Shown here: positions 1-64,000 of the stretch, in pieces
Layout of the letters: each line of letters begins with the position of its first letter
How positions within the stretch are numbered: the stretch's first letter is position 1
Virus record (IMG/VR): IMGVR_UViG_3300023184_000025
Span: 281,155-345,154 of that record
DNA length: 64,000 nt
Direction: 5' to 3' (one strand)
The notes under the pieces: generated by a model
Told to the model about the DNA's origin: nothing
What the model saw: only the letters and a program-made list of their open reading frames with translations
Databases searched by the model: none
Translations under genes and position numbers: made by a program

Positions 1-738
1 TCCTTCACCGACAGAACCTGCAATTAAGTCTGTAAGTGTGGTGTCGTCTGTGTCCTCGTCTGCCAACAGTTCGCTAACAAAGGTCCACGAACGTGGTGTA
101 GCAAAGGCACGGCTGGAGCTCTTGGCATCAAAGTCGTACAAGTCTTGTTTGGCAAATGTAATGTAGCCAACAACGTCTTTGTGAATCTGATTGCGAACAG
201 CCCAGTCTTGCCAGCTTGAAAAGTCCACACGCATCTCCACGTGAACAAAACGGTTCGCTAATGGAGTAGGCATACGATATGTAACACCTTTGTCGCTTTC
301 ACGATTACCTGCGGCAATCATTACAACATTGTCGGGCAATTTATATTTGCCAATGCGACGATTCAAAACAAGTTGGTAAGCCGCGGCCTGTACAGCAGGA
401 GCCGCTGAATTCATTTCATCCATGAACAAAACTACAACTGGATACTTACTGGCCAACTCTTCATCAGGCAAGTCGATGGGAGGTGCCCAATCCATCTTAC
501 CAAGTTCTTTGTTATAGAACGGAATACCTCGAATATCTGTAGGATCCATTTGACCCAAACGAAGGTCGATCATAAAGCCGCCGAGATCTTGGGTAATCTC
601 TGCAACAACGTCGGACTTGCCAATGCCGGGGGGACCCCACAAGAACAAGGGACGTTTTTTAGCAAAACATTTTTTAATTGCACGACGAGCACCTTCTGAG
701 GTAACTGTACGGTGATCTGATGCTGATACTTTTGGCAT
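1..738 (-). CDS. MoxR-like AAA+ ATPase (3' end runs off the window)
   Basis: Manual translation from ATG 738: MPKVSASDHR...LFLWGPPGIGKS (Walker A), VVLFMDE (Walker B), AAGNR, PLANRF; absent from the ORF track because it is truncated. Confidence 0.85.
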   Translation of the reverse strand, partial: MPKVSASDHRTVTSEGARRAIKKCFAKKRPLFLWGPPGIGKSDVVAEITQDLGGFMIDLRLGQMDPTDIRGIPFYNKELGKMDWAPPIDLPDEELASKYPVVVLFMDEMNSAAPAVQAAAYQLVLNRRIGKYKLPDNVVMIAAGNRESDKGVTYRMPTPLANRFVHVEMRVDFSSWQDWAVRNQIHKDVVGYITFAKQDLYDFDAKSSSRAFATPRSWTFVSELLADEDTDDTTLTDLIAGSVGEG

Positions 739-774
739 AGGGCTATTTCTTTCTTAAGTTGTTACAATACTAAT

Positions 775-803
775 ATTATACAAAAATCTGTTTTACTGGT
801 CAA
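775..803 (-). promoter_or_regulatory. sigma70-type early promoter
   Basis: TTGACC-17bp-TATAAT. Confidence 0.8.
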
Positions 804-1231
804 CTGTTTTCTGCAAGTTCTTCTTCTTCATTGTCCCAGTCTGAGTCACTAGAGGTTTCAATTTCTATATGACCAAACTTGAGCAACCCGGCCTCTGCAG
901 AAACTTCAAACGGGTATTCAAATTCAACGAATGCACCAAGTTCCTGCAAAAATTCTTCAGAGTATTCTTTGTCACGGATGTCTTCAACACGTATGCAACC
1001 AATACTGCCCGAATCCACCGAGTGGCTAGTTCTCATGTTGGAGCCGTAAGTACCGTCACCGTATGCAGTACCAAAGCTGGCAAAGCGCCGACCATCTTTG
1101 AGTGTAAACTCACCTTCTACACCGCGACCAAGTGCGCCAGGCGGAAAGAACAAACCAACACATTCTCCCCAGGCATCGTGCATGACATAGCACAGATCAC
1201 CAACATAGTATTTTCCTGCGGGCATTGTCAT
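800..1231 (-). CDS. hypothetical early protein (143 aa)
   Basis: ORF with acidic C-terminus, in the early gene run. Confidence 0.75.
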   Translation of the reverse strand: MTMPAGKYYVGDLCYVMHDAWGECVGLFFPPGALGRGVEGEFTLKDGRRFASFGTAYGDGTYGSNMRTSHSVDSGSIGCIRVEDIRDKEYSEEFLQELGAFVEFEYPFEVSAEAGLLKFGHIEIETSSDSDWDNEEEELAENS

Positions 1232-1240
1232 ACTAATTCC

Positions 1241-1408
1241 TTAAGAGTTAACAGTTTGATACGGGCTAAGATCTTCGTCACTGTCTGTGTCAGAAGCTTC
1301 ATAAACCCAAGTAATCGGCACTTCCAAAATCCTTGCCACAGTCACAGGCAAATAGCCTTCTTCGAGCAAGTCGTTGATCTCAATTGATAAGTCTGCCATT
1401 CTGCTCAT
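1241..1408 (-). CDS. small hypothetical protein (55 aa, MSRMADLSIEINDLLEEG...)
   Basis: Manual translation; fills the gap between neighbouring minus-strand genes. Confidence 0.65.
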   Translation of the reverse strand: MSRMADLSIEINDLLEEGYLPVTVARILEVPITWVYEASDTDSDEDLSPYQTVNS

Positions 1409-1411
1409 AGT

Positions 1412-1642
1412 TTAACCCCAGTCCTTTTTGTCACCATATTGTTCGTTCCAGTCGTAACCGGCATTGTATTCTGCAATTTCTTCATCTGACATAGCAGTGA
1501 CCTTGTCACCGTTGTATGTTCCTTCGGGGAACCAGTGAGGATTACGGTCACGATGATAGTAAGAATCGGCACTACCACGATCGTACAAGGATCCGTGACG
1601 TTGACGATCAAACTGTGGTAGCATCTCAAGTGTAACTGTCAT
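1412..1642 (-). CDS. hypothetical early protein (76 aa)
   Basis: AGGAG RBS; directly downstream of a sigma70 promoter. Confidence 0.75.
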   Translation of the reverse strand: MTVTLEMLPQFDRQRHGSLYDRGSADSYYHRDRNPHWFPEGTYNGDKVTAMSDEEIAEYNAGYDWNEQYGDKKDWG

Positions 1643-1666
1643 TTTTTACTCCTTTACTATACCTAT

Positions 1667-1695
1667 ATTATAGTAGAATTGGAATTATTGGTCAA
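1667..1695 (-). promoter_or_regulatory. sigma70-type early promoter
   Basis: TTGACC-17bp-TATAAT. Confidence 0.8.
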
Positions 1696-1864
1696 GTGGT
1701 ACAAACAACTTGGTGCCTTCGCCCATGACAACCTTGTATGCTTCTATAGTGGACTGAGGCTGTGCCAAGGGATTTTTTTGGATAAATTGCAGGGTTTCCA
1801 AAAAGCCCATGCCCAAAAACTCTGACTCTTTTTTTATAACTTTGATTGCTGTACGTATTTGCAT
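1685..1864 (-). CDS. small hypothetical protein (59 aa, MQIRTAIKVIKKESEF...)
   Basis: Manual translation; AGGAG RBS and own promoter. Confidence 0.65.
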   Translation of the reverse strand: MQIRTAIKVIKKESEFLGMGFLETLQFIQKNPLAQPQSTIEAYKVVMGEGTKLFVPLDQ

Positions 1865-1893
1865 ACTGGCTCCTTTTTGTTAAACTATGCTAT

Positions 1894-1922
1894 ATTATAG
1901 CAAATTGGGAAATACCGGTCAA
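1894..1922 (-). promoter_or_regulatory. sigma70-type early promoter (extended -10)
   Basis: TTGACC-17bp-TATAAT preceded by TGC. Confidence 0.8.
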
Positions 1923-1928
1923 CCAAAA

Positions 1929-2312
1929 TTAAACCCAGCTGTCCACCATCAAGACGGGCTTCTTAAGCACTCGTTTTACAAAGTCCTCGGGCTCGTCATC
2001 TGCACGTACCAGCACAAAGCCCATGCTCTCTACCAAGTCCACCTCGCATACTTGCAGGTCCACTGCGGCGGCCTCAAAGGCAATGTTCATCTTGGTCAGG
2101 GCATACTTGACGCCTGCTTGGAATGCCTCGTACTCGTTTGCACCCGTTTCATCAAAGTCAAACTCTGTTTCCATAATGTGCGCAAACTCTTGTCCATCTG
2201 CCACAATGAACTTGTTTATCTTCTTCCAGTTGCTCTGCTTCTCACTGTCAAAGTGGTCACAGCATTCGTTAATGTCAAAACTAGCAAAGTTGTCATAGTT
2301 TACTGTAGTCAT
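1929..2312 (-). CDS. hypothetical acidic early protein (127 aa)
   Basis: GGGAG RBS and own promoter. Confidence 0.75.
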   Translation of the reverse strand: MTTVNYDNFASFDINECCDHFDSEKQSNWKKINKFIVADGQEFAHIMETEFDFDETGANEYEAFQAGVKYALTKMNIAFEAAAVDLQVCEVDLVESMGFVLVRADDEPEDFVKRVLKKPVLMVDSWV

Positions 2313-2343
2313 TTCTCGCTCCCTTTTGTGTTAACATGTGTAT

Positions 2344-2372
2344 ATTATAGCAAATAGGCAAATTCTGGTCAA
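2344..2372 (-). promoter_or_regulatory. sigma70-type early promoter (extended -10)
   Basis: TTGACC-17bp-TATAAT preceded by TGC. Confidence 0.85.
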
Positions 2373-2400
2373 CCACAAGAATTGTGGTATTTTTGCAACA

Positions 2401-2427
2401 AAAAACCCTACAAAATGTAGGGTTTTT
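2401..2427. terminator. bidirectional intrinsic terminator
   Basis: AAAAACCCTAC-AAAAT-GTAGGGTTTTT. Confidence 0.8.
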
Positions 2428-2459
2428 ATGTGTTGTTTTAACGCAACAGTTGGTCAGAT

Positions 2460-3629
2460 CTATGCCATTAAATGATCATTTTTTTGTAGATAAAAATGAC
2501 CGTTTAGCATGCCCACAAATCCATCAAACTTGTTGTCAAAAGTATATTTTAAATATTTTTTATCAATATTTTTTTCAATATGTTCTATACCTTTGAACCA
2601 ACATTGATATTCTTTGGTATTTTTGAACCCTTGGAAAAACCAGTCGTCCCACTCGCACCAAATTGGGCTGGATGATTTTTGAACTTGAAATGTGTCTAAT
2701 TTCCAATTTGGATAGATTATACCGCGAGAAATCACTTCATAAGCTTGCCGACTTGCAAAACCAGGAGTGGGCCAGGTCAATATAGATTTTAACATTGGAT
2801 TTTGCTCAAACCATGACATGATCATGTGCGATTGTTTAATTATAATTTCAGGCAGGTCTGGACTCCAGTAAAATAATACCAACTCTGCATTATCATAGTC
2901 TTGATTATTGAGTCCACCTTGGCAATTGTTAACCAGAGTATCTAGAAAATAAACAGCATATTTGTTGTCCTTGATACACACCCGAGGTTTATCGATACCC
3001 ACAACAATTGCAGTTTTTAATCCTCGGTCCAGGTTTACCAGTTGCCCTTTTTCGCGAGTGTTTGAATAACGAGTTACAAAGTGAGGATTAAGATGTTCTC
3101 TAGTTGTTTTTAACCACTCTTCTCCGTCGTAGTTTTGAAAACTATCAACAGTTGCCTGCGACACATCGTAATAGGTTATTTTTGTATTGGGACTGCGAGA
3201 TCGTATTTGGTCTAGTCCCATACGAGTTGTTAACTCAAATTCTGCTTCGATGTTTCTTGCATCAGTCACACCACGATTGGCAATAACAGTAGGAGTGTGT
3301 GACCGATTCCAGATGGTTACAATTTCATCAATATGACATCCAGCATCAAAAAAAGCATCAACTAGAGTTTGGCTGTCACTTCCACCGCTATAATTTACTA
3401 TAACATAGTCGTATTTTTCTCGTATCTGACGGGCTCGAATCTTATACAGGTCCAGTATACTAATCTCTGGTTCGTGTGTCCAATTAGCGGTATTCCAGAC
3501 ATTATCACAAAACTGCCACTGTGGGTAGTTTTTTGTTTTGGTCCCAGCAATACATGCATCTATTTTGCTTCTGTATTGCTGGGCACCAACTGTATAAAAC
3601 CCAAGTTTGGGATTGATACCATTGATCAT
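2460..3629 (-). CDS. PP-loop (adenine nucleotide alpha-hydrolase-like) protein
   Basis: VIVNYSGGSDS matches the SGGxDS PP-loop motif; substrate unknown. Confidence 0.6.
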   Translation of the reverse strand: MINGINPKLGFYTVGAQQYRSKIDACIAGTKTKNYPQWQFCDNVWNTANWTHEPEISILDLYKIRARQIREKYDYVIVNYSGGSDSQTLVDAFFDAGCHIDEIVTIWNRSHTPTVIANRGVTDARNIEAEFELTTRMGLDQIRSRSPNTKITYYDVSQATVDSFQNYDGEEWLKTTREHLNPHFVTRYSNTREKGQLVNLDRGLKTAIVVGIDKPRVCIKDNKYAVYFLDTLVNNCQGGLNNQDYDNAELVLFYWSPDLPEIIIKQSHMIMSWFEQNPMLKSILTWPTPGFASRQAYEVISRGIIYPNWKLDTFQVQKSSSPIWCEWDDWFFQGFKNTKEYQCWFKGIEHIEKNIDKKYLKYTFDNKFDGFVGMLNGHFYLQKNDHLMA

Positions 3630-4561
3630 TGGACTGTTAAATTAAGCTGTTTAGAAATAATTAAGAATTTTCTTTTCTCTTCTTTTAAGAACTCAGCTGG
3701 GGAAAAGTCTTTTGCAGGTGCCATGTATAAAGATTTCAATTCACGTTGAACTTCTGCAGAACTGGCCACGGTCCTGATATATTGTAAAATTTCAGGATCA
3801 GCTCCTCGATTGGCTATCAACACTGACCATCTGTAGTATTGATGATCGTTAATTTTGAGTTCTTGAAGAGTGGGAACATTTTTAAAAGCGTCTACTCTGG
3901 TAGGACTACCCACAGCCACAGGCACTAGTTTGCCAGAACTGATGTACTGGTCAAGCAACATTGCGGATTCGTTAAGATAAGTCAATTGGCCTCCCAACAA
4001 ATCTGCTATAGCAGGACCTTTGTAAGGCACATGAACAAAATTGCTTTTGTCGCCGGCAACCAGGGCTGATATAGTATGTCCAGCACCGCCAACGCCTGAG
4101 CTTCCGTAGTTTACCTCTCTAGTTTTGGTATAGGTCACAAAGTCCTGCCAATTCTTTATTCCAGTTTGAGAATTAACCACCACCACTGAGGGCTCTGTTC
4201 CTAGATGAGCTACAGTAACAAAATCTGTGCTTGGATCATAAGCGTTGGTGCTTGGATTTAAAATAGGCAAACTAACCAAAGAAGGTCCAGCAACCAACAG
4301 TACAGTTTCCCCAGGAGTTTTTAGTGCAGCCATATGGGCGTGAGCAATTCCGCCACCTGCTCCCAGTTTGTATTCAACTTGAACTCGATATCGATTTTTG
4401 TCAATAGCTGACTCGATCACACGAGCAACACGGTCAGCACTTCCGCCAGCGGAGTACTGCACCATAATTTTGATTTCTTTGGGTGGCTGGTTAGCCATGC
4501 TGGACATCGAAAGTGTACCTAGCAATAAACCAAAACAAAATGATAATGATTTTTTAAACAC
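3626..4561 (-). CDS. Bug/TctC tripartite tricarboxylate transporter substrate-binding protein
   Basis: AGGSADRVAR, VEYKLGAGGGI, YGSSGVG, HVPYKG, DLLGGQ, VPTLQE motifs; probable GTG start at 4561 with RBS and signal peptide. Confidence 0.85.
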   Translation of the reverse strand: MFKKSLSFCFGLLLGTLSMSSMANQPPKEIKIMVQYSAGGSADRVARVIESAIDKNRYRVQVEYKLGAGGGIAHAHMAALKTPGETVLLVAGPSLVSLPILNPSTNAYDPSTDFVTVAHLGTEPSVVVVNSQTGIKNWQDFVTYTKTREVNYGSSGVGGAGHTISALVAGDKSNFVHVPYKGPAIADLLGGQLTYLNESAMLLDQYISSGKLVPVAVGSPTRVDAFKNVPTLQELKINDHQYYRWSVLIANRGADPEILQYIRTVASSAEVQRELKSLYMAPAKDFSPAEFLKEEKRKFLIISKQLNLTVQ

Positions 4562-4632
4562 GTAATATTTCCTTAAAAAGTTGAATTGTAATGCTTGTGG
4601 AAGAATTCCACTTACAGTAGGCGTTCTGTTAT

Positions 4633-4662
4633 AGTATAACAGTAAAGACATCACTATGTCAA
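4633..4662 (-). promoter_or_regulatory. sigma70-type promoter
   Basis: TTGACA-18bp-TATACT. Confidence 0.6.
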
Positions 4663-4732
4663 GTGTCAATTTGATCTGACGTCGGCCCTTGCCGGCGTTG
4701 CAAAATTATTTATAAATTGAAATAACTTGGTC

Positions 4733-4762
4733 AAAAAAAAGCCCACCATTGGTGGGCTTTTT
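4733..4762. terminator. bidirectional intrinsic terminator
   Basis: A8-GCCCACC-ATT-GGTGGGC-T5. Confidence 0.85.
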
Positions 4763-4770
4763 AATATATG

Positions 4771-5670
4771 TTAAGCTACAAACGGAGTGTATTCAATACC
4801 TGTTGTGGCCAAGCCAACTAGGCCAATAGTGGTTTCAAATGCTGGCAACTCACTAGCAATAACTAGCACATCTGCTTGACTTAACTTGTTGTTGGTCATC
4901 CAAGTTGTGTATTCTGTTACTTGTGCCAATGTAGCTGTGCTACCAAATACGTTTTTATAAACTTGTTTAATAAATGTTTCATCACTAACACCGCCGGCGT
5001 CTGCTTTGTAAACATCAGTGGCCAACAATGCTGTGGCCAATTGTTTGTTTGTCCAGCCTGCGTCAGCAAGATAGATGCCAATGCCTTCATATGCTTTAGT
5101 AACATCTGCAACACCAAGTGCGGCTGCCAGCAATGCATATACATCGCCTGCGCGACCTGCGGCATCATAGGCAATGGCTTTGTTGGTGAACACCACACGC
5201 TCATGATCAGCAAGATTGAATTCCATGTTGCTAACTAATGCGCTTGCCAAAGTTACTTTGCTGGCAGTTTTAGTAATGGTATACTCTGTGCTAGCGCCAC
5301 CCATTGTGTAAGTGTCAACGCCAGCGGTACCCGTAACATCAACAACAATGTCAACAGTACCATCGCCAACACGACCCGTGCCCACCACACCAAATGTAGC
5401 GACTTTACCAGCAGTACCAACTGTGGCAACTGTGACAATCAAGTTGTTTGTACTTGTACCGCCCAACGCTGTGCCCGCAAGGGTGATTGTATCACCTGCC
5501 GCATAACCCGAGCCTGCACTGGCTACCAAGCTGTCAAGAACAACGGAGTATACCCCGTCAGTTTTGGTAACATCAAAAGCGGCGCCAGTGCCTGTACCTC
5601 CTGTTAACCCTGTAACATTTTGGTATGTGGCATTAACTGCTTTGTCTTTGATTGTGATTGTTGTTGTCAT
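4771..5670 (-). CDS. Thr/Gly/Ala-rich surface-type protein with C-terminal DUF4214-like (S-layer/RTX-associated) region
   Basis: HERVVFTNKAIAYD..GRAGDVY and SDETFIKQVYKNVFG resemble DUF4214-type C-termini; N-terminal GGTGTGA..GSGYAAGDTITL repeat. Confidence 0.55.
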   Translation of the reverse strand: MTTTITIKDKAVNATYQNVTGLTGGTGTGAAFDVTKTDGVYSVVLDSLVASAGSGYAAGDTITLAGTALGGTSTNNLIVTVATVGTAGKVATFGVVGTGRVGDGTVDIVVDVTGTAGVDTYTMGGASTEYTITKTASKVTLASALVSNMEFNLADHERVVFTNKAIAYDAAGRAGDVYALLAAALGVADVTKAYEGIGIYLADAGWTNKQLATALLATDVYKADAGGVSDETFIKQVYKNVFGSTATLAQVTEYTTWMTNNKLSQADVLVIASELPAFETTIGLVGLATTGIEYTPFVA

Positions 5671-5796
5671 TATTTTTCCTTATAAAATGAATATCAACTA
5701 GTATATAGCGTTTTTACTAAGAAGTCTAGAAAAGACCAACTGAACTTGTGCGTATGCGCACATGTTTGTCACGGAAAAATGATTTTTTGGCAAAAG

Positions 5797-6036
5797 TTAT
5801 CCGTAAAAATGCTTGTATAACATACCGGCTGTGTAAATGGTCAGCAATACAGCATTGGATGTGATCATTGATTTGTGTTTCATTCGTATGCTAACAGCCA
5901 ACCACAGTCCAGTTTCCAAAAAACACATGATTGCACCCAGCGGATAAAAGTCCAAAGAAACGCAGACAGCACCAACAATTGAAATTGTGGTAGCAGTCCA
6001 TTCAACTATTGCTTCTCTGTTCAGCTTCATACCCAA
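5797..6036 (-). CDS. small membrane protein (about 3 TM)
   Basis: Hydrophobic segments; promoter TTGACT-18bp-TATACT at 6039-6068. Confidence 0.65.
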   Translation of the reverse strand: MGMKLNREAIVEWTATTISIVGAVCVSLDFYPLGAIMCFLETGLWLAVSIRMKHKSMITSNAVLLTIYTAGMLYKHFYG

Positions 6037-6069
6037 CTAGTATAACACAGACAAGAATGCACAGTCAAG

Positions 6070-6099
6070 AAAAAGCCCACCAATTAGTGGGCTTGTTTT
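6070..6099. terminator. intrinsic terminator
   Basis: AAAAAGCCCAC-CAATTA-GTGGGCTTGTTTT. Confidence 0.75.
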
Positions 6100-6116
6100 A
6101 TCTAATCTACTAGAAA

Positions 6117-6671
6117 TTAGAAACTACGTGTGTAGAATACATTGTAACCATCTTGACGTGAATCACCGGTGATTCGGTCGAAACGGAAACCAACTGCATC
6201 CTTCTTGTTGATTGCATAAGTTACGCCAACACGAACTGTATCGGTGGTGTCTTTGTTTACATTGGCATTGTCTGCCGCTGTACGATAACGGTAAGCAACC
6301 TTAGCTGTCAAGCCAGAGCTCAATGGTACAGTAACACCTGGCTCAATTGAGTAGTATGTAAACTGACCGCTGGTGCTGTACTTTTGGCCCAATGCCACTT
6401 TAGCGTAGCCTTTAACTGGTCCAAACAATGTAGTAGTTGCAGTACCGCCAACTTCTAAACGTGTGCTAACTGAATTTGTGTTGTCAGTTTGCGTTGATGA
6501 AAGTTGTGTGTGTACACCAAATGTATCATTGATACTTTCACTTAGAGCGAAGTTGGTACTCATTTGGTCATTGCCACCGATGGTGTTTAATTTTGTGCCT
6601 TCTACAGTAACTGATCCGGCAAACGCTGTGCTACTAATTGCAATAGCAATAAATGCTAAGATTTTCTTCAT
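6117..6671 (-). CDS. outer-membrane beta-barrel (small porin, KdgM-like) protein
   Basis: Signal peptide MKKILAFIAIAISSTAFA, alternating amphipathic strands, C-terminal YTRSF. Confidence 0.75.
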   Translation of the reverse strand: MKKILAFIAIAISSTAFAGSVTVEGTKLNTIGGNDQMSTNFALSESINDTFGVHTQLSSTQTDNTNSVSTRLEVGGTATTTLFGPVKGYAKVALGQKYSTSGQFTYYSIEPGVTVPLSSGLTAKVAYRYRTAADNANVNKDTTDTVRVGVTYAINKKDAVGFRFDRITGDSRQDGYNVFYTRSF

Positions 6672-6768
6672 TTTTATTTTCCTTAAAAAAAGAATGAGTT
6701 TTAAATCATTCACTATTATGTATCAGTGTTTGCAACAATGTTAATTAAAATTGGGGGTATTTTGGTCC

Positions 6769-6792
6769 AAAAAAAACCCGCCGAAGCGGGTT
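6769..6792 (-). terminator. intrinsic terminator ending the tmRNA transcript
   Basis: AACCCGC-TTCG-GCGGGTT followed by a T run. Confidence 0.85.
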
Positions 6793-7064
6793 CTGAGTTT
6801 CTGTTACGAGGTATGTCTTACCCTAGACGGCTTTTATCAAGCTGCCAATGCGAACTGTTCGTCGTTTGCGTTTACGTTTTTTGCTTGATTTACGGTCATC
6901 GCCTACCGTGCTGTCCACTCTGTTACTCTTTGCCCTGTCAAAACCATGCTCACCCCCGACAAGAATATACTAACCTAGTATACTCTTGGTGGAAGTGCCG
7001 GGGCTCGAACCCGGGTCCAAGACAACTTTCTCTTCGCCTCTTCCCTTTCGGGGTTTACAGCAAT
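6793..7064 (-). ncRNA. ssrA: circularly permuted (two-piece) tmRNA; tag ANDEQFALAA
   Basis: T-arm and CACTTCCACCA (3' end 6987) come first, then a 29-nt hairpin spacer, then 5' GGGGGTG (6957) with G3:U70, then tag GCA AAC GAC GAA CAG TTC GCA TTG GCA GCT TGA TAA (6869-6837). Confidence 0.9.
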
Positions 7065-7068
7065 ATTC

Positions 7069-7701
7069 TTATTTAATCAATCTACGCTTTTGTAAATTCA
7101 ATTCTGCTATTTTAGCATCGTCTGGCTTTAGATAGTAATTCTTCTCACCATCGTTATACCAGTGTCTACCAAACGCATTGTTGTTTTTATTCTTGCGTAG
7201 TTGAGTCCATTCAATTGTTGTTATCCAACCTTCTGGAATTTGTTCTTTATTATACTTTTTGCGTGATGACAAGTCAACCGCATCTTTACCCACACACCAA
7301 ACTTTTCCAAACTGCGAATTGTTTTCTTTCTGTTGGTGTTGCTTTTCAGCAAAGGTCTTCTTACGCTTTTCCATTGCTGAGTCAGTGTTTGCCAAATCAC
7401 ACACCTTCTTTTGATGTTCTTTGTTTACAGAAAAATTGTGTTCAGTGCGAATACCTGTAAATGGATTTGGGTGTAGTTGATGACGCAACTTTCCCGCTTC
7501 TCGTTGTCTTATTCTTACTAATTCTTCTTTTGGGCTTAACTTTGCTAAACCCTGCCACGCAACATAATCTTGCCAACGACCATATTCTTCATATAACTTG
7601 CGATGTGCTTCTGCGTGGTCATCAACAGATAATTCTACAAGATTGCTTGGATCGTCTGTTCCGCCTGCGTGTTTAGGAATAATATGATGTTTGTGGCTCA
7701 T
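7069..7701 (-). CDS. free-standing HNH homing endonuclease with NUMOD-like C-terminal repeats
   Basis: HKHHIIPKHAGGTDDPSNLVELSVDDHAEAH HNH core; FGKVWC / IPEGW / FGRHWYNDG repeats; TATAAATA promoter 5 nt before ATG. Confidence 0.8.
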   Translation of the reverse strand: MSHKHHIIPKHAGGTDDPSNLVELSVDDHAEAHRKLYEEYGRWQDYVAWQGLAKLSPKEELVRIRQREAGKLRHQLHPNPFTGIRTEHNFSVNKEHQKKVCDLANTDSAMEKRKKTFAEKQHQQKENNSQFGKVWCVGKDAVDLSSRKKYNKEQIPEGWITTIEWTQLRKNKNNNAFGRHWYNDGEKNYYLKPDDAKIAELNLQKRRLIK

Positions 7702-7740
7702 ACAAGTATTTATACCTGTCGAACCAAAGTCCAGGATTAG

Positions 7741-8052
7741 TTAAATATTTCCTAATCCTACACGACTATAACCCAACTTGGATTTAATCTCTTTACGGTC
7801 TCGATTCTTCTCTGGTTTCCACGCCCGTGGGTCGACGGTTTCACCAGTTAGTTCATAACGAAAGTCTGGATCGTAAACCATATATCCCAGTTTGTTCCAT
7901 TTGATTACCCCATCGTCAAATAGAAAAATACAACCACGACACATACAGAAACTGGCACCGTTTTCACTCATTACATTACCATTCACCGTGCCAACATATT
8001 TGACCACATTACCCTGGTGCATTTCTTTAAGTGCTTCGTAGTAGTCAATCAT
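7741..8052 (-). CDS. hypothetical protein (103 aa)
   Basis: ORF overlapping the upstream gene by ATGA. Confidence 0.7.
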   Translation of the reverse strand: MIDYYEALKEMHQGNVVKYVGTVNGNVMSENGASFCMCRGCIFLFDDGVIKWNKLGYMVYDPDFRYELTGETVDPRAWKPEKNRDRKEIKSKLGYSRVGLGNI

Positions 8053-8279
8053 TCATCAACTCCAAAAACAAACTTGATACGATTGGCAACCACCTTGCCA
8101 TCATATCGGGTGTCGTTAGCAACATCTAAACATTCATTGATGATTAGTTCTGCGAATTTTTCTAAACGGATCTTATCCCATTCTTGAATTTTGAATCCAT
8201 CTTTGGGATCAAATTGGTATATCTTATCAGCAGATAAGTTAGCCTGTTCAGTAAGTTGTTTTATCTTCTGTTCGTTCAT
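8049..8279 (-). CDS. hypothetical protein (76 aa)
   Basis: ORF in operon context. Confidence 0.7.
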   Translation of the reverse strand: MNEQKIKQLTEQANLSADKIYQFDPKDGFKIQEWDKIRLEKFAELIINECLDVANDTRYDGKVVANRIKFVFGVDE

Positions 8280-8348
8280 AGTGGTCTTTGCGGTGTCCTA
8301 CCCTTGCGTCCAGAACACTTTTCTCTTTGCTTCATACAGCAATAACTC

Positions 8349-8993
8349 TTACTTATTGATTATACTGTCAACAAAGTCTAATAGCAATGCATAATGGCTA
8401 CCTTGATGATATTTGCCCTTCATCCAACTGTAACTATCATACCAATGCCGTTCACTTTCAGGATGACACCCTATTAATCCAATTTGGTTTTGAATTATGG
8501 CCATTGGATCACCATTGGCATAACGAGCAACAGTTTCGAACTTAGACTCGTCTCCAACTAAAGCGCACCCGTCATACCAAAACATGTTTGTGGGAGTGCC
8601 GTTCCAGGTTATACTGATATTTTTTGCATGCGGCCTGCGAGTATCAGTGTCAGGGCGTGTTATATACTGTACTGCATCAACGCCGTCTAGCAAATTAAAA
8701 TACTCACTGCCAGCCCAGTATGCACCCATACAGATACCAAGGTATGCTCCACCACGATTAACAAATTCCTGTATCCTAAGTCCGTTTTCTCTAGTTAAAA
8801 AATTAAAATTACTGGCATCTCCCAGACCACCGGGAAAACATATCATGTCAACATCGTCAAAAAAATCCGCCTCTAATTCCTGGCGGGTGAATATTTTAAA
8901 TGTGTAGTTTGACGAAAGGGCTTTAATGATACCGTTGCCACTTTGCACGGAGCAATATGGTTGGTGCAAAAATAATGCAATGCGACCGTTCAT
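8349..8993 (-). CDS. class I glutamine amidotransferase-like (BPL_N-type) protein
   Basis: FPGG, GGAYLGICMGAY nucleophile elbow, GCHPE. Confidence 0.75.
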   Translation of the reverse strand: MNGRIALFLHQPYCSVQSGNGIIKALSSNYTFKIFTRQELEADFFDDVDMICFPGGLGDASNFNFLTRENGLRIQEFVNRGGAYLGICMGAYWAGSEYFNLLDGVDAVQYITRPDTDTRRPHAKNISITWNGTPTNMFWYDGCALVGDESKFETVARYANGDPMAIIQNQIGLIGCHPESERHWYDSYSWMKGKYHQGSHYALLLDFVDSIINK

Positions 8994-8995
8994 GA

Positions 8996-9127
8996 TTATT
9001 TGTGTGGTTTTAAAAAGTCATCGTCTTTTGAATCTTCATCAAATTTGGACCAATCGTAGGTAGCAACTGAATATATCCAATATCCATACAGTCCAAAAAT
9101 TAAAATTAATAAAATTAGATTAGACAT
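8996..9127 (-). CDS. small single-pass membrane protein (43 aa)
   Basis: Manual translation MSNLILLILIFGLYGYWIYSVATYDW... Confidence 0.6.
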   Translation of the reverse strand: MSNLILLILIFGLYGYWIYSVATYDWSKFDEDSKDDDFLKPHK

Positions 9128-9141
9128 ACTACTCGAGATAT

Positions 9142-9654
9142 TTAGTCAACAGTTTTATTGACTGTTACCCCGGACTTTTCTAAAAATTTTACCCCTGAAT
9201 CATCTCGGTATGCTTCTCCGTAAAATACTCTGCGTATTCCGGATTGATAAATCAGTTTAGCGCATTCAATGCAGGGAGCATGAGTAACAAACAAATCAGC
9301 ACCGTCGCCACTTTCTGTGCTCTTGGCCAATTTTGCAATGGCGTTAGTTTCAGCATGAAGTACCTCTGGTTTAGTTTTTAATCCGTATCTATACTCTTCT
9401 TCAGCATCTTCGTTATATTCTGTATACGGATACATCGATTCAAACTCATCGGGACTAATCCATCCTCCTGCTCCAGAGTCATATACTTTATCTTCGCAAT
9501 TATTATCCCAACCAGCCGGCATACCATTGTAGCCAATTGAGATGATTCTATCATCCTTGACCACAATAGCACCCACATGCAATCTACGAGCATGACTAAG
9601 TTTGGCAAATGTTTTAGCAACATCCATATAGGCCTGAATAAATTTCTGTTTCAT
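9142..9654 (-). CDS. dCMP deaminase
   Basis: GYNG, HAETNAI and PCIECAK zinc motifs. Confidence 0.9.
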   Translation of the reverse strand: MKQKFIQAYMDVAKTFAKLSHARRLHVGAIVVKDDRIISIGYNGMPAGWDNNCEDKVYDSGAGGWISPDEFESMYPYTEYNEDAEEEYRYGLKTKPEVLHAETNAIAKLAKSTESGDGADLFVTHAPCIECAKLIYQSGIRRVFYGEAYRDDSGVKFLEKSGVTVNKTVD

Positions 9655-9655
9655 A

Positions 9656-10261
9656 TTAGTCTACACTTGGCCCATTGCCGTTTTTAAAGCCCACCTTTCC
9701 ACCTTCAGATTCAATGCGTTTGATCACATCTTCGAATAAAATGGGTGTGTAATCGGTTTGCTCCACGCACACACAGTGATATCGCGGATCAATGTAGTTG
9801 CTGTAGATAACTTCTCCAGTATCAGCGTGTGCGCCACGAGGCTTCATCACACGGTTAGCGTGAGTGTGTCCGTGAATGTTCACACCAAAGCGACCCAAAC
9901 TTGCTTCATGCACAGGGATGTGGCTCAAGATCATTCCGTTCATCACATGATATGCTCGCAACTCACGAAAGTATTTGCGATATTCCTCATCACGAAAGAT
10001 ATCGTGATTACCACGGATCAGGACCTTGTCACCATTCAAGCGGGCCATTGTTGGTAATGCTTTACGATTGATGACCACATCACCCAAATGATAGACCTTG
10101 TCGTTGGGCCGCACACGGTCATTCCAACGACAAATCATTTCTTCATCCATTTCCTCAGCCGAGTCCCAGGGACGAAGTTTTGTAACACCATCGTTACGTG
10201 TGAAGCGACATACACCAGTATGTCCAAAATGTGTGTCGCTGACTAAAAATACACTAGGCAT
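9656..10261 (-). CDS. calcineurin-like metallophosphoesterase
   Basis: SDTHFGH, HLGD, RGNHD, HGHTH motifs. Confidence 0.85.
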   Translation of the reverse strand: MPSVFLVSDTHFGHTGVCRFTRNDGVTKLRPWDSAEEMDEEMICRWNDRVRPNDKVYHLGDVVINRKALPTMARLNGDKVLIRGNHDIFRDEEYRKYFRELRAYHVMNGMILSHIPVHEASLGRFGVNIHGHTHANRVMKPRGAHADTGEVIYSNYIDPRYHCVCVEQTDYTPILFEDVIKRIESEGGKVGFKNGNGPSVD

Positions 10262-10285
10262 ATATTGCTCCTTTCTTTAACTTAG

Positions 10286-10314
10286 ATTATACAATTGTTT
10301 GAGTTACCAGTCAA
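10286..10314 (-). promoter_or_regulatory. sigma70-type promoter
   Basis: TTGACT-17bp-TATAAT. Confidence 0.8.
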
Positions 10315-10332
10315 CTGTTTTTGTAATAAAAA

Positions 10333-10532
10333 ATAGTTAAAGGCACTACCCTGTGTTTAAAGCATTAGGTTTTATCAACGGTATCAGCGTTGCCGTAACA
10401 CTCCCATCAGCATGTTCAACCAAGTGCCACTTGGCTCGGCCAGTATATCGGCTACAGTAGGCTATGGGTGATCACTTCCCTGGTAGTTAGGATCTGCTGG
10501 CTAAGCTTTCTTTCGCTCACGCCTTTAACTAT
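10333..10532 (-). ncRNA. candidate structured RNA (about 200 nt) downstream of rpoZ
   Basis: Terminal ATAGTTAAAGGC/GCCTTTAACTAT helix, several internal helices, trailing U tract. Confidence 0.5.
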
Positions 10533-10536
10533 TACA

Positions 10537-10785
10537 TTAAAAAACTTTGTCAGAACGTCTAGGTCGACGGTCTGGATTTTTCACTTCTGTAGGTTTTAAC
10601 AAATACTCTCTACCCACATGTCCTGCTTCAATTTCCTTAAGAGCAGTGACTACTGCTCCGTTGGTGGAAGCAATGTGTGAGCGATAACCATTGCGAAGTT
10701 CTCTAACTCTGCGAGTTGCAATTAGCACAAGATCAAATCGGTTACCAACTTGTTCTACTGCGTCTTCTGATGTAATTCTTGCCAT
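10537..10785 (-). CDS. rpoZ: RNA polymerase omega subunit
   Basis: MARITSEDAVEQVGNRFDLVLIATRRVREL...VTALKEIEAG matches the omega consensus. Confidence 0.85.
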   Translation of the reverse strand: MARITSEDAVEQVGNRFDLVLIATRRVRELRNGYRSHIASTNGAVVTALKEIEAGHVGREYLLKPTEVKNPDRRPRRSDKVF

Positions 10786-10793
10786 GTTAATCC

Positions 10794-11969
10794 TTAAAGG
10801 TATTTTTGATGTAGGCGTTGTGAGTCATCGCCTAAGTCTTTTATTAATTTAGCATTGTAATAAAAGTGTTCTGTGTGATTGTTGTAATAGTTTTTTAAAT
10901 CATTAATGCTGTGATCTGCAATTAATTTTTTAATTGATTGTATAGCCATTGATACCCTGTCATGAAAATCACGCACTCCTTGATACCTGTAATCAATTAA
11001 GTCATGCGGAAACCAAAATCCTTGTGCTTCTAAATTGCTTACTGCGTTATAACAAAGAGGTATAGCTACCAAATGATGCCAGAAAGCTCTCATGGTTTTC
11101 TCTGTGAATGCTTGATGTAAATCATTATTTTTTGTTTCTCTAATTACCGAAGCAAAGCAACAGCGGTTGTTATTCCATGTAAAACTATCAACAAAACAAA
11201 ATTGTTGAACTCTTTTTTTAATTGCAGTATTGTTGTTGATATTTTTTATTTTAACCTCACCATCGCTGTTGACTTTTGTGTCATACAATGATGATATCAA
11301 ATCAATAGTGTCCTGACTTTTAAAATAAGTGATCTGTTCTGCATAGTCTAATAACACTTGTTTTGGTGGCAATTTATACAGGCTATCAAATAAACAATGA
11401 TCTAAAAACTCTAATACTCGCATTGCAATATATGATCTATCATTGTAGTGTTTTGTACCACCAGCCCAATAACTAAAATGATATTGCATCATTTTATTTT
11501 TTTCAGTGACTATGTCTGGGTGACTAACAAATTCACCAGGACTAAAACAAGTACGATAAGCACTTTCGCAATAGGCCCAGGACAACTCAACAATTGAAAA
11601 CGATTTTTCGTGATAAATGTTGCACCATTCTTTCCACCAATTTTTCATTCCTAAACTCTGACTTAACACCACAGTGATGTTTTCTATATCAGCACATTTT
11701 GTTCGTAACCACTGATGTAGATAAACCATTAACTCTTCGCTGATGTATTCTTGGTACAATATAGCCACAGGCTGTGCAAAACTTGTACCAAAATCAAAAT
11801 GTTGTGTTAATGCATCAAGTTTAGAAAAAACAAACTGTTTTAATTCAGTAGAATTTAACGTATCAGTGTTGGATATAAGATCGTCGCCAATTCTACAGGC
11901 TATTTTGTAGTTTGCTGGTTGTTGATGTGTTCTGATGTACCTAACAACATCTTCGTTGGCAACGTTCAT
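10794..11969 (-). CDS. hypothetical protein with GT10-like C-terminal region (ET..TEKT family)
   Basis: IRETK..FTEKT..GFWFP..IDYRY..D..DR; paralogous to 21834..22922. Confidence 0.45.
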   Translation of the reverse strand: MNVANEDVVRYIRTHQQPANYKIACRIGDDLISNTDTLNSTELKQFVFSKLDALTQHFDFGTSFAQPVAILYQEYISEELMVYLHQWLRTKCADIENITVVLSQSLGMKNWWKEWCNIYHEKSFSIVELSWAYCESAYRTCFSPGEFVSHPDIVTEKNKMMQYHFSYWAGGTKHYNDRSYIAMRVLEFLDHCLFDSLYKLPPKQVLLDYAEQITYFKSQDTIDLISSLYDTKVNSDGEVKIKNINNNTAIKKRVQQFCFVDSFTWNNNRCCFASVIRETKNNDLHQAFTEKTMRAFWHHLVAIPLCYNAVSNLEAQGFWFPHDLIDYRYQGVRDFHDRVSMAIQSIKKLIADHSINDLKNYYNNHTEHFYYNAKLIKDLGDDSQRLHQKYL

Positions 11970-12400
11970 GAGTATTCGTAATTGACAGTTGAATCGTTGA
12001 CTCTAAAGGTATTTGCGCCGTTTTTGATGTGAAATTTTCTAGCCATTTCAGTGGGTGGACTAAGAGTAACAAATCTTTTAATATTGGGTTTATTTTCTCT
12101 TATGTGTCGAACTGCATCAAAGATGAGTTCGCGGCCTGCACCAGGAGCATAACTCCAGATAGTGTAGAATACTACAATACTAGGATCGTTTACTGGTTCA
12201 AATAATTCGCTTTCATCAAGCGGAACAATGTTTTGGTAGCTAGCACAAGTGATGGCTTTGGCTTTACCACTTTCGTCACGGAGTACAAATATATCTCTAT
12301 TTGTGCCTATGCGACTACTGGTTGGGATGTGAGGACGAACTGGATCTTCTTTGAGCAGTTCAATGATGTTGTCTGAAAATGATTGTACAAAGTGTAGCAT
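11966..12400 (-). CDS. GNAT-fold protein resembling the malonyl-CoA decarboxylase catalytic domain
   Basis: VVFYTIWS..GAGRELI..IKRFVTLSP; start moved to MLHF because the longer ORF overlaps tRNAs. Confidence 0.5.
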   Translation of the reverse strand: MLHFVQSFSDNIIELLKEDPVRPHIPTSSRIGTNRDIFVLRDESGKAKAITCASYQNIVPLDESELFEPVNDPSIVVFYTIWSYAPGAGRELIFDAVRHIRENKPNIKRFVTLSPPTEMARKFHIKNGANTFRVNDSTVNYEYS

Positions 12401-12453
12401 GTTAACCTTATATATGACGTTATGTGTGTATTTAATATTAAAGACTAATATAA

Positions 12454-12528
12454 TGGCCGGTCCTGAGAGGATCGAACTCCCACCCTCTGTTTCGAAGACA
12501 GAGATGATATCCATTTCACCAAGGACCG
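12454..12528 (-). tRNA. tRNA-Arg(UCG)
   Basis: Cloverleaf, anticodon loop CTTCGAA, CCA encoded. Confidence 0.85.
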
Positions 12529-12531
12529 ATG

Positions 12532-12605
12532 TGGTGCTCTCAACAAGAATTGAACTTGTGTTTCGCCCTTACCAAGGGCGTGTAATGCCATTATACTATG
12601 AGAGC
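12532..12605 (-). tRNA. tRNA-Thr(GGU)
   Basis: Cloverleaf, loop TTGGTAA, CCA. Confidence 0.9.
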
Positions 12606-12646
12606 AGAATTTGTAATATTGATAAAGTTTTAATGTAAATAAAAAC

Positions 12647-13372
12647 ATGCCTAATTATGATTCCTTTTATAAAAATCTTGCTAACAAAACTGTAGACTGG
12701 TTGCCCATGGACACTGAAGAATTATACAAGAAAAATCTTGACAAACGCCACGGTGATCTAGTACTACAGGGCTGGATAGATAATCACTTTACATATGAAT
12801 TTAACTCACATGGGTTTAGGTGTAAAGAGTTTACCGACAAACCTAGTATCATGTTTCTTGGATGTAGTTTTACAATGGGTATGGGATTACCTGTAGACTT
12901 AATTTGGCCTGAGTTAGTATCAAAGAATCTAAATTTACAATGTGTTAATCTTGGCATTGCCGGCTCCTCTGCTGATACAGCATTTAGGTTATGCCATGGA
13001 TGGCTAGATAAAATTAATCCAAACACAGTTATTTTTATGCAACCCCCGGGCATAAGATGTGAACTGGTAACCGACGATAGTATTAAAAATGTAGATATTG
13101 AAGATCCATCAACAAAAGAGTTTATCAAACTTTGGACAGTAGACGAAAATAATAATTATTTCAACACTGAAAAAAATACATTAGGTATACAAATGCTGTG
13201 TACTGCCAAAGGAATCAAGTTTGTTACAGTTAATGCTAACACACTCACATCAAGCTACTCTAATTCATTTGGTAGAGACCTTTGCCATCCGGGCATTGAC
13301 AGGCATCGAGTTTTTGCTGAACGATTGTCAATGAAGCTTGGAGCGGGTAGAGAGAATCGAACTCTCAACTAA
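12647..13372 (+). CDS. SGNH/GDSL-like hydrolase/acyltransferase-type protein
   Basis: FLGCSFTMG, NLGIAGSS, DLCHPG; TAAATA 5 nt upstream; 3' end overlaps tRNA-Gly antisense. Confidence 0.65.
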   Translation: MPNYDSFYKNLANKTVDWLPMDTEELYKKNLDKRHGDLVLQGWIDNHFTYEFNSHGFRCKEFTDKPSIMFLGCSFTMGMGLPVDLIWPELVSKNLNLQCVNLGIAGSSADTAFRLCHGWLDKINPNTVIFMQPPGIRCELVTDDSIKNVDIEDPSTKEFIKLWTVDENNNYFNTEKNTLGIQMLCTAKGIKFVTVNANTLTSSYSNSFGRDLCHPGIDRHRVFAERLSMKLGAGRENRTLN

Positions 13373-13412
13373 ACCTTGGCAAGGTCTCGGGTTACCATTA
13401 CACCATACCCGC
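13339..13412 (-). tRNA. tRNA-Gly(GCC)
   Basis: Cloverleaf, loop TTGCCAA, CCA. Confidence 0.9.
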
Positions 13413-13422
13413 ATTAAATAAC

Positions 13423-13893
13423 TCAAGCTACTTTTAAAGTTTTGAAACGATCAGCGGCATAGCTTGCGGCAAATGCGTTGGGTTTAACAAACGGTACAAC
13501 ATTACATGTTCCTTTAATATAGCCAATAGCCTGGCTAATAACACAGCTAGATCCATACTGATCATCAGGGTTAATGTCCAAGTGGACTTGAACCTGTCTA
13601 CCTTCAAATACATCTGCTAGCTTTAGGTACAACTCGCTAACTTTATACACTTCGGACATGAGGCGCATTGCTGGCCTATTGACTTTGTGATCGTAATCAC
13701 GTTCACGTTGTACCTCACCAAATAACTTACAACCGTTATTTCCGTTAATGTGTACAACAATAGCCAAGACGTAGTCAGCATACCACTGACCGTCAACACG
13801 CATACGTTCAGAATCACAGCCTAGATAAATTTTAGTATCTGGCCCTTGCGCTTCAATAAAGCTCTTGATTTCTTCTAGATTAATTTTTTTCAT
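13423..13893 (-). CDS. RNase H-like YkuK/DUF458 family protein
   Basis: IYLGCDS, VHLDIN, VKPNAFAASYAAD. Confidence 0.75.
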   Translation of the reverse strand: MKKINLEEIKSFIEAQGPDTKIYLGCDSERMRVDGQWYADYVLAIVVHINGNNGCKLFGEVQRERDYDHKVNRPAMRLMSEVYKVSELYLKLADVFEGRQVQVHLDINPDDQYGSSCVISQAIGYIKGTCNVVPFVKPNAFAASYAADRFKTLKVA

Positions 13894-13904
13894 GATTACC
13901 TCAG

Positions 13905-14684
13905 TTACGAGCTGGCATCAAGTACATGACTATACATGATGTCCTTTACTGTAGCAGTCCTTTCATTTTTGTTTTTGCTTCCCAATACCACAATCACGTA
14001 GTCTTTGTCTTTTTGTGTCACAAACAAACTCATACACCAACCTGCGGCATTGGTAAGACCAGTTTTGCTAATCACAATGTTGTTAAATTCAAACAACAAT
14101 GGTTGATTGGTATTGGTTAAGTTTACAATTTGAGATTTTTTCTTGACCTGTGTTTCAATTGAAACAGTTTTCTTAACTGATGCTTCTTTAATAAACCAAT
14201 AGCCGGATGCTGTTTGCACCATGTTGGCCACGTCATATACTGTGCTTACATTAAACACACTTAGGCCAGTTGGGTCAATAAATGCAGTATTATTCATTCC
14301 CCACACTTTGGCATGTAGGTTCATTTGTTTAACAAATTCGCTTCTTCCACCAGGATAATCTTCAGCAATAGTTTCGGCCGCGGCGTTGTCACTGCGAACT
14401 AGCATTGCATTTAACAGTTCGTATCTGGTGTAATATTGTCGTGGAATACTACTTGGAACACGACCACTAAGTAAAAGTTTTCTACCTAGGTCTTTGTTGT
14501 AGTCAAGTGTGACCATTGCGGTCATTAATTTAGTAATACTAGCAATAGGACGAATTTCTTCACCGTTGTGTACATATTGTGGTTTGTTGGAGACCACATC
14601 CAAGACTAATATACTTGAATCACTAGGAAATGCATAAGTGGGTATGCTAACCAGCATTGCAAGCATTATAAAAAGTCTCTTCAT
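13905..14684 (-). CDS. D-alanyl-D-alanine carboxy/endopeptidase (peptidase S11, PBP7-like)
   Basis: Signal peptide; SITK, SDN and KTG penicillin-binding motifs. Confidence 0.9.
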   Translation of the reverse strand: MKRLFIMLAMLVSIPTYAFPSDSSILVLDVVSNKPQYVHNGEEIRPIASITKLMTAMVTLDYNKDLGRKLLLSGRVPSSIPRQYYTRYELLNAMLVRSDNAAAETIAEDYPGGRSEFVKQMNLHAKVWGMNNTAFIDPTGLSVFNVSTVYDVANMVQTASGYWFIKEASVKKTVSIETQVKKKSQIVNLTNTNQPLLFEFNNIVISKTGLTNAAGWCMSLFVTQKDKDYVIVVLGSKNKNERTATVKDIMYSHVLDASS

Positions 14685-14717
14685 GATGCTTCCTTTGTTC
14701 TATTATATATGCTAAAT

Positions 14718-14794
14718 TGGTGCCCCAGAGGAGACTCGAACTCCTAAAATTTGGCTTCTAAGACCAACACGTATACCAATTCCGTCACCGGGGC
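14718..14794 (-). tRNA. tRNA-Leu(UAG) with short variable loop
   Basis: TTGGT-CTTAGAA-GCCAA then only ATTTT before the T-stem; CCA. Confidence 0.85.
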
Positions 14795-14957
14795 TTTAAA
14801 TACAGTATGATTAATTGTAACACATCTACTGATATATTGTATGAGAAATTGGCAAAACAGTCTTATATTTCTCCAACTTACCATAGCACACATCGTGTGT
14901 TTGTTCCTGATCCACTGCTGAATACACCCAAACCTAAGTTTATTCCTGATCCATTAT

Positions 14958-15033
14958 TGGTACCAAGAGACGGGATCGAACCGTCCACACCCGGATTTTC
15001 AGTCCGGTGCTCTACCAACTGAGCTATCTTGGC
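14958..15033 (-). tRNA. tRNA-Phe(GAA)
   Basis: Canonical cloverleaf, CCA. Confidence 0.95.
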
Positions 15034-15035
15034 AT

Positions 15036-15111
15036 TGGGGTAACTAATGGGAATCGAACCCATATTAACGGAATCACAATCCGTGGTGTTAACCTTTACA
15101 CTATAGTCACC
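15036..15111 (-). tRNA. tRNA-His(GUG)
   Basis: G-1 present, loop TTGTGAT, CCA. Confidence 0.92.
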
Positions 15112-15116
15112 ATAGA

Positions 15117-15401
15117 TTAATCTTGGTCAGGCGGTAATCCATTACTGCGTCGATCACGAAGAGTATCAGTGTTCTGAAACATTCGTTTCTCTTGCTGTGT
15201 CAACTCTTTAAACGTTTTCCTGGGATTACCGCACATTACACAATTTGGGTTGCCACAGTTCATAGCATGATGCTTGGCAAACTTATGTGGTTCTTCAACT
15301 GGTATCCCAAATTCTTTGGCAATCTTTACCTGCTTGTTAATAGCATTATCATCTTTAAGCAATCGCTTGCTATGTTTGAATTTATCGTTTTCGTCTGACA
15401 T
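15117..15401 (-). CDS. hypothetical basic protein with HH..C..C..C motif
   Basis: KHHAMNCGNPNCVMCGNPRK; GGAG RBS. Confidence 0.7.
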   Translation of the reverse strand: MSDENDKFKHSKRLLKDDNAINKQVKIAKEFGIPVEEPHKFAKHHAMNCGNPNCVMCGNPRKTFKELTQQEKRMFQNTDTLRDRRSNGLPPDQD

Positions 15402-15415
15402 TGAATACTCCTATA

Positions 15416-15505
15416 TGGTGGAAGCGGTGAGATTCGAACTCACGGACCCTTGCGAGCCGACAGTTTTCAAGACTGTTGCCATAAACCTGACTCGACCACA
15501 CTTCC
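15416..15505 (-). tRNA. tRNA-Ser(UGA)
   Basis: Long variable arm, loop CTTGAAA, CCA. Confidence 0.92.
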
Positions 15506-15508
15506 TGA

Positions 15509-15946
15509 TTATTCTACTTCAGGGGCAGGTTTAACTTTCCCCCATTCAATAAAATTAAATACTCTCTCTACAATAAAGAAAAAAGTCATATTTGTCAATG
15601 CCTGTGCTATTGCAAATAGCACAGCGTCGGACCCACTGCTTTTAATAATGAATATGGCTATGAGATATCCAACAAACATAGTTATTGCACGATAGATAAT
15701 GGTTTTAATTACACTACGTTTGATATTGTCAACTCCTGAATTGTTTCTTGCCCAACCAGTAAGCAACCACAACCTGTCATGCACATAATAAATTGCTGTG
15801 CCTACTACAATTATAATTAAGCCAACCATACCAGCTGACGACATGCTGGCGCCAACCAGCAGTGATAACAACATGGCAGCTACCACAGAGAAAAATCTGT
15901 ATATAACTGCTTTTACTATTGTTCTTGTTTGTGTTTCTTTTATCAT
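15509..15946 (-). CDS. DUF2061-type membrane protein (tandem duplicated unit)
   Basis: Two R(T/S)(I/V)(V/I)K..IYR repeats with TM helices and HDRLW / ERVF ends. Confidence 0.65.
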   Translation of the reverse strand: MIKETQTRTIVKAVIYRFFSVVAAMLLSLLVGASMSSAGMVGLIIIVVGTAIYYVHDRLWLLTGWARNNSGVDNIKRSVIKTIIYRAITMFVGYLIAIFIIKSSGSDAVLFAIAQALTNMTFFFIVERVFNFIEWGKVKPAPEVE

Positions 15947-15968
15947 ATTACTTCCTTATATTTAATAC

Positions 15969-16042
15969 TGGCGTACCCACTAGGACTCGAACCTAGACTG
16001 ACGGTTTTGGAGACCGCGATGCTGCCATTACACTATGGATAC
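15969..16042 (-). tRNA. tRNA-Trp(CCA)
   Basis: Loop CTCCAAA, CCA. Confidence 0.9.
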
Positions 16043-16046
16043 AAAT

Positions 16047-16124
16047 TGGAACAACGGGTGAGATTTGAACTCACGACTTTACGGATTTGCAATCCGTTGC
16101 TTTTGACCACTCAGCCACCGTTGC
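16047..16124 (-). tRNA. tRNA-Cys(GCA)
   Basis: Loop TTGCAAA, U73, CCA. Confidence 0.9.
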
Positions 16125-16129
16125 ATAAT

Positions 16130-16206
16130 TGGTCGGAATAGTAGGATTCGAACCTACGACCTCCTGGTCCCAAACCAGGCGCACTACCAGGCTGTGCTAC
16201 ACTCCG
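16130..16206 (-). tRNA. tRNA-Pro(UGG)
   Basis: Loop TTTGGGA, CCA. Confidence 0.93.
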
Positions 16207-16212
16207 AATAAC

Positions 16213-16287
16213 TGGTGGGTGATGAGAGGATCGAACTCCCGACAAACTGCGTGTAAGGCAGCGACTCTACCGCTGAGCTAATCACCC
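16213..16287 (-). tRNA. tRNA-Val(UAC)
   Basis: Loop CTTACAC, CCA. Confidence 0.92.
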
Positions 16288-16293
16288 TAAACA

Positions 16294-16367
16294 TGGAGCG
16301 GGGTAAGAGAATCGAACTCTCAGCATTAGCTTGGAAGGCTAAGGTATTACCACTATACGAACCCCGC
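16294..16367 (-). tRNA. tRNA-Gly(UCC)
   Basis: Loop CTTCCAA, CCA. Confidence 0.92.
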
Positions 16368-16385
16368 ATTGTAATTTACTTATAT

Positions 16386-16460
16386 TGGTAGCCATGGACA
16401 GTTTCGAAATGTCGACCCCGACCTTATCAAGATCGTGCTCTTCCTCTGAGCTACACGGCT
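16386..16460 (-). tRNA. tRNA-Ile(GAU)
   Basis: Loop TTGATAA; T-stem has one mismatch; CCA. Confidence 0.85.
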
Positions 16461-16466
16461 AAAATC

Positions 16467-16543
16467 TGGCAGGAGATATAGGATTCGAACCTATGCGTGT
16501 CGGAATCAAAATCCGATGCCTTAACCAACTTGGCGAATCTCCA
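16467..16543 (-). tRNA. tRNA-Gln(UUG)
   Basis: Loop TTTTGAT, U1:U72 mismatch, CCA. Confidence 0.9.
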
Positions 16544-16551
16544 ACAAAGCC

Positions 16552-16627
16552 TGGTGGTAATGGCTGGACTCGAACCAGCGATAGACTGCGTATGAAGCAG
16601 TTGCATTGGCCACTATGCTACATTACC
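16552..16627 (-). tRNA. tRNA with CAU anticodon (elongator Met, or Ile2)
   Basis: Loop TTCATAC, CCA. Confidence 0.85.
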
Positions 16628-16742
16628 ATATAGAGGCACTCTCAACAGCAGGCCTAGGAGGCAATCTGGTTGCTGAAACTTTTGCATCTGCAGATACTCA
16701 GTTTCTTCTCCTGCTTTGACTTACGCCAAGAATGCTTTTATA

Positions 16743-16818
16743 TGGTAGGACGTATTGGATTCGAACCAATGACCAATAGATTAAAAGTCTACTGCTCTAC
16801 CAACTGAGCTAACGTCCC
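16743..16818 (-). tRNA. tRNA-Lys(UUU)
   Basis: Loop CTTTTAA, CCA. Confidence 0.95.
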
Positions 16819-16869
16819 ACTAATCTTCTCACTCTTATCACTGTCCATGTGGACTCTCCTTAAAAACTA

Positions 16870-16945
16870 TGGTGGAGGATACAGGGATCGAACCTGCGAC
16901 CTACTGGTTGCAAACCAGTCGCTCTCCCAACTGAGCTAATCCCCC
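16870..16945 (-). tRNA. tRNA-Ala(UGC)
   Basis: G3:U70, loop TTTGCAA, CCA. Confidence 0.95.
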
Positions 16946-16951
16946 AAATAC

Positions 16952-17028
16952 TGGTACCACCTGAGCGAGTTGAACGCCCTACCCCCAAGTTCGTAGCCTG
17001 GTGCTCTATCCAAATGAGCTAAGGTGGT
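16952..17028 (-). tRNA. tRNA-Arg(ACG)
   Basis: Loop CTACGAA, CCA. Confidence 0.9.
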
Positions 17029-17034
17029 ATAAAA

Positions 17035-17110
<76 letters not shown>

Positions 17111-17115
17111 TTGTT

Positions 17116-17191
17116 TGGCTCCTCGACCTGGGCTCGAACCAGGGACAACTTGATTAACAGTCAAGTGCTCTACCAACTGAGCTATCAAGGA
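17116..17191 (-). tRNA. tRNA-Asn(GUU)
   Basis: Loop CTGTTAA, CCA. Confidence 0.95.
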
Positions 17192-17380
17192 ATAAAATAG
17201 TTAACACACTCCGAGGAATGTGTGTATTAAAGCACTCTAAAATACTTAGGCTGCCTGTTCTTAAAGAATGCTTTAATACGCTGTAATTTTTCCCTACACA
17301 AGAGTAGTTCCATCCTACAGGCCGCCCATTTGCCCATGTTTAGAGTGCAGGCTAGGATCTCGTTTCCTATAACACTTTGG

Positions 17381-17554
17381 CTAATTTACACTAAACGTTG
17401 ACAATTTGGTCAACGCTTCGTGATGTTTTCTAGCACGTTCAAACTTATCTTGAATAAGTTTTTGAAGCTGTTCTTTGGACATCTCTCCGAGAGCAGTTTC
17501 ATAAGCTTGTTCTACGATTCGTTCGTTTAATTTTTTGTAATCTATCTGTTTCAT
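17381..17554 (-). CDS. small helical hypothetical protein (57 aa, MKQIDYKKLNERIVEQ...)
   Basis: Manual translation; AAGGAAAA RBS; first gene after the attenuator terminator. Confidence 0.65.
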   Translation of the reverse strand: MKQIDYKKLNERIVEQAYETALGEMSKEQLQKLIQDKFERARKHHEALTKLSTFSVN

Positions 17555-17570
17555 TTTTTCCTTTGTAAAA

Positions 17571-17604
17571 ACAAAAAACCCCAGGGTGTTTAGTCCTAGG
17601 GTCC
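17571..17604 (-). terminator. attenuator terminator B
   Basis: GGACCCTAGG-ACTAAACAC-CCTGGGG-TTTTTTGTTTT. Confidence 0.75.
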
Positions 17605-17627
17605 TTTTAGAATTTGATGTATTTTTA

Positions 17628-17759
17628 TTACATCTTGTCTCCTACGGACCCTTGATTTTCTGGAATTGTAATTGCACAGTTAAAATTAAAACCGCGTGAC
17701 CAGGCAGATGCTGTCTGGAGCATAACGGGTTTTAACGATAACATGTAATGTTTGTTCAT
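17628..17759 (-). CDS. putative leader peptide B (43 aa, contains all 20 amino acids)
   Basis: MNKHYMLSLKPVMLQTASAWSRGFNFNCAITIPENQGSVGDKM; carries AGGGTCC complementary to the terminator arm. Confidence 0.6.
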   Translation of the reverse strand: MNKHYMLSLKPVMLQTASAWSRGFNFNCAITIPENQGSVGDKM

Positions 17760-17769
17760 CTTAGTTTCT

Positions 17770-17798
17770 ATTGTACTTTATTTATATCTTAAAGTCAA
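17770..17798 (-). promoter_or_regulatory. composite promoter: sigma70 with an embedded T4-late-type TATAAATA
   Basis: TTGACT-ttaagaTATAAATAaag-TACAAT (17 bp spacer). Confidence 0.75.
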
Positions 17799-17845
17799 CC
17801 TTTAAGGTAAAAATGTTGTGTTGTATAGATACAACACTCCTGAGT

Positions 17846-17920
17846 TGGTTGCGGGGGAAGGATTCGAACCTCCGTCTTCCGGGTTATGAGCCCGATAGTC
17901 TACCACTGACGTACCCCGCG
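17846..17920 (-). tRNA. initiator tRNA-fMet(CAU)
   Basis: C1:A72 mismatch, GGG/CCC in the anticodon stem, CCA. Confidence 0.92.
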
Positions 17921-17942
17921 GTAAAAGTTAGAGTTTTTATAT

Positions 17943-18018
17943 TGGCGGTCTTAGGGGGTAACGATCCCCACTCTTACGGCGTGACAAGCCGTCGTGCGTC
18001 CATGAACACTTTAAGACC
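17943..18018 (-). tRNA. tRNA-Asp(GUC), atypical T-loop
   Basis: Loop TTGTCAC; T-loop ATCGTTA; CCA. Confidence 0.85.
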
Positions 18019-18025
18019 AAATTTT

Positions 18026-18170
18026 TATAGTCAAGCACCGAGTATGCCAATTTAGGAGTCCGGTGCTTCCGTTCCAAAGCCGATGCAGTTATATCAGGAT
18101 CCGCCTCCGGCCGATGGGACCCGAATAGTGTATGCGTCCATACACGATACCTTATCGATGCTTGACTATA
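18026..18170 (-). ncRNA. candidate stem-closed RNA cassette
   Basis: 16-bp closing helix TATAGTCAAGCATCGA/TCGGTGCTTGACTATA; inner GTGTATG-GACG-CATACAC hairpin. Confidence 0.55.
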
Positions 18171-18261
18171 AAAACATATTGAAACACACTAACTACCTTG
18201 GTATGTACTAAAGTTCATAGAACCGCTACGACCCTATCTTTAATGTGCTTCAATATGCTCT

Positions 18262-18454
18262 GCATCCCCCGGCGGTAATTATAGAGTATCAAGATACGAC
18301 GCTATCGTACCCATCACACACTCCTTCCACCCGCTTCCCGACAGGGACCGTTCTCGCATTGCTAGCGGCCTTTTGGTTCGAAGACTACCACCCGTACATG
18401 TCACTGTACTTCTCATCGTGTGGGTCACACTATCCGGAGACACCCGGAACGTTC
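18262..18454 (-). ncRNA. candidate GC-rich multi-helix RNA directly 3' of tRNA-Tyr
   Basis: At least five helices (TCCGG/CCGGA, GTACA/TGTAC, CCGCT/AGCGG, TACGA/TCGTA, GGTGGTAGT/ATTACCGCC). Confidence 0.55.
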
Positions 18455-18541
18455 TGGTGGATGAGGTTGGACTTGAACCAACAATGCCATTACGACGGAA
18501 GATTTACAGTCTCCTGGGGTTACCAATTTTCCTACACATCC
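18455..18541 (-). tRNA. tRNA-Tyr(GUA)
   Basis: Long variable arm, loop CTGTAAA, CCA. Confidence 0.92.
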
Positions 18542-18734
18542 AAAATTAGGATAAGCTACTTGTTTTCCAAACAAGCCCTTAATTGAGCGGTTACTCTGTC
18601 CATCTCTTTTATTCTAATGTCTGTGTGCAGAGAGATACTGCCTATCAGATTCTGGATTGCTCCGCTAACGGTCTTCTGCCACCGGACCTCTATCGCTAGT
18701 CAAGCGCCATTTTAACGAAAATAGTAACGGGATT

Positions 18735-18809
18735 TGGTACTGGGTACGGGAATCGAACCCGTCTTACAAACGTGAAAGGCTTGTGTCCTAACCGATAGAC
18801 GAACCCAGC
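18735..18809 (-). tRNA. tRNA-Glu(UUC)
   Basis: Loop CTTTCAC, CCA. Confidence 0.92.
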
Positions 18810-18934
18810 ATAAAGAAAAACCCTATAGCAGTCCAGTTAAGCAACCGAACAGGGCCGTGTTAAAGAGAGAAGCCACGGTTGCAGGACCTAGTGCTCTTGC
18901 GAGGAAGTATCCAGGCGATGTGGCTTCAAAAACT

Positions 18935-19024
18935 TGGCGGAGCGACTGGGAGTCGAACCCAGTCAACGCTTTAACACGTTGTACGGATTAGCAATCCGCT
19001 GCCTTACCGTTCGGCCACCGCTCC
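18935..19024 (-). tRNA. tRNA-Ser(GCU)
   Basis: Long variable arm, loop TTGCTAA, CCA. Confidence 0.93.
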
Positions 19025-19034
19025 AAAAAAAATG

Positions 19035-19270
19035 CTATATTAAAATACACTAAAGGAACCATTGTGCATCTATGTCTACACTATACGAACGTCTCGTATA
19101 GGCCTGCACGGTCATTACTGCCTACATACTCCGCCGCTTCTCTGGGATTAGTTCCGTATCATCTAAACGGACCCCGGTTTCATAGACTGTAAGATTGCGT
19201 AGGGCGGCCCCTGTGCTCGCGTCTTACAGTCCCTAACGGTGTAGGTAACCTTTAATACATTTTAATATAG
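19035..19270 (-). ncRNA. candidate 236-nt highly structured RNA heading the tRNA array
   Basis: 22-bp closing helix with 3 G-U pairs; inner GACTGTAAGA/TCTTACAGTC and CTATACGA/TCGTATAG helices; preceded by a GCAA tetraloop hairpin. Confidence 0.65.
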
Positions 19271-19344
19271 TAACCCTTGCGGGTTACTACATAAAAACTC
19301 TAAAATTTTTAAAGAACATTGTTGATTTCTCAACGTATGCATCA

Positions 19345-19373
19345 ATTATATGACACTTTGCGATTTTTGTCAA
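19345..19373 (-). promoter_or_regulatory. consensus sigma70 promoter for the tRNA array
   Basis: TTGACA-17bp-TATAAT. Confidence 0.85.
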
Positions 19374-19437
19374 CTACTTGTTTGTTGTATTTTTACAACA
19401 CTCTGTTGTTGTCCGGAATTGCTTCCTTCATGTTTCT

Positions 19438-19466
19438 ATTGTACTAGATCTGCCAATTTTGGTCTA
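19438..19466 (-). promoter_or_regulatory. second sigma70-type promoter
   Basis: TAGACC-17bp-TACAAT. Confidence 0.55.
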
Positions 19467-19471
19467 CCTAT

Positions 19472-19503
19472 AAAAAGAAAACCCGCCTAGTTGGCGGGTC
19501 TTT
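19472..19503 (-). terminator. attenuator terminator A
   Basis: AAAGACCCGCC-AACTA-GGCGGGT-TTTCTTTTT. Confidence 0.8.
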
Positions 19504-19521
19504 GTTGATAGTACTTTCTAG

Positions 19522-19626
19522 TTATCTAGATTTCTCAAGACCCGCATCAGACATGTGTTCATAGTCATAACTCACAAAATCTCGTGTGTTACTATTAGTG
19601 TGCATAGACAATGGTTGATAGTTCAT
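19522..19626 (-). CDS. putative leader peptide A (34 aa)
   Basis: MNYQPLSMHTNSNTRDFVSYDYEHMSDAGLEKSR; TATAAT 6 nt before ATG (leaderless); carries GCGGGTCTT complementary to the terminator arm. Confidence 0.6.
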   Translation of the reverse strand: MNYQPLSMHTNSNTRDFVSYDYEHMSDAGLEKSR

Positions 19627-19729
19627 AGTACTATTATATATCCATAATCTTTAAAAATTAATTTTTTCCTAGTTTTTTTACCAAAGCAACTACCCGGGTC
19701 CAAATAAATAAATTTTTAAAAAGTATCAA

Positions 19730-20434
19730 ATGATCAATACTAATACAGATAAAATAATAATTATATGTTATTCTAGTTTTAGCGGCGGAAAATTTTTAGT
19801 TAACAGTCTAGGGTTAAGCAATAAAATTGTATTACAAGATATCAACTTGGCAACACAGCAAGCAAATGGAAATTTCTCAAAACAGGAAAAGTTTGAATAT
19901 TTTGTTACAAAATTAAACGAAAATGGACCCACTAAAGAATGGAACGATCTTGGACTAGGGTGTTTTCAGTTTTTTGGTGTTCTTGACAAGGAATACTTGC
20001 AAAACAAAGTCACTGTAGAAAGATTTGACAACAAAATTTCAAATATCATTGACAATGATCTAACATTTTTTCTAGTTGCACATAATTACATTTTTTTGCC
20101 AAAATATTTAGAGGTATGGAAGAATGCAAAAATTATAGTGTTTGAAAACTCTGATTTGTTTATTAAATGGAGAACAAACGGAAAACAGACTGACAATGGT
20201 GCGTTTTCAAGAGAGAAATTTTTAGATAAAAATGTAATACACTATTTTGACAATAATAATTATTTTTCAAAAATCAAGACCCTAGACGAGATTGAAAAAA
20301 TGCATCAGGTATTAGACTTACCTGACTTTGATAAAGAGTTAGTATCAAACTACTATGATTTATGGATGAGCAAGTTACTAGAAAATAAAATATACTGGGA
20401 AAAAAGTAATAAATCTGGCAGAATCAATTTTTAA
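19730..20434 (+). CDS. hypothetical protein, possible sulfotransferase-like P-loop fold
   Basis: ICYSSFSGGKFL N-terminal motif, shared with 56857..57432. Confidence 0.4.
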   Translation: MINTNTDKIIIICYSSFSGGKFLVNSLGLSNKIVLQDINLATQQANGNFSKQEKFEYFVTKLNENGPTKEWNDLGLGCFQFFGVLDKEYLQNKVTVERFDNKISNIIDNDLTFFLVAHNYIFLPKYLEVWKNAKIIVFENSDLFIKWRTNGKQTDNGAFSREKFLDKNVIHYFDNNNYFSKIKTLDEIEKMHQVLDLPDFDKELVSNYYDLWMSKLLENKIYWEKSNKSGRINF

Positions 20435-20515
20435 GTATGTTTATTTCCTTTTTGTATCATTGGTTTAAATATTATATAAATCAAAGCCGTAGCTGGCATC
20501 ATAAAGGAGTAATCA

Positions 20516-21250
20516 ATGGTTACCAAGAAAGCACCAGTCAGAAAGGCACCTGTCAAGAAAGTAGTTGCTAAAAAAACACCTGTTAAAAAGGCACCCGTTA
20601 AAAAGACAACCACAGCACCAATTGTGATTGATGTCAGTAGCACTACTAAATCAGCATCATCCATGTTGGACAAGGCCATAGACCTAATCAAGTGGGTGGA
20701 CACACCGTTCAAACTGTTTGAAGTTATCTTGTTGGCCAGCGTGTTCTTTTTTGGCTATTTCGCCTGGGACAGCAGAACTGTTATTTTAAATGCAATAACA
20801 CAAAGCAGTCATATAACAAATCTCAAAGAAGTAAATCATCTTATACCAGTTGCTGTTGGTCTACAAAAAGACTTGGATGCGGTATCTGTAGTAGTACACA
20901 AAGCCAGTTTAGTTACCAACACCCGAACAACCATGTTAGCTTTTGGTCCTAAGGGCAGAGATAATGCATTAGACGGGTTGGTTTCCAGTTTGTTCAACAA
21001 AGATCCCATACGCAATGCCGCTATCATTGGCATGCTCAACGGTGAAGTTGTTTGCGATAAGTTAGAAGTAACAGGCAAGACTTCAGAATGGGAAGTCAAG
21101 CAAGGCGCCACATTTATCTGTCGTGGTGGTATTCCTCCAGAAGTGGGAGATTTTGATGGATACGTGTCAGTTGGATTCAAAACAGAACCAACAGAACTAA
21201 CTGTGGTTAAAACTAGAATTAATCTAGCCACATCTGAGATGTCGCAATGA
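20516..21250 (+). CDS. bitopic membrane protein with Lys/Pro-rich tail; T4 T-like holin candidate
   Basis: KKAPV repeats, one TM helix, about 150-aa C-terminal domain with two Cys; architecture only. Confidence 0.35.
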   Translation: MVTKKAPVRKAPVKKVVAKKTPVKKAPVKKTTTAPIVIDVSSTTKSASSMLDKAIDLIKWVDTPFKLFEVILLASVFFFGYFAWDSRTVILNAITQSSHITNLKEVNHLIPVAVGLQKDLDAVSVVVHKASLVTNTRTTMLAFGPKGRDNALDGLVSSLFNKDPIRNAAIIGMLNGEVVCDKLEVTGKTSEWEVKQGATFICRGGIPPEVGDFDGYVSVGFKTEPTELTVVKTRINLATSEMSQ

Positions 21251-21591
21251 AATGGCTAATAGTATTTTTATTACTGCTAATTTCATGTATACCAAGTTCA
21301 AGTCAGCCGTGTGATGATTGTATAGGTGGAGTTGTTGCTACAGATACTAACACTTGTTTGGTATCTAATTTTTATAAAATTGCTTATTCAATTCATGACC
21401 CTGGTTTACGACACCAACAGTTATCATCGTGGTTAACAACCAACGGAAACAAATGTGACAGCAAACAACTTGTTATAATTTGGAATCGTCTTGCTGAATG
21501 GGGTGGCGCCGCCGACTCAGCAGAATTGCGAGGCAAACTACTTTATTATTTTTCTAGAGCCGAAGAGAGGGAACGCAAGGAAAAATCATAA
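21247..21591 (+). CDS. secreted Cys-containing small protein (antiholin RI-like candidate)
   Basis: N-terminal signal, several Cys, ATGA overlap with the upstream gene. Confidence 0.3.
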   Translation: MKWLIVFLLLLISCIPSSSQPCDDCIGGVVATDTNTCLVSNFYKIAYSIHDPGLRHQQLSSWLTTNGNKCDSKQLVIIWNRLAEWGGAADSAELRGKLLYYFSRAEERERKEKS

Positions 21592-21824
21592 TGGATGCAA
21601 TCAGATGGTTCCCAATAGTGCAACCAAGTTACGCAAATGTAGATGGTATTTTAGCCGATGTTCACGCAAGAAAAAATGAAGAACGCTGGGCTGAATACAA
21701 CAAAGAGTTAGTTGAAAAAATACATTTCAGGGACTATTTGTATGATTTGTATTTGAAAAGAGCACACGAAAATCACATACGCATGGAAATATTCAACGTG
21801 AGTACCATAGATTATTATGTTTAA
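21591..21824 (+). CDS. hypothetical protein (77 aa)
   Basis: TAATG coupling with the upstream gene. Confidence 0.65.
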   Translation: MDAIRWFPIVQPSYANVDGILADVHARKNEERWAEYNKELVEKIHFRDYLYDLYLKRAHENHIRMEIFNVSTIDYYV

Positions 21825-21833
21825 TTAAAATTG

Positions 21834-22922
21834 TTATATAACTTTATCAGCGGTATTAACTAGGTCGTCAAACTGTTTAATTTGCCATTGATGCTTTTTG
21901 GCAAGATTGAGAATATTATCAACATTATTGCAAGCTAATTTTATTAAATTTTGATGATTGTGTTTGATATCGTTAATTAAATCATTCTCCAAGGCACCGA
22001 TGTTATTAACTAAAAATTCCACGTTTTCAACAATTGCATTTAATCGTTGTTCGTGGTCAAGTATGTTGTCATATTTGATAGGCAAATATTCTTCAAAGGT
22101 TTTGAATCCCATAATTGATAGTTGTTTGAGTACTCCGGGAATTCCAGCAATTATAAAAGCATGATTATTTAATATTGGAATCCAGGTTTTTTCTGTGAAA
22201 AAAACAGCATCAACCGAATTTGTATTATTAAAAATAGTTTCGGGCACAATTGAAAAACCTGTGTTATCATAAAGTTTAACGTCGTAAGGTACCGGAAGAA
22301 AAAAATAAGAGTAACCAAACGGTTTAAATTTAACACTATCTGGTTGACGTTGATATTTGTTTGTAAAATCAATGTATTCGTCAACTGTTATTTCAGGCAC
22401 AGTTGAATGTTCTTGATTAATTTTATCTTTAATTGGATAAAACGACCATATGCTGTTTTCTAACAAATTCTTTTGTTGTAACTTATATAGCAATCGAGTT
22501 CTGTTGAGTTTAGATGGTTTGCCGGTCAAGAATAAAAATGTATTTTTTACATTGGGTATTTTTTTAAAATCGCATAGTTTTTTAACTACAACTTCGTTGT
22601 AGATTCTTACTAAAAAATAATCTATTAGTAGAACATCATCAACAGCTGGATCCAACAGGTCTTGGTAATAAGGTTGATACCAGGAATCAAGTATAACAAA
22701 AATTCTTCCTTTCAATTTTCTCTTTGCTGTTTGCACTAGCGTTTTATACCCTTGTCTCCAGTTAGTAGACATTTTATAATAAGGTACTTCCCATACACTA
22801 GCTAAAATAGTATCACAGTCTGTGTTGTACTCTTTAAGAAAATTTTCAGCCTGCTCAACGGAAAAAGTATCTCCTTGGAAGATATATTCTTCACATCTGA
22901 TAACTTGAAACTTATTGTTCAT
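21834..22922 (-). CDS. GT10-like (GT-B) hypothetical protein
   Basis: FSIVPET..FFTEKTWIPI..GFKTF..YD..R; TAAATA 4 nt before ATG. Confidence 0.5.
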   Translation of the reverse strand: MNNKFQVIRCEEYIFQGDTFSVEQAENFLKEYNTDCDTILASVWEVPYYKMSTNWRQGYKTLVQTAKRKLKGRIFVILDSWYQPYYQDLLDPAVDDVLLIDYFLVRIYNEVVVKKLCDFKKIPNVKNTFLFLTGKPSKLNRTRLLYKLQQKNLLENSIWSFYPIKDKINQEHSTVPEITVDEYIDFTNKYQRQPDSVKFKPFGYSYFFLPVPYDVKLYDNTGFSIVPETIFNNTNSVDAVFFTEKTWIPILNNHAFIIAGIPGVLKQLSIMGFKTFEEYLPIKYDNILDHEQRLNAIVENVEFLVNNIGALENDLINDIKHNHQNLIKLACNNVDNILNLAKKHQWQIKQFDDLVNTADKVI

Positions 22923-22940
22923 ACTCTATTTAAACTTGTT

Positions 22941-22965
22941 AAAAAGCCCGGTTGCCCGGGCTTTT
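22941..22965. terminator. intrinsic terminator after groEL
   Basis: AAAAAGCCCGG-TTG-CCCGGGCTTTT. Confidence 0.8.
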
Positions 22966-22968
22966 AGA

Positions 22969-24887
<1,919 letters not shown>

Positions 24888-24997
24888 ATTTTTCTCCTTT
24901 AAAGTAAGCAAGATTTTATTCATGACCCGCGAACGGCATCACGAATCAATATTTATAATTCGTTATTTTATACTATACAAAAAATATTTGCAACCAA

Positions 24998-25354
24998 TTA
25001 GGTAAAAGATAACTCAGCTGTGATTTTGTGCAAGCGATCAAATCTGAAACTACGCCATTCTTCTTTTTCCAAGTCATATACACGCACAACATCCTCTGTG
25101 GGTTCTTTGCGTTCTTTCTTGGGAAGTGCCGATTCTGTTACAGCTTCCCATTTGATTAAGTCATTATTAAGAGTACATTTCATTTGTCGAATTGTACCAT
25201 CAGCTTTGACAAACTCAATGCTGACAGAGCCTGCTTGTAGTAAGCCACGTACCCAATCTCGTATGACAATTTTCTGCGTGTCATCTGCTTCTTGATATTG
25301 TGTGCCTGGCGCACTTTTAAGAAGACGAACCATTTCTTGTTTAGACCAATCCAT
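24998..25354 (-). CDS. WYL_2/DUF2693-like SH3 beta-barrel protein
   Basis: FVKADGTIRQMKCTL..VYDLEKEEWRSFRFD. Confidence 0.7.
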   Translation of the reverse strand: MDWSKQEMVRLLKSAPGTQYQEADDTQKIVIRDWVRGLLQAGSVSIEFVKADGTIRQMKCTLNNDLIKWEAVTESALPKKERKEPTEDVVRVYDLEKEEWRSFRFDRLHKITAELSFT

Positions 25355-25361
25355 AATTACC

Positions 25362-25586
25362 TCACTTGTGTTTTAATGCAAACCAACTGGCAGTTGCATT
25401 GTTATAAAAGAAAAAAATTGTATATTTAGGGTTCATTTGATGTCCATTTATTGCATCAAACTTGGGAGGATAATATTGAAAGTCAAAGTCTGAACCTTGC
25501 CGAAGACCGCTGTCTCTCAACTCTTGTACTATTTCCATAACACGAGTTGGGTTGTGTCCTTCGAGCGTTACTTCAATCATGCCCAC
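25362..25586 (-). CDS. hypothetical protein (74 aa)
   Basis: ORF in operon context. Confidence 0.65.
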   Translation of the reverse strand: MGMIEVTLEGHNPTRVMEIVQELRDSGLRQGSDFDFQYYPPKFDAINGHQMNPKYTIFFFYNNATASWFALKHK

Positions 25587-25795
25587 CTCAGTAAGAACAA
25601 TGTTAACATTTTTTCATCTCTAAACTCAAATACACCTTCTCCAATGAATCTCCAACCATCTATTGCAGTATTTCCAAATTGTTCTTTGCACCATTCTATA
25701 CATGGCGTCCAGCCCACATACACATGTTTAGAAACACTACCGTTTACAGGAGGCATAATACTGGCCACATACCACCCTGATAAACTGTTAATCAT
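25577..25795 (-). CDS. hypothetical protein (about 72 aa)
   Basis: WCKEQFG..WRF..FEFRDEKMLTLFLLRW; start shortened to avoid a long overlap. Confidence 0.6.
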   Translation of the reverse strand: MINSLSGWYVASIMPPVNGSVSKHVYVGWTPCIEWCKEQFGNTAIDGWRFIGEGVFEFRDEKMLTLFLLRWA

Positions 25796-26339
25796 CTTCC
25801 CATTCAACAGGTGCCCATCCAAGTTTACGTAGATCTTCCCGGATCTCTTGGGTGACCACACCTTCGGGCACATAGTCACGTCCGTCTGGATCAGTAGTGG
25901 GCTCATAATGATCTAAACCAAAACCGGATTCTTTGTTACCAATGCCAGAACAGTACCAATCAATGTAATCGCCTTTTTCCTGCATGTCAGCAACAATGCC
26001 TCCGCTGTGCCGCCAACTGCAACTCCAACGTTGGTTTTTTAAGATAGGCCAGGTTTCCAATTTTTGAAACTGCATGTTGCACATGGCCGCATACAAGTTC
26101 TGTGCATAATTGTCGCTGGCTTTTACTTTGTCACAGATCCATTCAGTGCCACGGAGATCGTATTCCATATTGTCTTTTTGCCATTCTGGATCTGCAACAT
26201 TAGCTTCATCCTGCTCACGCCAAGTTTTATACATTTCTATATAGTCAGGATTGGGCAACTTGCCTTGTTCCTCACAGCGTTTAACATATCCTTCCTTTTG
26301 AAAGGTATGTCGTTCTGGACTGCTGTTTATCTTGGTCAT
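25788..26339 (-). CDS. hypothetical phage protein (183 aa)
   Basis: ORF with YAQNLYAAMCN and DYIDWYCSG. Confidence 0.7.
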   Translation of the reverse strand: MTKINSSPERHTFQKEGYVKRCEEQGKLPNPDYIEMYKTWREQDEANVADPEWQKDNMEYDLRGTEWICDKVKASDNYAQNLYAAMCNMQFQKLETWPILKNQRWSCSWRHSGGIVADMQEKGDYIDWYCSGIGNKESGFGLDHYEPTTDPDGRDYVPEGVVTQEIREDLRKLGWAPVEWEDD

Positions 26340-26581
26340 TGTAGTTTTCTTGTGGATTCTTCGTCAAAACTGTTTAACAGTTTTTCTGCCAACGCAGGAT
26401 CTTCTTCCATGAGTTCTTCAAAGTCAACAGGACGACTTTGTTCTGCTAATTCTTCTGGTGTTAGATTAGAAAACATCTCAATAAGCTCTTTCTGCAGAGC
26501 ATCAAGTTCTTCTTGTGTTCCATCAAAATCATCAAATGCACCAGGTGCAAACTCTACTTTTGATTTCTGCGAATTAGTCAT
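26336..26581 (-). CDS. acidic hypothetical protein (81 aa)
   Basis: ORF downstream of the tRNA triplet. Confidence 0.65.
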   Translation of the reverse strand: MTNSQKSKVEFAPGAFDDFDGTQEELDALQKELIEMFSNLTPEELAEQSRPVDFEELMEEDPALAEKLLNSFDEESTRKLQ

Positions 26582-26596
26582 TGTGAATCCTTGTTA

Positions 26597-26671
26597 TGGT
26601 CCGGCCTACAGGAATCGAACCTGTATTGATAGCTTAGAAGGCTACTGTTCTATCCATTGAACTAAGGCCAG
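26597..26671 (-). tRNA. tRNA-Arg(UCU)
   Basis: Loop CTTCTAA, CCA. Confidence 0.92.
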
Positions 26672-26676
26672 GTTGT

Positions 26677-26762
26677 TGGTGCGACTGGCCGGAATCGAAC
26701 CGGCACGCCATTACAGCGAGAGATTTTAAGTCTCTTGTGTCTACCTATTTCACCACAGTCGC
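26677..26762 (-). tRNA. tRNA-Leu(UAA)
   Basis: Long variable arm, loop CTTAAAA, CCA. Confidence 0.93.
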
Positions 26763-26763
26763 T

Positions 26764-26838
26764 TGGTGGGCCCACTTGGAATTGAACCAAGACTCGACCG
26801 ATTATGAGTCGGTTGCTTTACCATTAAGCTATAAGCCC
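26764..26838 (-). tRNA. tRNA with CAU anticodon, probably Ile2 (lysidine type)
   Basis: GACTCATAATC anticodon arm resembles bacterial Ile2 tRNAs; CCA. Confidence 0.85.
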
Positions 26839-26854
26839 AGTACGAGTAATTATA

Positions 26855-27391
26855 CTAAAATTTGTTTTCAACTTCGTTCAACTTGTGTTGCGCAATGGCT
26901 TCTGTGAGTGCTTGCACAACAAACTGATTGAATGTTACATCTTGCTCATGTGCAAGTTTCATGTATTTTAACAGCTCTTCATCACTAAAGTCAAGTGGCA
27001 CTTGCACACGAGTATCATACACCTCGCCTGCCTTGATAGCCAAACACTTCTGAATAAAGTCGTCATCCACTTCTAGATCCACATAGTCAACATTGTCCCA
27101 GGCTTGGTTCAGCATTTCGCCGCGAGTCTTGGCTTCTTTGTTGTACTTTTTAACATAGTCAGAATTGATCATGCGATATGCACGATTGTTTGTGTAGTCG
27201 CAGACTGCCACTTCATAGACCTTTTGACTCTTAGTGCTGAATACAACATTGAAACTCCAACCGCCTTCATCGTGAACACCGTTCCAGCTACTCAACTGAT
27301 AACTATTTGATCCGTAACAGTTCCAACCAAAATCACCACCTTCGGTGATTTTATAGTCAACTAATTCCATCCATTCTTTCATTGTGATCAT
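26855..27391 (-). CDS. hypothetical phage protein (178 aa)
   Basis: Own promoter TTGACT-17bp-TATAAT at 27417-27445. Confidence 0.7.
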   Translation of the reverse strand: MITMKEWMELVDYKITEGGDFGWNCYGSNSYQLSSWNGVHDEGGWSFNVVFSTKSQKVYEVAVCDYTNNRAYRMINSDYVKKYNKEAKTRGEMLNQAWDNVDYVDLEVDDDFIQKCLAIKAGEVYDTRVQVPLDFSDEELLKYMKLAHEQDVTFNQFVVQALTEAIAQHKLNEVENKF

Positions 27392-27425
27392 ATGATATAC
27401 TCCTGATTAGATACTAATTATACAC

Positions 27426-27578
27426 TTATACAATTTTAAAGTCAACGGCACAACAACATGTTTGATGTTTTTCACGTCGTTGGTATGCCGTTTTCAATTC
27501 TTCTTTGCGCATGCGATATTTTGGTGTGCGCAAATCTTTGGCAACAAGGTTTTTGGGTTTGAGTTGTTTAATTTTCAT
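27426..27578 (-). CDS. small basic protein (50 aa, KNLVAKDLRTPKYR)
   Basis: Manual translation. Confidence 0.6.
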   Translation of the reverse strand: MKIKQLKPKNLVAKDLRTPKYRMRKEELKTAYQRREKHQTCCCAVDFKIV

Positions 27579-27587
27579 ACTGCACCA

Positions 27588-27929
27588 TTAAAAGTTAACT
27601 CCACGAACATCAGTATTTAAGTTGGGCTTCATGCTACGGATCAAATCACGTTCAAAATTGTGAGCTTCTGTCTTGCCACGTACCACAGCCATCACACGAA
27701 CAGTGAATGTGTCAGTACCACGCTCACGCATGGTCTCGTACAACATCCAGGATTTGTCTTCTGAACGCATACGATAAACGTGTTTGTTGCAACGAACCAA
27801 CACACTTTTCTTAACAGTACTCATTGTTTTAGCTGTGACACCAATGTAGAAGTCTGTACCGCTTTCAATCATATAAATGATGTGAGTGCGGTCTGTACGC
27901 TTTTTACGGGTTACTGTTTTTGTGTTCAT
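27588..27929 (-). CDS. GIY-YIG-like nuclease
   Basis: HIIYMI..DFYIGVT..R..H..AHNFERDLI..LN. Confidence 0.7.
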   Translation of the reverse strand: MNTKTVTRKKRTDRTHIIYMIESGTDFYIGVTAKTMSTVKKSVLVRCNKHVYRMRSEDKSWMLYETMRERGTDTFTVRVMAVVRGKTEAHNFERDLIRSMKPNLNTDVRGVNF

Positions 27930-27935
27930 GTATAT

Positions 27936-27964
27936 ATTATAGCAAAATGGGCATTTCCAGTCAA
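27936..27964 (-). promoter_or_regulatory. sigma70-type promoter
   Basis: TTGACT-17bp-TATAAT with extended -10. Confidence 0.8.
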
Positions 27965-28085
27965 CCAAAACCAGTGTTGTTTTTATACAACATGCTGGAA
28001 TATACACTGGATTAAGCTGGATTAATATTAGATAATCCAATAATATTATCGGGGATTATTGATAATATTAACTCTATATTCACTT

Positions 28086-28114
28086 ATTATAGCAAAATGG
28101 TAATTATTGGTCAA
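28086..28114 (-). promoter_or_regulatory. sigma70-type promoter
   Basis: TTGACC-17bp-TATAAT with extended -10. Confidence 0.75.
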
Positions 28115-28470
28115 CCTGAATAATTATCGAGAAACTTTTGTAAATCCCCGTACAAAGTTGCCAGCATTGCTTCTTTACTGGAAAACATAACTATTTGTTT
28201 ATTTTTTAAATCAATATAATAAGGAAAAGTCAACTTACGATCTAACGCCAGTAATCCTTTCTTATTGAGATTTTTTTTAATCTCAATTGCAACAGTCCAA
28301 CTTTCAATTTCTAAAAATTGAAAAGCCTTATATCCGTTGTCAGTGAGCCTTAACCCACCACTGGATCGGATATTGCAGTACCAAGTTTTAAGTGCTTTTT
28401 CTGTGGTTACAGACAATGAATTGGGTAACAATTCAACTAACGTTTGCGTTAGTTCATTTTTGTTTACCAT
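28111..28470 (-). CDS. hypothetical phage protein (119 aa)
   Basis: ORF in operon context. Confidence 0.7.
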   Translation of the reverse strand: MVNKNELTQTLVELLPNSLSVTTEKALKTWYCNIRSSGGLRLTDNGYKAFQFLEIESWTVAIEIKKNLNKKGLLALDRKLTFPYYIDLKNKQIVMFSSKEAMLATLYGDLQKFLDNYSG

Positions 28471-28756
28471 CTGGAAAAATCTGGGGGCCTTGCTTTAACA
28501 ACACCACTGAGAATTTGTCAGTCTTAAATTGTGTGTTAAGTTTTTTTGCTAGATTAATTGCATGACCGCTATTGGAAAAACTAACCTTCTTGTACTTTGG
28601 ACCGGGGTATTGAACTAGCATGTTTGATGTTTTAAGATTGATAGGTAGCCCGTCAAAGAACACAGCCCAGATCCCTTCAGCCGCAAGTACCTGCTCAGTC
28701 TTGTAATTGACTTTGTTGGTTAGTTCTACTAGAACTTTAGGTTTTGGTCTGCTCAT
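28454..28756 (-). CDS. hypothetical phage protein (100 aa, MSRPKPKVL...)
   Basis: AGGAG RBS; TAAATA upstream. Confidence 0.7.
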   Translation of the reverse strand: MSRPKPKVLVELTNKVNYKTEQVLAAEGIWAVFFDGLPINLKTSNMLVQYPGPKYKKVSFSNSGHAINLAKKLNTQFKTDKFSVVLLKQGPQIFPDGKQK

Positions 28757-28809
28757 TGTTAAACTCCTACTTTTATTTATCCCGTTATGTAGGTAGTTTT
28801 TAGGTAGTT

Positions 28810-29016
28810 TTAGAATGAGCCGCCGGCGACCTCAATGCTGGTTATAGGTTCTACAGGGGTTGCAGTAGACTGTTCACGTAGTACTTGAAGACTTAACAAT
28901 AATTTTGTAATATCCCCATGCAAGTCTCTGGCTTCGTTGACAGTCATGATCAAGTCACGTTGACTTCTGCTTTCTGCTGCCTTGACTCGATCAATGAATT
29001 TGTTGATGTGTAACAT
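28810..29016 (-). CDS. hypothetical protein (68 aa)
   Basis: TAATG coupling. Confidence 0.65.
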   Translation of the reverse strand: MLHINKFIDRVKAAESRSQRDLIMTVNEARDLHGDITKLLLSLQVLREQSTATPVEPITSIEVAGGSF

Positions 29017-29381
29017 TATGTTCTTTTTAGATAAGGTGCTAGATTAGGAGGAGTCCACCCCACTGGCTTTAACACCTTACCATCTTCACGTTTGCGCACC
29101 TTGCCAGTTAACCGGTCAATTTTAGCAAAGTTTGTTGACATAACTTGTTTCCAAGCGCCTTCACCGTCGAACCCAGCAGATTGAATAGCACCAATGGTAA
29201 CAACTAAAATATCAATTAATGCATCCAGTGCTTCAGCATCATCAGCAATGCCTGCTTTGAGCTCGTTGTATTCTTCGTCGATTAGATCTAAATACATTGT
29301 GTATTGATCGTTATTGCGTACACCCACTGTTTGGTCGCAGGCTCGCATGAATTTTTCTTGATCTCTAAACGGATTTGTCAC
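29016..29381 (-). CDS. MazG-like/PRA-PH nucleotide pyrophosphohydrolase
   Basis: LIDEEYNEL..LDALIDILVV..SNFAK..REDGKVLKP; probable GTG start at 29381. Confidence 0.8.
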   Translation of the reverse strand: MTNPFRDQEKFMRACDQTVGVRNNDQYTMYLDLIDEEYNELKAGIADDAEALDALIDILVVTIGAIQSAGFDGEGAWKQVMSTNFAKIDRLTGKVRKREDGKVLKPVGWTPPNLAPYLKRT

Positions 29382-29811
29382 AGGCTTCTTCCTCGGTATA
29401 AAATGGTCCAGTGTATGAATAACGCTGAAGTGTAATAAGTTTTGGACATTGCACAACATCCCAGACTCGTCCTGTCTTTAGCCGATACCATCCTGCGGCA
29501 AACCACGACTTGGATTTTTCTTCCTGTGTCCAAATGGGTAGTTGGCGCTTGACATCAAAAATTGGATTATATGGATGGTCTGTGGTTGGATATCCATGTA
29601 CTTGGTTAGGTTCAGGTACAGATCTTTGTTTAATAGGTTCAAAGTCAATGCCAATACGTTGTTGCACCATACTCAGTGTTTTAAAACACGTGGTTAGATC
29701 TTTTATTTTAACAGAAAATCCGTCAGGTCCAGATTCAATGTTACCAATCTTACGATCGTTTTCTTTCAAGATCCAATATTGATTTGGAATAACTGCTTTA
29801 GCTATGATCAT
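29365..29811 (-). CDS. hypothetical phage protein (148 aa)
   Basis: ORF in operon context. Confidence 0.7.
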   Translation of the reverse strand: MIIAKAVIPNQYWILKENDRKIGNIESGPDGFSVKIKDLTTCFKTLSMVQQRIGIDFEPIKQRSVPEPNQVHGYPTTDHPYNPIFDVKRQLPIWTQEEKSKSWFAAGWYRLKTGRVWDVVQCPKLITLQRYSYTGPFYTEEEACDKSV

Positions 29812-30805
29812 TTAATACTCCTTGATATGTTGCGTTTAGCCAGCGAGCAAACTGTTCGGGGTTTTCGCTGATACGACTGAGCTCGTACTTGCCACAAAAC
29901 TTCATAAATCTGACACCAACTTGTCCAATGTCTCGATGGCTGATCTGTTCATGTATTGCTTGATCAACTTGTTGTTTAATTTCTTCTGGCTGTTCGCCAA
30001 GATCAATCAAATGTCGATTGCGTTCGTAGTCATCTAACACACGATGTTCTAGACCGTTGTGGTCTGTCCAACGCTGAAGCATCATATTATTCCAAGCATA
30101 TCCTTTTTTATTCATATCTTCGAATGCTTCTTGTAGGCCAATTTTATTTTTAGTTCCTTTAAGGCGTACCCCAGGATAGGCACTAAAAACATTATCGGAT
30201 GTATCACCACGCATACATTTTTCAAATAGAAGCCATTTTGGATTTGGAATAGTTTTAGGTTGTTTTGTTTTTTTATCAATTACAGGTTTACCTTTGGCAT
30301 CAAATATGCCATTGATTGTAAGTAGCTCATCAGTTATGCCATTGTACTGTTGCACATTGTTGGCCAGTAACTGCACAAAATCTGTGTCACTCGAAATAAT
30401 AATATGATTGTCTTGTGGGTGCAGAGCAGTCCAACGTGCAATTACATCATCTGCTTCTGCATTGGGTTGTCGGATTACTGAACAGTTTGTTTGCTCTAGC
30501 AAATATTTAGTCAGATTATCATAGGTTTCCCAGAACAATTTGTCTTCTTCTTGCTCTTTTTCTGACATGGCCGCACGTGATTCTGCACGGTTTGCTTTGT
30601 AGGGCTTGTAAAAATCCTTACGCCAGCTACGACCTTCGAGTGCAAATACCACATGGTCTGCATTAAATTGTCGTGCTACTTTGTTAATTGACGCCAGCGT
30701 AATGTGCAATGCATATCCAATTTTTTCCCAAGCATCCTCTGCCCTGTAGGCCACATGCCTAGCACGAAAAAACATGTTAGAAGTATCGATTAAAAGATAT
30801 TGCAT
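29798..30805 (-). CDS. rnh: T4 RNase H-like 5'-3' exonuclease (FEN family)
   Basis: LLIDTSN, YKANR, EADDVI, SSDTDFVQL, GDTSDNV. Confidence 0.9.
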   Translation of the reverse strand: MQYLLIDTSNMFFRARHVAYRAEDAWEKIGYALHITLASINKVARQFNADHVVFALEGRSWRKDFYKPYKANRAESRAAMSEKEQEEDKLFWETYDNLTKYLLEQTNCSVIRQPNAEADDVIARWTALHPQDNHIIISSDTDFVQLLANNVQQYNGITDELLTINGIFDAKGKPVIDKKTKQPKTIPNPKWLLFEKCMRGDTSDNVFSAYPGVRLKGTKNKIGLQEAFEDMNKKGYAWNNMMLQRWTDHNGLEHRVLDDYERNRHLIDLGEQPEEIKQQVDQAIHEQISHRDIGQVGVRFMKFCGKYELSRISENPEQFARWLNATYQGVLNDHS

Positions 30806-30811
30806 GTTGAC

Positions 30812-31516
30812 TCAAATCAAATGGTTACTAATAACATATTGTAGCACATAATTGCTCCAAAAGCTATGAGCAGGTTTACCAAAATGATAAGAATTGGGTG
30901 CTACTGTATCAAAACCACGTTGTTTAATTATATCCGAAAATGTAGATTTTGGTTTATAAGGATCCATATAACTTACTCCCCAACTGCGTTGATCAGAAAT
31001 TTTGGAAAAATCTGAGTTGCCATTAAAAAATACATGTTTAACATTTAGATCATCAAGCCGGCAATGTAGTTGCCAAACATCATTGTGCGCTTCTTCAGTC
31101 TTTTTGCGCCAATCAACTGTGGCAACAAACTCTTTGTATCGTTGTTGCAGTTCAGGTGGAACATCATCAATTCCGCTGGCGTTCACTTGATAGTAAACAC
31201 CGTTGTATAACCATTCTTCTCTTTCCCATGTACTCCACTGAATAATCATCAATGTTTCATATAGGTTACTAGCATGCTCTGTTAGATATTTTTCCGTAGT
31301 TCTAATAATACGTGCGTTTGAACTAGCTGACTCAGCATCATACCAAAAACCTGCTTTGATTGCGTCGGCTAATGTTTTCCCCCAAGAGGCAATGATATTT
31401 TCAGGATGCGGTCTACGGCCCATGTATGTGTACTTTTGATCATCCTCGGCAAATGCATAAGGAGTTACAATTTCTGCACCGGCTGTGTGACTATCACCGT
31501 TTACATATAGAATCAC
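30812..31516 (-). CDS. SGNH-like protein
   Basis: YVNGDSHTAG, SNARI, HFGKPAH. Confidence 0.6.
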   Translation of the reverse strand: MILYVNGDSHTAGAEIVTPYAFAEDDQKYTYMGRRPHPENIIASWGKTLADAIKAGFWYDAESASSNARIIRTTEKYLTEHASNLYETLMIIQWSTWEREEWLYNGVYYQVNASGIDDVPPELQQRYKEFVATVDWRKKTEEAHNDVWQLHCRLDDLNVKHVFFNGNSDFSKISDQRSWGVSYMDPYKPKSTFSDIIKQRGFDTVAPNSYHFGKPAHSFWSNYVLQYVISNHLI

Positions 31517-31983
31517 ACCAGTTCCTTTTGTTTTTCTGCGGCAACTACTCGTTTGCGCAGACTTGAACTTGAAAAACTGTGATCGCGACTGTTGAACACA
31601 TGTTCAATCTGAAGGCCTATACCTTCGTTACGTCCGGTGAAGTTGGTGTCTTCATATTCTTTCCCAAGGATGCGCACATCAATGGGCAAGGTCAATATCA
31701 AGTCAATTAGGTCTTGCTCGGTAGTGTAAATCACAATTTCATCTACAAAACGACAAGCACTCAATTGTATCTGACGCTCTACAATACTTTGCACAGGGGG
31801 ATTTTTTGAATCTGGTCGATCAACGCTGGCATCTGTTTGTAATCCTGCAATTAAATAATCGCAATGATTCTTTGCTTCGGCTAACATTGCTATGTGTCCA
31901 GCATGAAGCATGTCAAATTGACTGAATGTGATGCCAATTTTTTTACCTTGTACTTTGAGTTCTTTAATGCGATTAAAAATCAT
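31513..31983 (-). CDS. cytidylyltransferase (TagD-like)
   Basis: FDMLHAGH (HxGH), SSSSLRKR. Confidence 0.85.
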   Translation of the reverse strand: MIFNRIKELKVQGKKIGITFSQFDMLHAGHIAMLAEAKNHCDYLIAGLQTDASVDRPDSKNPPVQSIVERQIQLSACRFVDEIVIYTTEQDLIDLILTLPIDVRILGKEYEDTNFTGRNEGIGLQIEHVFNSRDHSFSSSSLRKRVVAAEKQKELV

Positions 31984-32168
31984 GCATACTCCTTGAACAT
32001 TTCTTTCCTACCCGGCTCGCCAAGTTCTAGATCAAATATTTCTCGTGTTCGTTGTAACATAACACAGGCCATCATTAGCAACTCTTCTCTGCTGTCACAC
32101 ATTAAAATTTGTTGCTCAATTGGCATTGCTAATTCTGTCATGCGATCATTGATACTTTGTTTATTCAT
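31980..32168 (-). CDS. hypothetical protein (62 aa)
   Basis: Coupled ORF. Confidence 0.6.
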   Translation of the reverse strand: MNKQSINDRMTELAMPIEQQILMCDSREELLMMACVMLQRTREIFDLELGEPGRKEMFKEYA

Positions 32169-32545
32169 GAAACCTCCCGACGGCCATTACCAAGGTCTTT
32201 ACTTTTGGTATATCGTTGTATTGGGGGATTCATTGCTTGTTCCTGTTCCCATGTTTCCATCACAACATGTCTGCAGACATTTTGGAACCATTGGTCAACT
32301 ATGTCAGCATCGGTTTTTCCTGCATATCCTGCACGTAGCAGATTGGCTACAAATTTTTCATTCCAGTCAAGATCAAATGCACCCTGGTGCATATTATCAG
32401 CATCAATCTCTAAACCCAAGATTGCCACATACGGCTCTCCACGTTCTGTGGCCAACTCTTTTTCTGTTTTCTTGGGTGCCTTTGCTTCTTTTGGTTGCTC
32501 GGGCTGTTTTGTTTTTTTCTTAAAGAACTTGTCAAACAGTTTCAT
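32165..32545 (-). CDS. hypothetical phage protein (126 aa)
   Basis: Coupled ORF. Confidence 0.7.
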   Translation of the reverse strand: MKLFDKFFKKKTKQPEQPKEAKAPKKTEKELATERGEPYVAILGLEIDADNMHQGAFDLDWNEKFVANLLRAGYAGKTDADIVDQWFQNVCRHVVMETWEQEQAMNPPIQRYTKSKDLGNGRREVS

Positions 32546-32836
32546 TTATATCCATCCTCCTGCTCTAACAATACCAATTACACCAACTAGGATCCAAAAA
32601 GCATTTAACAGCGTATATGCTGGATCTTTCTTTAGTTTGGCACAATATGTTAACAGTACAGCATCGATAGTGTTAAAGACCCAAACAAACATAAACGGAC
32701 TTGAAGGTCCTAACCATGACACCAAACTAAAACTGATAATACGCATGATAACCCCAACCATTTCCATTTGTGGAACATGCGATTTAATATAATTCAAAAC
32801 AAAATTCATTTTTATTTCCCCCACCCATTTCCCCAT
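32546..32836 (-). CDS. small membrane protein
   Basis: Three hydrophobic segments. Confidence 0.6.
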   Translation of the reverse strand: MGKWVGEIKMNFVLNYIKSHVPQMEMVGVIMRIISFSLVSWLGPSSPFMFVWVFNTIDAVLLTYCAKLKKDPAYTLLNAFWILVGVIGIVRAGGWI

Positions 32837-33696
32837 AAGTCAACGTGTAGCCTAGGGCTGTAGTAATAACCTCGACTGCATGCCCAATCTGCTACACGAA
32901 CACGATTCTGCGCATAAGGAGTAACCACACCACCCTGTGGCATAACGTAAACTACACCGGTAAATCCACCTGCTCTAAACTCTTTGACTGCACGTTCTAC
33001 TTCAACAAAGTGAGCGTCTGTTTCAACCACAAACTTGAGATATACTGTGCCCAGTGCTTGATAGCTGGCAACAATGTCTGGACAAATTGCTTCTTCCCAA
33101 CTCTCACCACTGGCACTGAGTTTGGCACTGACGCTAAACGTAACAAACCGATCTTGCTTGGTACCAAGTGCAGGTTGTTGCCAAGCTTGTAAAAAATCTC
33201 TGAATCCTGTTTGTAATTTCTGAGTGCCGTTGGTTTCAAATGTAATGTTACACAGGTCATTCATGCTTGGATTACTAATCAATTCCTCATACGCACGTTG
33301 CCAACCCAACAACGGCTCACCACCTGTGATAACCAAATGTACATCATTGCCATTATCTTGTACCCATTTATTGTTAGGCGTAAGTTTTAACATATCTGCA
33401 ATTAATTGTGCAGTTTCAAATGTTGGACTCAGATGTTTAAAATCTGGATGCCAACTAGCATAGCTGTCACACCCTGTATTAACCAGCGGAAGACTAAGGA
33501 AGTCTTTGTACAAATGTACTTGTTTGGCAACTTCATCTGCTTCTGTGCTTTTTACTCCTGGCGCACATCCAAAACCTGAGCAGGTAAAGTTACAGCCGAA
33601 TGTACGCAGGAATACACTGGGTACTCCGACAAAGCGACCTTCGCCTTGTGCTGAATAAAATAGTTCGCTTACTTTTATTTTCATATTATGTTCCAC
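32812..33696 (-). CDS. queE: 7-carboxy-7-deazaguanine synthase (radical SAM)
   Basis: ELFYSAQGEG..VFLRTFGC, CDS, VITGGEPL, ETNGT, SAKL, RLHVDLWG. Confidence 0.88.
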   Translation of the reverse strand: MEHNMKIKVSELFYSAQGEGRFVGVPSVFLRTFGCNFTCSGFGCAPGVKSTEADEVAKQVHLYKDFLSLPLVNTGCDSYASWHPDFKHLSPTFETAQLIADMLKLTPNNKWVQDNGNDVHLVITGGEPLLGWQRAYEELISNPSMNDLCNITFETNGTQKLQTGFRDFLQAWQQPALGTKQDRFVTFSVSAKLSASGESWEEAICPDIVASYQALGTVYLKFVVETDAHFVEVERAVKEFRAGGFTGVVYVMPQGGVVTPYAQNRVRVADWACSRGYYYSPRLHVDLWGNGWGK

Positions 33697-34534
33697 ATGA
33701 TATCAAACACTGATTGTGTGTTAGATCCAGTTTATTATACAGTAATTTGTCAATGCTGTCAAATTTTTCTACAGGAGCAAAAAAACAACAGGTACTTAAT
33801 TTTCCCGATGCGGCTAGATACACCGAGGGCGGAGATAAATGTATACAATTTTTTGGATCAACCACAGTTGACGTTTTTGGCATACGTATCAGATGTTGAA
33901 ATTCTACCGGCGGTAAAAGATCAAATTCCTCACCAGTTCTATAATGTTTGGCCAATTGACGATTGCGATATAATTTAACCAATTTAAAATGTTTAAATCC
34001 TAATTTCTGACTAGTACGTATACAATCTTTAACCTGGTGTTCGTTGTGTGCATATGGTATGAATTGCCAGGTTGCTGTTCCACCAGCTGATATAAATGCC
34101 TTGGCATTTTCAATTACTTTGTTATAGTCCGTACCTTGCCGATATATTTCGTGTACGCCTTCTAGTCCATCTATACCAAACCAAATATCATGATTAATAT
34201 CAGTTAATAAATTTGCTAAATCTTTCCACCATGCAGTAGTTCTTAAGCTACCGTTGGTATGTATTTGTATTTTTTGAGTGTGCGGTTTAGCAAGTTTAAT
34301 CAATTCAATAAAATTGTGAGCTATCACTGGATCACCGTAGTTTCCGCAAAATTGTATGCCTTCCAACATTGGCAGTCGATTTAAAATATCAGCCAACTGA
34401 TCAGTTTCAAGATCTTGTTCAACCAGTCCTGGCTTCAATCCATATCCATTGTTGTTTCTAGGACAAGCTGGGCACCAAGCATTACATTTTGAACTAGCTT
34501 CAACGTGAAGCCATTTAATGTCACTGGCTTTCAT
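33686..34534 (-). CDS. radical SAM protein with C-terminal twitch/SPASM-like Cys
   Basis: CNAWCPAC, GNYGDP, HTNGS. Confidence 0.8.
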   Translation of the reverse strand: MKASDIKWLHVEASSKCNAWCPACPRNNNGYGLKPGLVEQDLETDQLADILNRLPMLEGIQFCGNYGDPVIAHNFIELIKLAKPHTQKIQIHTNGSLRTTAWWKDLANLLTDINHDIWFGIDGLEGVHEIYRQGTDYNKVIENAKAFISAGGTATWQFIPYAHNEHQVKDCIRTSQKLGFKHFKLVKLYRNRQLAKHYRTGEEFDLLPPVEFQHLIRMPKTSTVVDPKNCIHLSPPSVYLAASGKLSTCCFFAPVEKFDSIDKLLYNKLDLTHNQCLISCGT

Positions 34535-34799
34535 ATATGGTTGACCACTGCTGTAGTTTTTTTCTTTTATTTTGAACAGCGGCTTGTATACTAGCATCAT
34601 CGAGAATTTTAAGTTCTCTAAGCAATTCAACCATGCATAGCACATCGCCTACTTCTTCGCACAACAATTCTCTATTAGACATGCCACGTTTTAAATGAGT
34701 TTCATCTATGCCAAATCTACGTATCTTGCTTACAATTTGTATAACCTCAGCACATTCTTCCTGGAGGATATCCATCACTTCGTTTATTTTCGAGTTCAT
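34521..34799 (-). CDS. MazG-like NTP pyrophosphohydrolase domain protein
   Basis: LQEECAEVIQ..EEVGDVL. Confidence 0.75.
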   Translation of the reverse strand: MNSKINEVMDILQEECAEVIQIVSKIRRFGIDETHLKRGMSNRELLCEEVGDVLCMVELLRELKILDDASIQAAVQNKRKKLQQWSTIYESQ

Positions 34800-34820
34800 A
34801 AGTTTGATATTTCTTTTAAA

Positions 34821-35018
34821 TTATCGTTGACCCTGTGCAATCAGTCTATTAACCACATTGAGATCAAACTCTAAACTAACAATTTTATTTTTAAGTGCTT
34901 GATATTCTTCACTGTGTACATCTTTATCATGCGTTACAATGTCAAAGTACATGTCCGCGACTTCTGCGTGTAGTTTTCTAATATCATATTCTAACAACTC
35001 TCGTCTATCTGCTAACAT
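34821..35018 (-). CDS. hypothetical coiled-coil protein (65 aa)
   Basis: ORF. Confidence 0.6.
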   Translation of the reverse strand: MLADRRELLEYDIRKLHAEVADMYFDIVTHDKDVHSEEYQALKNKIVSLEFDLNVVNRLIAQGQR

Positions 35019-35027
35019 ATACTTTCC

Positions 35028-35798
35028 TTATAACTTCTTTGCTTTTATTAAAAGATGCCAGCCTAGATATTCTTTAACTGCTTCTCTCATTACTTCGGGC
35101 ATTGCTTCAAACCATGGTTCAAGTTCAAAAATTCCCTGCTTATATTTTTCTACATTGTACATAAAGCAATGACTCTGTCGTAAGCGTAACAAATCAAAAT
35201 CTTCTCTAAGCAATTCGTGTATCTCTTCAGCAGTATATGCTTCTGCATATGGACAATTTGCTTGTGCTTCAAACTGATCCAGCCCTTTACGAATCATGGC
35301 ATACTTCCAGGAGTTTTTGGCGTAGACCATAAACCTAAACTCGCCATCGTGTTTTAACAAACTGGCAACAGTTTTAATATGATCTTGCATGCCAGGATAA
35401 TGATGCAGTACCCCGTAGCTGTAGACTAAATCAAATTGTCCCAAGTCCAGTACTTTAGGGTCAGTAATATCAATATTGTGAAAACCACCTTCGAGATCAT
35501 AAACATTAAATCTTTGTTTGCACAGATCTAAACTAGCATCTGACAGATCAATACCTACATACTCGGCACCGTGACGAGCAAACTGTTCTGCATCTGTGCC
35601 AATACCACATCCAATTTCTAATACACGTTTACCTCTCCATTGATGGAATCCAGCAAAGTCAAGGATGTGTGGTTCAGAACGATATCTTTTGCTTGTTACT
35701 TCGTCAAAGTACTGGTCAGAGCCAATGGGCGCACTACTATGCCCAACATTACACGGTTGTGTATTCCAGTAGTCAAGAATTCTTTTTTGTAAATCCAT
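35028..35798 (-). CDS. class I SAM-dependent methyltransferase
   Basis: VLEIGCGIG, GIDLS, FDLVYSYGVLHH. Confidence 0.88.
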   Translation of the reverse strand: MDLQKRILDYWNTQPCNVGHSSAPIGSDQYFDEVTSKRYRSEPHILDFAGFHQWRGKRVLEIGCGIGTDAEQFARHGAEYVGIDLSDASLDLCKQRFNVYDLEGGFHNIDITDPKVLDLGQFDLVYSYGVLHHYPGMQDHIKTVASLLKHDGEFRFMVYAKNSWKYAMIRKGLDQFEAQANCPYAEAYTAEEIHELLREDFDLLRLRQSHCFMYNVEKYKQGIFELEPWFEAMPEVMREAVKEYLGWHLLIKAKKL

Positions 35799-35800
35799 AA

Positions 35801-36643
35801 TTAATTAAATTTTGCCATTTGTTTATTTGGGTCAAACTCGCCAAGCATTCTAATCCAAGGGTCTTGTTTGCCTGCTAACACATTCATAAACCAACTAACA
35901 TCTTCACCTCGAGCATGCATAAACCAAGCAATTTGTCTAGCATCTAAAAAGCGTTGTCGACGATATTCAAAGTGATTAAAGTCTCTAGGGTCTTCTGGTC
36001 GTCCTTCGTACATGATTCTCTTCTGGAAAGTTTCGTCGTTGTTATTACCAGTTAGGTCGTGACGATCATGCAAGACATCAACCGAAATAGTTTCCATAAT
36101 ATTTAAGATATAGGCAATTTGACTAATCCATGCGTCCGAAAGTTGGTGTGCGCTTAGATAATTAAACAACATTAACCATTCTTTTGGAACAATCGGAAAT
36201 ACAGCATAAGGATGCTCGTTGTGAGTGGGCATTCTTAGCACACGAAACTTACCGTTGTGCTCTTTTATTCGACTGTCCCAGCCCTGTGTTTTCATAAGTG
36301 CATCGTCATTCCAGAACATTAGCCAACGTGCATTACTTTTTTTAGCCAGTTCTGTAACATATTCATTTAAACGAGTGTAACCAACTGGTTTAAATTCTAA
36401 TATTGACGTCGAAATACCCCGACTATCAAATTCTTTAAAAACGTTTGCCGCCGCCCACTCAATGGAGTCTTTGTCGTCTTCATCCATGCCTAGTAAAATT
36501 TGTATTGATTTTACATCATCGGCCAGGTCAATCAAGCTGTTAAGACTATCAAGCAATGCAGTTGTGCGTCCACGGGTGGGCAACAACACAGCCACATCAT
36601 ATTTTGGTTCCAAAATTAAAGCTGGTATTTCAATCAATTTCAT
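35801..36643 (-). CDS. GT-A (family 2-like) glycosyltransferase
   Basis: VLLPTRGR, MFWNDD, DAWI. Confidence 0.7.
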   Translation of the reverse strand: MKLIEIPALILEPKYDVAVLLPTRGRTTALLDSLNSLIDLADDVKSIQILLGMDEDDKDSIEWAAANVFKEFDSRGISTSILEFKPVGYTRLNEYVTELAKKSNARWLMFWNDDALMKTQGWDSRIKEHNGKFRVLRMPTHNEHPYAVFPIVPKEWLMLFNYLSAHQLSDAWISQIAYILNIMETISVDVLHDRHDLTGNNNDETFQKRIMYEGRPEDPRDFNHFEYRRQRFLDARQIAWFMHARGEDVSWFMNVLAGKQDPWIRMLGEFDPNKQMAKFN

Positions 36644-37173
36644 TCAAATAAATCCTCATTCCATTCTCTATGGCCTTCTCTAAAAGCCATGTTTGCTTGT
36701 GTTTCACGCACTTCCACTCGGTAGCACCATAAACGACTTGCTTCGTACTCTCCCCAAAAGTCAGGAATGTAAACACCGTTAACATACTTGTACAGCATGT
36801 CTGCAAGTGATTCACATCCAACTCTGGGCAAGATTGTGAGCTTGGCCAGTTTCCGACGTTCCATTTCCTTGTAGAACTCCAGTTCAGGATCATCGGCACT
36901 GACCAAGGTAGTGTGATCAAATTGATCTTCTAATATCTTTTTAAGTTCTTTGAGACCACCATAGTCGGCTGCCCAGTTACGAACATCAAGATTGTTTGTA
37001 CCAAAGTAAAATTTCATACTAAACGAATAACCATGATTCAAATTACAATGACTATCGGCCCTCCACTGTCTGTAAGCGCACGGAAATGCGTCAATGTACT
37101 CTTTGGTACTGGTAAACTTGTAGGTTACCGGTTGATACTCTTGCTTGACTACTGCGTTAAAATTGTCTGACAT
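36640..37173 (-). CDS. queD: 6-carboxytetrahydropterin synthase (QueD/PTPS family)
   Basis: HCNLNHGY, DYGGLK, FDHTTL, CESLA, VEVRET. Confidence 0.8.
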   Translation of the reverse strand: MSDNFNAVVKQEYQPVTYKFTSTKEYIDAFPCAYRQWRADSHCNLNHGYSFSMKFYFGTNNLDVRNWAADYGGLKELKKILEDQFDHTTLVSADDPELEFYKEMERRKLAKLTILPRVGCESLADMLYKYVNGVYIPDFWGEYEASRLWCYRVEVRETQANMAFREGHREWNEDLFE

Positions 37174-37191
37174 GCTGTTTCTCCTATGTTA

Positions 37192-37221
37192 ATTATAGCA
37201 TAGGCTTGCAGAATTTGTAAA
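37192..37221 (-). promoter_or_regulatory. sigma70 promoter inside an RBS-occluding hairpin upstream of queD
   Basis: TTTACA-18bp-(TGC)TATAAT; CCTATG-N10-CATAGG overlaps the TAGGAG RBS. Confidence 0.6.
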
Positions 37222-37256
37222 GCGGGATGAATGCCAAAAAGACCGCTGAAGCTTGA

Positions 37257-37958
37257 CTACTTGGCTTCTACCACAATACGAACATTTCCGTCCATTTGTT
37301 CATTGTGATATGAATTTTTGCCAATGTCAACGTCCACAATTAAATAATTACAATCTATATTTGATAATGCATCACGGATGAACTGATCGTACAATACACC
37401 TCGAGGCGTTGCTGTGTTAAAAAGTTTAATTAAATCGGTTTCACTTGTAAAGTCGATGAATCTTTGAAAATTTAATGCCAAATATCCTCGTCCACCAGGT
37501 TTAATCATTGAAACAAATTGTTGTAATCGATTCTCGAATTTAGTTAATGAACAAAAATGTAGGGCACAAATCGAAAATACTGATTCAAAACATTGTTGAT
37601 GATTTTTGACATATTCATCATCAATTTGATCATCAATGTCTCGATAGTCATCCAGGGGATCTACGCCAACAATATTAGGTATGTATTTTTTGAAAATATT
37701 CCAGCCACATCCTAAATCATATATTGTGTCTGGTGATTTTTCCAACAATGGTTTTAGATAATAAAACGGTGTTACAGAAAAATAACTTTTTAATAAACGA
37801 TCTCCCCATATTTGTCTAGGAGTGCATGAAGATTTTTGATACGGCCAGTGCTTGGCCCAGACTAAATGATCAAAGTCTTTTTCAAGAGTTCGATATAAAT
37901 CTGTATTCTGAAACTCTTCTTTAAATCTGAGTAGATTGTATTCGTTTAAGTTATCCAT
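37257..37958 (-). CDS. methyltransferase-like protein
   Basis: YDLGCG, GVDP, FESVFS, IKPGG. Confidence 0.65.
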   Translation of the reverse strand: MDNLNEYNLLRFKEEFQNTDLYRTLEKDFDHLVWAKHWPYQKSSCTPRQIWGDRLLKSYFSVTPFYYLKPLLEKSPDTIYDLGCGWNIFKKYIPNIVGVDPLDDYRDIDDQIDDEYVKNHQQCFESVFSICALHFCSLTKFENRLQQFVSMIKPGGRGYLALNFQRFIDFTSETDLIKLFNTATPRGVLYDQFIRDALSNIDCNYLIVDVDIGKNSYHNEQMDGNVRIVVEAK

Positions 37959-37961
37959 ATA

Positions 37962-38645
37962 TTAATTCCTTTTACACGCATTAACAATATTCATAAACTC
38001 ATTGCGTACTGCTGGATCACTCTTGAATACTCCGCCAAGTTTGCTAGTGACTGTTGACGATCCTGTGTCTTCTACACCACGACTTTTTACACAGTAGTGT
38101 TGAGCATCAATGACCACTGCAATGTCGTCAGTTTCAAGAATATACTGTAATGCATGATACACTTGTTCTGTCAACCGCTCCTGAATTTGTGGGCGTTTGC
38201 TAAAGTATTCAACCACACGATTGATCTTTGACAAGCCCAACACCTTTTGTTTGGGAATGTAACCCACAGTTGCTAAACCATCAATCACAACAAAGTGATG
38301 TTCGCAGTTGCTTTGTACGTTGACATTACGCTCGATAACCATTTCATCGTACTTCATCTTGTTGTCAACTGTGGTACACTTTGGAAATGCTTCGTAATCT
38401 AGACCCCAAAAAATTTCATTCACATACATCTTGGCCACACGTTTTGGTGTGTCCATTAGACTATCATCACTGAGGTCTAATCCCAGCACCTCCATGATAT
38501 GCTTAAAGTCTTTTTCAATCAATTCAATTTTATCTTTACGATCAACTGCATGTTGAAAAGTAGGAGTTTCTACACCGCACTTGACCAAGTGGTTGTGTAC
38601 TAATAGACCCAATTCAGGGTCGCATTTTGTTTTGTTATATGACAT
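37962..38645 (-). CDS. folE: GTP cyclohydrolase I
   Basis: DTPKRVAK, SNCEHH, LGLSKINR, RPQIQERLT, HYCVKSRG. Confidence 0.95.
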   Translation of the reverse strand: MSYNKTKCDPELGLLVHNHLVKCGVETPTFQHAVDRKDKIELIEKDFKHIMEVLGLDLSDDSLMDTPKRVAKMYVNEIFWGLDYEAFPKCTTVDNKMKYDEMVIERNVNVQSNCEHHFVVIDGLATVGYIPKQKVLGLSKINRVVEYFSKRPQIQERLTEQVYHALQYILETDDIAVVIDAQHYCVKSRGVEDTGSSTVTSKLGGVFKSDPAVRNEFMNIVNACKRN

Positions 38646-38741
38646 ATTGATATCCTTCCTTACGCGGATTTTAAATTTTGATATTTGCTACCTTTGTGTA
38701 GCAAGAATATTTATTAAGTTTAACAGATTTATCTAAAAAAG

Positions 38742-39281
38742 TCAAACCCTAAAGCCAGAAATTTGGAGAGTATATTTGTCTTCCATACCTGCATTACAGC
38801 TCAGATGTTGGATATCACTGTCCCACACCCAGCCTTCGCCTTGTTTCCAACCAACACTGGTTTCAAAAGTATTGTCCGGAGAAATATATTGGATCATTTG
38901 CCCAAATTTGTAATCTTCTAAATAGACATTGGCTCTAACTTTTAGTTCAGTACGTTCAGGAAACCGTTTTTTAATTTGGTAGAATGTATCTTTGTGCAAG
39001 GTGGTTATACAGCCAGGTTGTTGTCTAATACTTGACATAGTGACAATTTCCATACCTAACTGCTGACCAATTTCTGTAAAGTCCACCTGATCCGGAGTCC
39101 ACCAAAGTTGATTAATTTTAGTATTTTCATAACAGTAACTTTTTGGCAACCCGCCATATGATGCATAAATGTCGGCCATTTCGGTAACCTGATGCTTGAT
39201 ACATGTATCTTCGTGAGTGGTATAGTTGGCATTTAGAAAAATACCAAAATCATAGTCTAGTTTAATTTTTTGTACAAACAT
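38742..39281 (-). CDS. 2OG-Fe(II) oxygenase-like protein
   Basis: LHKDT (HxD) and distal HLSCNAG. Confidence 0.55.
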   Translation of the reverse strand: MFVQKIKLDYDFGIFLNANYTTHEDTCIKHQVTEMADIYASYGGLPKSYCYENTKINQLWWTPDQVDFTEIGQQLGMEIVTMSSIRQQPGCITTLHKDTFYQIKKRFPERTELKVRANVYLEDYKFGQMIQYISPDNTFETSVGWKQGEGWVWDSDIQHLSCNAGMEDKYTLQISGFRV

Positions 39282-39284
39282 TTT

Positions 39285-39881
39285 TTAATCCTCAATGGTT
39301 ATTTGTCTACAGTCTGGATATTCAACATACACGGGTTGCGGCCAATTAACCTTAATTATGTTGAGTAGATCCATACCAATTTCTGCTTCTTCTATGGTGG
39401 GCTTGTAATGATAACCCACTTTGAAAACCTGCTGTGATTCCCATGGCTTGATAGCTAAGTCTCTGCCATCGTAGCGTTGAGCCAACATGATATCGTAGGC
39501 TTCAACATCATCCAGCAAAATAGCACCACCACGACCAATGTGAAGTGGCTTGCCATGCCCAAAGCTCAGGCAGGTCAATGTGTCTGGGCGATACATATCT
39601 TTTTCAAGTCTGCGAGCACTATCCCAGATGCGTGTGCCAAGGAATGAATACTCTCCTACCCAACGTTGCCAAGCATGATCAAGATACTCATATTTGATAC
39701 CTAACTTGTGCATGGTCATTGGAATACTCAAGTAAGTGTAAGGAGTAAACTTGCACTCCTTGACTTGATCATATCGCAAACAAAGTTCAATGGCATGTGT
39801 ACAGCAATCAGTCATGATTGCATATGGTGCACCGGTAAACTCTGCTAGAGCTTGTTCAAATTTTAATATTTTGTCAAACAT
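39285..39881 (-). CDS. truncated DegT/DnrJ/EryC1-like PLP aminotransferase
   Basis: CCTHAIEL, WDSAR, SFGHGKP..GRGG; start at MFDKIL. Confidence 0.7.
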   Translation of the reverse strand: MFDKILKFEQALAEFTGAPYAIMTDCCTHAIELCLRYDQVKECKFTPYTYLSIPMTMHKLGIKYEYLDHAWQRWVGEYSFLGTRIWDSARRLEKDMYRPDTLTCLSFGHGKPLHIGRGGAILLDDVEAYDIMLAQRYDGRDLAIKPWESQQVFKVGYHYKPTIEEAEIGMDLLNIIKVNWPQPVYVEYPDCRQITIED

Positions 39882-41754
39882 TGTCAACTTTGTTAATTCT
39901 GTTTTTTGATACCGATGCTCGTCGACCAAAATATAATTGTTCAAAGAAGTCCTGTTTGTTTTTATGCTTAAATGGATACGAAATTTCAAGTGTGTTTGAA
40001 ACGTTTAATTCGTCAGAGTTGTTAAACACATAATCGTAAATGTTGTATTGATAGTCAACAGTATACGGGTAACTACCTTCATAATGATGTAGATAATCTG
40101 ATTGTAAAGATACCACTTCTTTATAAATTTCAGGATCCAACTCGCAAAATTCTTTGTTAATAATTTGATAAACTTCGTCAAGTGTTGAATCGACATTATC
40201 AAACAATATGTGAATACTAGTCCAAAGCGCACTATGTCCATCTCTATTTGGAATAATACTTTCGCCACTTTCTAAAAAAGAAACAATAAAATTCTTCATT
40301 CTATAGTATTCTTGAGTTAGTAAACTAGTACTGGGACCGTTGACAATTTTATTTTCAATTTGCGAATAGAAATCGTAGTAACTAATATTTTTATGCTTTC
40401 TTAAAAATCTACTTAGAATATGTGTGATACCACTATAATGATAAGTCATTATAATGTAACTGAACAAATAACTCTTAACAAAATCTTCAAGGGGCATGTA
40501 CTTTGTAGATTTGACTACTACTTCTTTTTCCATAATATCATCACCCTCGTTGACTAATGCACCAGTTACAAACTTTGGAACAGCAATACTTTCAATTTGG
40601 TGTAGAGTTCGTTGCTCATAGCTGTTAAGTTCAGAGTTTTCTAATAACTGCGCAAGCCAAACATCCAGGCTGTTGTGTTGCCCAGCCTCAAGTATCAGTC
40701 CATGATTTTGTTTCCAGGTTTCATAGGTCTCGTAAGGTAGTCCAAGGATCATTTCAGTGTATGCTGGAATGCCATTTTTAAAACATTCTTCTAGCATCTC
40801 TTTAAGATCGCTGATCTCCATATTTTTTCTTTTGATAGCATCAAGAACTTGATCGTTCATGCTTTGCACACTAACAGTAAATCCTCTATTTTTATCATTG
40901 CTAAAAAATATTTTTGCAATTTCTATAATTTTTTGTTTTGCATTTTTAGCCCATTGAGCAATGACAACATGCGGGAATCCCTTTGTGTTTTGTAATTGGT
41001 GTATATGTTGTGCAAACTTTTTATCTCTTTCATAGAGCATGCCAAAATTTGCATCAGCAATAAACAAATATGCAACACGATTGTTGGCCATCCAGGTAAG
41101 CTCGTCTAACACCCGGTCTTCTGCAAATTTAAGAACCTTGCTGTATGTTAAGCTACCCCAATCACAAAAAGTACATGAGTACGGGCATCCGCGGTTGGTT
41201 TCTAATACTCCTTGCCAGTAGTACTCAGGATTGTCGTTGACTATTTTATCAAATACACCTGATGTATACGGGCTTGGATACTCTAAGTTGGCCATTCTAG
41301 CAAATGTACTGACTTTTTTAATTGGTGTTTCATTGTGTAAAGATAGTAGTATATCTAAAAATGCTGGCTCGCCCTCACCGTTGACAATTGTATCAACGTA
41401 TGGATGTTTCTTAAAGAAAGATTTTTCGTAAGGTAGTTTGGTAACTTGCGGCCCGCCAAATACAATAAGACACTTGGGCCATTTTTCTTTAATAGACTTG
41501 GCTAGTTTTTTACAATATTCGTAGTTCCAAACATAACAACTAAATGCTGCCACAGCTGGATTATCAAAGTTTTTGATTGTTTCATCAATTGACATTCTCT
41601 TGAAGACTAACTCTTTAAGGATAAAGTTATCCTTGATCACAGGATTTTGCACAGCAAAACTCCATAAGCACCCTACAGAATATGGCAACCAATAGCCCTC
41701 GGTTCCGCCAAACACATTTCCATGTGCGGGCTGTAGTAAGTAAACATTATGCAT
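39874..41754 (-). CDS. cobalamin-binding (class B) radical SAM protein
   Basis: FSCYVWN..VFGGP B12 domain; ETNRGCPYSCTFCDW. Confidence 0.88.
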   Translation of the reverse strand: MHNVYLLQPAHGNVFGGTEGYWLPYSVGCLWSFAVQNPVIKDNFILKELVFKRMSIDETIKNFDNPAVAAFSCYVWNYEYCKKLAKSIKEKWPKCLIVFGGPQVTKLPYEKSFFKKHPYVDTIVNGEGEPAFLDILLSLHNETPIKKVSTFARMANLEYPSPYTSGVFDKIVNDNPEYYWQGVLETNRGCPYSCTFCDWGSLTYSKVLKFAEDRVLDELTWMANNRVAYLFIADANFGMLYERDKKFAQHIHQLQNTKGFPHVVIAQWAKNAKQKIIEIAKIFFSNDKNRGFTVSVQSMNDQVLDAIKRKNMEISDLKEMLEECFKNGIPAYTEMILGLPYETYETWKQNHGLILEAGQHNSLDVWLAQLLENSELNSYEQRTLHQIESIAVPKFVTGALVNEGDDIMEKEVVVKSTKYMPLEDFVKSYLFSYIIMTYHYSGITHILSRFLRKHKNISYYDFYSQIENKIVNGPSTSLLTQEYYRMKNFIVSFLESGESIIPNRDGHSALWTSIHILFDNVDSTLDEVYQIINKEFCELDPEIYKEVVSLQSDYLHHYEGSYPYTVDYQYNIYDYVFNNSDELNVSNTLEISYPFKHKNKQDFFEQLYFGRRASVSKNRINKVDNV

Positions 41755-42445
41755 TTTTTGATTTTTTTATATAATTGTAAATATGCTCTGACCATATTTG
41801 GTGACCGTAATCATTAAGATGACAATCATTTTTACTTATCGCAACATTGTTGTCAACAATGAAATCCAACATGTATCCAGCACCAGCAAGTTTTAAATCT
41901 TGTGTACTTTCTTTGCTGAAATAAAAAGGAATATAAGTTCCTGGACACCGCAATTTTACACTATCAGTATAACTTAAAAAATTGCAAGTTTGTTCATATA
42001 ACGAATAATAATTGTCAAACCAATTATCATAAAAATTAATCCCAGTTGATGTAGGAGTTAGTGTCGACCATTTTTTTTGTGTATTAAGAAAATTGTTGTC
42101 ACTGCGAAATAACTGTTTTGTTTTGGTGGTATACACTAAACTTTTTTTGATAGCTTCTGTGTGTACTGGGTTATCATTGTCAATGATAAACGATTTGCGT
42201 GAAGGGTGACTCCATCCAATTATTACCAAATCGTTGTCTGTGATTCTGTTGAGATTTTCTAAAAACGTATGATAAATGAAAAAATTATCTGCTCCTGCTT
42301 GAGCATAATTTTCGTACTCTATATTTAGCTTTTTACTAAGAAGATTGGGCCATCCTGATTCGGGTGACCCAATATTGTAAGGCAAGGACATACTTTGTCC
42401 AAATACCCAAAGTTTACTGTTTTCTGTTGTACCAAAGCCAGGCAT
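41747..42445 (-). CDS. SGNH-like protein
   Basis: VFGQSMS, GADN, DCHLN..GH. Confidence 0.55.
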   Translation of the reverse strand: MPGFGTTENSKLWVFGQSMSLPYNIGSPESGWPNLLSKKLNIEYENYAQAGADNFFIYHTFLENLNRITDNDLVIIGWSHPSRKSFIIDNDNPVHTEAIKKSLVYTTKTKQLFRSDNNFLNTQKKWSTLTPTSTGINFYDNWFDNYYSLYEQTCNFLSYTDSVKLRCPGTYIPFYFSKESTQDLKLAGAGYMLDFIVDNNVAISKNDCHLNDYGHQIWSEHIYNYIKKSKNA

Positions 42446-43391
42446 GTTTAATTATATCATCTAGTGAAAATTGTTGTTTCCAATTGGTTAAAGAACTAAA
42501 TTTATCTGCACTGGCAGTTAAGATTGCAGGATCACCATCTCTTTGTGGTCCTATTTTTACCTGTAGTTTTAACCCTGTAATTCTTTCTGCTGAATTGATA
42601 ATTTCCTGATTACTCGATCCTGTGCTGGTTCCAAGGTTATAAGTCCCACTAGGAAGTTCAGCGTCAATTGCCAGTATGTGTGCGTGTGCAATATCCTCAA
42701 CATGGATATAATCTCTAATACAGGTCTTGTCGTCAGTGGGATAATTGTTACCATTGAGAGTGAATTCTTGACCGTCTCGCAGACTCTCCAACACACGAGC
42801 AATAATATGTGTTGCGTTGCGAGCTTGTCCGTGCTGTATTTTACTATCTGCGCCGCAGGCATTGAAATATCTAAATGCAATATATTCTAATCCATAGGCT
42901 ACTTTATAATCTTCCAGTATCCATTCCATGGCTCTCTTTGTTTCACCATACGGGCTAATTGGTTCACAAGGATCAACTTCATGACACGGAGTCATAATTG
43001 GATTGCCATAAACACTGGCGCTACTGCTAAAGATAATTCTGGGCCGATACTCTGCTGGTATACTAGAAATTCTATCTAGGAATTGTATATTCTTTTCAAT
43101 GTTGTTATTCCAGTATTCTTTTGGATTCTTAACACTGGGTCCAACTAGACTAGTTCCTGCACAATGAATGACCGCGGATGGCTTTGAGGCTTCGATAATA
43201 TTGATGATTTCCTCAGATGCAAAATCTCCTCTATGGAATTGATTTGGAACCAACATTAAATGTTTAGGCAACGGATTTTGATCAATACCAAGCACCATAT
43301 ACCCAAGCCTCTTTAACGAAATCATGGTCTGACCACCGATATATCCGGCAGCACCGGTGACTACTACTAATTTATTAGAGTCAACTTTCAT
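42414..43391 (-). CDS. galE: UDP-glucose 4-epimerase
   Basis: VTGAAGYIG, FSSSA, YGETK, RYFNACGA, IRDYIHV. Confidence 0.92.
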   Translation of the reverse strand: MKVDSNKLVVVTGAAGYIGGQTMISLKRLGYMVLGIDQNPLPKHLMLVPNQFHRGDFASEEIINIIEASKPSAVIHCAGTSLVGPSVKNPKEYWNNNIEKNIQFLDRISSIPAEYRPRIIFSSSASVYGNPIMTPCHEVDPCEPISPYGETKRAMEWILEDYKVAYGLEYIAFRYFNACGADSKIQHGQARNATHIIARVLESLRDGQEFTLNGNNYPTDDKTCIRDYIHVEDIAHAHILAIDAELPSGTYNLGTSTGSSNQEIINSAERITGLKLQVKIGPQRDGDPAILTASADKFSSLTNWKQQFSLDDIIKHAWLWYNRKQ

Positions 43392-44584
43392 TCAACTTTC
43401 CTAACTTTGTATTTTGCCCCTGCAACATGATCACGATATCGATTACCTGCACGATTCCACTGCTCTCCTTTGCCTTCCATGATATCACAGATTCTATCAA
43501 TGGTTCCATTGTTCCAGTCGCTGATAAGACCAATATTATGATGAGATTTTTCTAATAGATTATTAAGTTTCCTAACTACATCATCCTCACTCCAGGGAAT
43601 GTACAGACGGTCTAGGTCGTTGGCAAATGTTTCTGGAAAACTACGATAAGCAGGGTAAAGCACATTAGCGCCAAGTGTGTCAGCTTCTGAAACTGTGTTT
43701 GATACCCAGTCTTGAAGAGCACAATTGAAAAGAACACGAGTGTCATTAAGAAGAGAGTAATACTCATTTTTAGTTAAGTTTTCATGAATCTCAAGTAATC
43801 CACTAGCCTGTAATTTGCGAGCACGTTTTACATAATTATTATTGTTTGATCGCAACGGACCTCCAGAGAAGATAGCAAAGCTAATCTGAGGCTGTTCTTC
43901 TTGAACACGTTCAGCCAGGTCCATAAAGAAACCTGGTTGCTTCTCCTGGTCAAATCTTGCGGCAAACCCTACCCGCATTTTACGATCGGCAAATGGTCGG
44001 ATATTTGCTGTGCCACCTATGCGTTCTAACACTTCTTCTTTGCCAAATGCCAAGCCGCTAATATTGTAGATAGGTGCAGTCCAATTGGCAATACGCATGT
44101 GGGCTACCATTTCTTCGTTGGTAGCCAGTACACCTGTAACAAATTCATTGACCATTTGTTCATACAAACTCATCCACTTGCCCATGCCCCATACATGTAC
44201 AAAGTCGTCAGGATCAATAGCCTGTGCCAGACAACGAACATACACACGAGGTCTTTGTTCTGTTGGAATTTGATTCATGATATAAGGCAAGCTTTCAATG
44301 CCTGGCTGGAACATGTCTTCAAAGTACACAACATCTTTTCCTGAGCATTCACCATTGCGCATCAGCTGTACAAGATTCATCATCTGACTCATGCCAAAGT
44401 AACTGCGCCCGTGTGCGTCCAGGACCTGACCTACACTAATACTTTTAGTGTTGTCAATGGTAGATCCAGGAACATACACTACATCAATACCTCGACGTTC
44501 AAATACACGTCGATTCCATTCAGTAAGTTGTAGTGTGTAGCGGGCTTCGTATGACTCCAGACCCATGTAAAATAGTTTCCTCAT
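43388..44584 (-). CDS. GT-B glycosyltransferase (possible DNA/base glycosyltransferase)
   Basis: GFAARFDQEKQP, NTVSEADTLG..PAY..FPE GT-B signature. Confidence 0.7.
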   Translation of the reverse strand: MRKLFYMGLESYEARYTLQLTEWNRRVFERRGIDVVYVPGSTIDNTKSISVGQVLDAHGRSYFGMSQMMNLVQLMRNGECSGKDVVYFEDMFQPGIESLPYIMNQIPTEQRPRVYVRCLAQAIDPDDFVHVWGMGKWMSLYEQMVNEFVTGVLATNEEMVAHMRIANWTAPIYNISGLAFGKEEVLERIGGTANIRPFADRKMRVGFAARFDQEKQPGFFMDLAERVQEEQPQISFAIFSGGPLRSNNNNYVKRARKLQASGLLEIHENLTKNEYYSLLNDTRVLFNCALQDWVSNTVSEADTLGANVLYPAYRSFPETFANDLDRLYIPWSEDDVVRKLNNLLEKSHHNIGLISDWNNGTIDRICDIMEGKGEQWNRAGNRYRDHVAGAKYKVRKVE

Positions 44585-44593
44585 GGTAACCCC

Positions 44594-44800
44594 TTAAGGT
44601 CTAGTGTCAGCAGTCCACATGTCCTTGGCGTTTTTGCCCTGGGCATGTTTGCTGTGTTGTTGCCAGGCATAACTTTTCCAGTTATACAAATCGGACTCGT
44701 TGTAACGATACCCAAACCTAATACAAAAATCTAGAAATTTTTCTAGCTCTTCAAAAATTTGATTAAGACGAGGGTTGGGTTTAAATGTAGGCTTGGCCAT
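44594..44800 (-). CDS. hypothetical protein (68 aa)
   Basis: ORF with GGAA RBS. Confidence 0.65.
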   Translation of the reverse strand: MAKPTFKPNPRLNQIFEELEKFLDFCIRFGYRYNESDLYNWKSYAWQQHSKHAQGKNAKDMWTADTRP

Positions 44801-44811
44801 ACTGTTTCCTA

Positions 44812-45255
44812 TTAAATTTTAATTGACAAACTAGGGCGAGAAATTTCATATTTGATCAAAGCGCCGTTCTCACCATCTTCGGCCACTTCAATCCAGACCG
44901 CACGGTCAGGATACCTTTCGGCAATCTGTGTGTACAAGTCATCACTGATCATTTCACAACTTTTAAAGTTGAGTTCTAGCGTTCCGCCAGCATACAGTTT
45001 CTCCAACCAGCGTTTGAACTGGATGAATTCAATATCGCGATCATTATGAAAAACATCGATCCAAACTCGGAAATGGAATATGTGTCGATGAGGTACCCCA
45101 AGAAAAGACACATCATATTCATCACCGGTCGCCAGTGTTGGATCACTAGCGGCAGCAGGGTACTTGTGGATTCCTTCTTTGCGAAATGTGATCCAGATTT
45201 TTCGTTCTGCATGTTGTTTGATTCTTTCCACTTGTTCTCTTTGCTCTTGGTTCAT
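44812..45255 (-). CDS. second QueD/T-fold paralogue, DpdL-like
   Basis: LGVPHRHIF (LxxxHRHxF), DRDIEFI, SCEM, EDGENG. Confidence 0.65.
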   Translation of the reverse strand: MNQEQREQVERIKQHAERKIWITFRKEGIHKYPAAASDPTLATGDEYDVSFLGVPHRHIFHFRVWIDVFHNDRDIEFIQFKRWLEKLYAGGTLELNFKSCEMISDDLYTQIAERYPDRAVWIEVAEDGENGALIKYEISRPSLSIKI

Positions 45256-45536
45256 AGTTTAAGACTTTCAGTAGTTATAATTTTACCTAGTGATTCAGAA
45301 AAATTCTCATCACTGTTGATAATATAAGTTGTGTGGGTTGTTCTATCAGTTCTTTGATCATAATGCCTAAAAATTACAATTTTGCCGCCAATAGCAGATT
45401 TAACTTGAATATTTAGGCCGCCATCTGGGTAATCATCAGACACAATTAGTTGACTGTGTTTGCTACTAGTTACTGCCTCGTTGTATTGATTGGCACTATC
45501 AAGTTTGTTAAAAAGATATTTCCAAAACCATTTCAT
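45252..45536 (-). CDS. hypothetical protein (94 aa)
   Basis: Coupled ORF. Confidence 0.65.
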   Translation of the reverse strand: MKWFWKYLFNKLDSANQYNEAVTSSKHSQLIVSDDYPDGGLNIQVKSAIGGKIVIFRHYDQRTDRTTHTTYIINSDENFSESLGKIITTESLKL

Positions 45537-45706
45537 ATACTGTCCTTACTATTGTATAGATTTTTATCAATGATGTCAACTAGAACTGGGCCTAAATTAT
45601 TAATTTTATCAAGATTCTCTGGAAACCAACTGTCTGCTAGATCAGGATCAAAAAAATACTCAATTAACTCTCCGTTGAGAGATTGGATATGATATATTTG
45701 ATTCAT
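45533..45706 (-). CDS. hypothetical protein (about 57 aa)
   Basis: Coupled ORF; start at MNQIY. Confidence 0.5.
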   Translation of the reverse strand: MNQIYHIQSLNGELIEYFFDPDLADSWFPENLDKINNLGPVLVDIIDKNLYNSKDSI

Positions 45707-45707
45707 T

Positions 45708-46193
45708 TCAAGTTGGAAACGGCCAAGCATTGCTGGGCTCAGGTTTTGGTTTTAATTTAACATTTTCTTCAATGACCTTTCCAGTTAGTTCGTCGCATAA
45801 ACTAACTTGGTATGGTGCAATAACATGTACCGCGGCATCTTCTTCTTGCCAATCATGTTCACCGTCATACAACCAGGCTGAGCCACCTTTGTGATATGCT
45901 TCATGGATAGCTTCACGTTCTTCCTGATCTAGGTCGTCGCTAAATTCAAATTCAATGCTAATGCTGTCATCAAACTCACAACCCCAACCTGCGTCAGATT
46001 TACAATAGGCAACAGGCATACCTTCATAGGGCAAGTTAACATCCATACCTGCTTCAATAAAACCTTGTCCCCAGCGATAGGTTTCATCTATGTTAAACCA
46101 ACTGATGGAACCATCCGCATTTTCTCGGAACATTTCTACATGGTAGACAATGCTTTTCTTTTCCAGTGGCTTGATCAAGTAGACTCTAGACAT
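45708..46193 (-). CDS. acidic hypothetical protein (161 aa)
   Basis: ORF ending NAWPFPT. Confidence 0.7.
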   Translation of the reverse strand: MSRVYLIKPLEKKSIVYHVEMFRENADGSISWFNIDETYRWGQGFIEAGMDVNLPYEGMPVAYCKSDAGWGCEFDDSISIEFEFSDDLDQEEREAIHEAYHKGGSAWLYDGEHDWQEEDAAVHVIAPYQVSLCDELTGKVIEENVKLKPKPEPSNAWPFPT

Positions 46194-46195
46194 AA

Positions 46196-46888
46196 TTATT
46201 TCCTATCGCCAAACAGTTGTAACAAGTTTAAGAACAAGTTGATAAAGTCCATGTACAATGTTAGCGCACCGCCGACTTCGGCTGCCGGGCTAGTGTCTAC
46301 ACTGAGCTCTTCGCGAATCTTTTGTGTGTCATAGGCAGTTAGTCCCAGGAAGATAATGATAGCCAGTGCGGAGATCACCATCTGCATCACGGTGCTGCCA
46401 ATAAAGATATTAACGATACTGGCAATGCAGATGGCGATCAACCCCACAATCATAAACTTACCCATGCTATCTAAACTACGTTTGGTAAAATAGCCATAGC
46501 CACTCATGACACTAAACAATATAGCCGCGCCCATAAAGGCACTAACAATACTGCCCATGGTAAACACAGCGAAGATTGTAGCAAAACTCAATCCCATGAG
46601 TGCCGCAAAGCCATGTAAGCATAACTGTGCTACACTCTTGCTAGGGTTATTAGCTAATACCATACTAACGCCAAAGATTGCCGCCAATGGTGCAAAAATA
46701 ACAATCCACTTTAGCATGCCGGTAAAAAAGAATGCCAGCAACTCTGGACTAGTGCCTACAAAGTAACTAACAATCATTGATACAATGACTGCAAGGCTCA
46801 TGTGTCCATACACACGACCCATAGCAGAGTTAATTTCATCTGCTGAACGGTAAGGCAAGTTGTTGCCTGTATAAGTTGTTCCAAACAT
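46196..46888 (-). CDS. Bax inhibitor-1/YccA family membrane protein
   Basis: Seven TM helices, YDTQKI, LYMDFINLFLNLLQLFG. Confidence 0.92.
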   Translation of the reverse strand: MFGTTYTGNNLPYRSADEINSAMGRVYGHMSLAVIVSMIVSYFVGTSPELLAFFFTGMLKWIVIFAPLAAIFGVSMVLANNPSKSVAQLCLHGFAALMGLSFATIFAVFTMGSIVSAFMGAAILFSVMSGYGYFTKRSLDSMGKFMIVGLIAICIASIVNIFIGSTVMQMVISALAIIIFLGLTAYDTQKIREELSVDTSPAAEVGGALTLYMDFINLFLNLLQLFGDRK

Positions 46889-46889
46889 T

Positions 46890-47306
46890 TTATGCTACCT
46901 CATCTTTCTTATCACTGGGAAACTTTGCACTAGTATATCGAATAACCAATACACTGACGGCAATAACAAATGTAGAACCAGCCACGGACAACATCTCAAT
47001 AATGTCAATGGGCTGGTGACTCATGATGTCTACCATGTGCCTGGTCAATGCAGTTATTGCTATGTAAAGTAAAAATCTAACAGGCATATGATTGGTTCTA
47101 AAATAAATCCCAACCATAGCACCTATTTCCAAATAGATAAACATCAGCAATAGGTCACCGACTGTGGCATGGTGCTTTTGAAACATTTCAAAAAACGTCC
47201 AACCGGCGGCCCATACCGTGGCGGCACCGATACCAAACAGAGCCAATCGGTGAAATATGTCCACCAACGTGTTTCCTATCCGATCTACTATTTCTGTTTT
47301 TAACAT
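46890..47306 (-). CDS. psiE: phosphate-starvation-inducible PsiE-like protein
   Basis: LLMFIYLEI..YF..H.PVRFLLYIAITALTR. Confidence 0.85.
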   Translation of the reverse strand: MLKTEIVDRIGNTLVDIFHRLALFGIGAATVWAAGWTFFEMFQKHHATVGDLLLMFIYLEIGAMVGIYFRTNHMPVRFLLYIAITALTRHMVDIMSHQPIDIIEMLSVAGSTFVIAVSVLVIRYTSAKFPSDKKDEVA

Positions 47307-47328
47307 TTTGCCACCGAGTAGTTTTTCC

Positions 47329-47850
47329 TTACAGGTGCTTCATTACATTTTCAGGACTAGAAACACCATAAGGATCTGGATCACTTGCACTTGATTCTGG
47401 CTCTATAAACATGTGTTCTACTAGGCCGTTGTTAACAACTGCGGCATAGCGACGACTGCGTTTGCCAAAGCCAATAGCACTCATATCAACTGTCATGCCC
47501 ATGCCTTCTGTAAACGCACCTGCTCCGTCTGGAATAACCTGAACGTTCTTGATGTTTAGCGCACGAGCCCATTCGTTCATAACAAAGCCATCATTAACAC
47601 TGACGCAATAGATTGCATCGATGCCCTTGGCTTTGAAGTCATTATACTGTTCTTCGAAGCCGGGTAGTTGATATGTTGAGCAAGTGGGTGTAAATGCACC
47701 CGGTAAGCTAAACACTACTACTCGCTTGTTGGCAAATAAATCATTGCTTGTTTTAAAAACAAAGTCCCCACCAATTGGGCAGCCGCCTCCCTCTGGTGCT
47801 TCATCTCCTTCGCGAAATGCGAATGTTACGTTAGGTATATTGTGTGTCAT
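47329..47850 (-). CDS. peroxiredoxin (Prx5/PGdx type)
   Basis: LPGAFTPTCS, SVNDGFVM, RSRRYA. Confidence 0.92.
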   Translation of the reverse strand: MTHNIPNVTFAFREGDEAPEGGGCPIGGDFVFKTSNDLFANKRVVVFSLPGAFTPTCSTYQLPGFEEQYNDFKAKGIDAIYCVSVNDGFVMNEWARALNIKNVQVIPDGAGAFTEGMGMTVDMSAIGFGKRSRRYAAVVNNGLVEHMFIEPESSASDPDPYGVSSPENVMKHL

Positions 47851-47861
47851 AATAATTTTCC

Positions 47862-48053
47862 TTAGTTATCTAACTCCATTGAAATCCACTCTTTGATTAC
47901 TGCAATCATTTCTTCTTCTGTTGCACACATAATCTTAGAATTCTTCCAATCTTCTTTTTTGTCACGACCGCCTACTTCGACCATAAAGCCGTTGTCGTAA
48001 CGGTTAAGGGTAATGCTTTCATTTACTTTTGCAAGTTTAGTTAGTTTTGCCAT
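47862..48053 (-). CDS. hypothetical protein (63 aa)
   Basis: ORF with AAGGA RBS. Confidence 0.65.
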   Translation of the reverse strand: MAKLTKLAKVNESITLNRYDNGFMVEVGGRDKKEDWKNSKIMCATEEEMIAVIKEWISMELDN

Positions 48054-48063
48054 TTTTAATTCC

Positions 48064-48606
48064 TTATTTAAAAGTTAAATCATTTTTGTACTGAGTCCAA
48101 TCAGTAAATGTTTCACGCCTTGTTAACTCGTGCAGACTATGACACCAGACTCCTGGATTAGTGGCGGCAAAGTCTTTGTCATCTAATTTAATTGTAGCAT
48201 TGTATCCCAGTTGTTGGATATAAGGTAATTTAACACTGATCATTGGAATAAACAAATTGTGTTCAACTAACCCACCTTCTAAAAGTCCTTCAACATTTTG
48301 TTGTGTAATGTCAAGCGTACACCAGTATCCTAGGTCTAAAAAGTATTGAACTAGTTTTTCCCAAGGATTCCAGAAAATAGCATCATTGGTTCCGATATGA
48401 ATCGGAAAACTCATATTGGCACCAAAATAAATGTGCTTTATATGTTTGTCTAAATCCGGTTGGCTGTTTTGCACGTCTAGGATTTCCTTGATAGCACCAG
48501 GAGACTGTAATCCTACTACAAAAAGAGTATTTGTTCCGTAAGCAGGAGTGTGCTCGACTTCTTTGCCAAAGAAGAACTTGGTATTATTGTGGCCTTCTCT
48601 ATTCAT
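48064..48606 (-). CDS. hypothetical protein in the dpdA operon (180 aa)
   Basis: Coupled ORF; EVEHTPAYG, HIYFGAN. Confidence 0.7.
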   Translation of the reverse strand: MNREGHNNTKFFFGKEVEHTPAYGTNTLFVVGLQSPGAIKEILDVQNSQPDLDKHIKHIYFGANMSFPIHIGTNDAIFWNPWEKLVQYFLDLGYWCTLDITQQNVEGLLEGGLVEHNLFIPMISVKLPYIQQLGYNATIKLDDKDFAATNPGVWCHSLHELTRRETFTDWTQYKNDLTFK

Positions 48607-48809
48607 TGTTCGTCATCCCAGGGGATCTCTTGCTCGTATTCGTATTGTTGTTTGCGTAATGCTGACAGTTGATCTAAAACTGTTAGTTTTTGCTTTTTAA
48701 GATTTTGCATCAACTCGTCAGTATATACACCTGACTTTTCTAGTGTGTCGATCTTATCATGGAGTACACGGTGTGACTCCTCAAGCATGCGAATTTTTCC
48801 CTTGTACAT
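48603..48809 (-). CDS. DUF465/YdcH-like small helical protein
   Basis: LEESHRVLHDKI..LKKQKL..LDQL. Confidence 0.6.
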   Translation of the reverse strand: MYKGKIRMLEESHRVLHDKIDTLEKSGVYTDELMQNLKKQKLTVLDQLSALRKQQYEYEQEIPWDDEQ

Positions 48810-50346
48810 TTAAATTCTCCAATTGATCTAAAAGTGATTCATCAAACTCTTCTGATGATGGTGTGCTTTCAACTTCAAATAAGTTATTAAATTGAGTATG
48901 TGCGTTAGTTGTTTTCTTACCAGTAAACCCTCTAGTACCAATGATCTGATCCCAAAACTTTGAATTTTGATTAATTAAATCAATGCTCTTTTGTCTATCT
49001 TTGAGGCTGAAGATTTTATCTACTAAGTCTCTAAATTTTACACGATCAAAGGTTTCTCGGACAAGCATTCCGGGCAATAAGCCTGTATCATATTGCCTAT
49101 TTGCTTCCTGTACTGCTCGAATATGGTGCCAGACATTGTGCCCCATCATTAGAGCATAGCTAAAACTATCCCATGACGTACGACCTTCTTTACCAATCTT
49201 ATTTAGGTCGCCTGGCTTATAGATACAAACATCTTTGATAGCCATTCTTGAACTAATTGGACTGTCTTCAAACAAGCTATGTACTTTGTCCTGTATTACT
49301 GCATCTCTAAAACTTCTTGTATCCGTAGCATACTTTTTATCATCAGCAGTTGGTTCCATTTGATAAGACCACTTGCCTCTATCTTCCACACGTAGATTGG
49401 TGTAGATTTGTCCATTGGCTGTGGCAAGGAAAGGACTGGCACAATCAAAGCTGATGGTAAACTTGGGATTGTGATAACGCCTAACTGCACGTTGAACATC
49501 TGTAAGCAAACAAGCCCACTCAAGCTTACTTGTGCCTAAAAAGTGCATCCAATCATGCAAGCCTTCTTCTAATAAGCCATCATGAATTAGTGTAATTAAT
49601 CTTTTTAGAACCAAGTGAACATCGCACATATTTTGACCACCCATACCCCAGCCATTGAATGGTCGTTCGTATTTGGAAGGATTGCAGTAGTCTTTCATCA
49701 AACCGTACCAGTGGTCGGCTTCTCCATGATTACCACCTTGCAGTACATTTAGAATCTTAACATCACCGTGTCTGTTTTTAATCCAGTATTCATTGTTGTA
49801 TTTTGTAGCATTAACTGCATCGTCATAGCTGAAGATACCACAGGCAGCCGCGGCTTTTGGATCACGGAATGTCCAAGTTGGAATATCCATGGTCATTCCG
49901 TATGTGCCTATGCCACATTGCCATTCTAATACTGCTCTGCGTTTTTTCTCTGCGGCTTTGTCTGTGGGATCAGCCCACTTGCCCGGCCACACACCCTTGG
50001 CAATTTGAAACCCGCCTGAGTCCAGAACCATAATACTGTTTGGATCTCTGTTACGAACCATGTCTTCTTTTGGATCTATCTTGGTCAGGTCTAAGTTAGC
50101 ATGACCCGCTGAGTAAAGACTGTACTTGTATGGAAATAAACCTTTTTGGGGATTAAGCCAATTAAGAGATTCCATATCAGGAATTGCTTTAGGCATACGT
50201 GCTGGTTCAATATATTGTTCAGTGCGTTGCCTGCCCACATACGAAGCATAGAAACTACTAATAGCAGGCAAAAATACAGCATAGTCACTTTGCTGTGCTG
50301 TTAGATTGTCCTGCGTGACTGAGCTATTATTTTCTTTAAGATCCAT
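48781..50346 (-). CDS. dpdA: guanine transglycosylase (TGT fold), DpdA-like DNA 7-deazaguanine insertase
   Basis: LDSGGFQ, MTMDIP, NVLQG, GWGMGG, HFLGTS, SFDCASP, distal HN; longer than bacterial tRNA TGT and no CxCxxC. Confidence 0.7.
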   Translation of the reverse strand: MDLKENNSSVTQDNLTAQQSDYAVFLPAISSFYASYVGRQRTEQYIEPARMPKAIPDMESLNWLNPQKGLFPYKYSLYSAGHANLDLTKIDPKEDMVRNRDPNSIMVLDSGGFQIAKGVWPGKWADPTDKAAEKKRRAVLEWQCGIGTYGMTMDIPTWTFRDPKAAAACGIFSYDDAVNATKYNNEYWIKNRHGDVKILNVLQGGNHGEADHWYGLMKDYCNPSKYERPFNGWGMGGQNMCDVHLVLKRLITLIHDGLLEEGLHDWMHFLGTSKLEWACLLTDVQRAVRRYHNPKFTISFDCASPFLATANGQIYTNLRVEDRGKWSYQMEPTADDKKYATDTRSFRDAVIQDKVHSLFEDSPISSRMAIKDVCIYKPGDLNKIGKEGRTSWDSFSYALMMGHNVWHHIRAVQEANRQYDTGLLPGMLVRETFDRVKFRDLVDKIFSLKDRQKSIDLINQNSKFWDQIIGTRGFTGKKTTNAHTQFNNLFEVESTPSSEEFDESLLDQLENLNVQGKNSHA

Positions 50347-50361
50347 CAGAATAACAATCTT

Positions 50362-51093
50362 TTATTTGCTATGTGCTGGAAGAATATAATTGTATTCTGC
50401 AATGCCACTATTCACAGTAATCTGTGCGGCACCGTCATCACTGATTTTAAATGTCTTGTCGCCAATTAAATCTAGAATGCTAATTACCTGTGCCTTGGGC
50501 CAGGACCATGCACGTTTCAATTGACCATTAATTCCTGGATGAAACACAAACTCGCCTGCGTGTGTGCTATGGTCACCAAAATACAATTTTAGATCAGTAC
50601 CTTCAGTACGTGCCTGAAACGAAGGCTCTTCTGCGTTGGCCTGACTTTGCATCTTTAAACGTTGAATTCCTGCATTGGTTGGTTCAAATTCAATGTGCCA
50701 GTTCACTCCCTTGAATTTGACAGTTTTAAGTTTTTCGGCAATAATTTCACTGGTCATGAAACGATAATCGTTTTTAAAATCATCTATTTTATTTTTAAAG
50801 TGCAGGCCCACTGGCACAGACTCGCCATTGCGGTCTTGTCGCTTGACAGTAATCTCTGCATTTTCTTTATACTCTTGTAAGTTTAATAGAATTTTAAGTT
50901 TGCTTAGATTAGGCATGCCAAATGTGCCAATAAAGTCAGGAACAGGATTTAAAAATTTTGCCTGGACTACAACTGAACGATCTTCGGCCATGCCGTCAAT
51001 AACAGTTTCAGTTTCTGTACCTGTAATTTTAATTAGATCGATACAGCCAAGATCGAATGTGTGTTGTACTAAGTCTAGTAAGTGGTCTTTCAT
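50362..51093 (-). CDS. probable DNA polymerase sliding clamp (gp45-like)
   Basis: 243 aa, FGMPNL..L motif and terminal YILPA, next to the polymerase; promoter TTGCAA-17bp-TATAAT at 51117-51145. Confidence 0.55.
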   Translation of the reverse strand: MKDHLLDLVQHTFDLGCIDLIKITGTETETVIDGMAEDRSVVVQAKFLNPVPDFIGTFGMPNLSKLKILLNLQEYKENAEITVKRQDRNGESVPVGLHFKNKIDDFKNDYRFMTSEIIAEKLKTVKFKGVNWHIEFEPTNAGIQRLKMQSQANAEEPSFQARTEGTDLKLYFGDHSTHAGEFVFHPGINGQLKRAWSWPKAQVISILDLIGDKTFKISDDGAAQITVNSGIAEYNYILPAHSK

Positions 51094-51128
51094 AGTTTCT
51101 CCAAAGTGTTAAAAGTATTATACAAGGG

Positions 51129-52073
51129 TTATTGAGATTTTGCAACGATTTCGGCCAAACTTTGTCCACCTCTGATACTGGACAACGTACCCGGCTTACG
51201 CAATTCTACCCAACAGCTAGCGGCATCTGCGTGAAATGTTTGTTTCACTTCATACCCAATTGAACGTGCAAGATTTAATACCATTGTGCCAGGTGTGTAG
51301 CACATAAAGCTACGTTCGGCTAATTCGACTCCTGCGGCACGGTCGCAATCGTTAAATGTTATAGCAAATGTTCCACCGTTTTTGAGTTTTTTGTACACCT
51401 CGATAAGGTAACATTTGATTACTTCAAATGGCTTAAAATTAAAAAAGTTATAGGCAAGGCAAAACCCAAATTGATTGTCTGGGATGTTATCTAGCATAGT
51501 GTGTTCTGATGATTCCTGAATCACATACGATCGTAAACGTCGCTGATATTGCCTACTAAATTTTAATATAGCAGGATCTAATAATTCATTAGAAACATCA
51601 ACAAGATACAACGGATCACATCCGACCAATTGCCTTACCCAATCTTCACGACCAGGTCGTATAATCAGACCTGCATGATGCCAGTCACCGTACAAGCCAA
51701 TTCTTGCTTTGATAAAATCAAATGCTGATTGTTCTAGATCAGGACGACGATTTAAAATATATTCAGCTGAGTCATGCACCATTTCCTGGTCATAGAGTCT
51801 ATAACTTTCTTGAAAATACGCCGATTCTTGATTAGAAATTATTGATACAAGCTCATCTTTGATCTTTTCGATTGTGTCGTCAAATTTGGTAAAAGCTGAA
51901 TTAATGTGTTCGTAGTCATCCTTTAATTCTTGAATTAGATCGTTAAACTGAATTCCATGGGTAGCCACTGTATGTAATACTGGCCCAAGCTTTTCGTGCG
52001 TCAATGGAATAGCATCAATTGGCGTTAAATCGTCTAGCAAATTTTTGTATGCCACAAGAGAACTTAGTTTCAT
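51129..52073 (-). CDS. methyltransferase-like protein with N-terminal coiled coil
   Basis: LYLVD, FGFCLAYNFF, LKNGG class I elements. Confidence 0.5.
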   Translation of the reverse strand: MKLSSLVAYKNLLDDLTPIDAIPLTHEKLGPVLHTVATHGIQFNDLIQELKDDYEHINSAFTKFDDTIEKIKDELVSIISNQESAYFQESYRLYDQEMVHDSAEYILNRRPDLEQSAFDFIKARIGLYGDWHHAGLIIRPGREDWVRQLVGCDPLYLVDVSNELLDPAILKFSRQYQRRLRSYVIQESSEHTMLDNIPDNQFGFCLAYNFFNFKPFEVIKCYLIEVYKKLKNGGTFAITFNDCDRAAGVELAERSFMCYTPGTMVLNLARSIGYEVKQTFHADAASCWVELRKPGTLSSIRGGQSLAEIVAKSQ

Positions 52074-54730
52074 GAGAAGTCAAATAATGTTTGGAATGTG
52101 TTTTCAGTATTGGTTGCACTAGCAAGTTCCCATTCTAGTACACCCAACAAGTTATCAATTTTTTGATCTACAACAGTAGTTTCCATCTCACCGTCATTGA
52201 ACGGCAAATCCTTAAACCATTGCGGCAAATGCAGTTCGTCTGTGGGATAACCAATTGATGTCCAGCCTAAAGGATTTGATTTTAGTTTGCACACAATGGT
52301 TTTCATACCGTCAACCACTTGCATGGAATAGTTGTCCCCGTTCATTCTACGCAAGTTGTTCCAGTTCATGGCTGCTCGCACATGCCCGGGCATGTTGGCT
52401 TTGCCCAGTCGCGCTTCTTCTGCCTGATACTTGGTCAAGTTGTTCACACGTTTGGGTGAACCTTTTTCCCAGCCCGGGCGATCAGCAAAAATGTACTTGA
52501 AGTCTCGAATTTTTTCAATAATAGCTTCACGCTTGGTACCTATTAGTACTTCATTAAGAATATCACTAAGAAATTCCTGAATGACCTTGGGTGTATCACT
52601 GCGTTTCAAATCCAGGCCCATGGCTTTGACCTTACCAGGCTTGCCTGCCACATCCAGTCGCTTGCCTTCTTTGTCAATGATCATCACAGCATAACGCTTC
52701 TTGGTGATAAACAAACCTTTGCTGGCAACAATTTCTCGACCGCCCTTGATGATTGATCCCATTTCTCTTGGCACATGAAATGCCTGTTCCATAAACCCTG
52801 GGAAACTTTGATTTACTTGTTCAGCAATAGAGTCATACAAAGCAATAGCAATTTCTTTTGACCATTCCATTCGACCTGCTTCTACTTCGGCTTTGACGGC
52901 ACTCCATGCACTGAAGTAACAGGAGTCGGTGTCACCATAAATGATACTTTCGCCTGTGTGGTCGTATTTGCCGTGTATGCACTCATTCACATGAGCATCC
53001 ATGTGCCGGGCAATGCTACGCCCAGTCAAAGTGGTGGATTGGCCAATTCGCTTGTCAAAAAATCTACAGCCAGGATTAAGAATAGCACCATACAGACTAT
53101 TAAGGTTAATCTTTTTAACCAATTGCCTTTTGTCCCAGTATTCCTCATCTTCTTTAGTTTTACATTCTTTTAGTTTGGCCTGCATTTCCTTACGTTCAGC
53201 ATACCAACGCTTGAGCAAGCCGGGTATGATACCTTCTGTGGCATAGGTAAAGATAGTGCCATTGGCGCTCAAGATCCAAGGTTGATTTGAATCAAAGATC
53301 ATCTTCCACACTTCGGCAGCACCATGCACAGTCTCTTCACCTGACTGCCAATCAATGGTAATCTCTGTACCACGTTGCTGTTCCATCACTGCTGTGTATT
53401 CTAAGGTGGCAAACAAACCCTCCCAGGCAGCGGCAAAACTGGCACCTTTACTGGTCTTTTCTTGAATCAAATGATCTGTCATTATCGGTCGGAGTTGACC
53501 AACAATGGTTTCGGGCCCCATGTTAAGAGCACGGATTGCTGACGGGTAAAGCGAGTTGATGTCGATACTACCAATGTATTCGTGAACTCCTTTTTTGGGA
53601 TAAGCAACATAGGCACCTGCGGCTTGCGTGTCTTCATCTGTGAGTCTTTCTTTACGGTTAGGAACTACCATTCCACGTTCGTGGGCTTCATTAATAATCG
53701 CTTGTTCTGTCACTGCCACAGCACCCATAGTGGTTGGCAGTAACACAGTATTCTCATGTGCCAGTGTGTTGGCTAGATCCAAGAAACGTAGTTTCTTGTC
53801 AATATCTCTCAACAGTTTTGTATCTTGTCTGTTGTACTCAATAAATATCTTGAAGTTTTGATTGTACAACTGATCCAGGGTGCCTTCAAATGCTGTCTTT
53901 GATCCCAGTTCTTCATACTCACCAATTGCGTCTAAACTGTATGAATGGCGCTCTTCGTATGTGTATTTGCGATACAACTGCATGTAGTCTAGATGTATAC
54001 GACCAATCAAGTCAAAGGTTTCATTCTCACTGCCAAAACGTTCAAACATACGCTTCTTAGGCAGTTGTCCCCACAAACAGAATCTTCTGGTGTCGTCTTT
54101 GCTGAGTACACGAGTTGTTCTGTTCACGGTGTAAGGTATGTCGTAGCCTTCTGAGTTCCAACCACTCAGCACGTCTGCGTCTTCAATGAGGTTTAAAAAG
54201 GTATCCAACAAGTCTGCTTCTTTTTCAAACACAAAACAGTTAGAGAATTCTTTGGCAATTTCATTTGCAGTCTCTGCACTCATATGCCTAGGTGGAACAA
54301 CTAATGTGACCATTTGATCCAGCCAGTCCATGTAAACACTAATGGCAGTGATGGGATTGAATGGATCATCGGGTCTGCTGAAGCCACGTTCAGGATCAAA
54401 GTCTACTTCAATGTCAAAGAACGCCACATTTAGTCGAGGTCCATCCTGCCCCTTATAGTTTTCTTCTAGACATCTAAACACAGGCTTGATATCTGCTTCA
54501 TACAAGTTCTTGTGACCTTGTGCCCGTAGTTCCTTACGAAACTCTTTGTTGTTGCGTGTGGAGAATCTACTGACAGATGTACCATAGATGCTTTGAAACT
54601 TGCCTCTAGGGTCATCATAATAAAAGATGTAGTTGGCAGGATATTCTTCGTAGTATCTTTGTCCATTCTTACGACCCACAATGTGAATACGATCGTGGTC
54701 ACGATCAAATAGTGCGTCAATGTAACTCAT
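52070..54730 (-). CDS. family B DNA polymerase (T4 gp43-like)
   Basis: FFDIEV (ExoI), DINSLYPS, KINLNSLYG, YGDTDS, KKRY. Confidence 0.97.
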   Translation of the reverse strand: MSYIDALFDRDHDRIHIVGRKNGQRYYEEYPANYIFYYDDPRGKFQSIYGTSVSRFSTRNNKEFRKELRAQGHKNLYEADIKPVFRCLEENYKGQDGPRLNVAFFDIEVDFDPERGFSRPDDPFNPITAISVYMDWLDQMVTLVVPPRHMSAETANEIAKEFSNCFVFEKEADLLDTFLNLIEDADVLSGWNSEGYDIPYTVNRTTRVLSKDDTRRFCLWGQLPKKRMFERFGSENETFDLIGRIHLDYMQLYRKYTYEERHSYSLDAIGEYEELGSKTAFEGTLDQLYNQNFKIFIEYNRQDTKLLRDIDKKLRFLDLANTLAHENTVLLPTTMGAVAVTEQAIINEAHERGMVVPNRKERLTDEDTQAAGAYVAYPKKGVHEYIGSIDINSLYPSAIRALNMGPETIVGQLRPIMTDHLIQEKTSKGASFAAAWEGLFATLEYTAVMEQQRGTEITIDWQSGEETVHGAAEVWKMIFDSNQPWILSANGTIFTYATEGIIPGLLKRWYAERKEMQAKLKECKTKEDEEYWDKRQLVKKINLNSLYGAILNPGCRFFDKRIGQSTTLTGRSIARHMDAHVNECIHGKYDHTGESIIYGDTDSCYFSAWSAVKAEVEAGRMEWSKEIAIALYDSIAEQVNQSFPGFMEQAFHVPREMGSIIKGGREIVASKGLFITKKRYAVMIIDKEGKRLDVAGKPGKVKAMGLDLKRSDTPKVIQEFLSDILNEVLIGTKREAIIEKIRDFKYIFADRPGWEKGSPKRVNNLTKYQAEEARLGKANMPGHVRAAMNWNNLRRMNGDNYSMQVVDGMKTIVCKLKSNPLGWTSIGYPTDELHLPQWFKDLPFNDGEMETTVVDQKIDNLLGVLEWELASATNTENTFQTLFDFS

Positions 54731-54746
54731 TTATCTCCACTTAACA

Positions 54747-55340
54747 TTAAATATCACGTGTAGTTATCACTTTGTCAGCAAGACCGTAATTAACTGATTC
54801 CTCTGCTGACATAAACTTGTCACGATCCATATCTTCGGTCAGCTGTTCAAAAGTTTTACCTGTTGAATTATGCTTGACATAGATTTCAGTTAACCGTTTT
54901 TTCAAATAGGTGATTTCTTTGTAGCTAATCTCAATATCGCTTTGCATGCCACGAGCGCCACCGCTGGGTTGGTGTATCATGTGACGTGCATTAGGCAGGA
55001 TCATGCGCTTGCCTTTGGCACCTGACTGTGCCAACAAACTTCCCATGCTACATGCTTGTCCCATTACAATGGTGTTGATATCGGGTTTAATAAATTGCAT
55101 GGTATCATAGATAGCCATACCAGCAGTGACACTACCTCCAGGGCTATTGATGTACATACTAATGTCTTTGTCTGGATTCTCGCTCTCAAGAAACAATAAC
55201 TGAGCAACAATTAAATTTGCCATTTGATCGTGTACTTCACCTTCAAGTAAAATTACACGGTCACGCAACAAGCGGCTATAGATATCATAACTACGCTCAC
55301 CTTTGCTGGTTTGTTCCAGCACCATTGGTACTAACGCCAT
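54747..55340 (-). CDS. clpP: ATP-dependent Clp protease proteolytic subunit
   Basis: DIYSRLL, YINSPGG, ACSMG (Ser), MIHQP (His), DRD. Confidence 0.96.
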
Positions 55341-55349
55341 ATTTTACCT

Positions 55350-55610
55350 TTAAAGAGTTTTGCCAGCAGTTTCGAGAATAGTTTCCAAGAGCTCGTGGTC
55401 CTGACGTGTTTTCCCTAGTTCGGCTTTGTGTGCGATCCTGATTGCTTTTTTAAGAACAGCTGGTTTGATTTCAAGTTCTTCGGCAATGGCTTTAATGGTA
55501 TCATTTAGGCCGCCATTTAAAGTTTCAACTTCGTGCATGACCTGCATGCCTTCATTGATAATCTGAATAAGTTTAATCTTTTGATCGCCATTAAATGTTT
55601 TGTTGTCCAC
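55350..55610 (-). CDS. T4 DsbA/GapR-like dsDNA-binding protein
   Basis: LNDTIKAIAEELEIKPAVLKKAIRIAHK helical pattern; promoter TTGACC-17bp-TATACT at 55631-55659. Confidence 0.65.
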   Translation of the reverse strand: MDNKTFNGDQKIKLIQIINEGMQVMHEVETLNGGLNDTIKAIAEELEIKPAVLKKAIRIAHKAELGKTRQDHELLETILETAGKTL

Positions 55611-55683
55611 AAGAGTTCTCCTAAAGACTTAGTATAACAGGTTTATCTGCCTAGGTCAACAATATATGGCTATTTTGGTAGAA

Positions 55684-56754
55684 TTATAATCCGCCAAATA
55701 AAAATACTCGGTCAAGATTTTTTATTTGATCTAACGCTTCTTGTGCTTGTTGATATTGACTGTGCTCGGGATCAAATACGTCAATCAACTTAAATTCATT
55801 GTTGGAGAATGTGCCCCAATTTCCAATTCTTCCATACTCAATTAAATCTACGCCCAGGTGCTGGCCCATGTTGTAAAATTCTAGCATCTCTTCAAAATTA
55901 TCTTTTTGAACTATCATTCGAATTTTAAACAGCATGCCATTTTGTTTTTTCTTTTCAGAAATCCACAATAATGCATGTTGTAGGTCGTCCCAGCGTCCAC
56001 CACGACGCAATTTTTCATATGTAGCAGACCTTGCGGCATCGGTGGTAATGGTAATCGATTTTACTTTTTCTTGCATGCTGCCAAGTCGATGCCAACGGTC
56101 TGGTACCAGTAAACCATTTGATTGTATAGCCAATTGTACGTTTGGAAAATCCTCTGTTGATATTGTGTTAACAAACGACAACAACATTGGACTGGCAAAT
56201 AATTCTCCACTGGTACTCACATGTAGTACGATTGGTTGATTAGTAGGTGTACAAAACAAATTTGATTTTAGTGTTTGCCCTAGGTGTTCTAGATGTTCAT
56301 TCTGTGCATCATTGTTTTTTATAATTTCCGTTCGACAACTTGGGCAACTGAGATTACAGGTTCGATCGCCAGATACCCAAATTTCTTTGGGCATAATGTA
56401 ACGAGATGCATCAAGAAGCAAGGGTTTAATATCATTGCCTACATTTTCTTTATCATTAAGATGATTGTGCCTTAAGATTCCGCAGGTGTTCTCGTTGCAA
56501 TAATCGTAGGTACCATCAATAATGCTCTGTCGCACATTGGTACTGTCAGCATTGGACAATATTTCGTCAAGTGAATTAATTAATAAATTTCCAACACTAG
56601 ATGGCATCCAGTCTTGACAACCACAGAGAGTTACTCTACCATCAAGTCCAATGCACATGCCCACAAAAGGACTAAGACAAACAAGATTTTGTAAATTTTT
56701 TGCTGGGAATTGTACTAGTGGCTTCTGTATCCAATTTAGTTTGTATTTTGACAT
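55684..56754 (-). CDS. radical SAM protein with N-terminal SPASM-like cluster
   Basis: CLSPF..CGC..C..C, then CNLSCPSC, SGELF. Confidence 0.8.
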   Translation of the reverse strand: MSKYKLNWIQKPLVQFPAKNLQNLVCLSPFVGMCIGLDGRVTLCGCQDWMPSSVGNLLINSLDEILSNADSTNVRQSIIDGTYDYCNENTCGILRHNHLNDKENVGNDIKPLLLDASRYIMPKEIWVSGDRTCNLSCPSCRTEIIKNNDAQNEHLEHLGQTLKSNLFCTPTNQPIVLHVSTSGELFASPMLLSFVNTISTEDFPNVQLAIQSNGLLVPDRWHRLGSMQEKVKSITITTDAARSATYEKLRRGGRWDDLQHALLWISEKKKQNGMLFKIRMIVQKDNFEEMLEFYNMGQHLGVDLIEYGRIGNWGTFSNNEFKLIDVFDPEHSQYQQAQEALDQIKNLDRVFLFGGL

Positions 56755-56764
56755 ATAGTAATTA

Positions 56765-56837
56765 TGCTCACTTTGTAGTCTACGGTAGCGAATCGCTTTC
56801 TACACCCAGCAGCCGGGTCACACTACGGTAACTAGTA
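56765..56837 (-). ncRNA. candidate compact structured RNA
   Basis: GC-rich island with CGGTA/TACCG, ACCCGG/CTGGGT, AGCG/CGCT and GTAG/CTAC helices. Confidence 0.45.
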
Positions 56838-56856
56838 CCGGTCCTAAGGTGTGTTC

Positions 56857-57432
56857 TTAAAAAATTATTAATCTATCCATTGTAAATTCATTAACAGATA
56901 CCGATGGGTCAATATCATTAACAGCACTACACCATGCTTGCCAAATTTCACTATCAGCGTTGTTAAAGTATGTTTTTAAATCAGGGCAAGATTTTTTATA
57001 TGCACTAATACTTTCTTCTACAAAATCATAATTTTGTTGATACTGTAGTTTATTTTTATCTAAAATATCAAACAGAGAATTAGCAAACACCCTTGGAGAA
57101 TCAAGAAGTTGATAATCTAAATCTACGTTAGATACATCTAGTTGTAATTTACTTTTTGCCGCTGATTTAAAATAATTTTGATTTCCTAGTTGGTTGAATC
57201 CAGTCTTGACTAAAGCATTAATATAAAAGTTAAAAGTACACCGCCCGCTAAATTTTGTATATGTTATATTTTTGTTAGGCGGGTTGTGCGATGCTTGTAC
57301 GCTTGCTGATTCTATTTCACTGTGAAAATTTTTTAATCCTGATTTAATTATTAATTTGCCTGATTCTAATCTATAAATTAAATTTGATAACCATCTACCG
57401 CCTGCTCCGGGTGGATACTGTATGTGAATCAT
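56857..57432 (-). CDS. hypothetical protein, possible sulfotransferase-like fold
   Basis: IQYPPGAGGRWL N-terminus. Confidence 0.45.
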   Translation of the reverse strand: MIHIQYPPGAGGRWLSNLIYRLESGKLIIKSGLKNFHSEIESASVQASHNPPNKNITYTKFSGRCTFNFYINALVKTGFNQLGNQNYFKSAAKSKLQLDVSNVDLDYQLLDSPRVFANSLFDILDKNKLQYQQNYDFVEESISAYKKSCPDLKTYFNNADSEIWQAWCSAVNDIDPSVSVNEFTMDRLIIF

Positions 57433-57443
57433 AGATTGATAAT

Positions 57444-57524
57444 TTATACAGGACTATAGGGATTGAGAGGGCGATCCCACTCGCCCTGTTGTTCAGGATA
57501 CACTGGGTACTCGTTGTTTTGCAT
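57444..57524 (-). CDS. 26-aa micro-ORF MQNNEYPVYPEQQGEWDRPLNPYSPV
   Basis: Manual translation; fills the intergenic gap exactly. Confidence 0.5.
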   Translation of the reverse strand: MQNNEYPVYPEQQGEWDRPLNPYSPV

Positions 57525-57528
57525 TGAT

Positions 57529-59187
57529 TTACTTGCTGGATTTATAACTAGCGTAGCCTCGACCGTAGCCACTTTGTTGGCTTTCGTCTAGCCCTGGTAA
57601 TAGTCCGGCTTTTTTCATTGCGGCTTTGGTTGCTGGCCCAACATCCATGCCTGTGTCTACGATTTTTCCATCTTTTACTAAGAGAAAACGTGCTTGACTT
57701 CTAATAATAGCTGATCCGTTACTGCCACGATTTGGTGTAACACTTATATTACTTTCAGTGTCTAATACTGCTTTAACTGTGTGTCCAGCAACATCTATTG
57801 TGGTTAAAACAAAACCGTTGCCTAAATCTTGTTGTTGACTTGATTGTGCCATAGCACCGCCAGCGGCTCCAGCCAATGCGGCAGCGCCAAGTCCTCGCAA
57901 GAATCCTCTACGATTCATATCGGCTTCCGATACACCTTGAGGTTTATCGTTGGGGTTGGTGGTCAACACAAACTCTTTGCCCTTGTTGAACAGTTTGGCC
58001 TGCATTGTTAGTGCGGCGTTGTTCGCGGTAGCCTTGTCACGGAATGAGTAAGGGTTGCCTGCTTTGTCTCTAATGAGTTTTCCATTGAGCCGGATATACC
58101 AGGTACGAGTGTCAGGTGCTGGGGCCTGGCCTTCAGGATCTCTAGCACCACGCTTGAAGCCTGTGCGATTTGTATAATAGTCGTTGCGGGCTTCGTCTAA
58201 CTCTGCCTCCGCCACACCCTTCTTGGCAAAACGAGGATTGTGGAAAGCACCTTCGACGTACCATTCCATGTCATCATCATTTACTTTACAGTTCAATACT
58301 TGAACACTATAGCCTTGGTCATCTAACCAGGCCTGTGCTTGTTGTATCATTTCTTGTTTAGAAACGTCGCCACTGACGTCCAAATCGTTCCACCAACCAT
58401 CACCAACTAAGTCAGTCATTTGGTCATCCGTGTACCAACGTCCTGATTCGCCGCCGCCATTACCTGGAGCAAATTCTTTTAGGTTGCCTTGCTGGCCATA
58501 CATATCCATTAGTTGTCGAACATAGAAACTATAATGGCCACGACGGTCATTGTATTCTCTGTCTCCAAGCACAGTCTTTAATGCGGCCACAGCATCACTC
58601 ATTTCAGAACCATGCATTATTTTTAATGCGTCAGTAACCAGTGAATCAACTCGCTGTGAACTTTCTGCCATGTCTTGCTTTTTCTTTTTAGCAATAGCAA
58701 TTGCGGCTTGCTGTGCGGCATTGGCAGCTTCGTCCATGGCCTTCTTGAATCCTTTGCCAGGCTCCCATCCTGCGATAGGTTTGCACTTGCAACTATCACC
58801 AGGGCACTTGCAATTCTGCATGCCACATTGCATACAGCGTTCTTTGGACTCTTGTATGCTTTCATTTGGCACACAGTTTCTTACTGACTTGCCTGTTGTA
58901 GCACTTTTCTTTGTGCCTGCCGCATGATAGCCACTCCAGCAGTTGGTATAACCGTTGCTGTCTTTTTGGCCCTTCTTAATCTCATTGAGACTGCCATGTG
59001 TTTGACACATGCCACAGTCTTCACACACCATTTCCATCTCAACTGACTCGTTGTGTTTTTTCTTACCAGCACAATGAGCCTTTTGACTAAATCCTTTAGG
59101 GTGAGAGCAGTTGATACTGCTCTTGTATTTTTGACTCCACTGTTCCGCCACGCTCTGCGTGTTTTCAAATAAGGTATTGAGATTCAT
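57529..59187 (-). CDS. modular polyprotein-like protein, probable internal head/ejected protein
   Basis: Unrelated modules separated by SVAE, LNE, IQE, MDE, DMAE, LKE, GVAE, LDE, GVSE. Confidence 0.6.
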   Translation of the reverse strand: MNLNTLFENTQSVAEQWSQKYKSSINCSHPKGFSQKAHCAGKKKHNESVEMEMVCEDCGMCQTHGSLNEIKKGQKDSNGYTNCWSGYHAAGTKKSATTGKSVRNCVPNESIQESKERCMQCGMQNCKCPGDSCKCKPIAGWEPGKGFKKAMDEAANAAQQAAIAIAKKKKQDMAESSQRVDSLVTDALKIMHGSEMSDAVAALKTVLGDREYNDRRGHYSFYVRQLMDMYGQQGNLKEFAPGNGGGESGRWYTDDQMTDLVGDGWWNDLDVSGDVSKQEMIQQAQAWLDDQGYSVQVLNCKVNDDDMEWYVEGAFHNPRFAKKGVAEAELDEARNDYYTNRTGFKRGARDPEGQAPAPDTRTWYIRLNGKLIRDKAGNPYSFRDKATANNAALTMQAKLFNKGKEFVLTTNPNDKPQGVSEADMNRRGFLRGLGAAALAGAAGGAMAQSSQQQDLGNGFVLTTIDVAGHTVKAVLDTESNISVTPNRGSNGSAIIRSQARFLLVKDGKIVDTGMDVGPATKAAMKKAGLLPGLDESQQSGYGRGYASYKSSK

Positions 59188-59780
59188 TATGCTTCATCCA
59201 AGTAATCGGGTGTGGCCTGTATAACTTCTACTGTGTTTTCTCTACGATGAGCACAGTACATTTCACAGGCCATCTCGGCATGTTTGAGTGATTCAAACTT
59301 TGCACTATGTGGTTTGTTTTTAATTGTAATTCTGAAACCATCATCATCGTTGCCGTGGATTTTAATTTCATGTCCGTCGTCGGTGTTGATAGTTCTAACT
59401 GAAGGCCCAATATGATCAACATCCTGTGGTATTTTATCTTTGAGATCAGAGTCTGACTTAATTTCGTTTGAAAGGTCAGCCAGGTAGTCGCCTAGTTTTT
59501 TCTTAACTGTGCTGATTACATCTTCGGATGTGACCACTTCAGAGATAGTTTCTTGATCTTCGTCTTGTTCAACACTCTCTGCTCCAACAAAGTATCCCTT
59601 GGTAGGATGCTCAGGATCAGTTCTATTGGTTAATACATTGATACTTTTTGGTTTAAACAGCGCAGGAAGTTCAGGAACTCTCCTTTGTTGTTTATTAAGT
59701 CCAGATTTAACATCCACAGGGGTAATTTCTCCCTCGGCAATTTTATCCAGCTTTGCTAAAATATCTTTTAAATCGCTCAT
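59187..59780 (-). CDS. acidic hypothetical virion-type protein
   Basis: MSDLKDILAKLDKIAE N-terminus; start set at 59780. Confidence 0.6.
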   Translation of the reverse strand: MSDLKDILAKLDKIAEGEITPVDVKSGLNKQQRRVPELPALFKPKSINVLTNRTDPEHPTKGYFVGAESVEQDEDQETISEVVTSEDVISTVKKKLGDYLADLSNEIKSDSDLKDKIPQDVDHIGPSVRTINTDDGHEIKIHGNDDDGFRITIKNKPHSAKFESLKHAEMACEMYCAHRRENTVEVIQATPDYLDEA

Positions 59781-60217
59781 GCCCGCTCGCCTTTTAAGAA
59801 ACTTCTTAACATCCAACCATGCTTGGCCTGTGCGTCTAGGCGTTCAGCAATGAAGTTGGCAATGCCCTGGTTGTTTTCTTGTTCAGCACTGACAAATGTT
59901 TGATTCAATAAATCAATTAGGGCTCCGTTGTCAGAAAGCAACTCTTCAATCATCAATCGGGCACGTGGGATCTTGGTTTGTCCTTGTATGATAGACAGTT
60001 CTTGAAAACGTTCAAAACTGCCTGGACTGTATTCTTGTAAGGTGCGAATGTATTCAGCAATTCGATCAACTGCGCCGTACACCTCTTCATAGAAGTTGGC
60101 AAAGAAATCGTGGTATTGAGCAAAGTCAGGACCTTCCACATTCCAGTGAAAATTCTGTGCTTTGATACTCAAAGCATATTGTGTGGCCAGCAAAGTCTTT
60201 AAATCGTCCGATAACAT
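59777..60217 (-). CDS. dps: Dps ferritin-like DNA-protection protein
   Basis: NFHWNVEGPDF..YH..F..DRIAEYIRTL ferroxidase motifs. Confidence 0.92.
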   Translation of the reverse strand: MLSDDLKTLLATQYALSIKAQNFHWNVEGPDFAQYHDFFANFYEEVYGAVDRIAEYIRTLQEYSPGSFERFQELSIIQGQTKIPRARLMIEELLSDNGALIDLLNQTFVSAEQENNQGIANFIAERLDAQAKHGWMLRSFLKGERA

Positions 60218-60384
60218 TATTTCTTCCTAGGTTTTACAGGCATCATTTTTTGTGCGCTGTTGGCATATTTAGCTGGTTTAGTACTCTTAGTCCTAGTTAT
60301 CACTTCGCCCATTGGTTGAGCCACGGTAGCAATACCGCCTGAGCATGTGCCGCCCATACTTTCAGTTATTTCACGTAGTCGCAT
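60217..60384 (-). CDS. small basic protein (MRLREITES...)
   Basis: Shares the MR..E N-terminus with neighbouring genes. Confidence 0.55.
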   Translation of the reverse strand: MRLREITESMGGTCSGGIATVAQPMGEVITRTKSTKPAKYANSAQKMMPVKPRKK

Positions 60385-60670
60385 CGAATATAATCTCCAA
60401 GGTTTGTTGATCAACCCAGCGAGCCGATCCGTGTTCAATTCTGTGATTTTCTATCTGGAACGTGGCCAAGTTGGGCTTTAATGGCTCAAACTTAACTGTA
60501 TACATTCCTGCTGGTGCTTCTATTTGCAGTATTTCTTTTAGATACTCATTTACCCAATAGAATGTACGCTCAGCAAATAATTCATCGTTGACATAGATGC
60601 GATAAGAAGGTGGTAATCCTTGCCAGTCACAATGCAAATCAAATAAAGCTTTTACGAATTGTTTTTTCAC
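60371..60670 (-). CDS. hypothetical protein (99 aa)
   Basis: GTG start 4 nt after TAAATA. Confidence 0.6.
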   Translation of the reverse strand: MKKQFVKALFDLHCDWQGLPPSYRIYVNDELFAERTFYWVNEYLKEILQIEAPAGMYTVKFEPLKPNLATFQIENHRIEHGSARWVDQQTLEIIFDATT

Positions 60671-60697
60671 CCAGTATTTAGTTGGGCGTTAACTGAA

Positions 60698-60898
60698 CTA
60701 AACTTTGAGTTCTCTTGGCTGTCCAACAATAACATGCTTGTTATTGTATTGTTGTCTGAGTATTCTACGAGCCATTTCTGGTGTACGAGCCATTACTGTA
60801 GTATCAATGATGTTGATATAGCCCGTTTGTTGTAACTTAATCTTTACAACATAAGTTTTCATCTTGGTTTTAACAGGCTTAATTTCTTTGTAGCGCAT
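60698..60898 (-). CDS. small basic protein (MRYKEI...)
   Basis: ORF. Confidence 0.6.
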   Translation of the reverse strand: MRYKEIKPVKTKMKTYVVKIKLQQTGYINIIDTTVMARTPEMARRILRQQYNNKHVIVGQPRELKV

Positions 60899-60899
60899 A

Positions 60900-62270
60900 T
60901 TAGTGGAACATTAAAAACTGATTTTGTACATCGAGTCTTGTTGCACCCAAGTCGCCGTGGCCTGCTGGAAATACTACCACATTCCATTTAGGCTTGGGTC
61001 CTTCGGGGATACGATTCATTTGGTCGTATGTGATAATTGATCCTGGGTCAATATTGTATTTTGTAGATAACTTCTGTTTGAAGTTTTCCCATGCTTCTGG
61101 GCTTTTGACCTGTGTGCGGCCTTGTTCATCCTTGACATATTTGCCCTTGGCATCAGTCACAAACAAATCGCGGAACATGTCTTTGGGAATAGTCGGTGCG
61201 CCTTTTAGGTTCTTACCGGCATTTCTGTAGAGTTCAACTTTCTTGACTTCTCGACTCTTGGCACCACCATCACTGAAGTTGGGTAATGTATTAGACGGCG
61301 TGTTTGGATCAGTTACTGGATCTCCCATTTTGCTGTAGAAGTAAAAACGTACATCTGGGTTGTTGAGTTGCACTTTCTTACTAAGGTCCCAGTACTCTTT
61401 AGAGAAAAAGTCGCCAGCATCATGAATGCGCACCAGCAACTTGATGCCATTTTTGTCTGCCAGTGCTTTTGTTCGTTTGATTTCTGCGTCAAACATTGCC
61501 ATGTACTCATCAGGGTGATTAACCAAGAAGTTCAATGCTTGTGCGGCCGACATAGATGCGGCAGGGAACATAACGTAGCCGCCTTTTCTAGCATAACAGA
61601 ACAGTTGACATTCGCCTGCACCCGGGCATGTGGTAATTTCCACAAACTCTCCGGTGTCTTCATCCACAACAATACCACTTAGTGCTGGTAGTGTCAAGTC
61701 GTATGTGATGGCACCTTCTTTTTTACTCTTGCTCATCTTGGCATTTGATCCAAGGATTGCCCTGGGCGGTGTAGTAATTTGACGCTTTAGATCTTCCAAG
61801 TCCCATTCTTCTGTACCATCGTCTTTGGTAATGGCTTTGACATTGCTACCGTGAATAATAGGCTTAAAGCGATCTTGTTTGGTTTTTGTACCTGTTTTAA
61901 TTCGAGTTAGGTAATCCTGCATGTCTTGCTTAGACCATGACTTCTGTGGAGCATTTAACTTGATTGCTTCCGCCACACCGTTATCTGTGCCAATGTAGTG
62001 ATGATTGTGTACTTTGTAGCCTTGTTTACGATACCAATTGACAGCAGTATTAACAGCAGATTCACGATCTAATGCACGTACCTTGGCCTTGCGTTGTTTT
62101 AGTTCTTGACGTTGTGTCACAGCTGGACTGTGAGGATCACTGACAGTGACAGCAACTATGTGCTTGTCAAAGTTATGCTCAAGTTCTTCACTGACACCGG
62201 TGTTCTCAATATGCAAAGGTTTTACTTTGAATCCGCCCAGGGTAGTTTCTTGAAGTTCGTTAAATCTCAT
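60900..62270 (-). CDS. modular protein with C-terminal GP88-like (atypical radical SAM) domain
   Basis: MRFNELQE, GVSE and GVAE modules; TCPGAGECQLFCYARKG, RIHDAGDF, FYFYSK. Confidence 0.65.
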   Translation of the reverse strand: MRFNELQETTLGGFKVKPLHIENTGVSEELEHNFDKHIVAVTVSDPHSPAVTQRQELKQRKAKVRALDRESAVNTAVNWYRKQGYKVHNHHYIGTDNGVAEAIKLNAPQKSWSKQDMQDYLTRIKTGTKTKQDRFKPIIHGSNVKAITKDDGTEEWDLEDLKRQITTPPRAILGSNAKMSKSKKEGAITYDLTLPALSGIVVDEDTGEFVEITTCPGAGECQLFCYARKGGYVMFPAASMSAAQALNFLVNHPDEYMAMFDAEIKRTKALADKNGIKLLVRIHDAGDFFSKEYWDLSKKVQLNNPDVRFYFYSKMGDPVTDPNTPSNTLPNFSDGGAKSREVKKVELYRNAGKNLKGAPTIPKDMFRDLFVTDAKGKYVKDEQGRTQVKSPEAWENFKQKLSTKYNIDPGSIITYDQMNRIPEGPKPKWNVVVFPAGHGDLGATRLDVQNQFLMFH

Positions 62271-62323
62271 TTCTTTTTCCTATTTGCAAAGGCAATCTTT
62301 ATTAATTTACTTATGTTTTATTG

Positions 62324-62980
62324 TCAGATAAAGTTTGGATGATTGATAACTTGCTCTGCATATAGTTTATTGGTTTTTTCACCGGGGTGCATATTATCAT
62401 CTGCAAAATCTAACATTTGTGACATCCAGGAAGCATTGTCATCTGATAAAAATTGTGTTTTATCAAGCTGATTAAACAGCATTGGAAAACCTCGAGCTTG
62501 TTCCAAAAATCCCATGCCGTTTATTAATATCATTTTAGAATCATGTTGCTTGCAATAATTTTGCAACAAAATTAATTTCAACAGATCTTGTTCAATTTCT
62601 TTTCTGGTATTAAAAAAATTAATTCCAACTTCTATAATAGAGTTAGTTTCTAAATTGGTTTTTGTATTAGAGACCCGGCCACCGTTAAAAATACAAAAGT
62701 CAGTGGAGTTGTTCCTCCAAAACCAACGTCGTCGAGTTGATGTTGTTTGTATTATAACAACGTCATAATGTGTAGATAAAATTTCCTGTATTGCACGATA
62801 TAAGATTTCTTGGTTGCTAAGGCCGCCATAACTGATATTGGTAATAGAAACATTTGTTTTAGTGGATACTATGTTGTACCAACATCTAGGATCATCATGA
62901 TTTCCAACAATCTCTCCAAATCCGCAATAATCGCTAAACGAGCATCCTACTAACAAAATAGATTTTAAAGATGCTGACAT
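62324..62980 (-). CDS. SGNH-like protein
   Basis: LVGCSFSD, GLSNQEI, DNMHPG. Confidence 0.6.
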   Translation of the reverse strand: MSASLKSILLVGCSFSDYCGFGEIVGNHDDPRCWYNIVSTKTNVSITNISYGGLSNQEILYRAIQEILSTHYDVVIIQTTSTRRRWFWRNNSTDFCIFNGGRVSNTKTNLETNSIIEVGINFFNTRKEIEQDLLKLILLQNYCKQHDSKMILINGMGFLEQARGFPMLFNQLDKTQFLSDDNASWMSQMLDFADDNMHPGEKTNKLYAEQVINHPNFI

Positions 62981-63399
62981 TATTTTTTGCGACCAGCTTT
63001 CATGTTGGCACACCAGTGCGCCATGCGTTGTCTTTCGCCGGAACTGTTGGCAGCAATGCTACGCAACTTCGAAACTGATTGTTTGCAGTTGACACCCTTG
63101 CGTTTGGCCAGACCTTTGCGTCCGGGTTTTTTACCATCGGCAAAGTTTTCTTTCATAACCCAGGTGTCTGGAACTTCATGGTACCGGTCAACCCACATGT
63201 CATGTAACTTCTGACCACTGATGCTGTGAGTTTTTGCAATACGTGTCATAATTTTGTCAATACTATCGTACACTTGATCATCGCTGGCAGACTGCAATTT
63301 TTGTTTGCGAGCTATCAATGCTGCCTTGAGTTCCGCCACTGCTTGATGGTCTTTGCTGTGGTCCATGTTTTCTGATACAATAAATTCTTGTGCTCTCAT
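62980..63399 (-). CDS. modular virion-type protein (MRAQEFIVSE..., KENFADGKKPGRKG)
   Basis: Modules separated by E motifs. Confidence 0.55.
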   Translation of the reverse strand: MRAQEFIVSENMDHSKDHQAVAELKAALIARKQKLQSASDDQVYDSIDKIMTRIAKTHSISGQKLHDMWVDRYHEVPDTWVMKENFADGKKPGRKGLAKRKGVNCKQSVSKLRSIAANSSGERQRMAHWCANMKAGRKK

Positions 63400-64000
63400 G
63401 CTAGTCCAATCTTTCCTGGCGCCATTGGTCCAGTTGCAATTCTTTCACCACCATCAAAGTAACGTATTTCTACGGGCATGTCTGGCCAGTTTAATCTGTA
63501 GGCAGCCATGATGCGATGATTGCCTTCGTTGACCCAGGCTTCGCCATTGTAGGCCACCATGATATAGGGCAGGTATTCTTCGTTGGGGTTACTGCCCATG
63601 GGCGGCAATTTGCCAGTCTTGTCCATGTAGTCCATCAACCACTTTAGGTCATTTTTGCGCACATTCATTTGTTCGTTGCGCATACCAGGCAACGAAGCTA
63701 GTCGCATCACACGCACTCTAGGTGGAGTTCCAACCACACCAGCAGTGGTGCTACCCATGTAAGGAACACCGTAGCTGTTACGGCCTTTGCTCTTGGCATA
63801 GTCAATTTTATCTTGCAACCACTCTTCATTGGGTACGTCTACGCTTAGTTTGCCTTCCGCCACACCTTGCTTCTTCATATACTTCTTACGCAATTTTAAG
63901 TCTGCTGGCGTTGCTTTTCTGATTAAATTCAAATATTTGTTTACTGGAATTTCTTTTATCTCAATGGGTTTGATGCCTTCTACTCCAGGAATAGAATGAA
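63396..64000 (-). CDS. modular protein with C-terminal ParB-like domain (5' end outside the window)
   Basis: Frame open to the window edge; GVAE then PYIMV..NEGNHRIMAA ParB-type GxHR motif. Confidence 0.6.
   Translation of the reverse strand, partial: HSIPGVEGIKPIEIKEIPVNKYLNLIRKATPADLKLRKKYMKKQGVAEGKLSVDVPNEEWLQDKIDYAKSKGRNSYGVPYMGSTTAGVVGTPPRVRVMRLASLPGMRNEQMNVRKNDLKWLMDYMDKTGKLPPMGSNPNEEYLPYIMVAYNGEAWVNEGNHRIMAAYRLNWPDMPVEIRYFDGGERIATGPMAPGKIGLA

What the first reader, a model, noticed from the sequence alone, without database searches (positions are those of the whole stretch)
6793..7075. Phage-encoded circularly permuted two-piece tmRNA
Seen: the order is acceptor piece (T-arm, G3:U70 stem half, CCA at 6987), then a perfect spacer hairpin AAGAGTATACTA-GGT-TAGTATATTCTT, then the coding piece starting GGGGGTG (6957), the tag ANDEQFALAA with tandem stops, and a terminator. 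A TAAATA promoter lies at 7070-7075. Known: two-piece tmRNAs occur in Alphaproteobacteria, some cyanobacteria and a betaproteobacterial lineage, and the LAA end is a ClpXP degron. Inference: the gene was either captured from a two-piece betaproteobacterial host (a host clue) or permuted independently in the phage. It is very compact (about 245 nt) and smpB is not in this window.
Basis: partly seen in the sequence, partly recalled or inferred. Interest (0 to 1): 0.75.

Follow-up and report, generated by a model that had tools for sequence, protein, structure and literature searches.

The report
Jumbo-phage two-piece tmRNA with homing-endonuclease scar
A 345-kb freshwater jumbo phage carries a genuine two-piece (circularly permuted) ribosome-rescue RNA of a type already known from phages, and next to it sits a homing-endonuclease gene and the stump of a second, replaced copy, suggesting that such genes are swapped between phages by a selfish nuclease.

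Summary
Window 7063-6769 (- strand) is a circularly permuted tmRNA gene. ARAGORN calls it permuted with tag ANDEQFALAA**. Rfam gives beta_tmRNA 120 bits (cut-off 84) and tmRNA_permuted 112 bits (cut-off 47). Covariation in 31 relatives supports the fold, and the G3.U70 pair is invariant.

The window is the end of a 345-kb T4-superfamily jumbo phage from freshwater. The phage has 28 tRNAs and no SmpB, integrase or RNase P RNA.

The gene is homologous to the betaproteobacterial two-piece type, so it was not permuted independently. But it lies in a large phage-only clade, and the closest bacterial gene found is about 72% identical. Architecture alone is therefore a weak host clue. The size, about 266 nt mature, is ordinary for this type. 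Phage and huge-phage two-piece tmRNAs are already published, so this is a new member of a known kind.

One result is new. The gene directly upstream is an HNH homing endonuclease. A 38-nt stump, 100% identical to the common phage tmRNA allele, lies 1.3 kb upstream and ends at the T-arm. At least 21 of 33 relatives of this HNH sit beside a permuted tmRNA. Truncated stumps occur only beside the HNH (15/0 against 3/62). This fits endonuclease-driven replacement of tmRNA alleles, which remains untested.

The parts
7070..7075 (-). TAAATA promoter-like motif. It is a degenerate T4-type late-promoter core, 13 nt upstream of the conserved TGCTGTA start.
   Evidence: Read directly. The same motif occurs at a fixed 13-14 nt offset in 31 of 44 occurrences across 95 distinct phage tmRNA leaders, with 1.5% background. 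TATAAATA is promoter-like genome-wide: 9 of 12 copies lie within 60 nt upstream of an ORF start.
6987..7063 (-). Acceptor piece, about 77 nt. It holds P2a strand GCUGU 7061-7057, branch hairpin CCCC-GAAA-GGG 7053-7043, P2b strand UUGUCUU 7025-7019, T-arm 7014-6998, acceptor 3' strand 6997-6991, A73 6990 and CCA 6989-6987.
   Evidence: ARAGORN 3' tRNA domain. Rfam alignments. Covariation: P2a 97%, P2b 82%, T-arm 99% and acceptor 100% of cells paired. Coordinates.
6958..6986 (-). Intervening spacer, 29 nt, which would be removed on maturation. Together with the A of CCA it forms a 12-bp hairpin (6987-6961).
   Evidence: Read directly. The hairpin is conserved with many compensatory changes across relatives: helices 5 and 6 are 87-91% paired.
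6769..6957 (-). Coding piece, up to 189 nt. It holds acceptor 5' strand GGGGGUG 6957-6951, the D-loop analogue GGUUUUGAC 6945-6937, P2b partner 6936-6930, P2a partner 6914-6910, P3/PK1 hairpin 6909-6892, the tag ORF, post-tag hairpin 6824-6809, conserved CGUAACAGAA 6808-6799 and terminator 6792-6769.
   Evidence: ARAGORN 5' tRNA domain and resume consensus. Rfam. Covariation. Coordinates.
6834..6869 (-). Tag reading frame: resume codon GCA, peptide ANDEQFALAA, tandem stops TGA TAA.
   Evidence: ARAGORN. This is the most frequent tag among 70 related phage tmRNAs. It is identical to the tag of standard tmRNAs in two Burkholderiales genomes.
7069..7701 (-). HNH homing-endonuclease gene, 210 aa. 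Its stop codon overlaps the TAAATA motif, 6 nt before the tmRNA start.
   Evidence: Pfam HNH, E 2.6e-5. PHROG 655 'homing endonuclease', E 3.4e-11. At least 21 of 33 IMG/VR relatives lie beside a permuted tmRNA.
7741..8279 (-). Two small ORFs of unknown function (103 aa at 7741-8052 and 76 aa at 8049-8279). They lie between the tmRNA stump and the HNH gene and form part of the inserted cassette.
   Evidence: ORF list. No Pfam or PHROG match. The 103-aa ORF travels with the HNH gene in L173, L177 and L200-L203.
8306..8357 (-). Stump of a second tmRNA gene. It comprises the leader plus the acceptor-piece 5' part (TTATTGCTGTATGAAGCAAAGAGAAAAGTGTTCTGGACG) and ends where the T-stem should begin.
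   Evidence: Alignment A1. It is the best non-self match in the whole genome, scoring 21.75 against a next-best 16.5, z about 8. It is 100% identical over 38 nt to the L019-group tmRNA, E 2.6e-13. The same stump lies beside HNH genes in 15 distinct contexts and never without one.

Best explanation
Window 7063-6769 (- strand) is an intact gene for a two-piece, circularly permuted tmRNA of the betaproteobacterial structural type. It is carried by a lytic-type, T4-superfamily jumbo phage from freshwater.

Proposed mechanism:
1. A precursor of about 295 nt is transcribed from a T4-late-type TAAATA promoter, and possibly also by read-through from the HNH gene. Transcription ends at the intrinsic terminator.
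2. The acceptor stem, extended coaxially by the 12-bp spacer hairpin, presents tRNA-like ends.
3. Host RNase P cuts 5' of G6957, and host 3' processing trims to the encoded CCA at 6987.
4. This leaves a 77-nt acceptor piece and a coding piece of about 185 nt, held together by the acceptor stem and helices P2a and P2b.
5. Host AlaRS charges the RNA through G3.U70 and A73.
6. With host SmpB and EF-Tu it enters stalled ribosomes and resumes translation at GCA. It appends ANDEQFALAA, which sends the product to host ClpXP-type proteases.
7. The likely benefit is to keep ribosomes free late in infection, when host mRNA decay produces many non-stop complexes and host ssrA may be shut off.

Shown here: gene identity, the fold with covariation, the tag, the promoter and terminator motifs, and the absence of phage smpB, RNase P RNA and integrase.

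Inferred, not shown: transcription, processing into two pieces, charging, tagging, and the benefit to the phage.

The gene belongs to a large phage-borne clade. It appears to spread between phages with an adjacent HNH homing endonuclease that replaced a resident allele and left a 5' stump at 8357-8306.
For: Detection: ARAGORN calls a permuted tmRNA. RF01850 scores 120.4 bits against a cut-off of 84, and RF04321 scores 111.8 against 47.

Structure under selection: on 31 relatives, 52 modelled pairs are 87.7% paired, against 44-47% when the partners are slid. Thirty-nine pairs show compensatory changes, and 0 of 500 shuffles reach the observed values. G3.U70 is invariant in 31 of 31.

Tag: the frame is conserved as ANDxxFALAA-like across the clade.

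Promoter: the motif sits at a fixed offset in relatives and TATAAATA behaves as a promoter genome-wide. The terminator was read directly.

Phage identity: gp23 capsid at 333 bits, T4-like DNA polymerase closest to the Phosso, Atu_ph07, XaC1 and CBB jumbo phages, CheckV 99% complete, 28 tRNAs.

Absent from the genome: SmpB, tyrosine integrase, RNase P RNA.

Clade: the tree is phage-only around the window. More than 120 IMG/VR contigs carry the related allele.

Literature: two-piece tmRNAs with few pseudoknots tag efficiently, and PK1 can be replaced by a hairpin (PMC3968760).

RNA libraries: in the freshwater metatranscriptome run X15, contigs identical to the neighbouring ORFs are present. Summed word depth over the tmRNA is 28-76, against 0-8 on the flanks.
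Against: - No experiment and no read-level end mapping is available. The RNA-library contigs over the tmRNA come largely from relatives, and DNA carry-over cannot be excluded.
- The host, and so the compatibility of its SmpB, AlaRS and RNase P, is unknown.
- The window has U at 6940 where at least 90% of relatives have C in the GGUUUCGAC motif, and it has a second G.U at 4:69.
- The second stem of PK1 is only weakly supported, at 74% paired.
- The second stem of the post-tag pseudoknot seen in relatives seems to be missing here.
- The Rfam beta score of 120 is far below that of native bacterial genes, 169-296.
- MFE folding alone does not recover the T-arm.
Confidence: 0.8

Rival explanations
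1. The tmRNA is a recently captured host gene, so it identifies the host as a member of the classical two-piece betaproteobacterial lineage.
For: The best-scoring Rfam model is beta_tmRNA. The tag ANDEQFALAA is of the Burkholderiales kind and is identical to tags in two sampled genomes, although those are one-piece genes. DLP_6's gene clusters with permuted copies in Stenotrophomonas chromosomes, so some host-phage exchange does occur.
Against: The closest bacterial gene among 401 sampled Burkholderiales is 72% identical, while phage relatives are 75-95% identical. Only 4 of 151 sampled genomes have a beta-type gene over the cut-off, and these score 169-296 bits against 120 here. The same type occurs in phages and genomes of lineages whose main ssrA is one-piece. 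More than 120 viral contigs share the clade's allele.
Confidence: 0.1
2. The RNA is a decoy or inhibitor rather than a rescue factor. It would titrate host SmpB, AlaRS or ribosomes to shut down host trans-translation, as proposed for the TLD-only RNA of mycobacteriophage DS6A.
For: No phage SmpB is encoded. The pseudoknot complement is reduced, and there is a U at the conserved C6940. A precedent for an inhibitory TLD-only phage RNA is cited in PMC4131195.
Against: A full messenger domain is kept. The resume codon, a canonical ALAA degron and tandem stops are conserved across dozens of diverged relatives. A pure decoy would not need these.
Confidence: 0.07
3. The tmRNA gene is mainly a passenger or immunity allele of the selfish HNH cassette and gives the phage no benefit. 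It persists because the endonuclease drives it.
For: It is tightly linked to the HNH gene (6 nt apart). HNH relatives sit beside tmRNA genes in at least 21 of 33 loci. The stump shows that an earlier allele was replaced.
Against: HNH-free phages keep intact tmRNA genes in large numbers: more than 120 contigs, and 0 of 80 examined have the HNH. The structure shows strong purifying and compensatory evolution. The gene is therefore maintained independently of the endonuclease.
Confidence: 0.08
4. The permutation arose independently within phages and has converged on the bacterial beta type.
For: The phage clade is distinct from native bacterial clades in the tree.
Against: Beyond gene order, the phage and bacterial genes share sequence in the P3 loop, the GGUUUCGAC-AGGG segment, the resume context UAAAyGCAAAYGA and the post-tag GGG...CCU(C/U)GUAAC region. 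The RF01850 match runs end to end over positions 1-331.
Confidence: 0.03
5. The tmRNA-like sequence is an attachment site or a leftover from integration into a host ssrA gene.
For: ssrA is a common integration target (PMC4383910, PMC11915505). A partial tmRNA fragment is present at 8357-8306.
Against: The gene is complete, not a 3' fragment. There is no tyrosine integrase in the 345-kb genome. The partial fragment is a 5' piece that matches phage alleles, not bacterial ones, and it is linked to an HNH gene.
Confidence: 0.02

Closest known systems
Betaproteobacterial two-piece tmRNA (Rfam RF01850 beta_tmRNA; Sharkady & Williams 2004, cited in PMC9004378 and PMC3968760)
   Same: The gene order is acceptor piece, short spacer, coding piece. 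Also shared are the encoded CCA, G3.U70, a bipartite P2, the P3 hairpin with an AGGCGA-type loop, a 10-residue AND..F/YA.AA tag and a post-tag GGG/CCU helix. The CM match runs end to end above the cut-off.
   Different: It is encoded by a phage and sits in a phage-only clade. It scores 120 bits against 169-296 for native genes. It has an extra GNRA-capped branch hairpin in P2 (7053-7043). The second stem of the post-tag pseudoknot appears lost. It carries a T4-late-type rather than a sigma-70 promoter motif.
Published phage-encoded two-piece tmRNAs: OM43 phage Melnitz, pelagimyophages, cyanophages, and Stenotrophomonas phages Mendera and Moby in Table S1 (Buchholz et al. 2022, PMC9004378)
   Same: These are permuted ssrA genes in large myoviruses that lack smpB. 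They are found with ARAGORN and were proposed to maintain hijacked translation or to tag proteins.
   Different: Melnitz-type genes are alphaproteobacterial in type, marine, and fused to a glutamine riboswitch. This one is beta-type, from freshwater, has no riboswitch, and is linked to an HNH homing endonuclease and a stump of a replaced allele.
tmRNAs of huge phages (Al-Shayeb et al. 2020, PMC7162821)
   Same: The genome is over 200 kb with many tRNAs and a tmRNA as part of a translation-support gene set.
   Different: Some of those phages also encode SmpB. This one does not.
Free-standing homing endonucleases in phage tRNA gene regions (T4 SegB, T5 F-Tfl HNH enzymes: my own recollection, not checked here), and group I introns in the tmRNA T-loop (PMC11915505)
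   Same: A selfish nuclease gene lies beside or within a tRNA-like gene. The breakpoints of the stumps fall in the T-stem or T-loop, the region where tmRNA introns insert.
   Different: No intron is detectable. Instead, a partial 5' duplicate of the target is left behind and a complete, sequence-diverged tmRNA gene follows the endonuclease gene. I found no description of this arrangement for tmRNA.
TLD-only tmRNA of mycobacteriophage DS6A (PMC4131195)
   Same: It is a phage-encoded tmRNA relative without a phage SmpB.
   Different: DS6A lacks the messenger domain. Here the tag frame is complete and conserved.

Membership tests
tmRNA, permuted (two-piece) form | Covariance-model score above the curated cut-off | tested here: met
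   RF04321 scores 111.8 bits against 47, and RF01850 scores 120.4 bits against 84, both matching end to end.
tmRNA, permuted (two-piece) form | Gene order: 3' tRNA-like half with CCA, then an intervening segment, then the 5' tRNA-like half and the tag ORF | tested here: met
   ARAGORN reports 'Permuted', with the 3' domain before the 5' domain.
tmRNA, permuted (two-piece) form | Alanine identity: a 7-bp acceptor stem with G3.U70, discriminator A73 and a CCA end | tested here: met
   GGGGGUG pairs with CACUUCC, with A6990 and CCA 6989-6987. The G.U pair is invariant in 31 of 31 relatives.
tmRNA, permuted (two-piece) form | A T-arm with a TPsiC-type loop, and a P2 helix joining the two pieces, supported by covariation | tested here: met
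   Cells paired: T-arm 99%, P2a 97%, P2b 82%, with compensatory changes in 13 of 17 pairs.
tmRNA, permuted (two-piece) form | A tag ORF that starts at an Ala resume codon, ends in a hydrophobic ALAA-type degron, and is followed by a stop | tested here: met
   GCA...GCU UGA UAA encodes ANDEQFALAA.
tmRNA, permuted (two-piece) form | Pseudoknot PK1 upstream of the resume codon | tested here: inconclusive
   The P3 hairpin is supported at about 79% paired. The proposed second stem is 74% paired with few compensatory changes. A hairpin can substitute for PK1 (PMC3968760).
tmRNA, permuted (two-piece) form | Processing into two RNAs, alanylation, SmpB binding and tagging activity | not testable with these tools
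   Only assembled contigs of RNA libraries were available, and they are dominated by relatives.
tmRNA-SmpB system | A dedicated SmpB partner encoded in the same genome | tested here: not met
   There is no PF01668 match at E<=1 in the 345-kb genome. The control search matched 12 of the 14 control genomes, 10 of them over the cut-off. The RNA must rely on host SmpB.
Native betaproteobacterial two-piece lineage (as a host-derived gene) | Falls phylogenetically within bacterial beta-type genes and has a close bacterial relative | tested here: not met
   The surrounding clade is phage-only: window+L174 at 98 and +L190 at 96 SH-aLRT support. The best bacterial identity is 72%.
Free-standing HNH homing endonuclease targeting the tmRNA gene | HNH nuclease motif | tested here: met
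   Pfam PF01844, E 2.6e-5. PHROG 655 'homing endonuclease', E 3.4e-11.
Free-standing HNH homing endonuclease targeting the tmRNA gene | Recurrent linkage to the presumed target gene in different genomes | tested here: met
   At least 21 of 33 HNH relatives lie beside a permuted tmRNA, in either orientation. The figure is 4 of 80 for the other flanking gene.
Free-standing HNH homing endonuclease targeting the tmRNA gene | Endonuclease-linked alleles differ from endonuclease-free alleles at the presumed target, and there are scars at a common site | tested here: met
   The common 30-mer allele occurs in more than 120 contigs, and 0 of 80 examined have the HNH. None of the HNH loci has that intact 30-mer. 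Truncated stumps: 15 with the HNH and 0 without. Intact segments: 3 with and 62 without. Fisher p 1e-13, with an ascertainment caveat. Breakpoints lie within about 12 nt in the T-stem or T-loop.
Free-standing HNH homing endonuclease targeting the tmRNA gene | Site-specific cleavage of the endonuclease-free allele and resistance of the linked allele | not testable with these tools
   This needs an in vitro cleavage assay or a co-infection assay.
Group I intron-interrupted tmRNA | A group I intron between the two halves of the T-loop | tested here: not met
   No intron family matched in the window at 5500-9500 or in 11 HNH loci at E<=0.01 to 1. The downstream tmRNA gene is complete in itself.

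The most novel reading that the evidence does not exclude
A family of HNH homing endonucleases uses the phage tmRNA gene as its homing site. It would cut the common allele in the T-stem or T-loop. Repair would then install the endonuclease gene together with a diverged, cleavage-resistant but functional tmRNA allele. The truncated 5' part of the old allele would be left as a scar, and possibly as a homology arm for further spread. If so, an endonuclease arms race drives both the horizontal movement and the sequence diversification of tmRNA among freshwater jumbo phages. Target duplication would serve here in place of an intron as the way to keep an essential RNA gene intact.
Probability: 0.5. 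Interest if true: 0.65.

Novelty: new member of a known kind. Interest (0 to 1): 0.5.

Why it matters
On its own, the tmRNA adds one more, well-supported example to the catalogue of phage-encoded two-piece tmRNAs. It also shows that the beta-type form is very common in freshwater phages: hundreds of IMG/VR contigs carry it, while the curated tmRNA database lists only 79 phage sequences.

It warns against reading host taxonomy from tmRNA architecture. The tag sequence may be the better clue.

The linked HNH gene and the stump give a concrete, testable model for how a structured, essential RNA gene can be a homing target without an intron. The model could explain why phage tmRNA alleles are so mosaic. 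It also offers candidate site-specific nucleases with a defined target of about 30 bp.

Tried and rejected
- **Group I intron behind the T-loop breakpoints:** no Rfam intron match in the window or in 11 HNH loci.
- **attP or integration remnant:** no integrase in the genome.
- **Phage-encoded RNase P RNA for processing:** none found. A sub-threshold RNase P-like match exists in phage DLP_6 only.
- **Sigma-70 promoter:** the strong-looking TTGACT-17-TATAAT at 7277-7249 lies inside the HNH ORF, and the number of such sites equals the shuffle expectation. I do not rely on it.
- **The stump keeping a working promoter for the cassette:** its TAAATA core has decayed to TCAATAAG, so this is not supported.
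- **An 'empty site' relative**, meaning the same flanking 214-aa gene followed by an uninterrupted tmRNA: none of 80 relatives had that arrangement. Synteny around the tmRNA is not conserved.
- **Plain BLAST** missed the stump because of a 14-nt indel. A gap-tolerant local alignment and the comparison with L019 found it.
- **MFE folding** of the two pieces or of the precursor recovers the acceptor stem and the spacer hairpin but not the T-arm. I used the comparative model instead.
- **RNA evidence:** the only data were assembled contigs. Over the tmRNA they come mostly from relatives' conserved coding piece, so neither transcription nor the processing sites could be shown.
- **Host identification:** DNA polymerase is at most 51% identical to any isolate.
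- **Prophage origin of the extra Stenotrophomonas copies:** not supported. They sit beside a conserved histidine-kinase gene in two species.
Full report
**1. The observation**

Read on the - strand, window 7085-6760 contains, in order:
- a TAAATA motif (7075-7070);
- a strand GCUGU (7061-7057);
- a small CCCC-GAAA-GGG hairpin (7053-7043);
- UUGUCUU (7025-7019);
- a T-arm CCGGG/UUCGAGC/CCCGG (7014-6998);
- the acceptor 3' strand CACUUCC, then A, then CCA (6997-6987);
- a 29-nt spacer that, with the last A of CCA, forms a 12-bp hairpin (6987-6961, one G.U pair);
- the acceptor 5' strand GGGGGUG (6957-6951);
- the partners of the two upstream strands (AGGGCAA 6936-6930 and ACAGC 6914-6910);
- a hairpin ACGGU-AGGCGAUG-ACCGU (6909-6892);
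- the frame GCA AAC GAC GAA CAG UUC GCA UUG GCA GCU UGA UAA (6869-6834);
- a short hairpin (6824-6809);
- a G+C-rich terminator hairpin with a U8 tail (6792-6769).

ARAGORN reports a permuted tmRNA with tag ANDEQFALAA**. Rfam gives beta_tmRNA 120.4 bits (cut-off 84, E 4e-36) and tmRNA_permuted 111.8 bits (cut-off 47), both end to end.

**2. What genome this is**

- The window is bases 281,155-345,154 of a 345,154-bp IMG/VR virus record rated 99% complete, with 40.3% G+C.
- All 28 tRNA genes and the tmRNA lie in this window.
- It encodes a T4 gp23-type capsid protein at 333 bits.
- Its family-B DNA polymerase has its best matches, at 42-51% identity, in the Sinorhizobium phage Phosso, Agrobacterium phage Atu_ph07, Xanthomonas XaC1 and Pectobacterium CBB group of jumbo myoviruses.
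- It also encodes a GroEL-like chaperonin.
- The stretch around the tmRNA is held by several lake and freshwater metagenomes and by some wastewater ones.
- The whole genome has no SmpB, no tyrosine integrase and no RNase P RNA.

This is therefore a lytic-type jumbo phage that must rely on host factors to process and use the RNA.

**3. Is the RNA under selection as a tmRNA?**

I collected relatives in three ways: a structural DNA pattern scanned over viral contigs (54 loci, every one called a permuted tmRNA by ARAGORN), the same pattern over bacterial genomes, and the neighbouring HNH gene.

An alignment of 31 sequences (A3) gave an RNAalifold consensus containing P2b, the T-arm, the acceptor stem and the base of the spacer hairpin. 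Seventeen of its 24 pairs showed compensatory change.

A fuller hand-drawn model of 52 pairs is 87.7% paired, against 44-47% when the 3' partners are slid by 1-3 columns. Thirty-nine pairs show changes on both sides, and 0 of 500 shuffles reach any observed measure. Per helix:
- acceptor stem 100% paired, with the G3.U70 pair invariant in 31 of 31;
- T-arm 99%;
- P2a 97%;
- P2b 82%;
- spacer hairpin 87-91%;
- P3 hairpin about 79%;
- first stem of the post-tag pseudoknot 93%;
- proposed second stem of PK1 only 74%.

In several relatives (L019, L201, L044, L007, L180) the loop of the post-tag hairpin pairs with a downstream segment, for example GGUGGG with CCCACC. The window's loop is short and has no such partner, so that pseudoknot appears reduced to a hairpin.

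The branch hairpin in P2 keeps a GNRA loop with a covarying stem in L173, L174, L190 and L199.

Two features are unusual. The window has U at 6940 where at least 90% of rows have C (GGUUUCGAC), and it has a second G.U at 4:69. An independent assembly, L172, is identical, so these are not sequencing errors.

Reduced pseudoknots are compatible with function. Two-piece tmRNAs with few pseudoknots tag efficiently, and PK1 can be replaced by a hairpin (PMC3968760).

**4. Promoter and size**

TAAATA occurs within 40 nt upstream of the conserved TGNTGTA start in 43 of 95 distinct phage tmRNA leaders, against 1.5% of random 40-mers. Thirty-one of the 44 occurrences lie at offset 13-14, and the window's is at 13.

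The full T4-late consensus TATAAATA is rare in this genome, with 12 copies. Nine of them lie within 60 nt upstream of an ORF start on the same strand, compared with 3-6% for random positions.

The sigma-70-like site inside the HNH ORF is no more than chance would give.

The mature pieces would be about 77 nt and up to 189 nt. That is normal for the beta type, whose Rfam model has 331 positions including the leader and spacer.

**5. Where the gene comes from**

The gene is homologous to the betaproteobacterial two-piece type. Beyond the gene order, it shares the P3 loop, the GGUUUCGAC-AGGG segment, the resume context and the post-tag GGG...CCUYGUAAC region with Azoarcus and Gallionellaceae sequences. 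Independent permutation is therefore very unlikely.

It is not a recent capture either.
- In a maximum-likelihood tree of 81 permuted tmRNAs, the window groups with L174 (98) and L190 (96) inside a phage-only group that also holds L019, L173 and L180. Native Azoarcus-type genes form a separate clade (99). The sequences are short, so deep branches are weak.
- BLAST of the window's gene against 401 sampled genomes of the order that contains Azoarcus found at best 72% identity over about 190 nt, in three small, low-G+C genomes with tags ANDESYALAA and ANDENFALAA.
- RF01850 passes its cut-off in only 4 of 151 sampled genomes. Those score 169-296 bits, against 91-149 for the phage genes.

The two-piece architecture is also not confined to hosts that use it.
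- Stenotrophomonas phage DLP_6 has an unannotated permuted tmRNA scoring 136.8 bits with RF04321. Related Stenotrophomonas phages are listed as 'Permuted' in Table S1 of Buchholz et al..
- The Stenotrophomonas, Herbaspirillum and Gallionellaceae genomes that hold a permuted copy also hold a full standard ssrA, at 191-226 bits.
- In the Gallionellaceae MAG the two genes are 283 nt apart.
- The Stenotrophomonas permuted copies cluster with DLP_6 (99) but sit in a conserved chromosomal context. The direction of transfer is therefore open.

Tags seem to track hosts better than architecture does. DLP_6's ANDDSFAPMAIAA resembles the Stenotrophomonas standard tag ANDDNYAPVALAA. ANDEQFALAA is identical to the tag of standard tmRNAs in two sampled Burkholderiales genomes. 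This weakly favours a betaproteobacterial host, through the tag and not through the permutation.

**6. The neighbouring homing endonuclease and the stump of a second tmRNA gene**

This part was found in passing and then followed up.

The ORF that ends 6 nt before the tmRNA (7701-7069) is an HNH protein (Pfam) that matches PHROG 655 'homing endonuclease'.

Laying contigs from RNA and DNA runs showed joints between about 6946 and about 8306-8313. That led me to 8357-8306. There the sequence repeats the leader and the first 45 nt or so of the acceptor piece, then breaks off where the T-stem should begin.
- It is the best non-self match to that query in the whole genome on either strand, scoring 21.75 against a next-best 16.5.
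- It is 100% identical over 38 nt to the tmRNA of the L019 group of viral contigs (E 2.6e-13). The window's intact gene is only 74.6% identical to that tmRNA.
- Two small ORFs and the HNH gene lie between the stump and the intact gene.

The pattern is general.
- Of 33 IMG/VR loci found with the HNH protein (42-100% identity), 19 by ARAGORN plus 2 more by Rfam have a beta-type permuted tmRNA directly beside the HNH gene. It lies either downstream on the same strand or divergently. Only 4 of 80 loci found with the other flanking gene have one.
- The same stump, 95-100% identical, recurs upstream of the HNH gene and the intact tmRNA.
- There are three junction classes within about 12 nt of one another: GGAC|, GGACGC| and GGACGCGGGTTCGAYT|. 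The last breaks in the T-loop.
None of 80 such loci has the HNH within 3 kb, including 0 of 30 with ample flanks.
- None of the HNH loci contains that intact 30-mer.
- Over all viral loci fetched, truncated stumps number 15 with the HNH nearby and 0 without. Intact fragment-type segments number 3 with and 62 without. Fisher p is 1.2e-13. The loci were ascertained in different ways, so the p-value overstates the case. However, no truncated stump was seen in any of the 214 loci that were not selected through the HNH.
- No group I intron is present.

The simplest reading is intron-less homing. The nuclease would cut the common allele in the T-arm. Repair from an HNH-bearing donor would install the HNH gene plus a diverged, presumably resistant, complete tmRNA gene, and leave the old 5' part behind. 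Cleavage itself is untested. I found no published description of such an association.

**7. Function**

The most likely function is ribosome rescue during infection, using host SmpB, EF-Tu, AlaRS, RNase P and ClpXP.
- Shown: the gene, its fold, the conserved tag and the expression signals.
- Inferred: processing, charging, tagging and the benefit to the phage.
- A decoy role is less likely because the messenger domain is conserved.
- A purely selfish-passenger role is unlikely because HNH-free phages keep the gene in large numbers.

RNA-library contigs are compatible with expression. In run X15, pieces identical to the neighbouring ORFs are present, and summed depth over the tmRNA is higher than on the flanks. 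This proves nothing, because relatives contribute to the depth and DNA carry-over is possible.

**8. Novelty**

Phage-encoded tmRNAs, including two-piece ones and those of huge phages, are published (PMC4131195, PMC9004378, PMC7162821, PMC11915505). The finding as stated is therefore a new member of a known kind, and its 'host clue' inference is weak. The added value lies in two things: the size of the freshwater phage clade, and the HNH and stump association, which is a testable and apparently undescribed mode of tmRNA gene turnover.

Noticed in passing
window 8306-8357 (-), with 7741-8279 and 7069-7701: A 5' stump of a second tmRNA gene is 100% identical over 38 nt to a common phage allele. 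It is separated from the intact gene by two small ORFs and an HNH homing-endonuclease gene. The same arrangement recurs in many IMG/VR contigs.
   Followed up: yes
window 12454-19024 and 26597-26838 (-): Twenty-eight tRNA genes, all on the - strand, lie in two clusters covering nearly all amino acids. They are the only tRNAs in the 345-kb genome.
   Followed up: no
window 6117-6713 (-): The ORF directly downstream of the tmRNA has a signal peptide and a C-terminal ...YTRSF, like an outer-membrane beta-barrel protein. It has no Pfam or PHROG match. Homologues lie next to the tmRNA in L042, L049 and L190-L193, so this gene pair is partly syntenic.
   Followed up: partly
window 6940 (-): The window has U where at least 90% of 31 relatives have C in the near-invariant GGUUUCGAC (D-loop analogue) motif. 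The independent assembly L172 is identical.
   Followed up: no
window 6919-6926 and 6800-6807 (-): The octamer GUAACAGA occurs twice in the coding piece, once in the P2 internal loop and once after the tag. Both copies are conserved in relatives. No pairing partner or role was found.
   Followed up: no
L002 (KU682439.2, about 102,846-103,236) and L002 16-264: Stenotrophomonas phage DLP_6 has an unannotated beta-type permuted tmRNA (tag ANDDSFAPMAIAA) within its tRNA array. It also has a sub-threshold match to bacterial RNase P RNA (54.7 bits, cut-off 100) next to the array.
   Followed up: partly
L206 (G001:C56, 1501-1870 and 2153-2484); L061, L065, L066, L207, L208: Gallionellaceae, Stenotrophomonas and Herbaspirillum genomes carry both a standard ssrA and a permuted tmRNA. 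The permuted copies have unusual tags, for example ...AYGT and ...HQVLKAA. In the Gallionellaceae MAG the two genes are 283 nt apart. In Stenotrophomonas the permuted copy sits beside a conserved HWE/PAS histidine kinase gene.
   Followed up: partly
whole genome G000: TATAAATA is under-represented, with 12 copies against about 22 expected. Nine of the 12 lie within 60 nt upstream of an ORF start, consistent with T4-type late promoters in this Rak2/Atu_ph07-like phage.
   Followed up: partly
window 22969-24588, 39874-41754, 8349-8993 (-): The window also encodes a GroEL-type chaperonin, a B12-binding radical-SAM protein and a BPL_N/GATase-like protein. The last has more than 590 relatives in IMG/VR.
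   Followed up: no

What the first reader, a model, noticed from the sequence alone, without database searches (positions are those of the whole stretch)
10333..10785. Phage rpoZ followed by a roughly 200-nt structured RNA: possible RNA-polymerase takeover module
Seen: an intact omega subunit gene. Immediately downstream lies a 200-nt segment with a 12-bp terminal helix, AAAGCTTAG/CTAATGCTTT, CCCATAGC/GCTGATGGG, a CCAAGT-GGC-ACTTGG hairpin and a U tract. Known: omega aids RNAP assembly and forms part of a ppGpp site, and 6S RNA is a rod of about 190 nt that binds sigma70 holoenzyme. Inference: a 6S-like decoy plus a variant omega could redirect host RNAP. Caveat: two offset frames (MSERKLSQQ... 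and ...AYCSRYTGRAKWHLVEHADG...) could instead be a frameshifted small gene.
Basis: partly seen in the sequence, partly recalled or inferred. Interest (0 to 1): 0.62.

Follow-up and report, generated by a model that had tools for sequence, protein, structure and literature searches.

The report
Novel structured RNA after phage rpoZ
A 345-kb freshwater phage carries a normal RNA-polymerase omega gene followed directly by a strongly conserved, about 200-base folded RNA of no known family; it is not a 6S-like polymerase decoy and sits where sister phages carry a tRNA gene.

Summary
rpoZ (minus strand, 10537-10785) is an intact, canonical omega gene under purifying selection. A 201-nt non-coding element (E1, 10333-10533) starts 4 nt after its stop codon.

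E1 is real and functional as RNA:
- Between sister phages it changes far less than rpoZ synonymous sites (1/201 against pS 0.20; 16/199 against pS 0.40).
- It has stops in all six frames, and its indels are not multiples of three.
- Eleven natural variants give compensatory and G-U to Watson-Crick changes that support a multi-branched fold on the rpoZ strand.

The 6S-like decoy idea is not supported. Rfam gives no hit, the fold is not rod-like, and omega is not a variant. The phage shows no sigma (region 2), beta or beta' gene by Pfam, and the neighbouring genes are unrelated to RNA polymerase.

E1 occurs only in one narrow phage clade, as a single copy, always fused to rpoZ. In 32 of 80 other phage rpoZ loci a tRNA starts 3-7 nt after the stop.

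Best reading: a new stable structured RNA of a tRNA-operon-like transcript, comparable to T4 rnaC/rnaD. Its function is unknown, and a cis-regulatory role remains possible.

The parts
10537..10785 (-). rpoZ, RNA polymerase omega subunit, 82 aa. Canonical core (residues 1-62) with a basic C-terminal tail.
   Evidence: ORF. Pfam PF01192 47.2 bits and TIGR00690 45.6 bits. Aligns 1-62 to solved E. coli-type omegas, E about 1e-11. pN/pS 0.016/0.198 and 0.086/0.40 against sister phages.
10333..10533 (-). E1: a 201-nt conserved non-coding structured RNA element of no known family.
   Evidence: Stops in all six frames. No Rfam hit. 1/201 and 16/199 substitutions against sister phages, compared with rpoZ pS 0.20 and 0.40. 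The covariance model finds it in 16 loci, always directly 3' of rpoZ. Covariation.
10521..10532 (-). P1, 5' arm (AUAGUUAAAGGC). It starts 4 nt after the rpoZ stop codon.
   Evidence: 10 of 12 pairs are invariant, one changes AU to GU, and the outer pair 4-202 is mismatched in 3 variants.
10333..10344 (-). P1, 3' arm (GCCUUUAACUAU).
10493..10520 (-). J1/2: a 28-nt junction strand drawn unpaired, nearly invariant (changes at 4 positions across 11 variants).
   Evidence: Alignment view. Coordinates.
10477..10492 (-). P2 hairpin (UCCU / GGGA) with an 8-nt loop.
   Evidence: Pair 46-55 changes UG to CG in 3 variants.
10403..10468 (-). P3 domain: the long-range helix CCCAUAGC/GCUGAUGGG encloses hairpins P3a (10437-10454) and P3b (10418-10436; the CCAAGU-GGC-ACUUGG hairpin extended to 8 bp).
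   Evidence: Pair 73-127 is AU, changing to CG in L119 and GU in L113. Pair 72-129 changes UA to UG. In P3b, 101-117 changes GU to GC three times and 107-111 changes UA to UG. P3a is weak, with an A-C mismatch in 10 of 11 variants.
10361..10402 (-). P4 (AGUGUUA-GG / CCUAAUGCU) capped by hairpin P5 (10376-10392; CAACG/CGUUG with a 7-nt loop).
   Evidence: P5: 4 of 5 pairs change on both sides, giving three stem versions. P4: 140-170 changes AU to GC three times, and wobble to Watson-Crick changes occur at 136-174, 137-173 and 142-169.
10345..10360 (-). J4/1: a 16-nt junction strand, invariant apart from one change. Its 3' six bases GGUAGU (10345-10350) are complementary to the P2 loop ACUACC (10482-10487), a candidate pseudoknot stacking on P1.
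   Evidence: two one-sided changes keep the pairing (AU to GU twice, CG to UG once) and one variant breaks it. Suggestive only.
10328..10333 (-). U6 tract at and after the P1 3' arm.
   Evidence: It is not conserved: in type-2 relatives an ORF start codon follows P1 by 1-2 nt. The terminator scan does not flag it.
10286..10314 (-). Sigma-70-type promoter-like site TTGACT-17-TATAAT for the next gene. Not part of E1.
   Evidence: 11 of 12 matches. Also present in the relative that lacks E1 (L084) and after the 372-aa gene in L114.
9656..10261 (-). Downstream gene: metallophosphoesterase (context only).
   Evidence: Pfam Metallophos and PHROG 547.
10794..11969 (-). Upstream gene: 391-aa protein with a GT-B glycosyltransferase-like fold, one of a paralogous family in this phage (context only).
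   Evidence: No Pfam or PHROG hit. AF2 model pLDDT 81. The listed top-50 Foldseek PDB matches are almost all GT-B-type glycosyltransferases, with weak E-values of 1e-3 to 4e-2. Paralogs.

Best explanation
E1 is a functional, structured non-coding RNA of a new family, made from the same strand and transcript as the phage omega gene.

Shown:
- It is non-coding.
- It is conserved more strongly than the amino-acid-changing sites of rpoZ.
- It folds into a P1-closed multi-branched structure (P1, P2, a P3 three-way domain, a P4-P5 arm and long invariant junction strands), supported by compensatory changes and by G-U to Watson-Crick changes that fit only the minus strand.
- It is a single-copy element that stays fused to the rpoZ stop codon while the gene downstream changes.

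Inferred: E1 occupies the slot that a tRNA gene, mostly tRNA-Trp, holds 3-7 nt after rpoZ in many other omega-encoding phages. Two further unknown closing-helix RNAs lie inside this phage's tRNA array. On that basis E1 is most likely cut out of a polycistronic tRNA-operon-like transcript by host RNA-processing enzymes, for example RNase P or RNase E acting at the P1 helix. It would then accumulate as a stable small RNA, like T4 rnaC and rnaD.

Its molecular target is unknown. Its invariant junction strands suggest a specific ligand, protein or RNA partner. It is not a 6S-type decoy.
For: - Non-coding: stops in all six frames, and frames are not kept in relatives.
- Conservation against L003: E1 1/201, rpoZ pS 0.198, pN 0.016. 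Against L082: E1 16/199 plus 4 gap columns, rpoZ pS 0.40, pN 0.086, and the 391-aa and downstream genes align poorly or not at all. The two 100-nt bins that hold E1 are 100% identical while the flanks are 75-99%.
- Structure: 97.4% of cells paired and 6 pairs changed on both sides. Covariation score 0.118 against shuffles 0.070 +/- 0.006 (0 of 500), and at most 0.038 for slid controls.
- Strand: G-U pairs become A-U or G-C at 136-174, 137-173, 101-117 and 46-55. All neighbouring genes and tRNAs are on the minus strand.
- Linkage: all 16 covariance-model hits lie 0-4 nt after the rpoZ stop, with two different downstream contexts.
- Single copy.
- tRNA slot: in 32 of 80 IMG/VR rpoZ loci a tRNA starts 3-7 nt after the stop (30 are tRNA-Trp), and 76 of 80 have tRNAs within 3 kb.
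- Sibling elements E2 and E3 sit in the tRNA array. E3 lies 75 nt downstream of a 12/12 consensus promoter.
- T4 precedent: rnaC and rnaD are annotated at the end of the T4 tRNA cluster, and their function is still unknown (PMC9697503).
Against: - There is no expression or end-mapping data.
- E1 has no tRNA-like T-arm, unlike T4 rnaC. It shows no sequence similarity to the tRNA-Trp of sister phages.
- All 11 variants come from one narrow clade, so several covarying cells may trace to a few events.
- The 5' half can also be drawn in an alternative fold of almost equal energy.
- In type-2 relatives a 372-aa ORF starts 1-2 nt after P1 without a Shine-Dalgarno sequence. That fits a cis-acting role at least as well.
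- A relative with the same synteny lacks E1 altogether, so E1 is dispensable for rpoZ as such.
Confidence: 0.5

Rival explanations
1. E1 acts in cis, as a riboswitch-like or protein-sensing element or as an intercistronic processing and stability element. Formation of P1 would control what happens downstream: read-through at the U tract in type-1 genomes, or access to the start codon that abuts P1 in type-2 genomes. It could also define and protect the 3' end of the rpoZ mRNA.
For: - The architecture resembles large aptamers: a P1-closed multi-way junction with invariant junction strands and variable peripheral stems.
- In 7 of 11 variants a 372-aa ORF starts 1-2 nt after the P1 3' arm with no Shine-Dalgarno sequence. 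It is truly coding from that ATG, as shown by synonymous third-position changes.
- In the window a U6 tract follows P1.
- The rpoZ stop codon lies 0-4 nt before P1, so a terminating ribosome would open P1 (inference).
Against: - E1 stays with the upstream gene rpoZ while the downstream gene changes.
- In the window the next gene has its own strong promoter after E1.
- The base of P1 is A-U rich, so it would make a poor intrinsic terminator, and the scan does not flag it.
- No known riboswitch family matches.
- E1 remains under strong constraint in genomes without the abutting ORF.
Confidence: 0.3
2. E1 is a 6S-like RNA that binds host RNA polymerase holoenzyme as a promoter decoy and, together with a variant phage omega, redirects transcription.
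For: - E1 is about 200 nt long and tightly linked to rpoZ in all 16 loci.
- The junction strands next to P1 are large and invariant, and could in principle mimic an open bubble.
- The phage shows no RNA polymerase beta or beta' or sigma-70 region 2 gene by Pfam, so it probably depends on host polymerase.
Against: - RF00013 gives no hit at E<=10 in the element or in the whole phage. The same search over 14 control genomes rang in 7, over the cut-off in 4, including E. coli and B. subtilis.
- The fold is not a rod: 13 of 68 pairs span the midpoint against 53 of 61 in E. coli 6S. The 5'-half to 3'-half duplex is -48.7 kcal/mol (shuffles -38.7 +/- 5.0), against -75.0 (shuffles -44.4 +/- 5.2) for 6S.
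- Covariation supports local hairpins and a three-way domain, not a long terminal stem.
- Omega keeps the N-terminal MAR motif and a canonical core.
- More than 200 other phage contigs carry omega without E1.
Confidence: 0.04
3. E1 is a selfish or DNA-level element: a MITE-like insertion with 13-bp terminal inverted repeats, or a recombination or replication site. Its near-identity between phages would then reflect recent spread rather than selection on an RNA.
For: - It has perfect 13-bp terminal inverted repeats.
- Presence and absence are clean: a relative with 70% identical omega and the same gene order has only 67 nt between rpoZ and the phosphoesterase gene.
- E1 is more similar between genomes than its flanks are.
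Against: - There is a single copy per genome and none elsewhere in five complete related phages, IMG/VR, the metagenome collection or 185,579 genomes.
- It is always at the same site next to rpoZ.
- No target-site duplication is evident.
- Internal helices covary, and the G-U to Watson-Crick changes are strand-specific. That indicates selection on an RNA fold.
- E1 divergence grows with host-genome divergence (1, about 7, then 16-plus changes), as expected for vertical descent.
Confidence: 0.05
4. E1 is a decayed or frameshifted small protein gene.
For: A 22-codon GTG-initiated frame and a second open stretch of about 40 codons exist on the minus strand.
Against: - Relatives carry indels of +1, -2 and +1.
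- One relative has a stop inside the second frame, and Leu-to-Pro changes occur in the first.
- Conservation is highest in blocks that ignore codon phase.
- A pseudogene would not be 40-fold more conserved than synonymous sites.
Confidence: 0.01

Closest known systems
6S RNA (Rfam RF00013)
   Same: Similar length (about 180-200 nt), with the 5' and 3' ends paired in a closing helix. Thematic link to RNA polymerase through the adjacent omega gene.
   Different: No covariance-model match. Multi-branched rather than rod-like. No central bubble flanked by long stems. Binding and pRNA templating are untested.
Phage T4 stable RNAs rnaC (species 1) and rnaD (species 2) at the end of the T4 tRNA cluster
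   Same: Phage-encoded, non-tRNA, 120-140-nt structured RNAs in a tRNA-operon context that also holds a protein gene (segB). Their function is still unknown (PMC9697503). E1 likewise sits in a tRNA-type slot next to an embedded protein gene.
   Different: T4 rnaC ends in a canonical tRNA-like T-arm; E1 has none. There is no sequence similarity. E1 is larger, and expression of E1 has not been shown.
tRNA genes abutting phage rpoZ (tRNA-Gly - rpoZ - tRNA-Trp arrangement in freshwater huge phages), and the mitochondrial 'tRNA punctuation' idea (from general knowledge)
   Same: A compact structured RNA begins 3-7 nt after the rpoZ stop in 32 of 80 loci; E1 begins 4 nt after it. Excising such an RNA would define the mRNA ends. 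In type-2 relatives it would leave the next ORF nearly leaderless (inference).
   Different: E1 is not a tRNA by ARAGORN or the Rfam tRNA model. It shares no similarity with those tRNA-Trp genes.
Large riboswitch aptamers and other P1-closed multi-junction cis-regulatory RNAs
   Same: A closing P1, a multi-way junction with invariant junction strands, covarying peripheral helices and a candidate loop-junction pseudoknot. The P1 3' arm abuts a start codon or a U tract.
   Different: No Rfam riboswitch family matches. E1 lies downstream of the gene it stays linked to, and no ligand is implied by the context.
Bacterial RpoZ (omega)
   Same: For the protein part: full-length match to Pfam and TIGRFAM omega models and to solved omegas, with the N-terminal MAR motif kept.
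   Different: It is phage-borne. Other phage omegas are 60-80% identical to it, while cellular omegas in species-representative genomes reach at most about 56%. The C-terminal tail is basic. There is no PHROG family, and the 50,697 GenBank phage records hold no convincing phage homologue: the 9 weak hits include bacterial genome records and short unannotated contigs.

Membership tests
6S RNA (RF00013) | Score at or above the Rfam gathering threshold (46.4 bits) with the 6S covariance model | tested here: not met
   No match at E<=10 in 10200-10850, in 10322-10542, or in the whole 345-kb phage. The control search rang in 7 of 14 genomes, over the cut-off in 4.
6S RNA (RF00013) | Rod-like fold: closing stem, large central bubble, long terminal stem | tested here: not met
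   13 of 68 MFE pairs span the midpoint, against 53 of 61 for E. coli ssrS. Half-against-half duplex z is about -2, against about -6. Covariation supports local hairpins and a three-way domain.
6S RNA (RF00013) | Binds sigma-70 holoenzyme and templates pRNA | not testable with these tools
   Needs biochemistry.
RpoZ / omega (PF01192, TIGR00690) | Profile match above the curated cut-off over the whole conserved core | tested here: met
   PF01192 47.2 bits (cut-off 26). TIGR00690 45.6 bits (cut-off 23.6), covering residues 1-57 of the 60-position profile.
RpoZ / omega (PF01192, TIGR00690) | N-terminal residues that in E. coli omega lie at ppGpp site 1 (MARVT; the role is from general knowledge) | tested here: met
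   MARIT aligns to MARVT of solved E. coli-type omegas. ppGpp binding itself is not tested.
RpoZ / omega (PF01192, TIGR00690) | Evolves as a functional protein (purifying selection) | tested here: met
   pN/pS 0.016/0.198 and 0.086/0.40.
tRNA / tRNA-like stable RNA (including the T4 rnaC type) | Cloverleaf, or at least a T-arm with the GTTCRANYC loop, detectable by ARAGORN or Rfam tRNA | tested here: not met
   No tRNA or tmRNA call at 10333-10533. T4 rnaC shows the T-arm; E1 does not.
Known riboswitch, ribozyme and intron families (Rfam 15) | Covariance-model match | tested here: not met
   Best scores are 12-14 bits, against unrelated families.
Intrinsic terminator | Short G+C-rich hairpin followed directly by a conserved U tract | tested here: not met
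   Not flagged by the scan. The base of P1 is A-U rich and its loop is 176 nt. The U tract is replaced by an ORF start in 7 of 11 variants.
MITE-like mobile DNA element | Several copies at different sites, with terminal inverted repeats and target-site duplication | tested here: not met
   Inverted repeats are present, but there is one copy per genome, always after rpoZ, and none elsewhere. No duplication is seen.
Small protein-coding gene | An open frame kept in relatives, with change biased to synonymous sites | tested here: not met
   Frames are broken differently in L082. Indels are not multiples of three.

The most novel reading that the evidence does not exclude
E1 is a trans-acting RNA partner of the phage omega subunit or of host RNA polymerase, built on a new, non-6S, multi-junction architecture. 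It would be made in fixed ratio with omega from one transcript, so the pair together reprograms host transcription. The evidence does not exclude this. The only positive hint is the unbroken rpoZ-E1 linkage across changing downstream genes.
Probability: 0.08. Interest if true: 0.85.

Novelty: new variant of a known kind. Interest (0 to 1): 0.55.

Why it matters
- Structured RNAs of about 200 nt with multi-way junctions, invariant junction strands and covarying helices are usually riboswitches, ribozymes or dedicated protein partners. A new one in a huge phage is a concrete target for experiments.
- The context is new. Omega genes form a phage-borne clade in more than 200 IMG/VR contigs and are embedded in tRNA arrays. 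This points to an undescribed way for large phages to express a polymerase subunit from tRNA-operon transcripts.
- The same phage holds at least two more unknown closing-helix RNAs in its tRNA array. Large-phage tRNA islands may therefore be a reservoir of unclassified stable RNAs, like the still unexplained T4 rnaC and rnaD.
- The specific '6S-like takeover' idea can be set aside.

Tried and rejected
- Rfam at the gathering threshold on the whole window, and at E<=10 on 651-nt and 221-nt stretches: nothing for E1. RF00013 on the whole phage: nothing.
- BLASTN 'distant' against 50,697 phage records: no match.
- Exact and gapped DNA patterns in IMG/VR, JGI metagenomes and 185,579 genomes found only the same lineage plus chance 19-21-mers. 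L091 is a chance hit in a high-GC ORF.
- nhmmer --max and two covariance models (R1, R2) were run against all fetched loci, the phage's own genome and related omega-encoding huge phages (R1 on five, R2 on four). No paralogue or distant homologue was found; the positive control scored 250 bits.
- The RNAalifold 'fold A' was rejected for the 3' part: helix 121-131/182-192 has 4 pairs broken without compensation.
- E1 as a derived tRNA-Trp: no similarity.
- TnpB-like, IscB-like or reverse-transcriptase partners: the flanking 391-aa and 372-aa proteins have no Pfam hit and model as GT-B-like.
- Retron, CRISPR and intron readings: no RT, repeats or Rfam support.
- A script testing E1-tRNA duplexes timed out and was dropped. 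One paper search failed.
- Literature searches found no paper describing phage-encoded omega or this RNA. These libraries are incomplete.
- Complex prediction was not used, because no protein-protein binding is claimed.
Full report
**Where the window lies**

The window is the last 64 kb of a 345,154-bp IMG/VR virus record that CheckV rates 99% complete. It carries 28 tRNA genes and a permuted two-piece tmRNA, all on the minus strand. All genes around the finding are also on the minus strand.

**The omega gene**

The ORF at 10537-10785(-) encodes an 82-aa protein.
- It matches Pfam RNA_pol_Rpb6 (47.2 bits, cut-off 26) and TIGR00690 rpoZ (45.6 bits, cut-off 23.6).
- Residues 1-62 align end to end with solved E. 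coli-type omegas, including the N-terminal MAR(I)T against MARVT.
- Against two sister phages, pN/pS is 0.016/0.198 and 0.086/0.40.

It is therefore an intact, selected and canonical omega with a divergent basic tail, not an obvious variant. By Pfam the phage has no sigma-70 region 2, beta or beta' gene, so it presumably uses host polymerase.

**The element (E1): the observation**

On the minus strand, 4 nt after the rpoZ stop, a 13-bp perfect helix (10521-10533 with 10332-10344) encloses 176 nt. A U6 tract follows. After that comes a TTGACT-17-TATAAT promoter-like site for the next gene, a metallophosphoesterase.

Taken alone the fold is only modestly better than chance: MFE -61.8 kcal/mol, z -1.95. 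All six frames contain stops.

**Relatives**

Omega turned out to be common in IMG/VR: 218 confirmed contigs, many from phages of 200-525 kb. E1 is rare.
- BLAST, nhmmer, exact and gapped pattern scans of IMG/VR, JGI metagenomes and 185,579 genomes, and two covariance models found it only in one narrow clade whose omega is at least 85% identical.
- Omega cluster members gave more contigs. These yielded 16 loci and 11 distinct full-length variants.
- In every one E1 starts 0-4 nt after the rpoZ stop.
- A relative with 70% identical omega and the same gene order has only 67 nt between rpoZ and the phosphoesterase gene, so E1 is absent there. Other omega phages also lack it.
- E1 is single-copy in its own genome.

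**Selection**

| Comparison | E1 differences | rpoZ pS | rpoZ pN | Flanks |
|---|---|---|---|---|
| Window vs L003-type | 1 of 201 | 0.198 | 0.016 | 75-99% identical per 100-nt bin |
| Window vs L082 | 16 of 199, plus four gap columns | 0.40 | 0.086 | 391-aa gene about 58% identical; downstream gene unalignable |

E1 is thus constrained as strongly as, or more strongly than, amino-acid-changing sites of omega. Long blocks, including strands drawn as unpaired, are invariant.

Coding is excluded. Relatives have indels of +1, -2 and +1, a stop inside the second frame, and Leu-to-Pro changes in the first.

**The fold**

The RNAalifold consensus (fold A) and a refined model (fold B) were both counted on the 11 variants.

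Fold B consists of:
- P1: 10521-10532 with 10333-10344
- P2 hairpin: 10477-10492
- P3: 10461-10468 with 10403-10411, enclosing P3a (10437-10454) and P3b (10418-10436)
- P4: 10393-10402 with 10361-10369
- P5 hairpin: 10376-10392

Overall counts for fold B:
- 97.4% of cells are paired.
- Six pairs change on both sides.
- The covariation score is 0.118, against 0.070 +/- 0.006 in shuffles (0 of 500) and at most 0.038 when partners are slid.

Support by helix:

| Helix | Evidence |
|---|---|
| P5 | Exists in three stem versions; 4 of 5 pairs are compensated. |
| P4 | One compensated pair (AU to GC, three times) and three wobble-to-Watson-Crick pairs. |
| P3 | One AU to CG and one AU to GU change. 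|
| P2, P3b | G-U to G-C changes. |
| P3a | Weak, with an A-C mismatch in 10 of 11 variants. |

The G-U pairs and their conversions fit only the minus strand.

Fold A's helix 121-131/182-192 is broken at four pairs without compensation. The 5' half can still be drawn in two nearly isoenergetic ways.

A six-pair pseudoknot between the P2 loop and the strand next to P1 is possible. Two changes keep the pairing and one breaks it.

Caveat: all variants come from one clade, so several covarying cells may trace to few events.

**Is it 6S-like?**

No.
- The 6S model gives nothing at E<=10 in the element or anywhere in the phage. The same search over 14 control genomes rang in 7, over the cut-off in 4, including E. 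coli and B. subtilis.
- In E. coli ssrS (fetched), 53 of 61 MFE pairs span the midpoint, and the two halves form a -75 kcal/mol duplex (shuffles -44 +/- 5).
- In E1 only the 13 P1 pairs span the midpoint, and the duplex is -48.7 kcal/mol (shuffles -38.7 +/- 5).

**Context**

- The 391-aa gene upstream has no Pfam or PHROG hit. It models with pLDDT 81. The listed top-50 PDB matches are almost all GT-B-type glycosyltransferases, though with weak E-values (Atlas lead).
- In 7 of 11 variants a 372-aa distant paralogue of that gene is inserted between E1 and the phosphoesterase promoter. Its ATG lies 1-2 nt after P1, it has no Shine-Dalgarno sequence, and it is truly coding from that ATG.
- Nearly identical E1 copies occur with either downstream context (L118 against L115). 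E1 therefore travels with rpoZ, not with the downstream gene.

**The tRNA slot**

Among 80 IMG/VR rpoZ loci:
- 76 have tRNAs within 3 kb.
- 37 have a tRNA ending within 100 nt upstream, mostly tRNA-Gly(GCC) or tRNA-Val.
- 32 have a tRNA starting 3-7 nt after the stop, of which 30 are tRNA-Trp.

E1 starts 4 nt after the stop, which is the same slot. It is not a tRNA and is unrelated in sequence to those tRNA-Trp genes.

The same window holds two more unannotated elements of the same design, an A-U-rich closing helix of 20-22 bp around a G+C-rich core, inside the tRNA array:
- E2 (18022-18174, z -5.5) lies 3 nt before tRNA-Asp.
- E3 (19035-19270, z -4.1) lies 10 nt before tRNA-Ser and 75 nt after a 12/12 consensus promoter.
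- Neither matches Rfam. Both are kept in the sister genome.

T4 offers the precedent. rnaC and rnaD are stable RNAs at the end of its tRNA cluster, which also embeds a protein gene. They are still of unknown function (PMC9697503).

**Conclusion**

- Shown: E1 is a conserved, structured, non-coding RNA element of a new family, on the rpoZ strand and fused to rpoZ.
- Inferred: it is released from a tRNA-operon-like transcript as a stable RNA (confidence about 0.5). Alternatively it acts in cis on downstream expression or on rpoZ mRNA ends (about 0.3).
- The remaining rivals are unlikely: the 6S-like decoy (about 0.04), the mobile-DNA reading (about 0.05) and the small-gene reading (about 0.01).

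Noticed in passing
window 18022-18174 (-): E2: an unannotated element of about 153 nt with a 20-21-bp A-U-rich closing helix and a G+C-rich core, 3 nt upstream of tRNA-Asp inside the tRNA array. Fold -59.4 kcal/mol, z -5.46. No Rfam hit. 94% identical in the sister phage.
   Followed up: partly
window 19035-19270 (-): E3: an unannotated element of about 236 nt with a 22-bp closing helix, 10 nt upstream of tRNA-Ser(GCU) and about 75 nt downstream of a perfect TTGACA-17-TATAAT site (19373-19345). That site follows a strong terminator-like hairpin (19502-19478). z -4.12, no Rfam hit. It is 80% identical in the sister phage, with peripheral hairpins swapped or deleted and core blocks kept.
   Followed up: partly
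loci L009-L081 (IMG/VR rpoZ loci): Phage-borne omega genes are widespread (218 confirmed IMG/VR contigs) and sit inside tRNA arrays, typically tRNA-Gly(GCC) - rpoZ - tRNA-Trp(CCA) with the tRNA 3-7 nt after the stop. They are 60-80% identical to the window's omega, while cellular omegas reach at most about 56%. There is no PHROG family, and no convincing phage homologue among 50,697 GenBank phage records. I found no paper describing this.
   Followed up: partly
window 6746-7115 (-): A permuted (two-piece) tmRNA gene of betaproteobacterial type with tag peptide ANDEQFALAA. The same tag is encoded by a tmRNA in another omega-encoding 353-kb phage (L008). This hints at a betaproteobacterial host.
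   Followed up: no
L114:1956-3074 and relatives (L082, L115, L119, L122-L124): A 372-aa ORF, a distant paralogue of the window's 391-aa GT-B-like gene, is present or absent between E1 and the phosphoesterase promoter in otherwise near-identical phages. Its ATG lies 1-2 nt after the P1 helix and it has no Shine-Dalgarno sequence. If E1 is excised, this would leave a nearly leaderless mRNA.
   Followed up: partly
window 10794-11969 (-); genome paralogues L125-L127: A multi-copy family of 360-460-aa proteins with no Pfam or PHROG hit. The AF2 model resembles GT-B glycosyltransferases, with weak scores. At least four paralogues are in this phage.
   Followed up: partly
window 20085-20238: Another long-range inverted repeat (21 nt, 81% complementary, 112 nt apart). 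It lies inside a plus-strand 234-aa ORF, so it may not be an RNA element.
   Followed up: no

Follow-up and report, generated by a model that had tools for sequence, protein, structure and literature searches.

The locus described here lies in a window of 64,000 nucleotides (64 kb), by which we mean the whole stretch of DNA that was analysed, derived from an uncultured jumbo phage with a DNA polymerase ~50% identical to those of rhizobial jumbo phages. No close relative was found among GenBank phages, DNA searches matching tRNAs only, and the host is left unassigned, as a search of 185,579 bacterial or archaeal genomes found the 57-aa protein of the locus in none of them. The operon is read entirely from the minus strand, in the order leader, hairpin and terminator, a conserved 57-aa ORF (17554..17381) as the first gene past the putative attenuator, a conserved structured RNA (17380..17203) that occupies the interval between this ORF and the first tRNA, and an array of 20 tRNA genes with a few ORFs interspersed (17191..12454). 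These 20 genes cover 17 amino acids, with Asp, Glu and Tyr missing. Upstream of the leader, a group of five tRNA genes (Ser-GCT, Glu, Tyr, Asp and Met; 19024..17846, minus strand) has its own consensus promoter (19373..19345) and therefore escapes control by the attenuator, and three further tRNAs are located at ~26.6-26.8 kb of the window. The ARAGORN-predicted tRNA-Asp of the upstream group (17943..18018, minus strand) is missing from the Rfam tRNA matches at E <= 1 and may be divergent or non-canonical, given that its T-loop looks atypical. A tmRNA with the tag ANDEQFALAA (7079..6746, minus strand) is found near the tRNA region, and the tmRNAs of relatives (L003:1700-2098, L010:3565-3981, L046:511-943) have much longer ARAGORN-predicted tags.

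The leader unit begins with a sigma-70-type promoter (TTGACT-17-TACAAT, 17798..17770, minus strand; 10/12 consensus matches). Its -10 box ends 10 nt 5' of the leader ATG (17759), and the leader mRNA is therefore nearly without a 5' UTR. All homologues carry a 10-12/12 sigma-70 match 5' of the leader, at a distance from the ATG of either 6-10 nt (a leaderless type that includes this window) or 20-61 nt, the latter type having a weak Shine-Dalgarno-like element. A Shine-Dalgarno sequence for the leader is absent in this window, and those of the relatives are weak only. The spacer of the promoter contains the motif TATAAATA (17786..17779, minus strand), and either TAAATA or TATAAATA occurs at a similar spacer place in about half of the lineages (L004, L005, L013, L024, L037, L045 and others). 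This motif resembles the late-promoter box of T4, and it is conceivable that early and late promoters overlap in the leader unit. Just 5' of the leader -35 box lies a palindrome (TTGTA-N4-TACAA, 17834..17821, minus strand) that in its longer form, TGTTGTA-N4-TACAACA, has only two copies in the 64-kb window, the second at 19398..19385. Both copies lie just 5' of the -35 box, in strong promoters that stand at the head of tRNA clusters, and many relatives have a similar hairpin ahead of the leader promoter; its role may be that of an operator, bound by a DNA-binding regulator, or of an insulating hairpin.

The leader ORF itself (17759..17628, minus strand) comprises 43 codons followed by a stop codon (17630..17628), and all 20 amino acids are present in it. 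In the leader fold, a mid-ORF hairpin (17718..17700, minus strand) has the Trp codon TGG as its 3' end. Its equivalent in relatives shows few compensatory changes only, and its Trp codon is positionally invariant; on this weak evidence it could be an RNA polymerase pause hairpin. The antiterminator is a three-tier hairpin (17652..17598, minus strand) supported by the fold, a swap test and covariation. Its helix P1 pairs AGGGTCC (17652..17646) with GGACCCT (17604..17598), or GGGUCC with GGACCC in its RNA core, P2 forms the inner helix, and the apical hairpin P3 (17634..17616, minus strand) encloses the stop codon. The two P1 segments are paired in the minimum-free-energy fold of the whole leader (z = -4.4), with 15 nt from AGGGTCC to the stop codon and 23 nt from the stop codon to GGACCCT. 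The intrinsic terminator, a stem followed by a T-run (17601..17567, minus strand) and supported by compensatory changes, consists of the arms CCCTAGG and CCTGGGG (17601..17595 and 17585..17579; -10.7 kcal/mol) around a 9-nt loop, with T6-G-T5 at 17578..17567. A consensus terminator scan missed it for the sole reason that the scan allows a loop of 8 nt. The 5' arm of the terminator and the 3' arm of P1 have CCCT in common.

A preliminary description, made from sequence alone, had proposed this promoter, the 43-codon ORF with all 20 amino acids, the complementary segments and the terminator, and each of them held, at the same positions on the minus strand. It had placed the stop codon 16 nt after AGGGTCC, where 15 nt are measured, and about 23 nt before the terminator, where the 23 nt lead to GGACCCT; its 7-bp antiterminator helix is corrected to the three-tier hairpin with the stop codon in the apical stem. 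The 20 tRNA genes that it had placed behind the attenuator do not follow directly, with the 57-aa ORF and the ~180-nt structured RNA intervening, and to these genes are added the five upstream and the three more at ~26.6-26.8 kb.

Using the 57-aa ORF as an anchor, we fetched 46 and then 55 loci of uncultured phages from IMG/VR, and all 55 have the same part order as the window. A terminator hairpin (-9.7 to -16.5 kcal/mol) with a T-run is found in every homologue. When unique transcripts are cut before the terminator 3' arm, the antiterminator is in the minimum-free-energy fold of 37/38, and in the remaining one (L009) the automated terminator call was wrong. The counted antiterminator pairing amounts to 10-15 bp and overlaps the terminator 5' arm or stem by 3-7 nt. 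The distance from the P1 start to the stop codon is 21-28 nt in most leaders, and four short leaders have only 11-12 nt; given this short distance, a terminating ribosome must unwind the 5' half of the antiterminator.

Since MAFFT misregistered the P1 5' arm by 1-2 columns between subgroups, and RNAalifold applied to the whole leader returned the terminator only, a covariance model and an alignment-free swap test were made. In the swap test, cognate arms reach -17.0 kcal/mol versus -13.3 kcal/mol for non-cognate arms (p < 1e-5). In the covariance-model alignment (A6), 92% of the cells are paired versus 77% in shuffles, and sliding the partner by one to three columns leaves at most 54% of the cells paired. 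Two-sided compensatory changes are seen in 17/21 antiterminator pairs, and 0/500 shuffles reached the observed values. Covarying arms include GGGUUCC with GGAACCC and GGGGUUUCAU with AUGAAACCCC, and one relative has a 15-bp version. The A6 counts lean towards structure because this alignment was fitted to structure, and the relatedness of the homologues by descent inflates the covariation counts. In the terminator stem, 3/7 pairs have compensatory changes. A U/C base shared by both structures covaries twice, its partner being A or G in P1 but G or A in the terminator, and such double covariation is the hallmark of two mutually exclusive folds, each of them in use. The parts of the element, their conservation and their covariation are directly shown by these comparisons.

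A helix upstream in the ORF was considered as an anti-antiterminator and rejected, because it makes no contact with P1 and the upstream helices leave the P1 5' arm free. No second copy of the attenuator was found in the window or in the loci of the relatives. An Rfam scan of the leader, at gathering thresholds and at E <= 10, gave noise only; the best leader match was His_leader with 13.7 bits against a threshold of 49, and Trp_leader did not match at the element.

The ORF is kept in 40/40 distinct homologues, where it always starts with ATG and has 35-53 codons, and gaps in its well-aligned body are multiples of three. The presence of all 20 amino acids in a single 43-aa ORF has a chance of ~0.02, and among the 113 small ORFs of the window the leader is the only one with this property. 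It recurs in 36 of the 40 distinct leaders (35-53 aa), including one with 35 residues and one with 38; two others have 19 kinds and two have 18. By comparison, among the other small ORFs of matching size in these loci only 13/1149 (1.1%) contain all 20, and 0.3-6% of random peptides of phage composition do so. Nucleotide composition was rejected as the source of the property, given that, when the nucleotides of the leaders are shuffled with their composition preserved, only 0.4-6.7% of the stop-free shuffles have the full set of 20 amino acids. Clustering of the first 38 leaders at 60% identity gives 13 clusters, 10 of which consist purely of all-20 leaders, and neutral replacement of 40% of the residues would retain the property only ~10% of the time.

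The presence of the amino acids is conserved and their position is free, an unusual mode of selection on a peptide. Cys occurs in 38/38 leaders, exactly once in 37/38, and because this singleton shifts among 12 alignment columns, it is presence rather than position that is conserved. Singletons of His are spread over 9 columns, of Phe over 8, of Lys over 7 and of Tyr over 5 in the same 38 leaders. A residue repeatedly lost and then regained at another position is the expected outcome of selection for at least one of each, and a folded or binding peptide would not show rare residues shifting columns. Some pieces of the peptide are conserved, namely W-[SL] and D-R-x-P-E, and there is no match to Pfam or PHROG. 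Runs of regulatory codons, as expected of a classical attenuator, are not found, with the rare amino acids occurring once. Most of the diversity is located ahead of P1, where 27-40 residues hold 17-20 kinds of amino acid (mostly 19-20), and the tail adds almost nothing.

The effect of ribosome position was modelled by masking the nucleotides from -15 to +11 of each A-site codon as the ribosome footprint and computing the probability of the terminator, P(terminator); this model is restricted to equilibrium, and the actual decision would be kinetic. In five of the eight leaders tested, including that of this window, P(terminator) stays near 0 when the ribosome is absent or its A site lies within codons 1 to ~33, rises to ~0.9-1 over the last 8-11 codons before the stop, and switches between the two folds at codon 33-37. 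Once the A site is on the stop codon itself, P(terminator) drops back to 0-0.6 and P1 is freed again. The other three leaders, which are divergent (L013, L044, L045), are ambiguous, the equilibrium fold favouring the terminator even without a ribosome. According to the model, the sensing zone would thus extend from codon 1 to ~33, and a ribosome in the last 8-11 codons would favour termination. Asp is predicted to go unsensed here and Glu to be marginal, because Asp41 is outside this zone and Glu34 at its edge; Glu is at the edge in most leaders. In the absence of an anti-antiterminator, read-through is predicted without a ribosome and termination would need tight timing. This logic is simpler than that of trp or his, since the antiterminator is the default fold when no ribosome is present.

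Immediately downstream, the ribosome-binding site of the 57-aa ORF lies ~5 nt past the T-run in this window and a few more nt away in some relatives, so that there is no room for a promoter of its own. The protein is found in 440 metagenomic clusters and is 38-100% identical across the fetched loci, with I-D-Y, L-N, V-E and K-L-I-Q as invariant parts; some gene callers give it as versions of 87-99 aa. It is predicted to form a two-helix hairpin (pLDDT 80). No Pfam or PHROG family and, for the model, no PDB fold matched it, and it is found neither in GenBank phages nor in the 185,579 bacterial and archaeal genomes. The structured RNA behind it takes up 178 nt of the 189-nt gap ahead of the tRNAs in the window, and an RNA of ~160-320 nt is present in every locus inspected (e.g., L005:5175-5394, L013:5175-5363). 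RNAalifold predicts 43 pairs, 23 of them with compensatory changes, which form several hairpins with conserved loops (AACGAG, GCACUUAAAACAU, AAACGGGCGG and GGAUGG...GAAAAAU) as well as a long hairpin with a variable tip. It has no Rfam match at gathering thresholds or at E <= 10, and no second copy in the window or the loci. Its last hairpin was considered as a second terminator, a reading that was dropped for want of a consistent T-run behind the hairpin. Six of 24 relatives inspected (L010, L011, L027, L033, L045 and L046) have a near-consensus promoter (10-12/12) in the loop of this last hairpin before the first tRNA: a TTGACA inserted in the terminal loop, together with a conserved TGTTAnAAT past the hairpin, gives a promoter directly 5' of the array. 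The insertion is missing in this window and in most loci, and 18/24 have no strong sigma-70 promoter ahead of the tRNAs.

In the relatives, 20-37 tRNA genes follow on the same strand where the full 10 kb are available (18 in L081), and in most loci they are co-oriented and start 160-330 nt past the 57-aa ORF. Almost no tRNAs are located upstream of the leader in the relatives, and this window is unusual in having them. Amino acids missing from a leader tend to be those for which the array has no tRNA: in L098, Lys is the only amino acid absent from the leader, and Phe and Lys are the only two without a tRNA among the 24 genes of the array; in L081, the leader is without Phe and no tRNA-Phe is found within 10 kb; and in this window, where the sensing zone is without Asp and Glu, tRNA-Asp and tRNA-Glu are among the five upstream genes. 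Across 26 loci, 561 of the distinct anticodons of the arrays can read a leader codon, versus 528 +/- 7 in synonymous recodings, of which 0/500 reached 561. The ATA codon in the leader tracks tRNA-Ile(TAT) in the array (20/3/0/3, Fisher p = 0.008), and this window has neither. Codon-to-anticodon matching in this window alone is not significant (16/19 versus 15.6 expected). These matching tests are post hoc and confounded by shared ancestry, and the matches between missing amino acids and missing tRNAs are few, which leaves the link between leader and tRNA cargo no more than suggestive. The tRNA-Ile(TAT) of most relatives is 90-95 nt in length (e.g., L003:5263-5354, L008:6063-6154), and an insertion or intron is possible given that this is unusually long for a class I tRNA.

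We contend that the unit is likely a ribosome-dependent transcription attenuator heading a phage operon, to which we assign a probability of about 0.72; that the leader is translated, how the events are timed, which way the element responds and what triggers it physiologically are all inferred, without experimental data. In this reading, host RNA polymerase would start at the strong sigma-70 promoter and a ribosome would begin on the nearly leaderless AUG. The last 8-11 leader codons and the stop codon would serve as the 5' half of the antiterminator, whose 3' strand takes the first 3-7 bases of the terminator 5' arm. A ribosome keeping pace with the polymerase would occupy, or would have just unwound, this 5' half, whereupon the terminator would fold and transcription would end at the T-run. 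Were the ribosome delayed in the first ~33 codons, or none loaded, the antiterminator would fold first and the polymerase would read on. Because these first codons hold nearly every amino acid, the element should respond when almost any charged tRNA becomes severely scarce or when decoding slows down in general, and the released tRNAs would shut it off again as a negative feedback. Each amino acid is, however, represented by one or a few codons only. For a single regulatory codon surrounded by many others, attenuation theory expects little response when one amino acid is mildly limiting, but good sensitivity if that codon becomes very slow or all codons slow together (PMC1183508). Severe tRNA loss or global decoding capacity would thus be a better fit for what is sensed than mild single-amino-acid limitation. 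Host shut-off, codon-usage mismatch and anticodon nucleases are possible triggers, all of them inferred.

The preliminary description had likewise read the element as a ribosome-mediated attenuator, and the comparative data support this. Both checks that it had proposed came out positive, covariation of AGGGTCC and GGACCCT (17/21 pairs; swap test p < 1e-5) as well as conservation of amino-acid diversity over peptide sequence (36/40 with all 20; Cys in 12 columns), and the position in front of a tRNA array is borne out by synteny with tRNA arrays conserved among the relatives. Its statement that stalling at almost any codon frees the antiterminator held in part, as the model predicts this for codons 1 to ~33 only. 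So did the proposed trp/his geometry, the fold without a ribosome predicting read-through, unlike trp. Among its triggers, cleavage of tRNAs by anticodon nucleases remains an inference.

Among the rival explanations, the one that survives best accepts the attenuator as real but takes the 57-aa protein and the structured RNA as its cargo, with the tRNAs expressed mainly from other promoters and only an indirect link to tRNA supply. In its favour, this ORF and RNA are the invariant immediate neighbours of the attenuator, a 10-12/12 promoter lies just ahead of the first tRNA in 6/24 loci, and five tRNAs of this window are outside the unit. However, the remaining 18/24 loci have no strong sigma-70 promoter before the tRNAs, which in most loci are co-oriented with the unit at 160-330 nt past the ORF. 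A sensor of all amino acids is also most sensible for a tRNA cargo, and the amino acids missing from leaders match missing tRNAs. We consider this rival unlikely as a whole, although it is possible that the protein and the structured RNA are the primary cargo.

Much less probable is that the ORF is an ordinary small phage protein gene and that the long hairpin merely stabilises the 3' end of its mRNA. Promoter, ORF and terminator would indeed make a complete unit, and parts of the peptide (W-[SL], D-R-x-P-E) are conserved. Against this, the rare residues are always present yet change columns, the downstream ORF is without a promoter, hairpin and terminator draw on shared bases in competition, with both partners covarying, and neither Pfam nor PHROG has a match for the peptide. 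An RNA-only switch, whether riboswitch-like or binding a protein or tRNA, with the ORF incidental, would be in line with the strong conservation of RNA structure and with another structured RNA downstream, but is likewise very unlikely, given that only 2-11% of composition-preserving shuffles are stop-free yet 40/40 homologues keep an ATG-started ORF, that the all-20 property has no RNA-level explanation and that Rfam has no match.

As a ribosome-dependent attenuator, the phage element meets several of the criteria by which trp, his and ilv are recognised, namely a leader ORF, a terminator, an exclusive antiterminator and no internal promoter. With trpL of E. coli it shares the short leader ORF, the exclusive antiterminator and terminator, the T-run, a stop codon ~60 nt before the release site, the choice of fold by ribosome position and a promoterless next gene. 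Unlike trpL, which has a run of regulatory codons and a 1:2 anti-antiterminator, the phage element has (nearly) one of each of the 20 amino acids and no anti-antiterminator, and its predicted default without translation is read-through. It further differs in that the 5' half of its antiterminator, including the stop codon, is inside the ORF, in that its cargo includes tRNA genes, and in being viral. The ilvGMEDA (Ile/Leu/Val) and thr (Thr/Ile) attenuators also sense more than one amino acid, but they do so for two or three amino acids by clustered codons and not for all twenty by single codons.

Other systems resemble the element in part. Leaderless polycysteine short ORFs of mycobacteria act as attenuators (bioRxiv 10.1101/834739) and have in common with it a leaderless short ORF as first cistron, at which codon-specific stalling controls the downstream operon; they differ in their Cys-specific codon runs and in controlling cellular genes. 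T-box riboswitches also read tRNA charging to control terminator read-through upstream of translation-related genes, but bind tRNA directly, have no ORF and respond to one tRNA each, and no T-box was matched by Rfam at the element even at E <= 10. In the stalling leaders of resistance genes such as bmrCD (PMC4191407), general slowing on a leader ORF relieves a terminator, with ribosome-targeting drugs as the trigger and no requirement on amino-acid composition. The pheST attenuator ties the expression of a translation-apparatus gene to the charging level of the corresponding tRNA. To our knowledge, no attenuator of this kind gates tRNA genes, and in the literature searched we found no leader with all amino acids, no attenuator before tRNA genes and no device sensing the need for phage tRNAs. 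Phage tRNAs have been linked to escape from tRNA-cleaving defences (PMC10264068, PMC11464382, PMC11042736).

A bolder reading can be put forward, namely that the leader is a roll-call of the phage's own tRNA set, its codons being selected to sample nearly every tRNA species encoded downstream. On balance we lean slightly against it. If it were true, any failed decoding step, as with host shut-off or tRNA cleavage by anticodon nucleases, would turn the array on and restored decoding would turn it off, making the element a self-tuning viral tRNA homeostat and a counter-defence sensor.

Why phages carry tRNA genes and how these genes are expressed is a long-standing question. If the attenuator reading is true, the element would be without precedent among described attenuators, both in reading all amino acids at once and in gating tRNA genes, and it would be a rare case of viral leader-peptide attenuation and a compact natural sensor of global decoding capacity. 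The promoter and terminator should work in E. coli or in reconstituted transcription-translation, and the on-demand deployment of phage tRNAs would thereby become directly testable.
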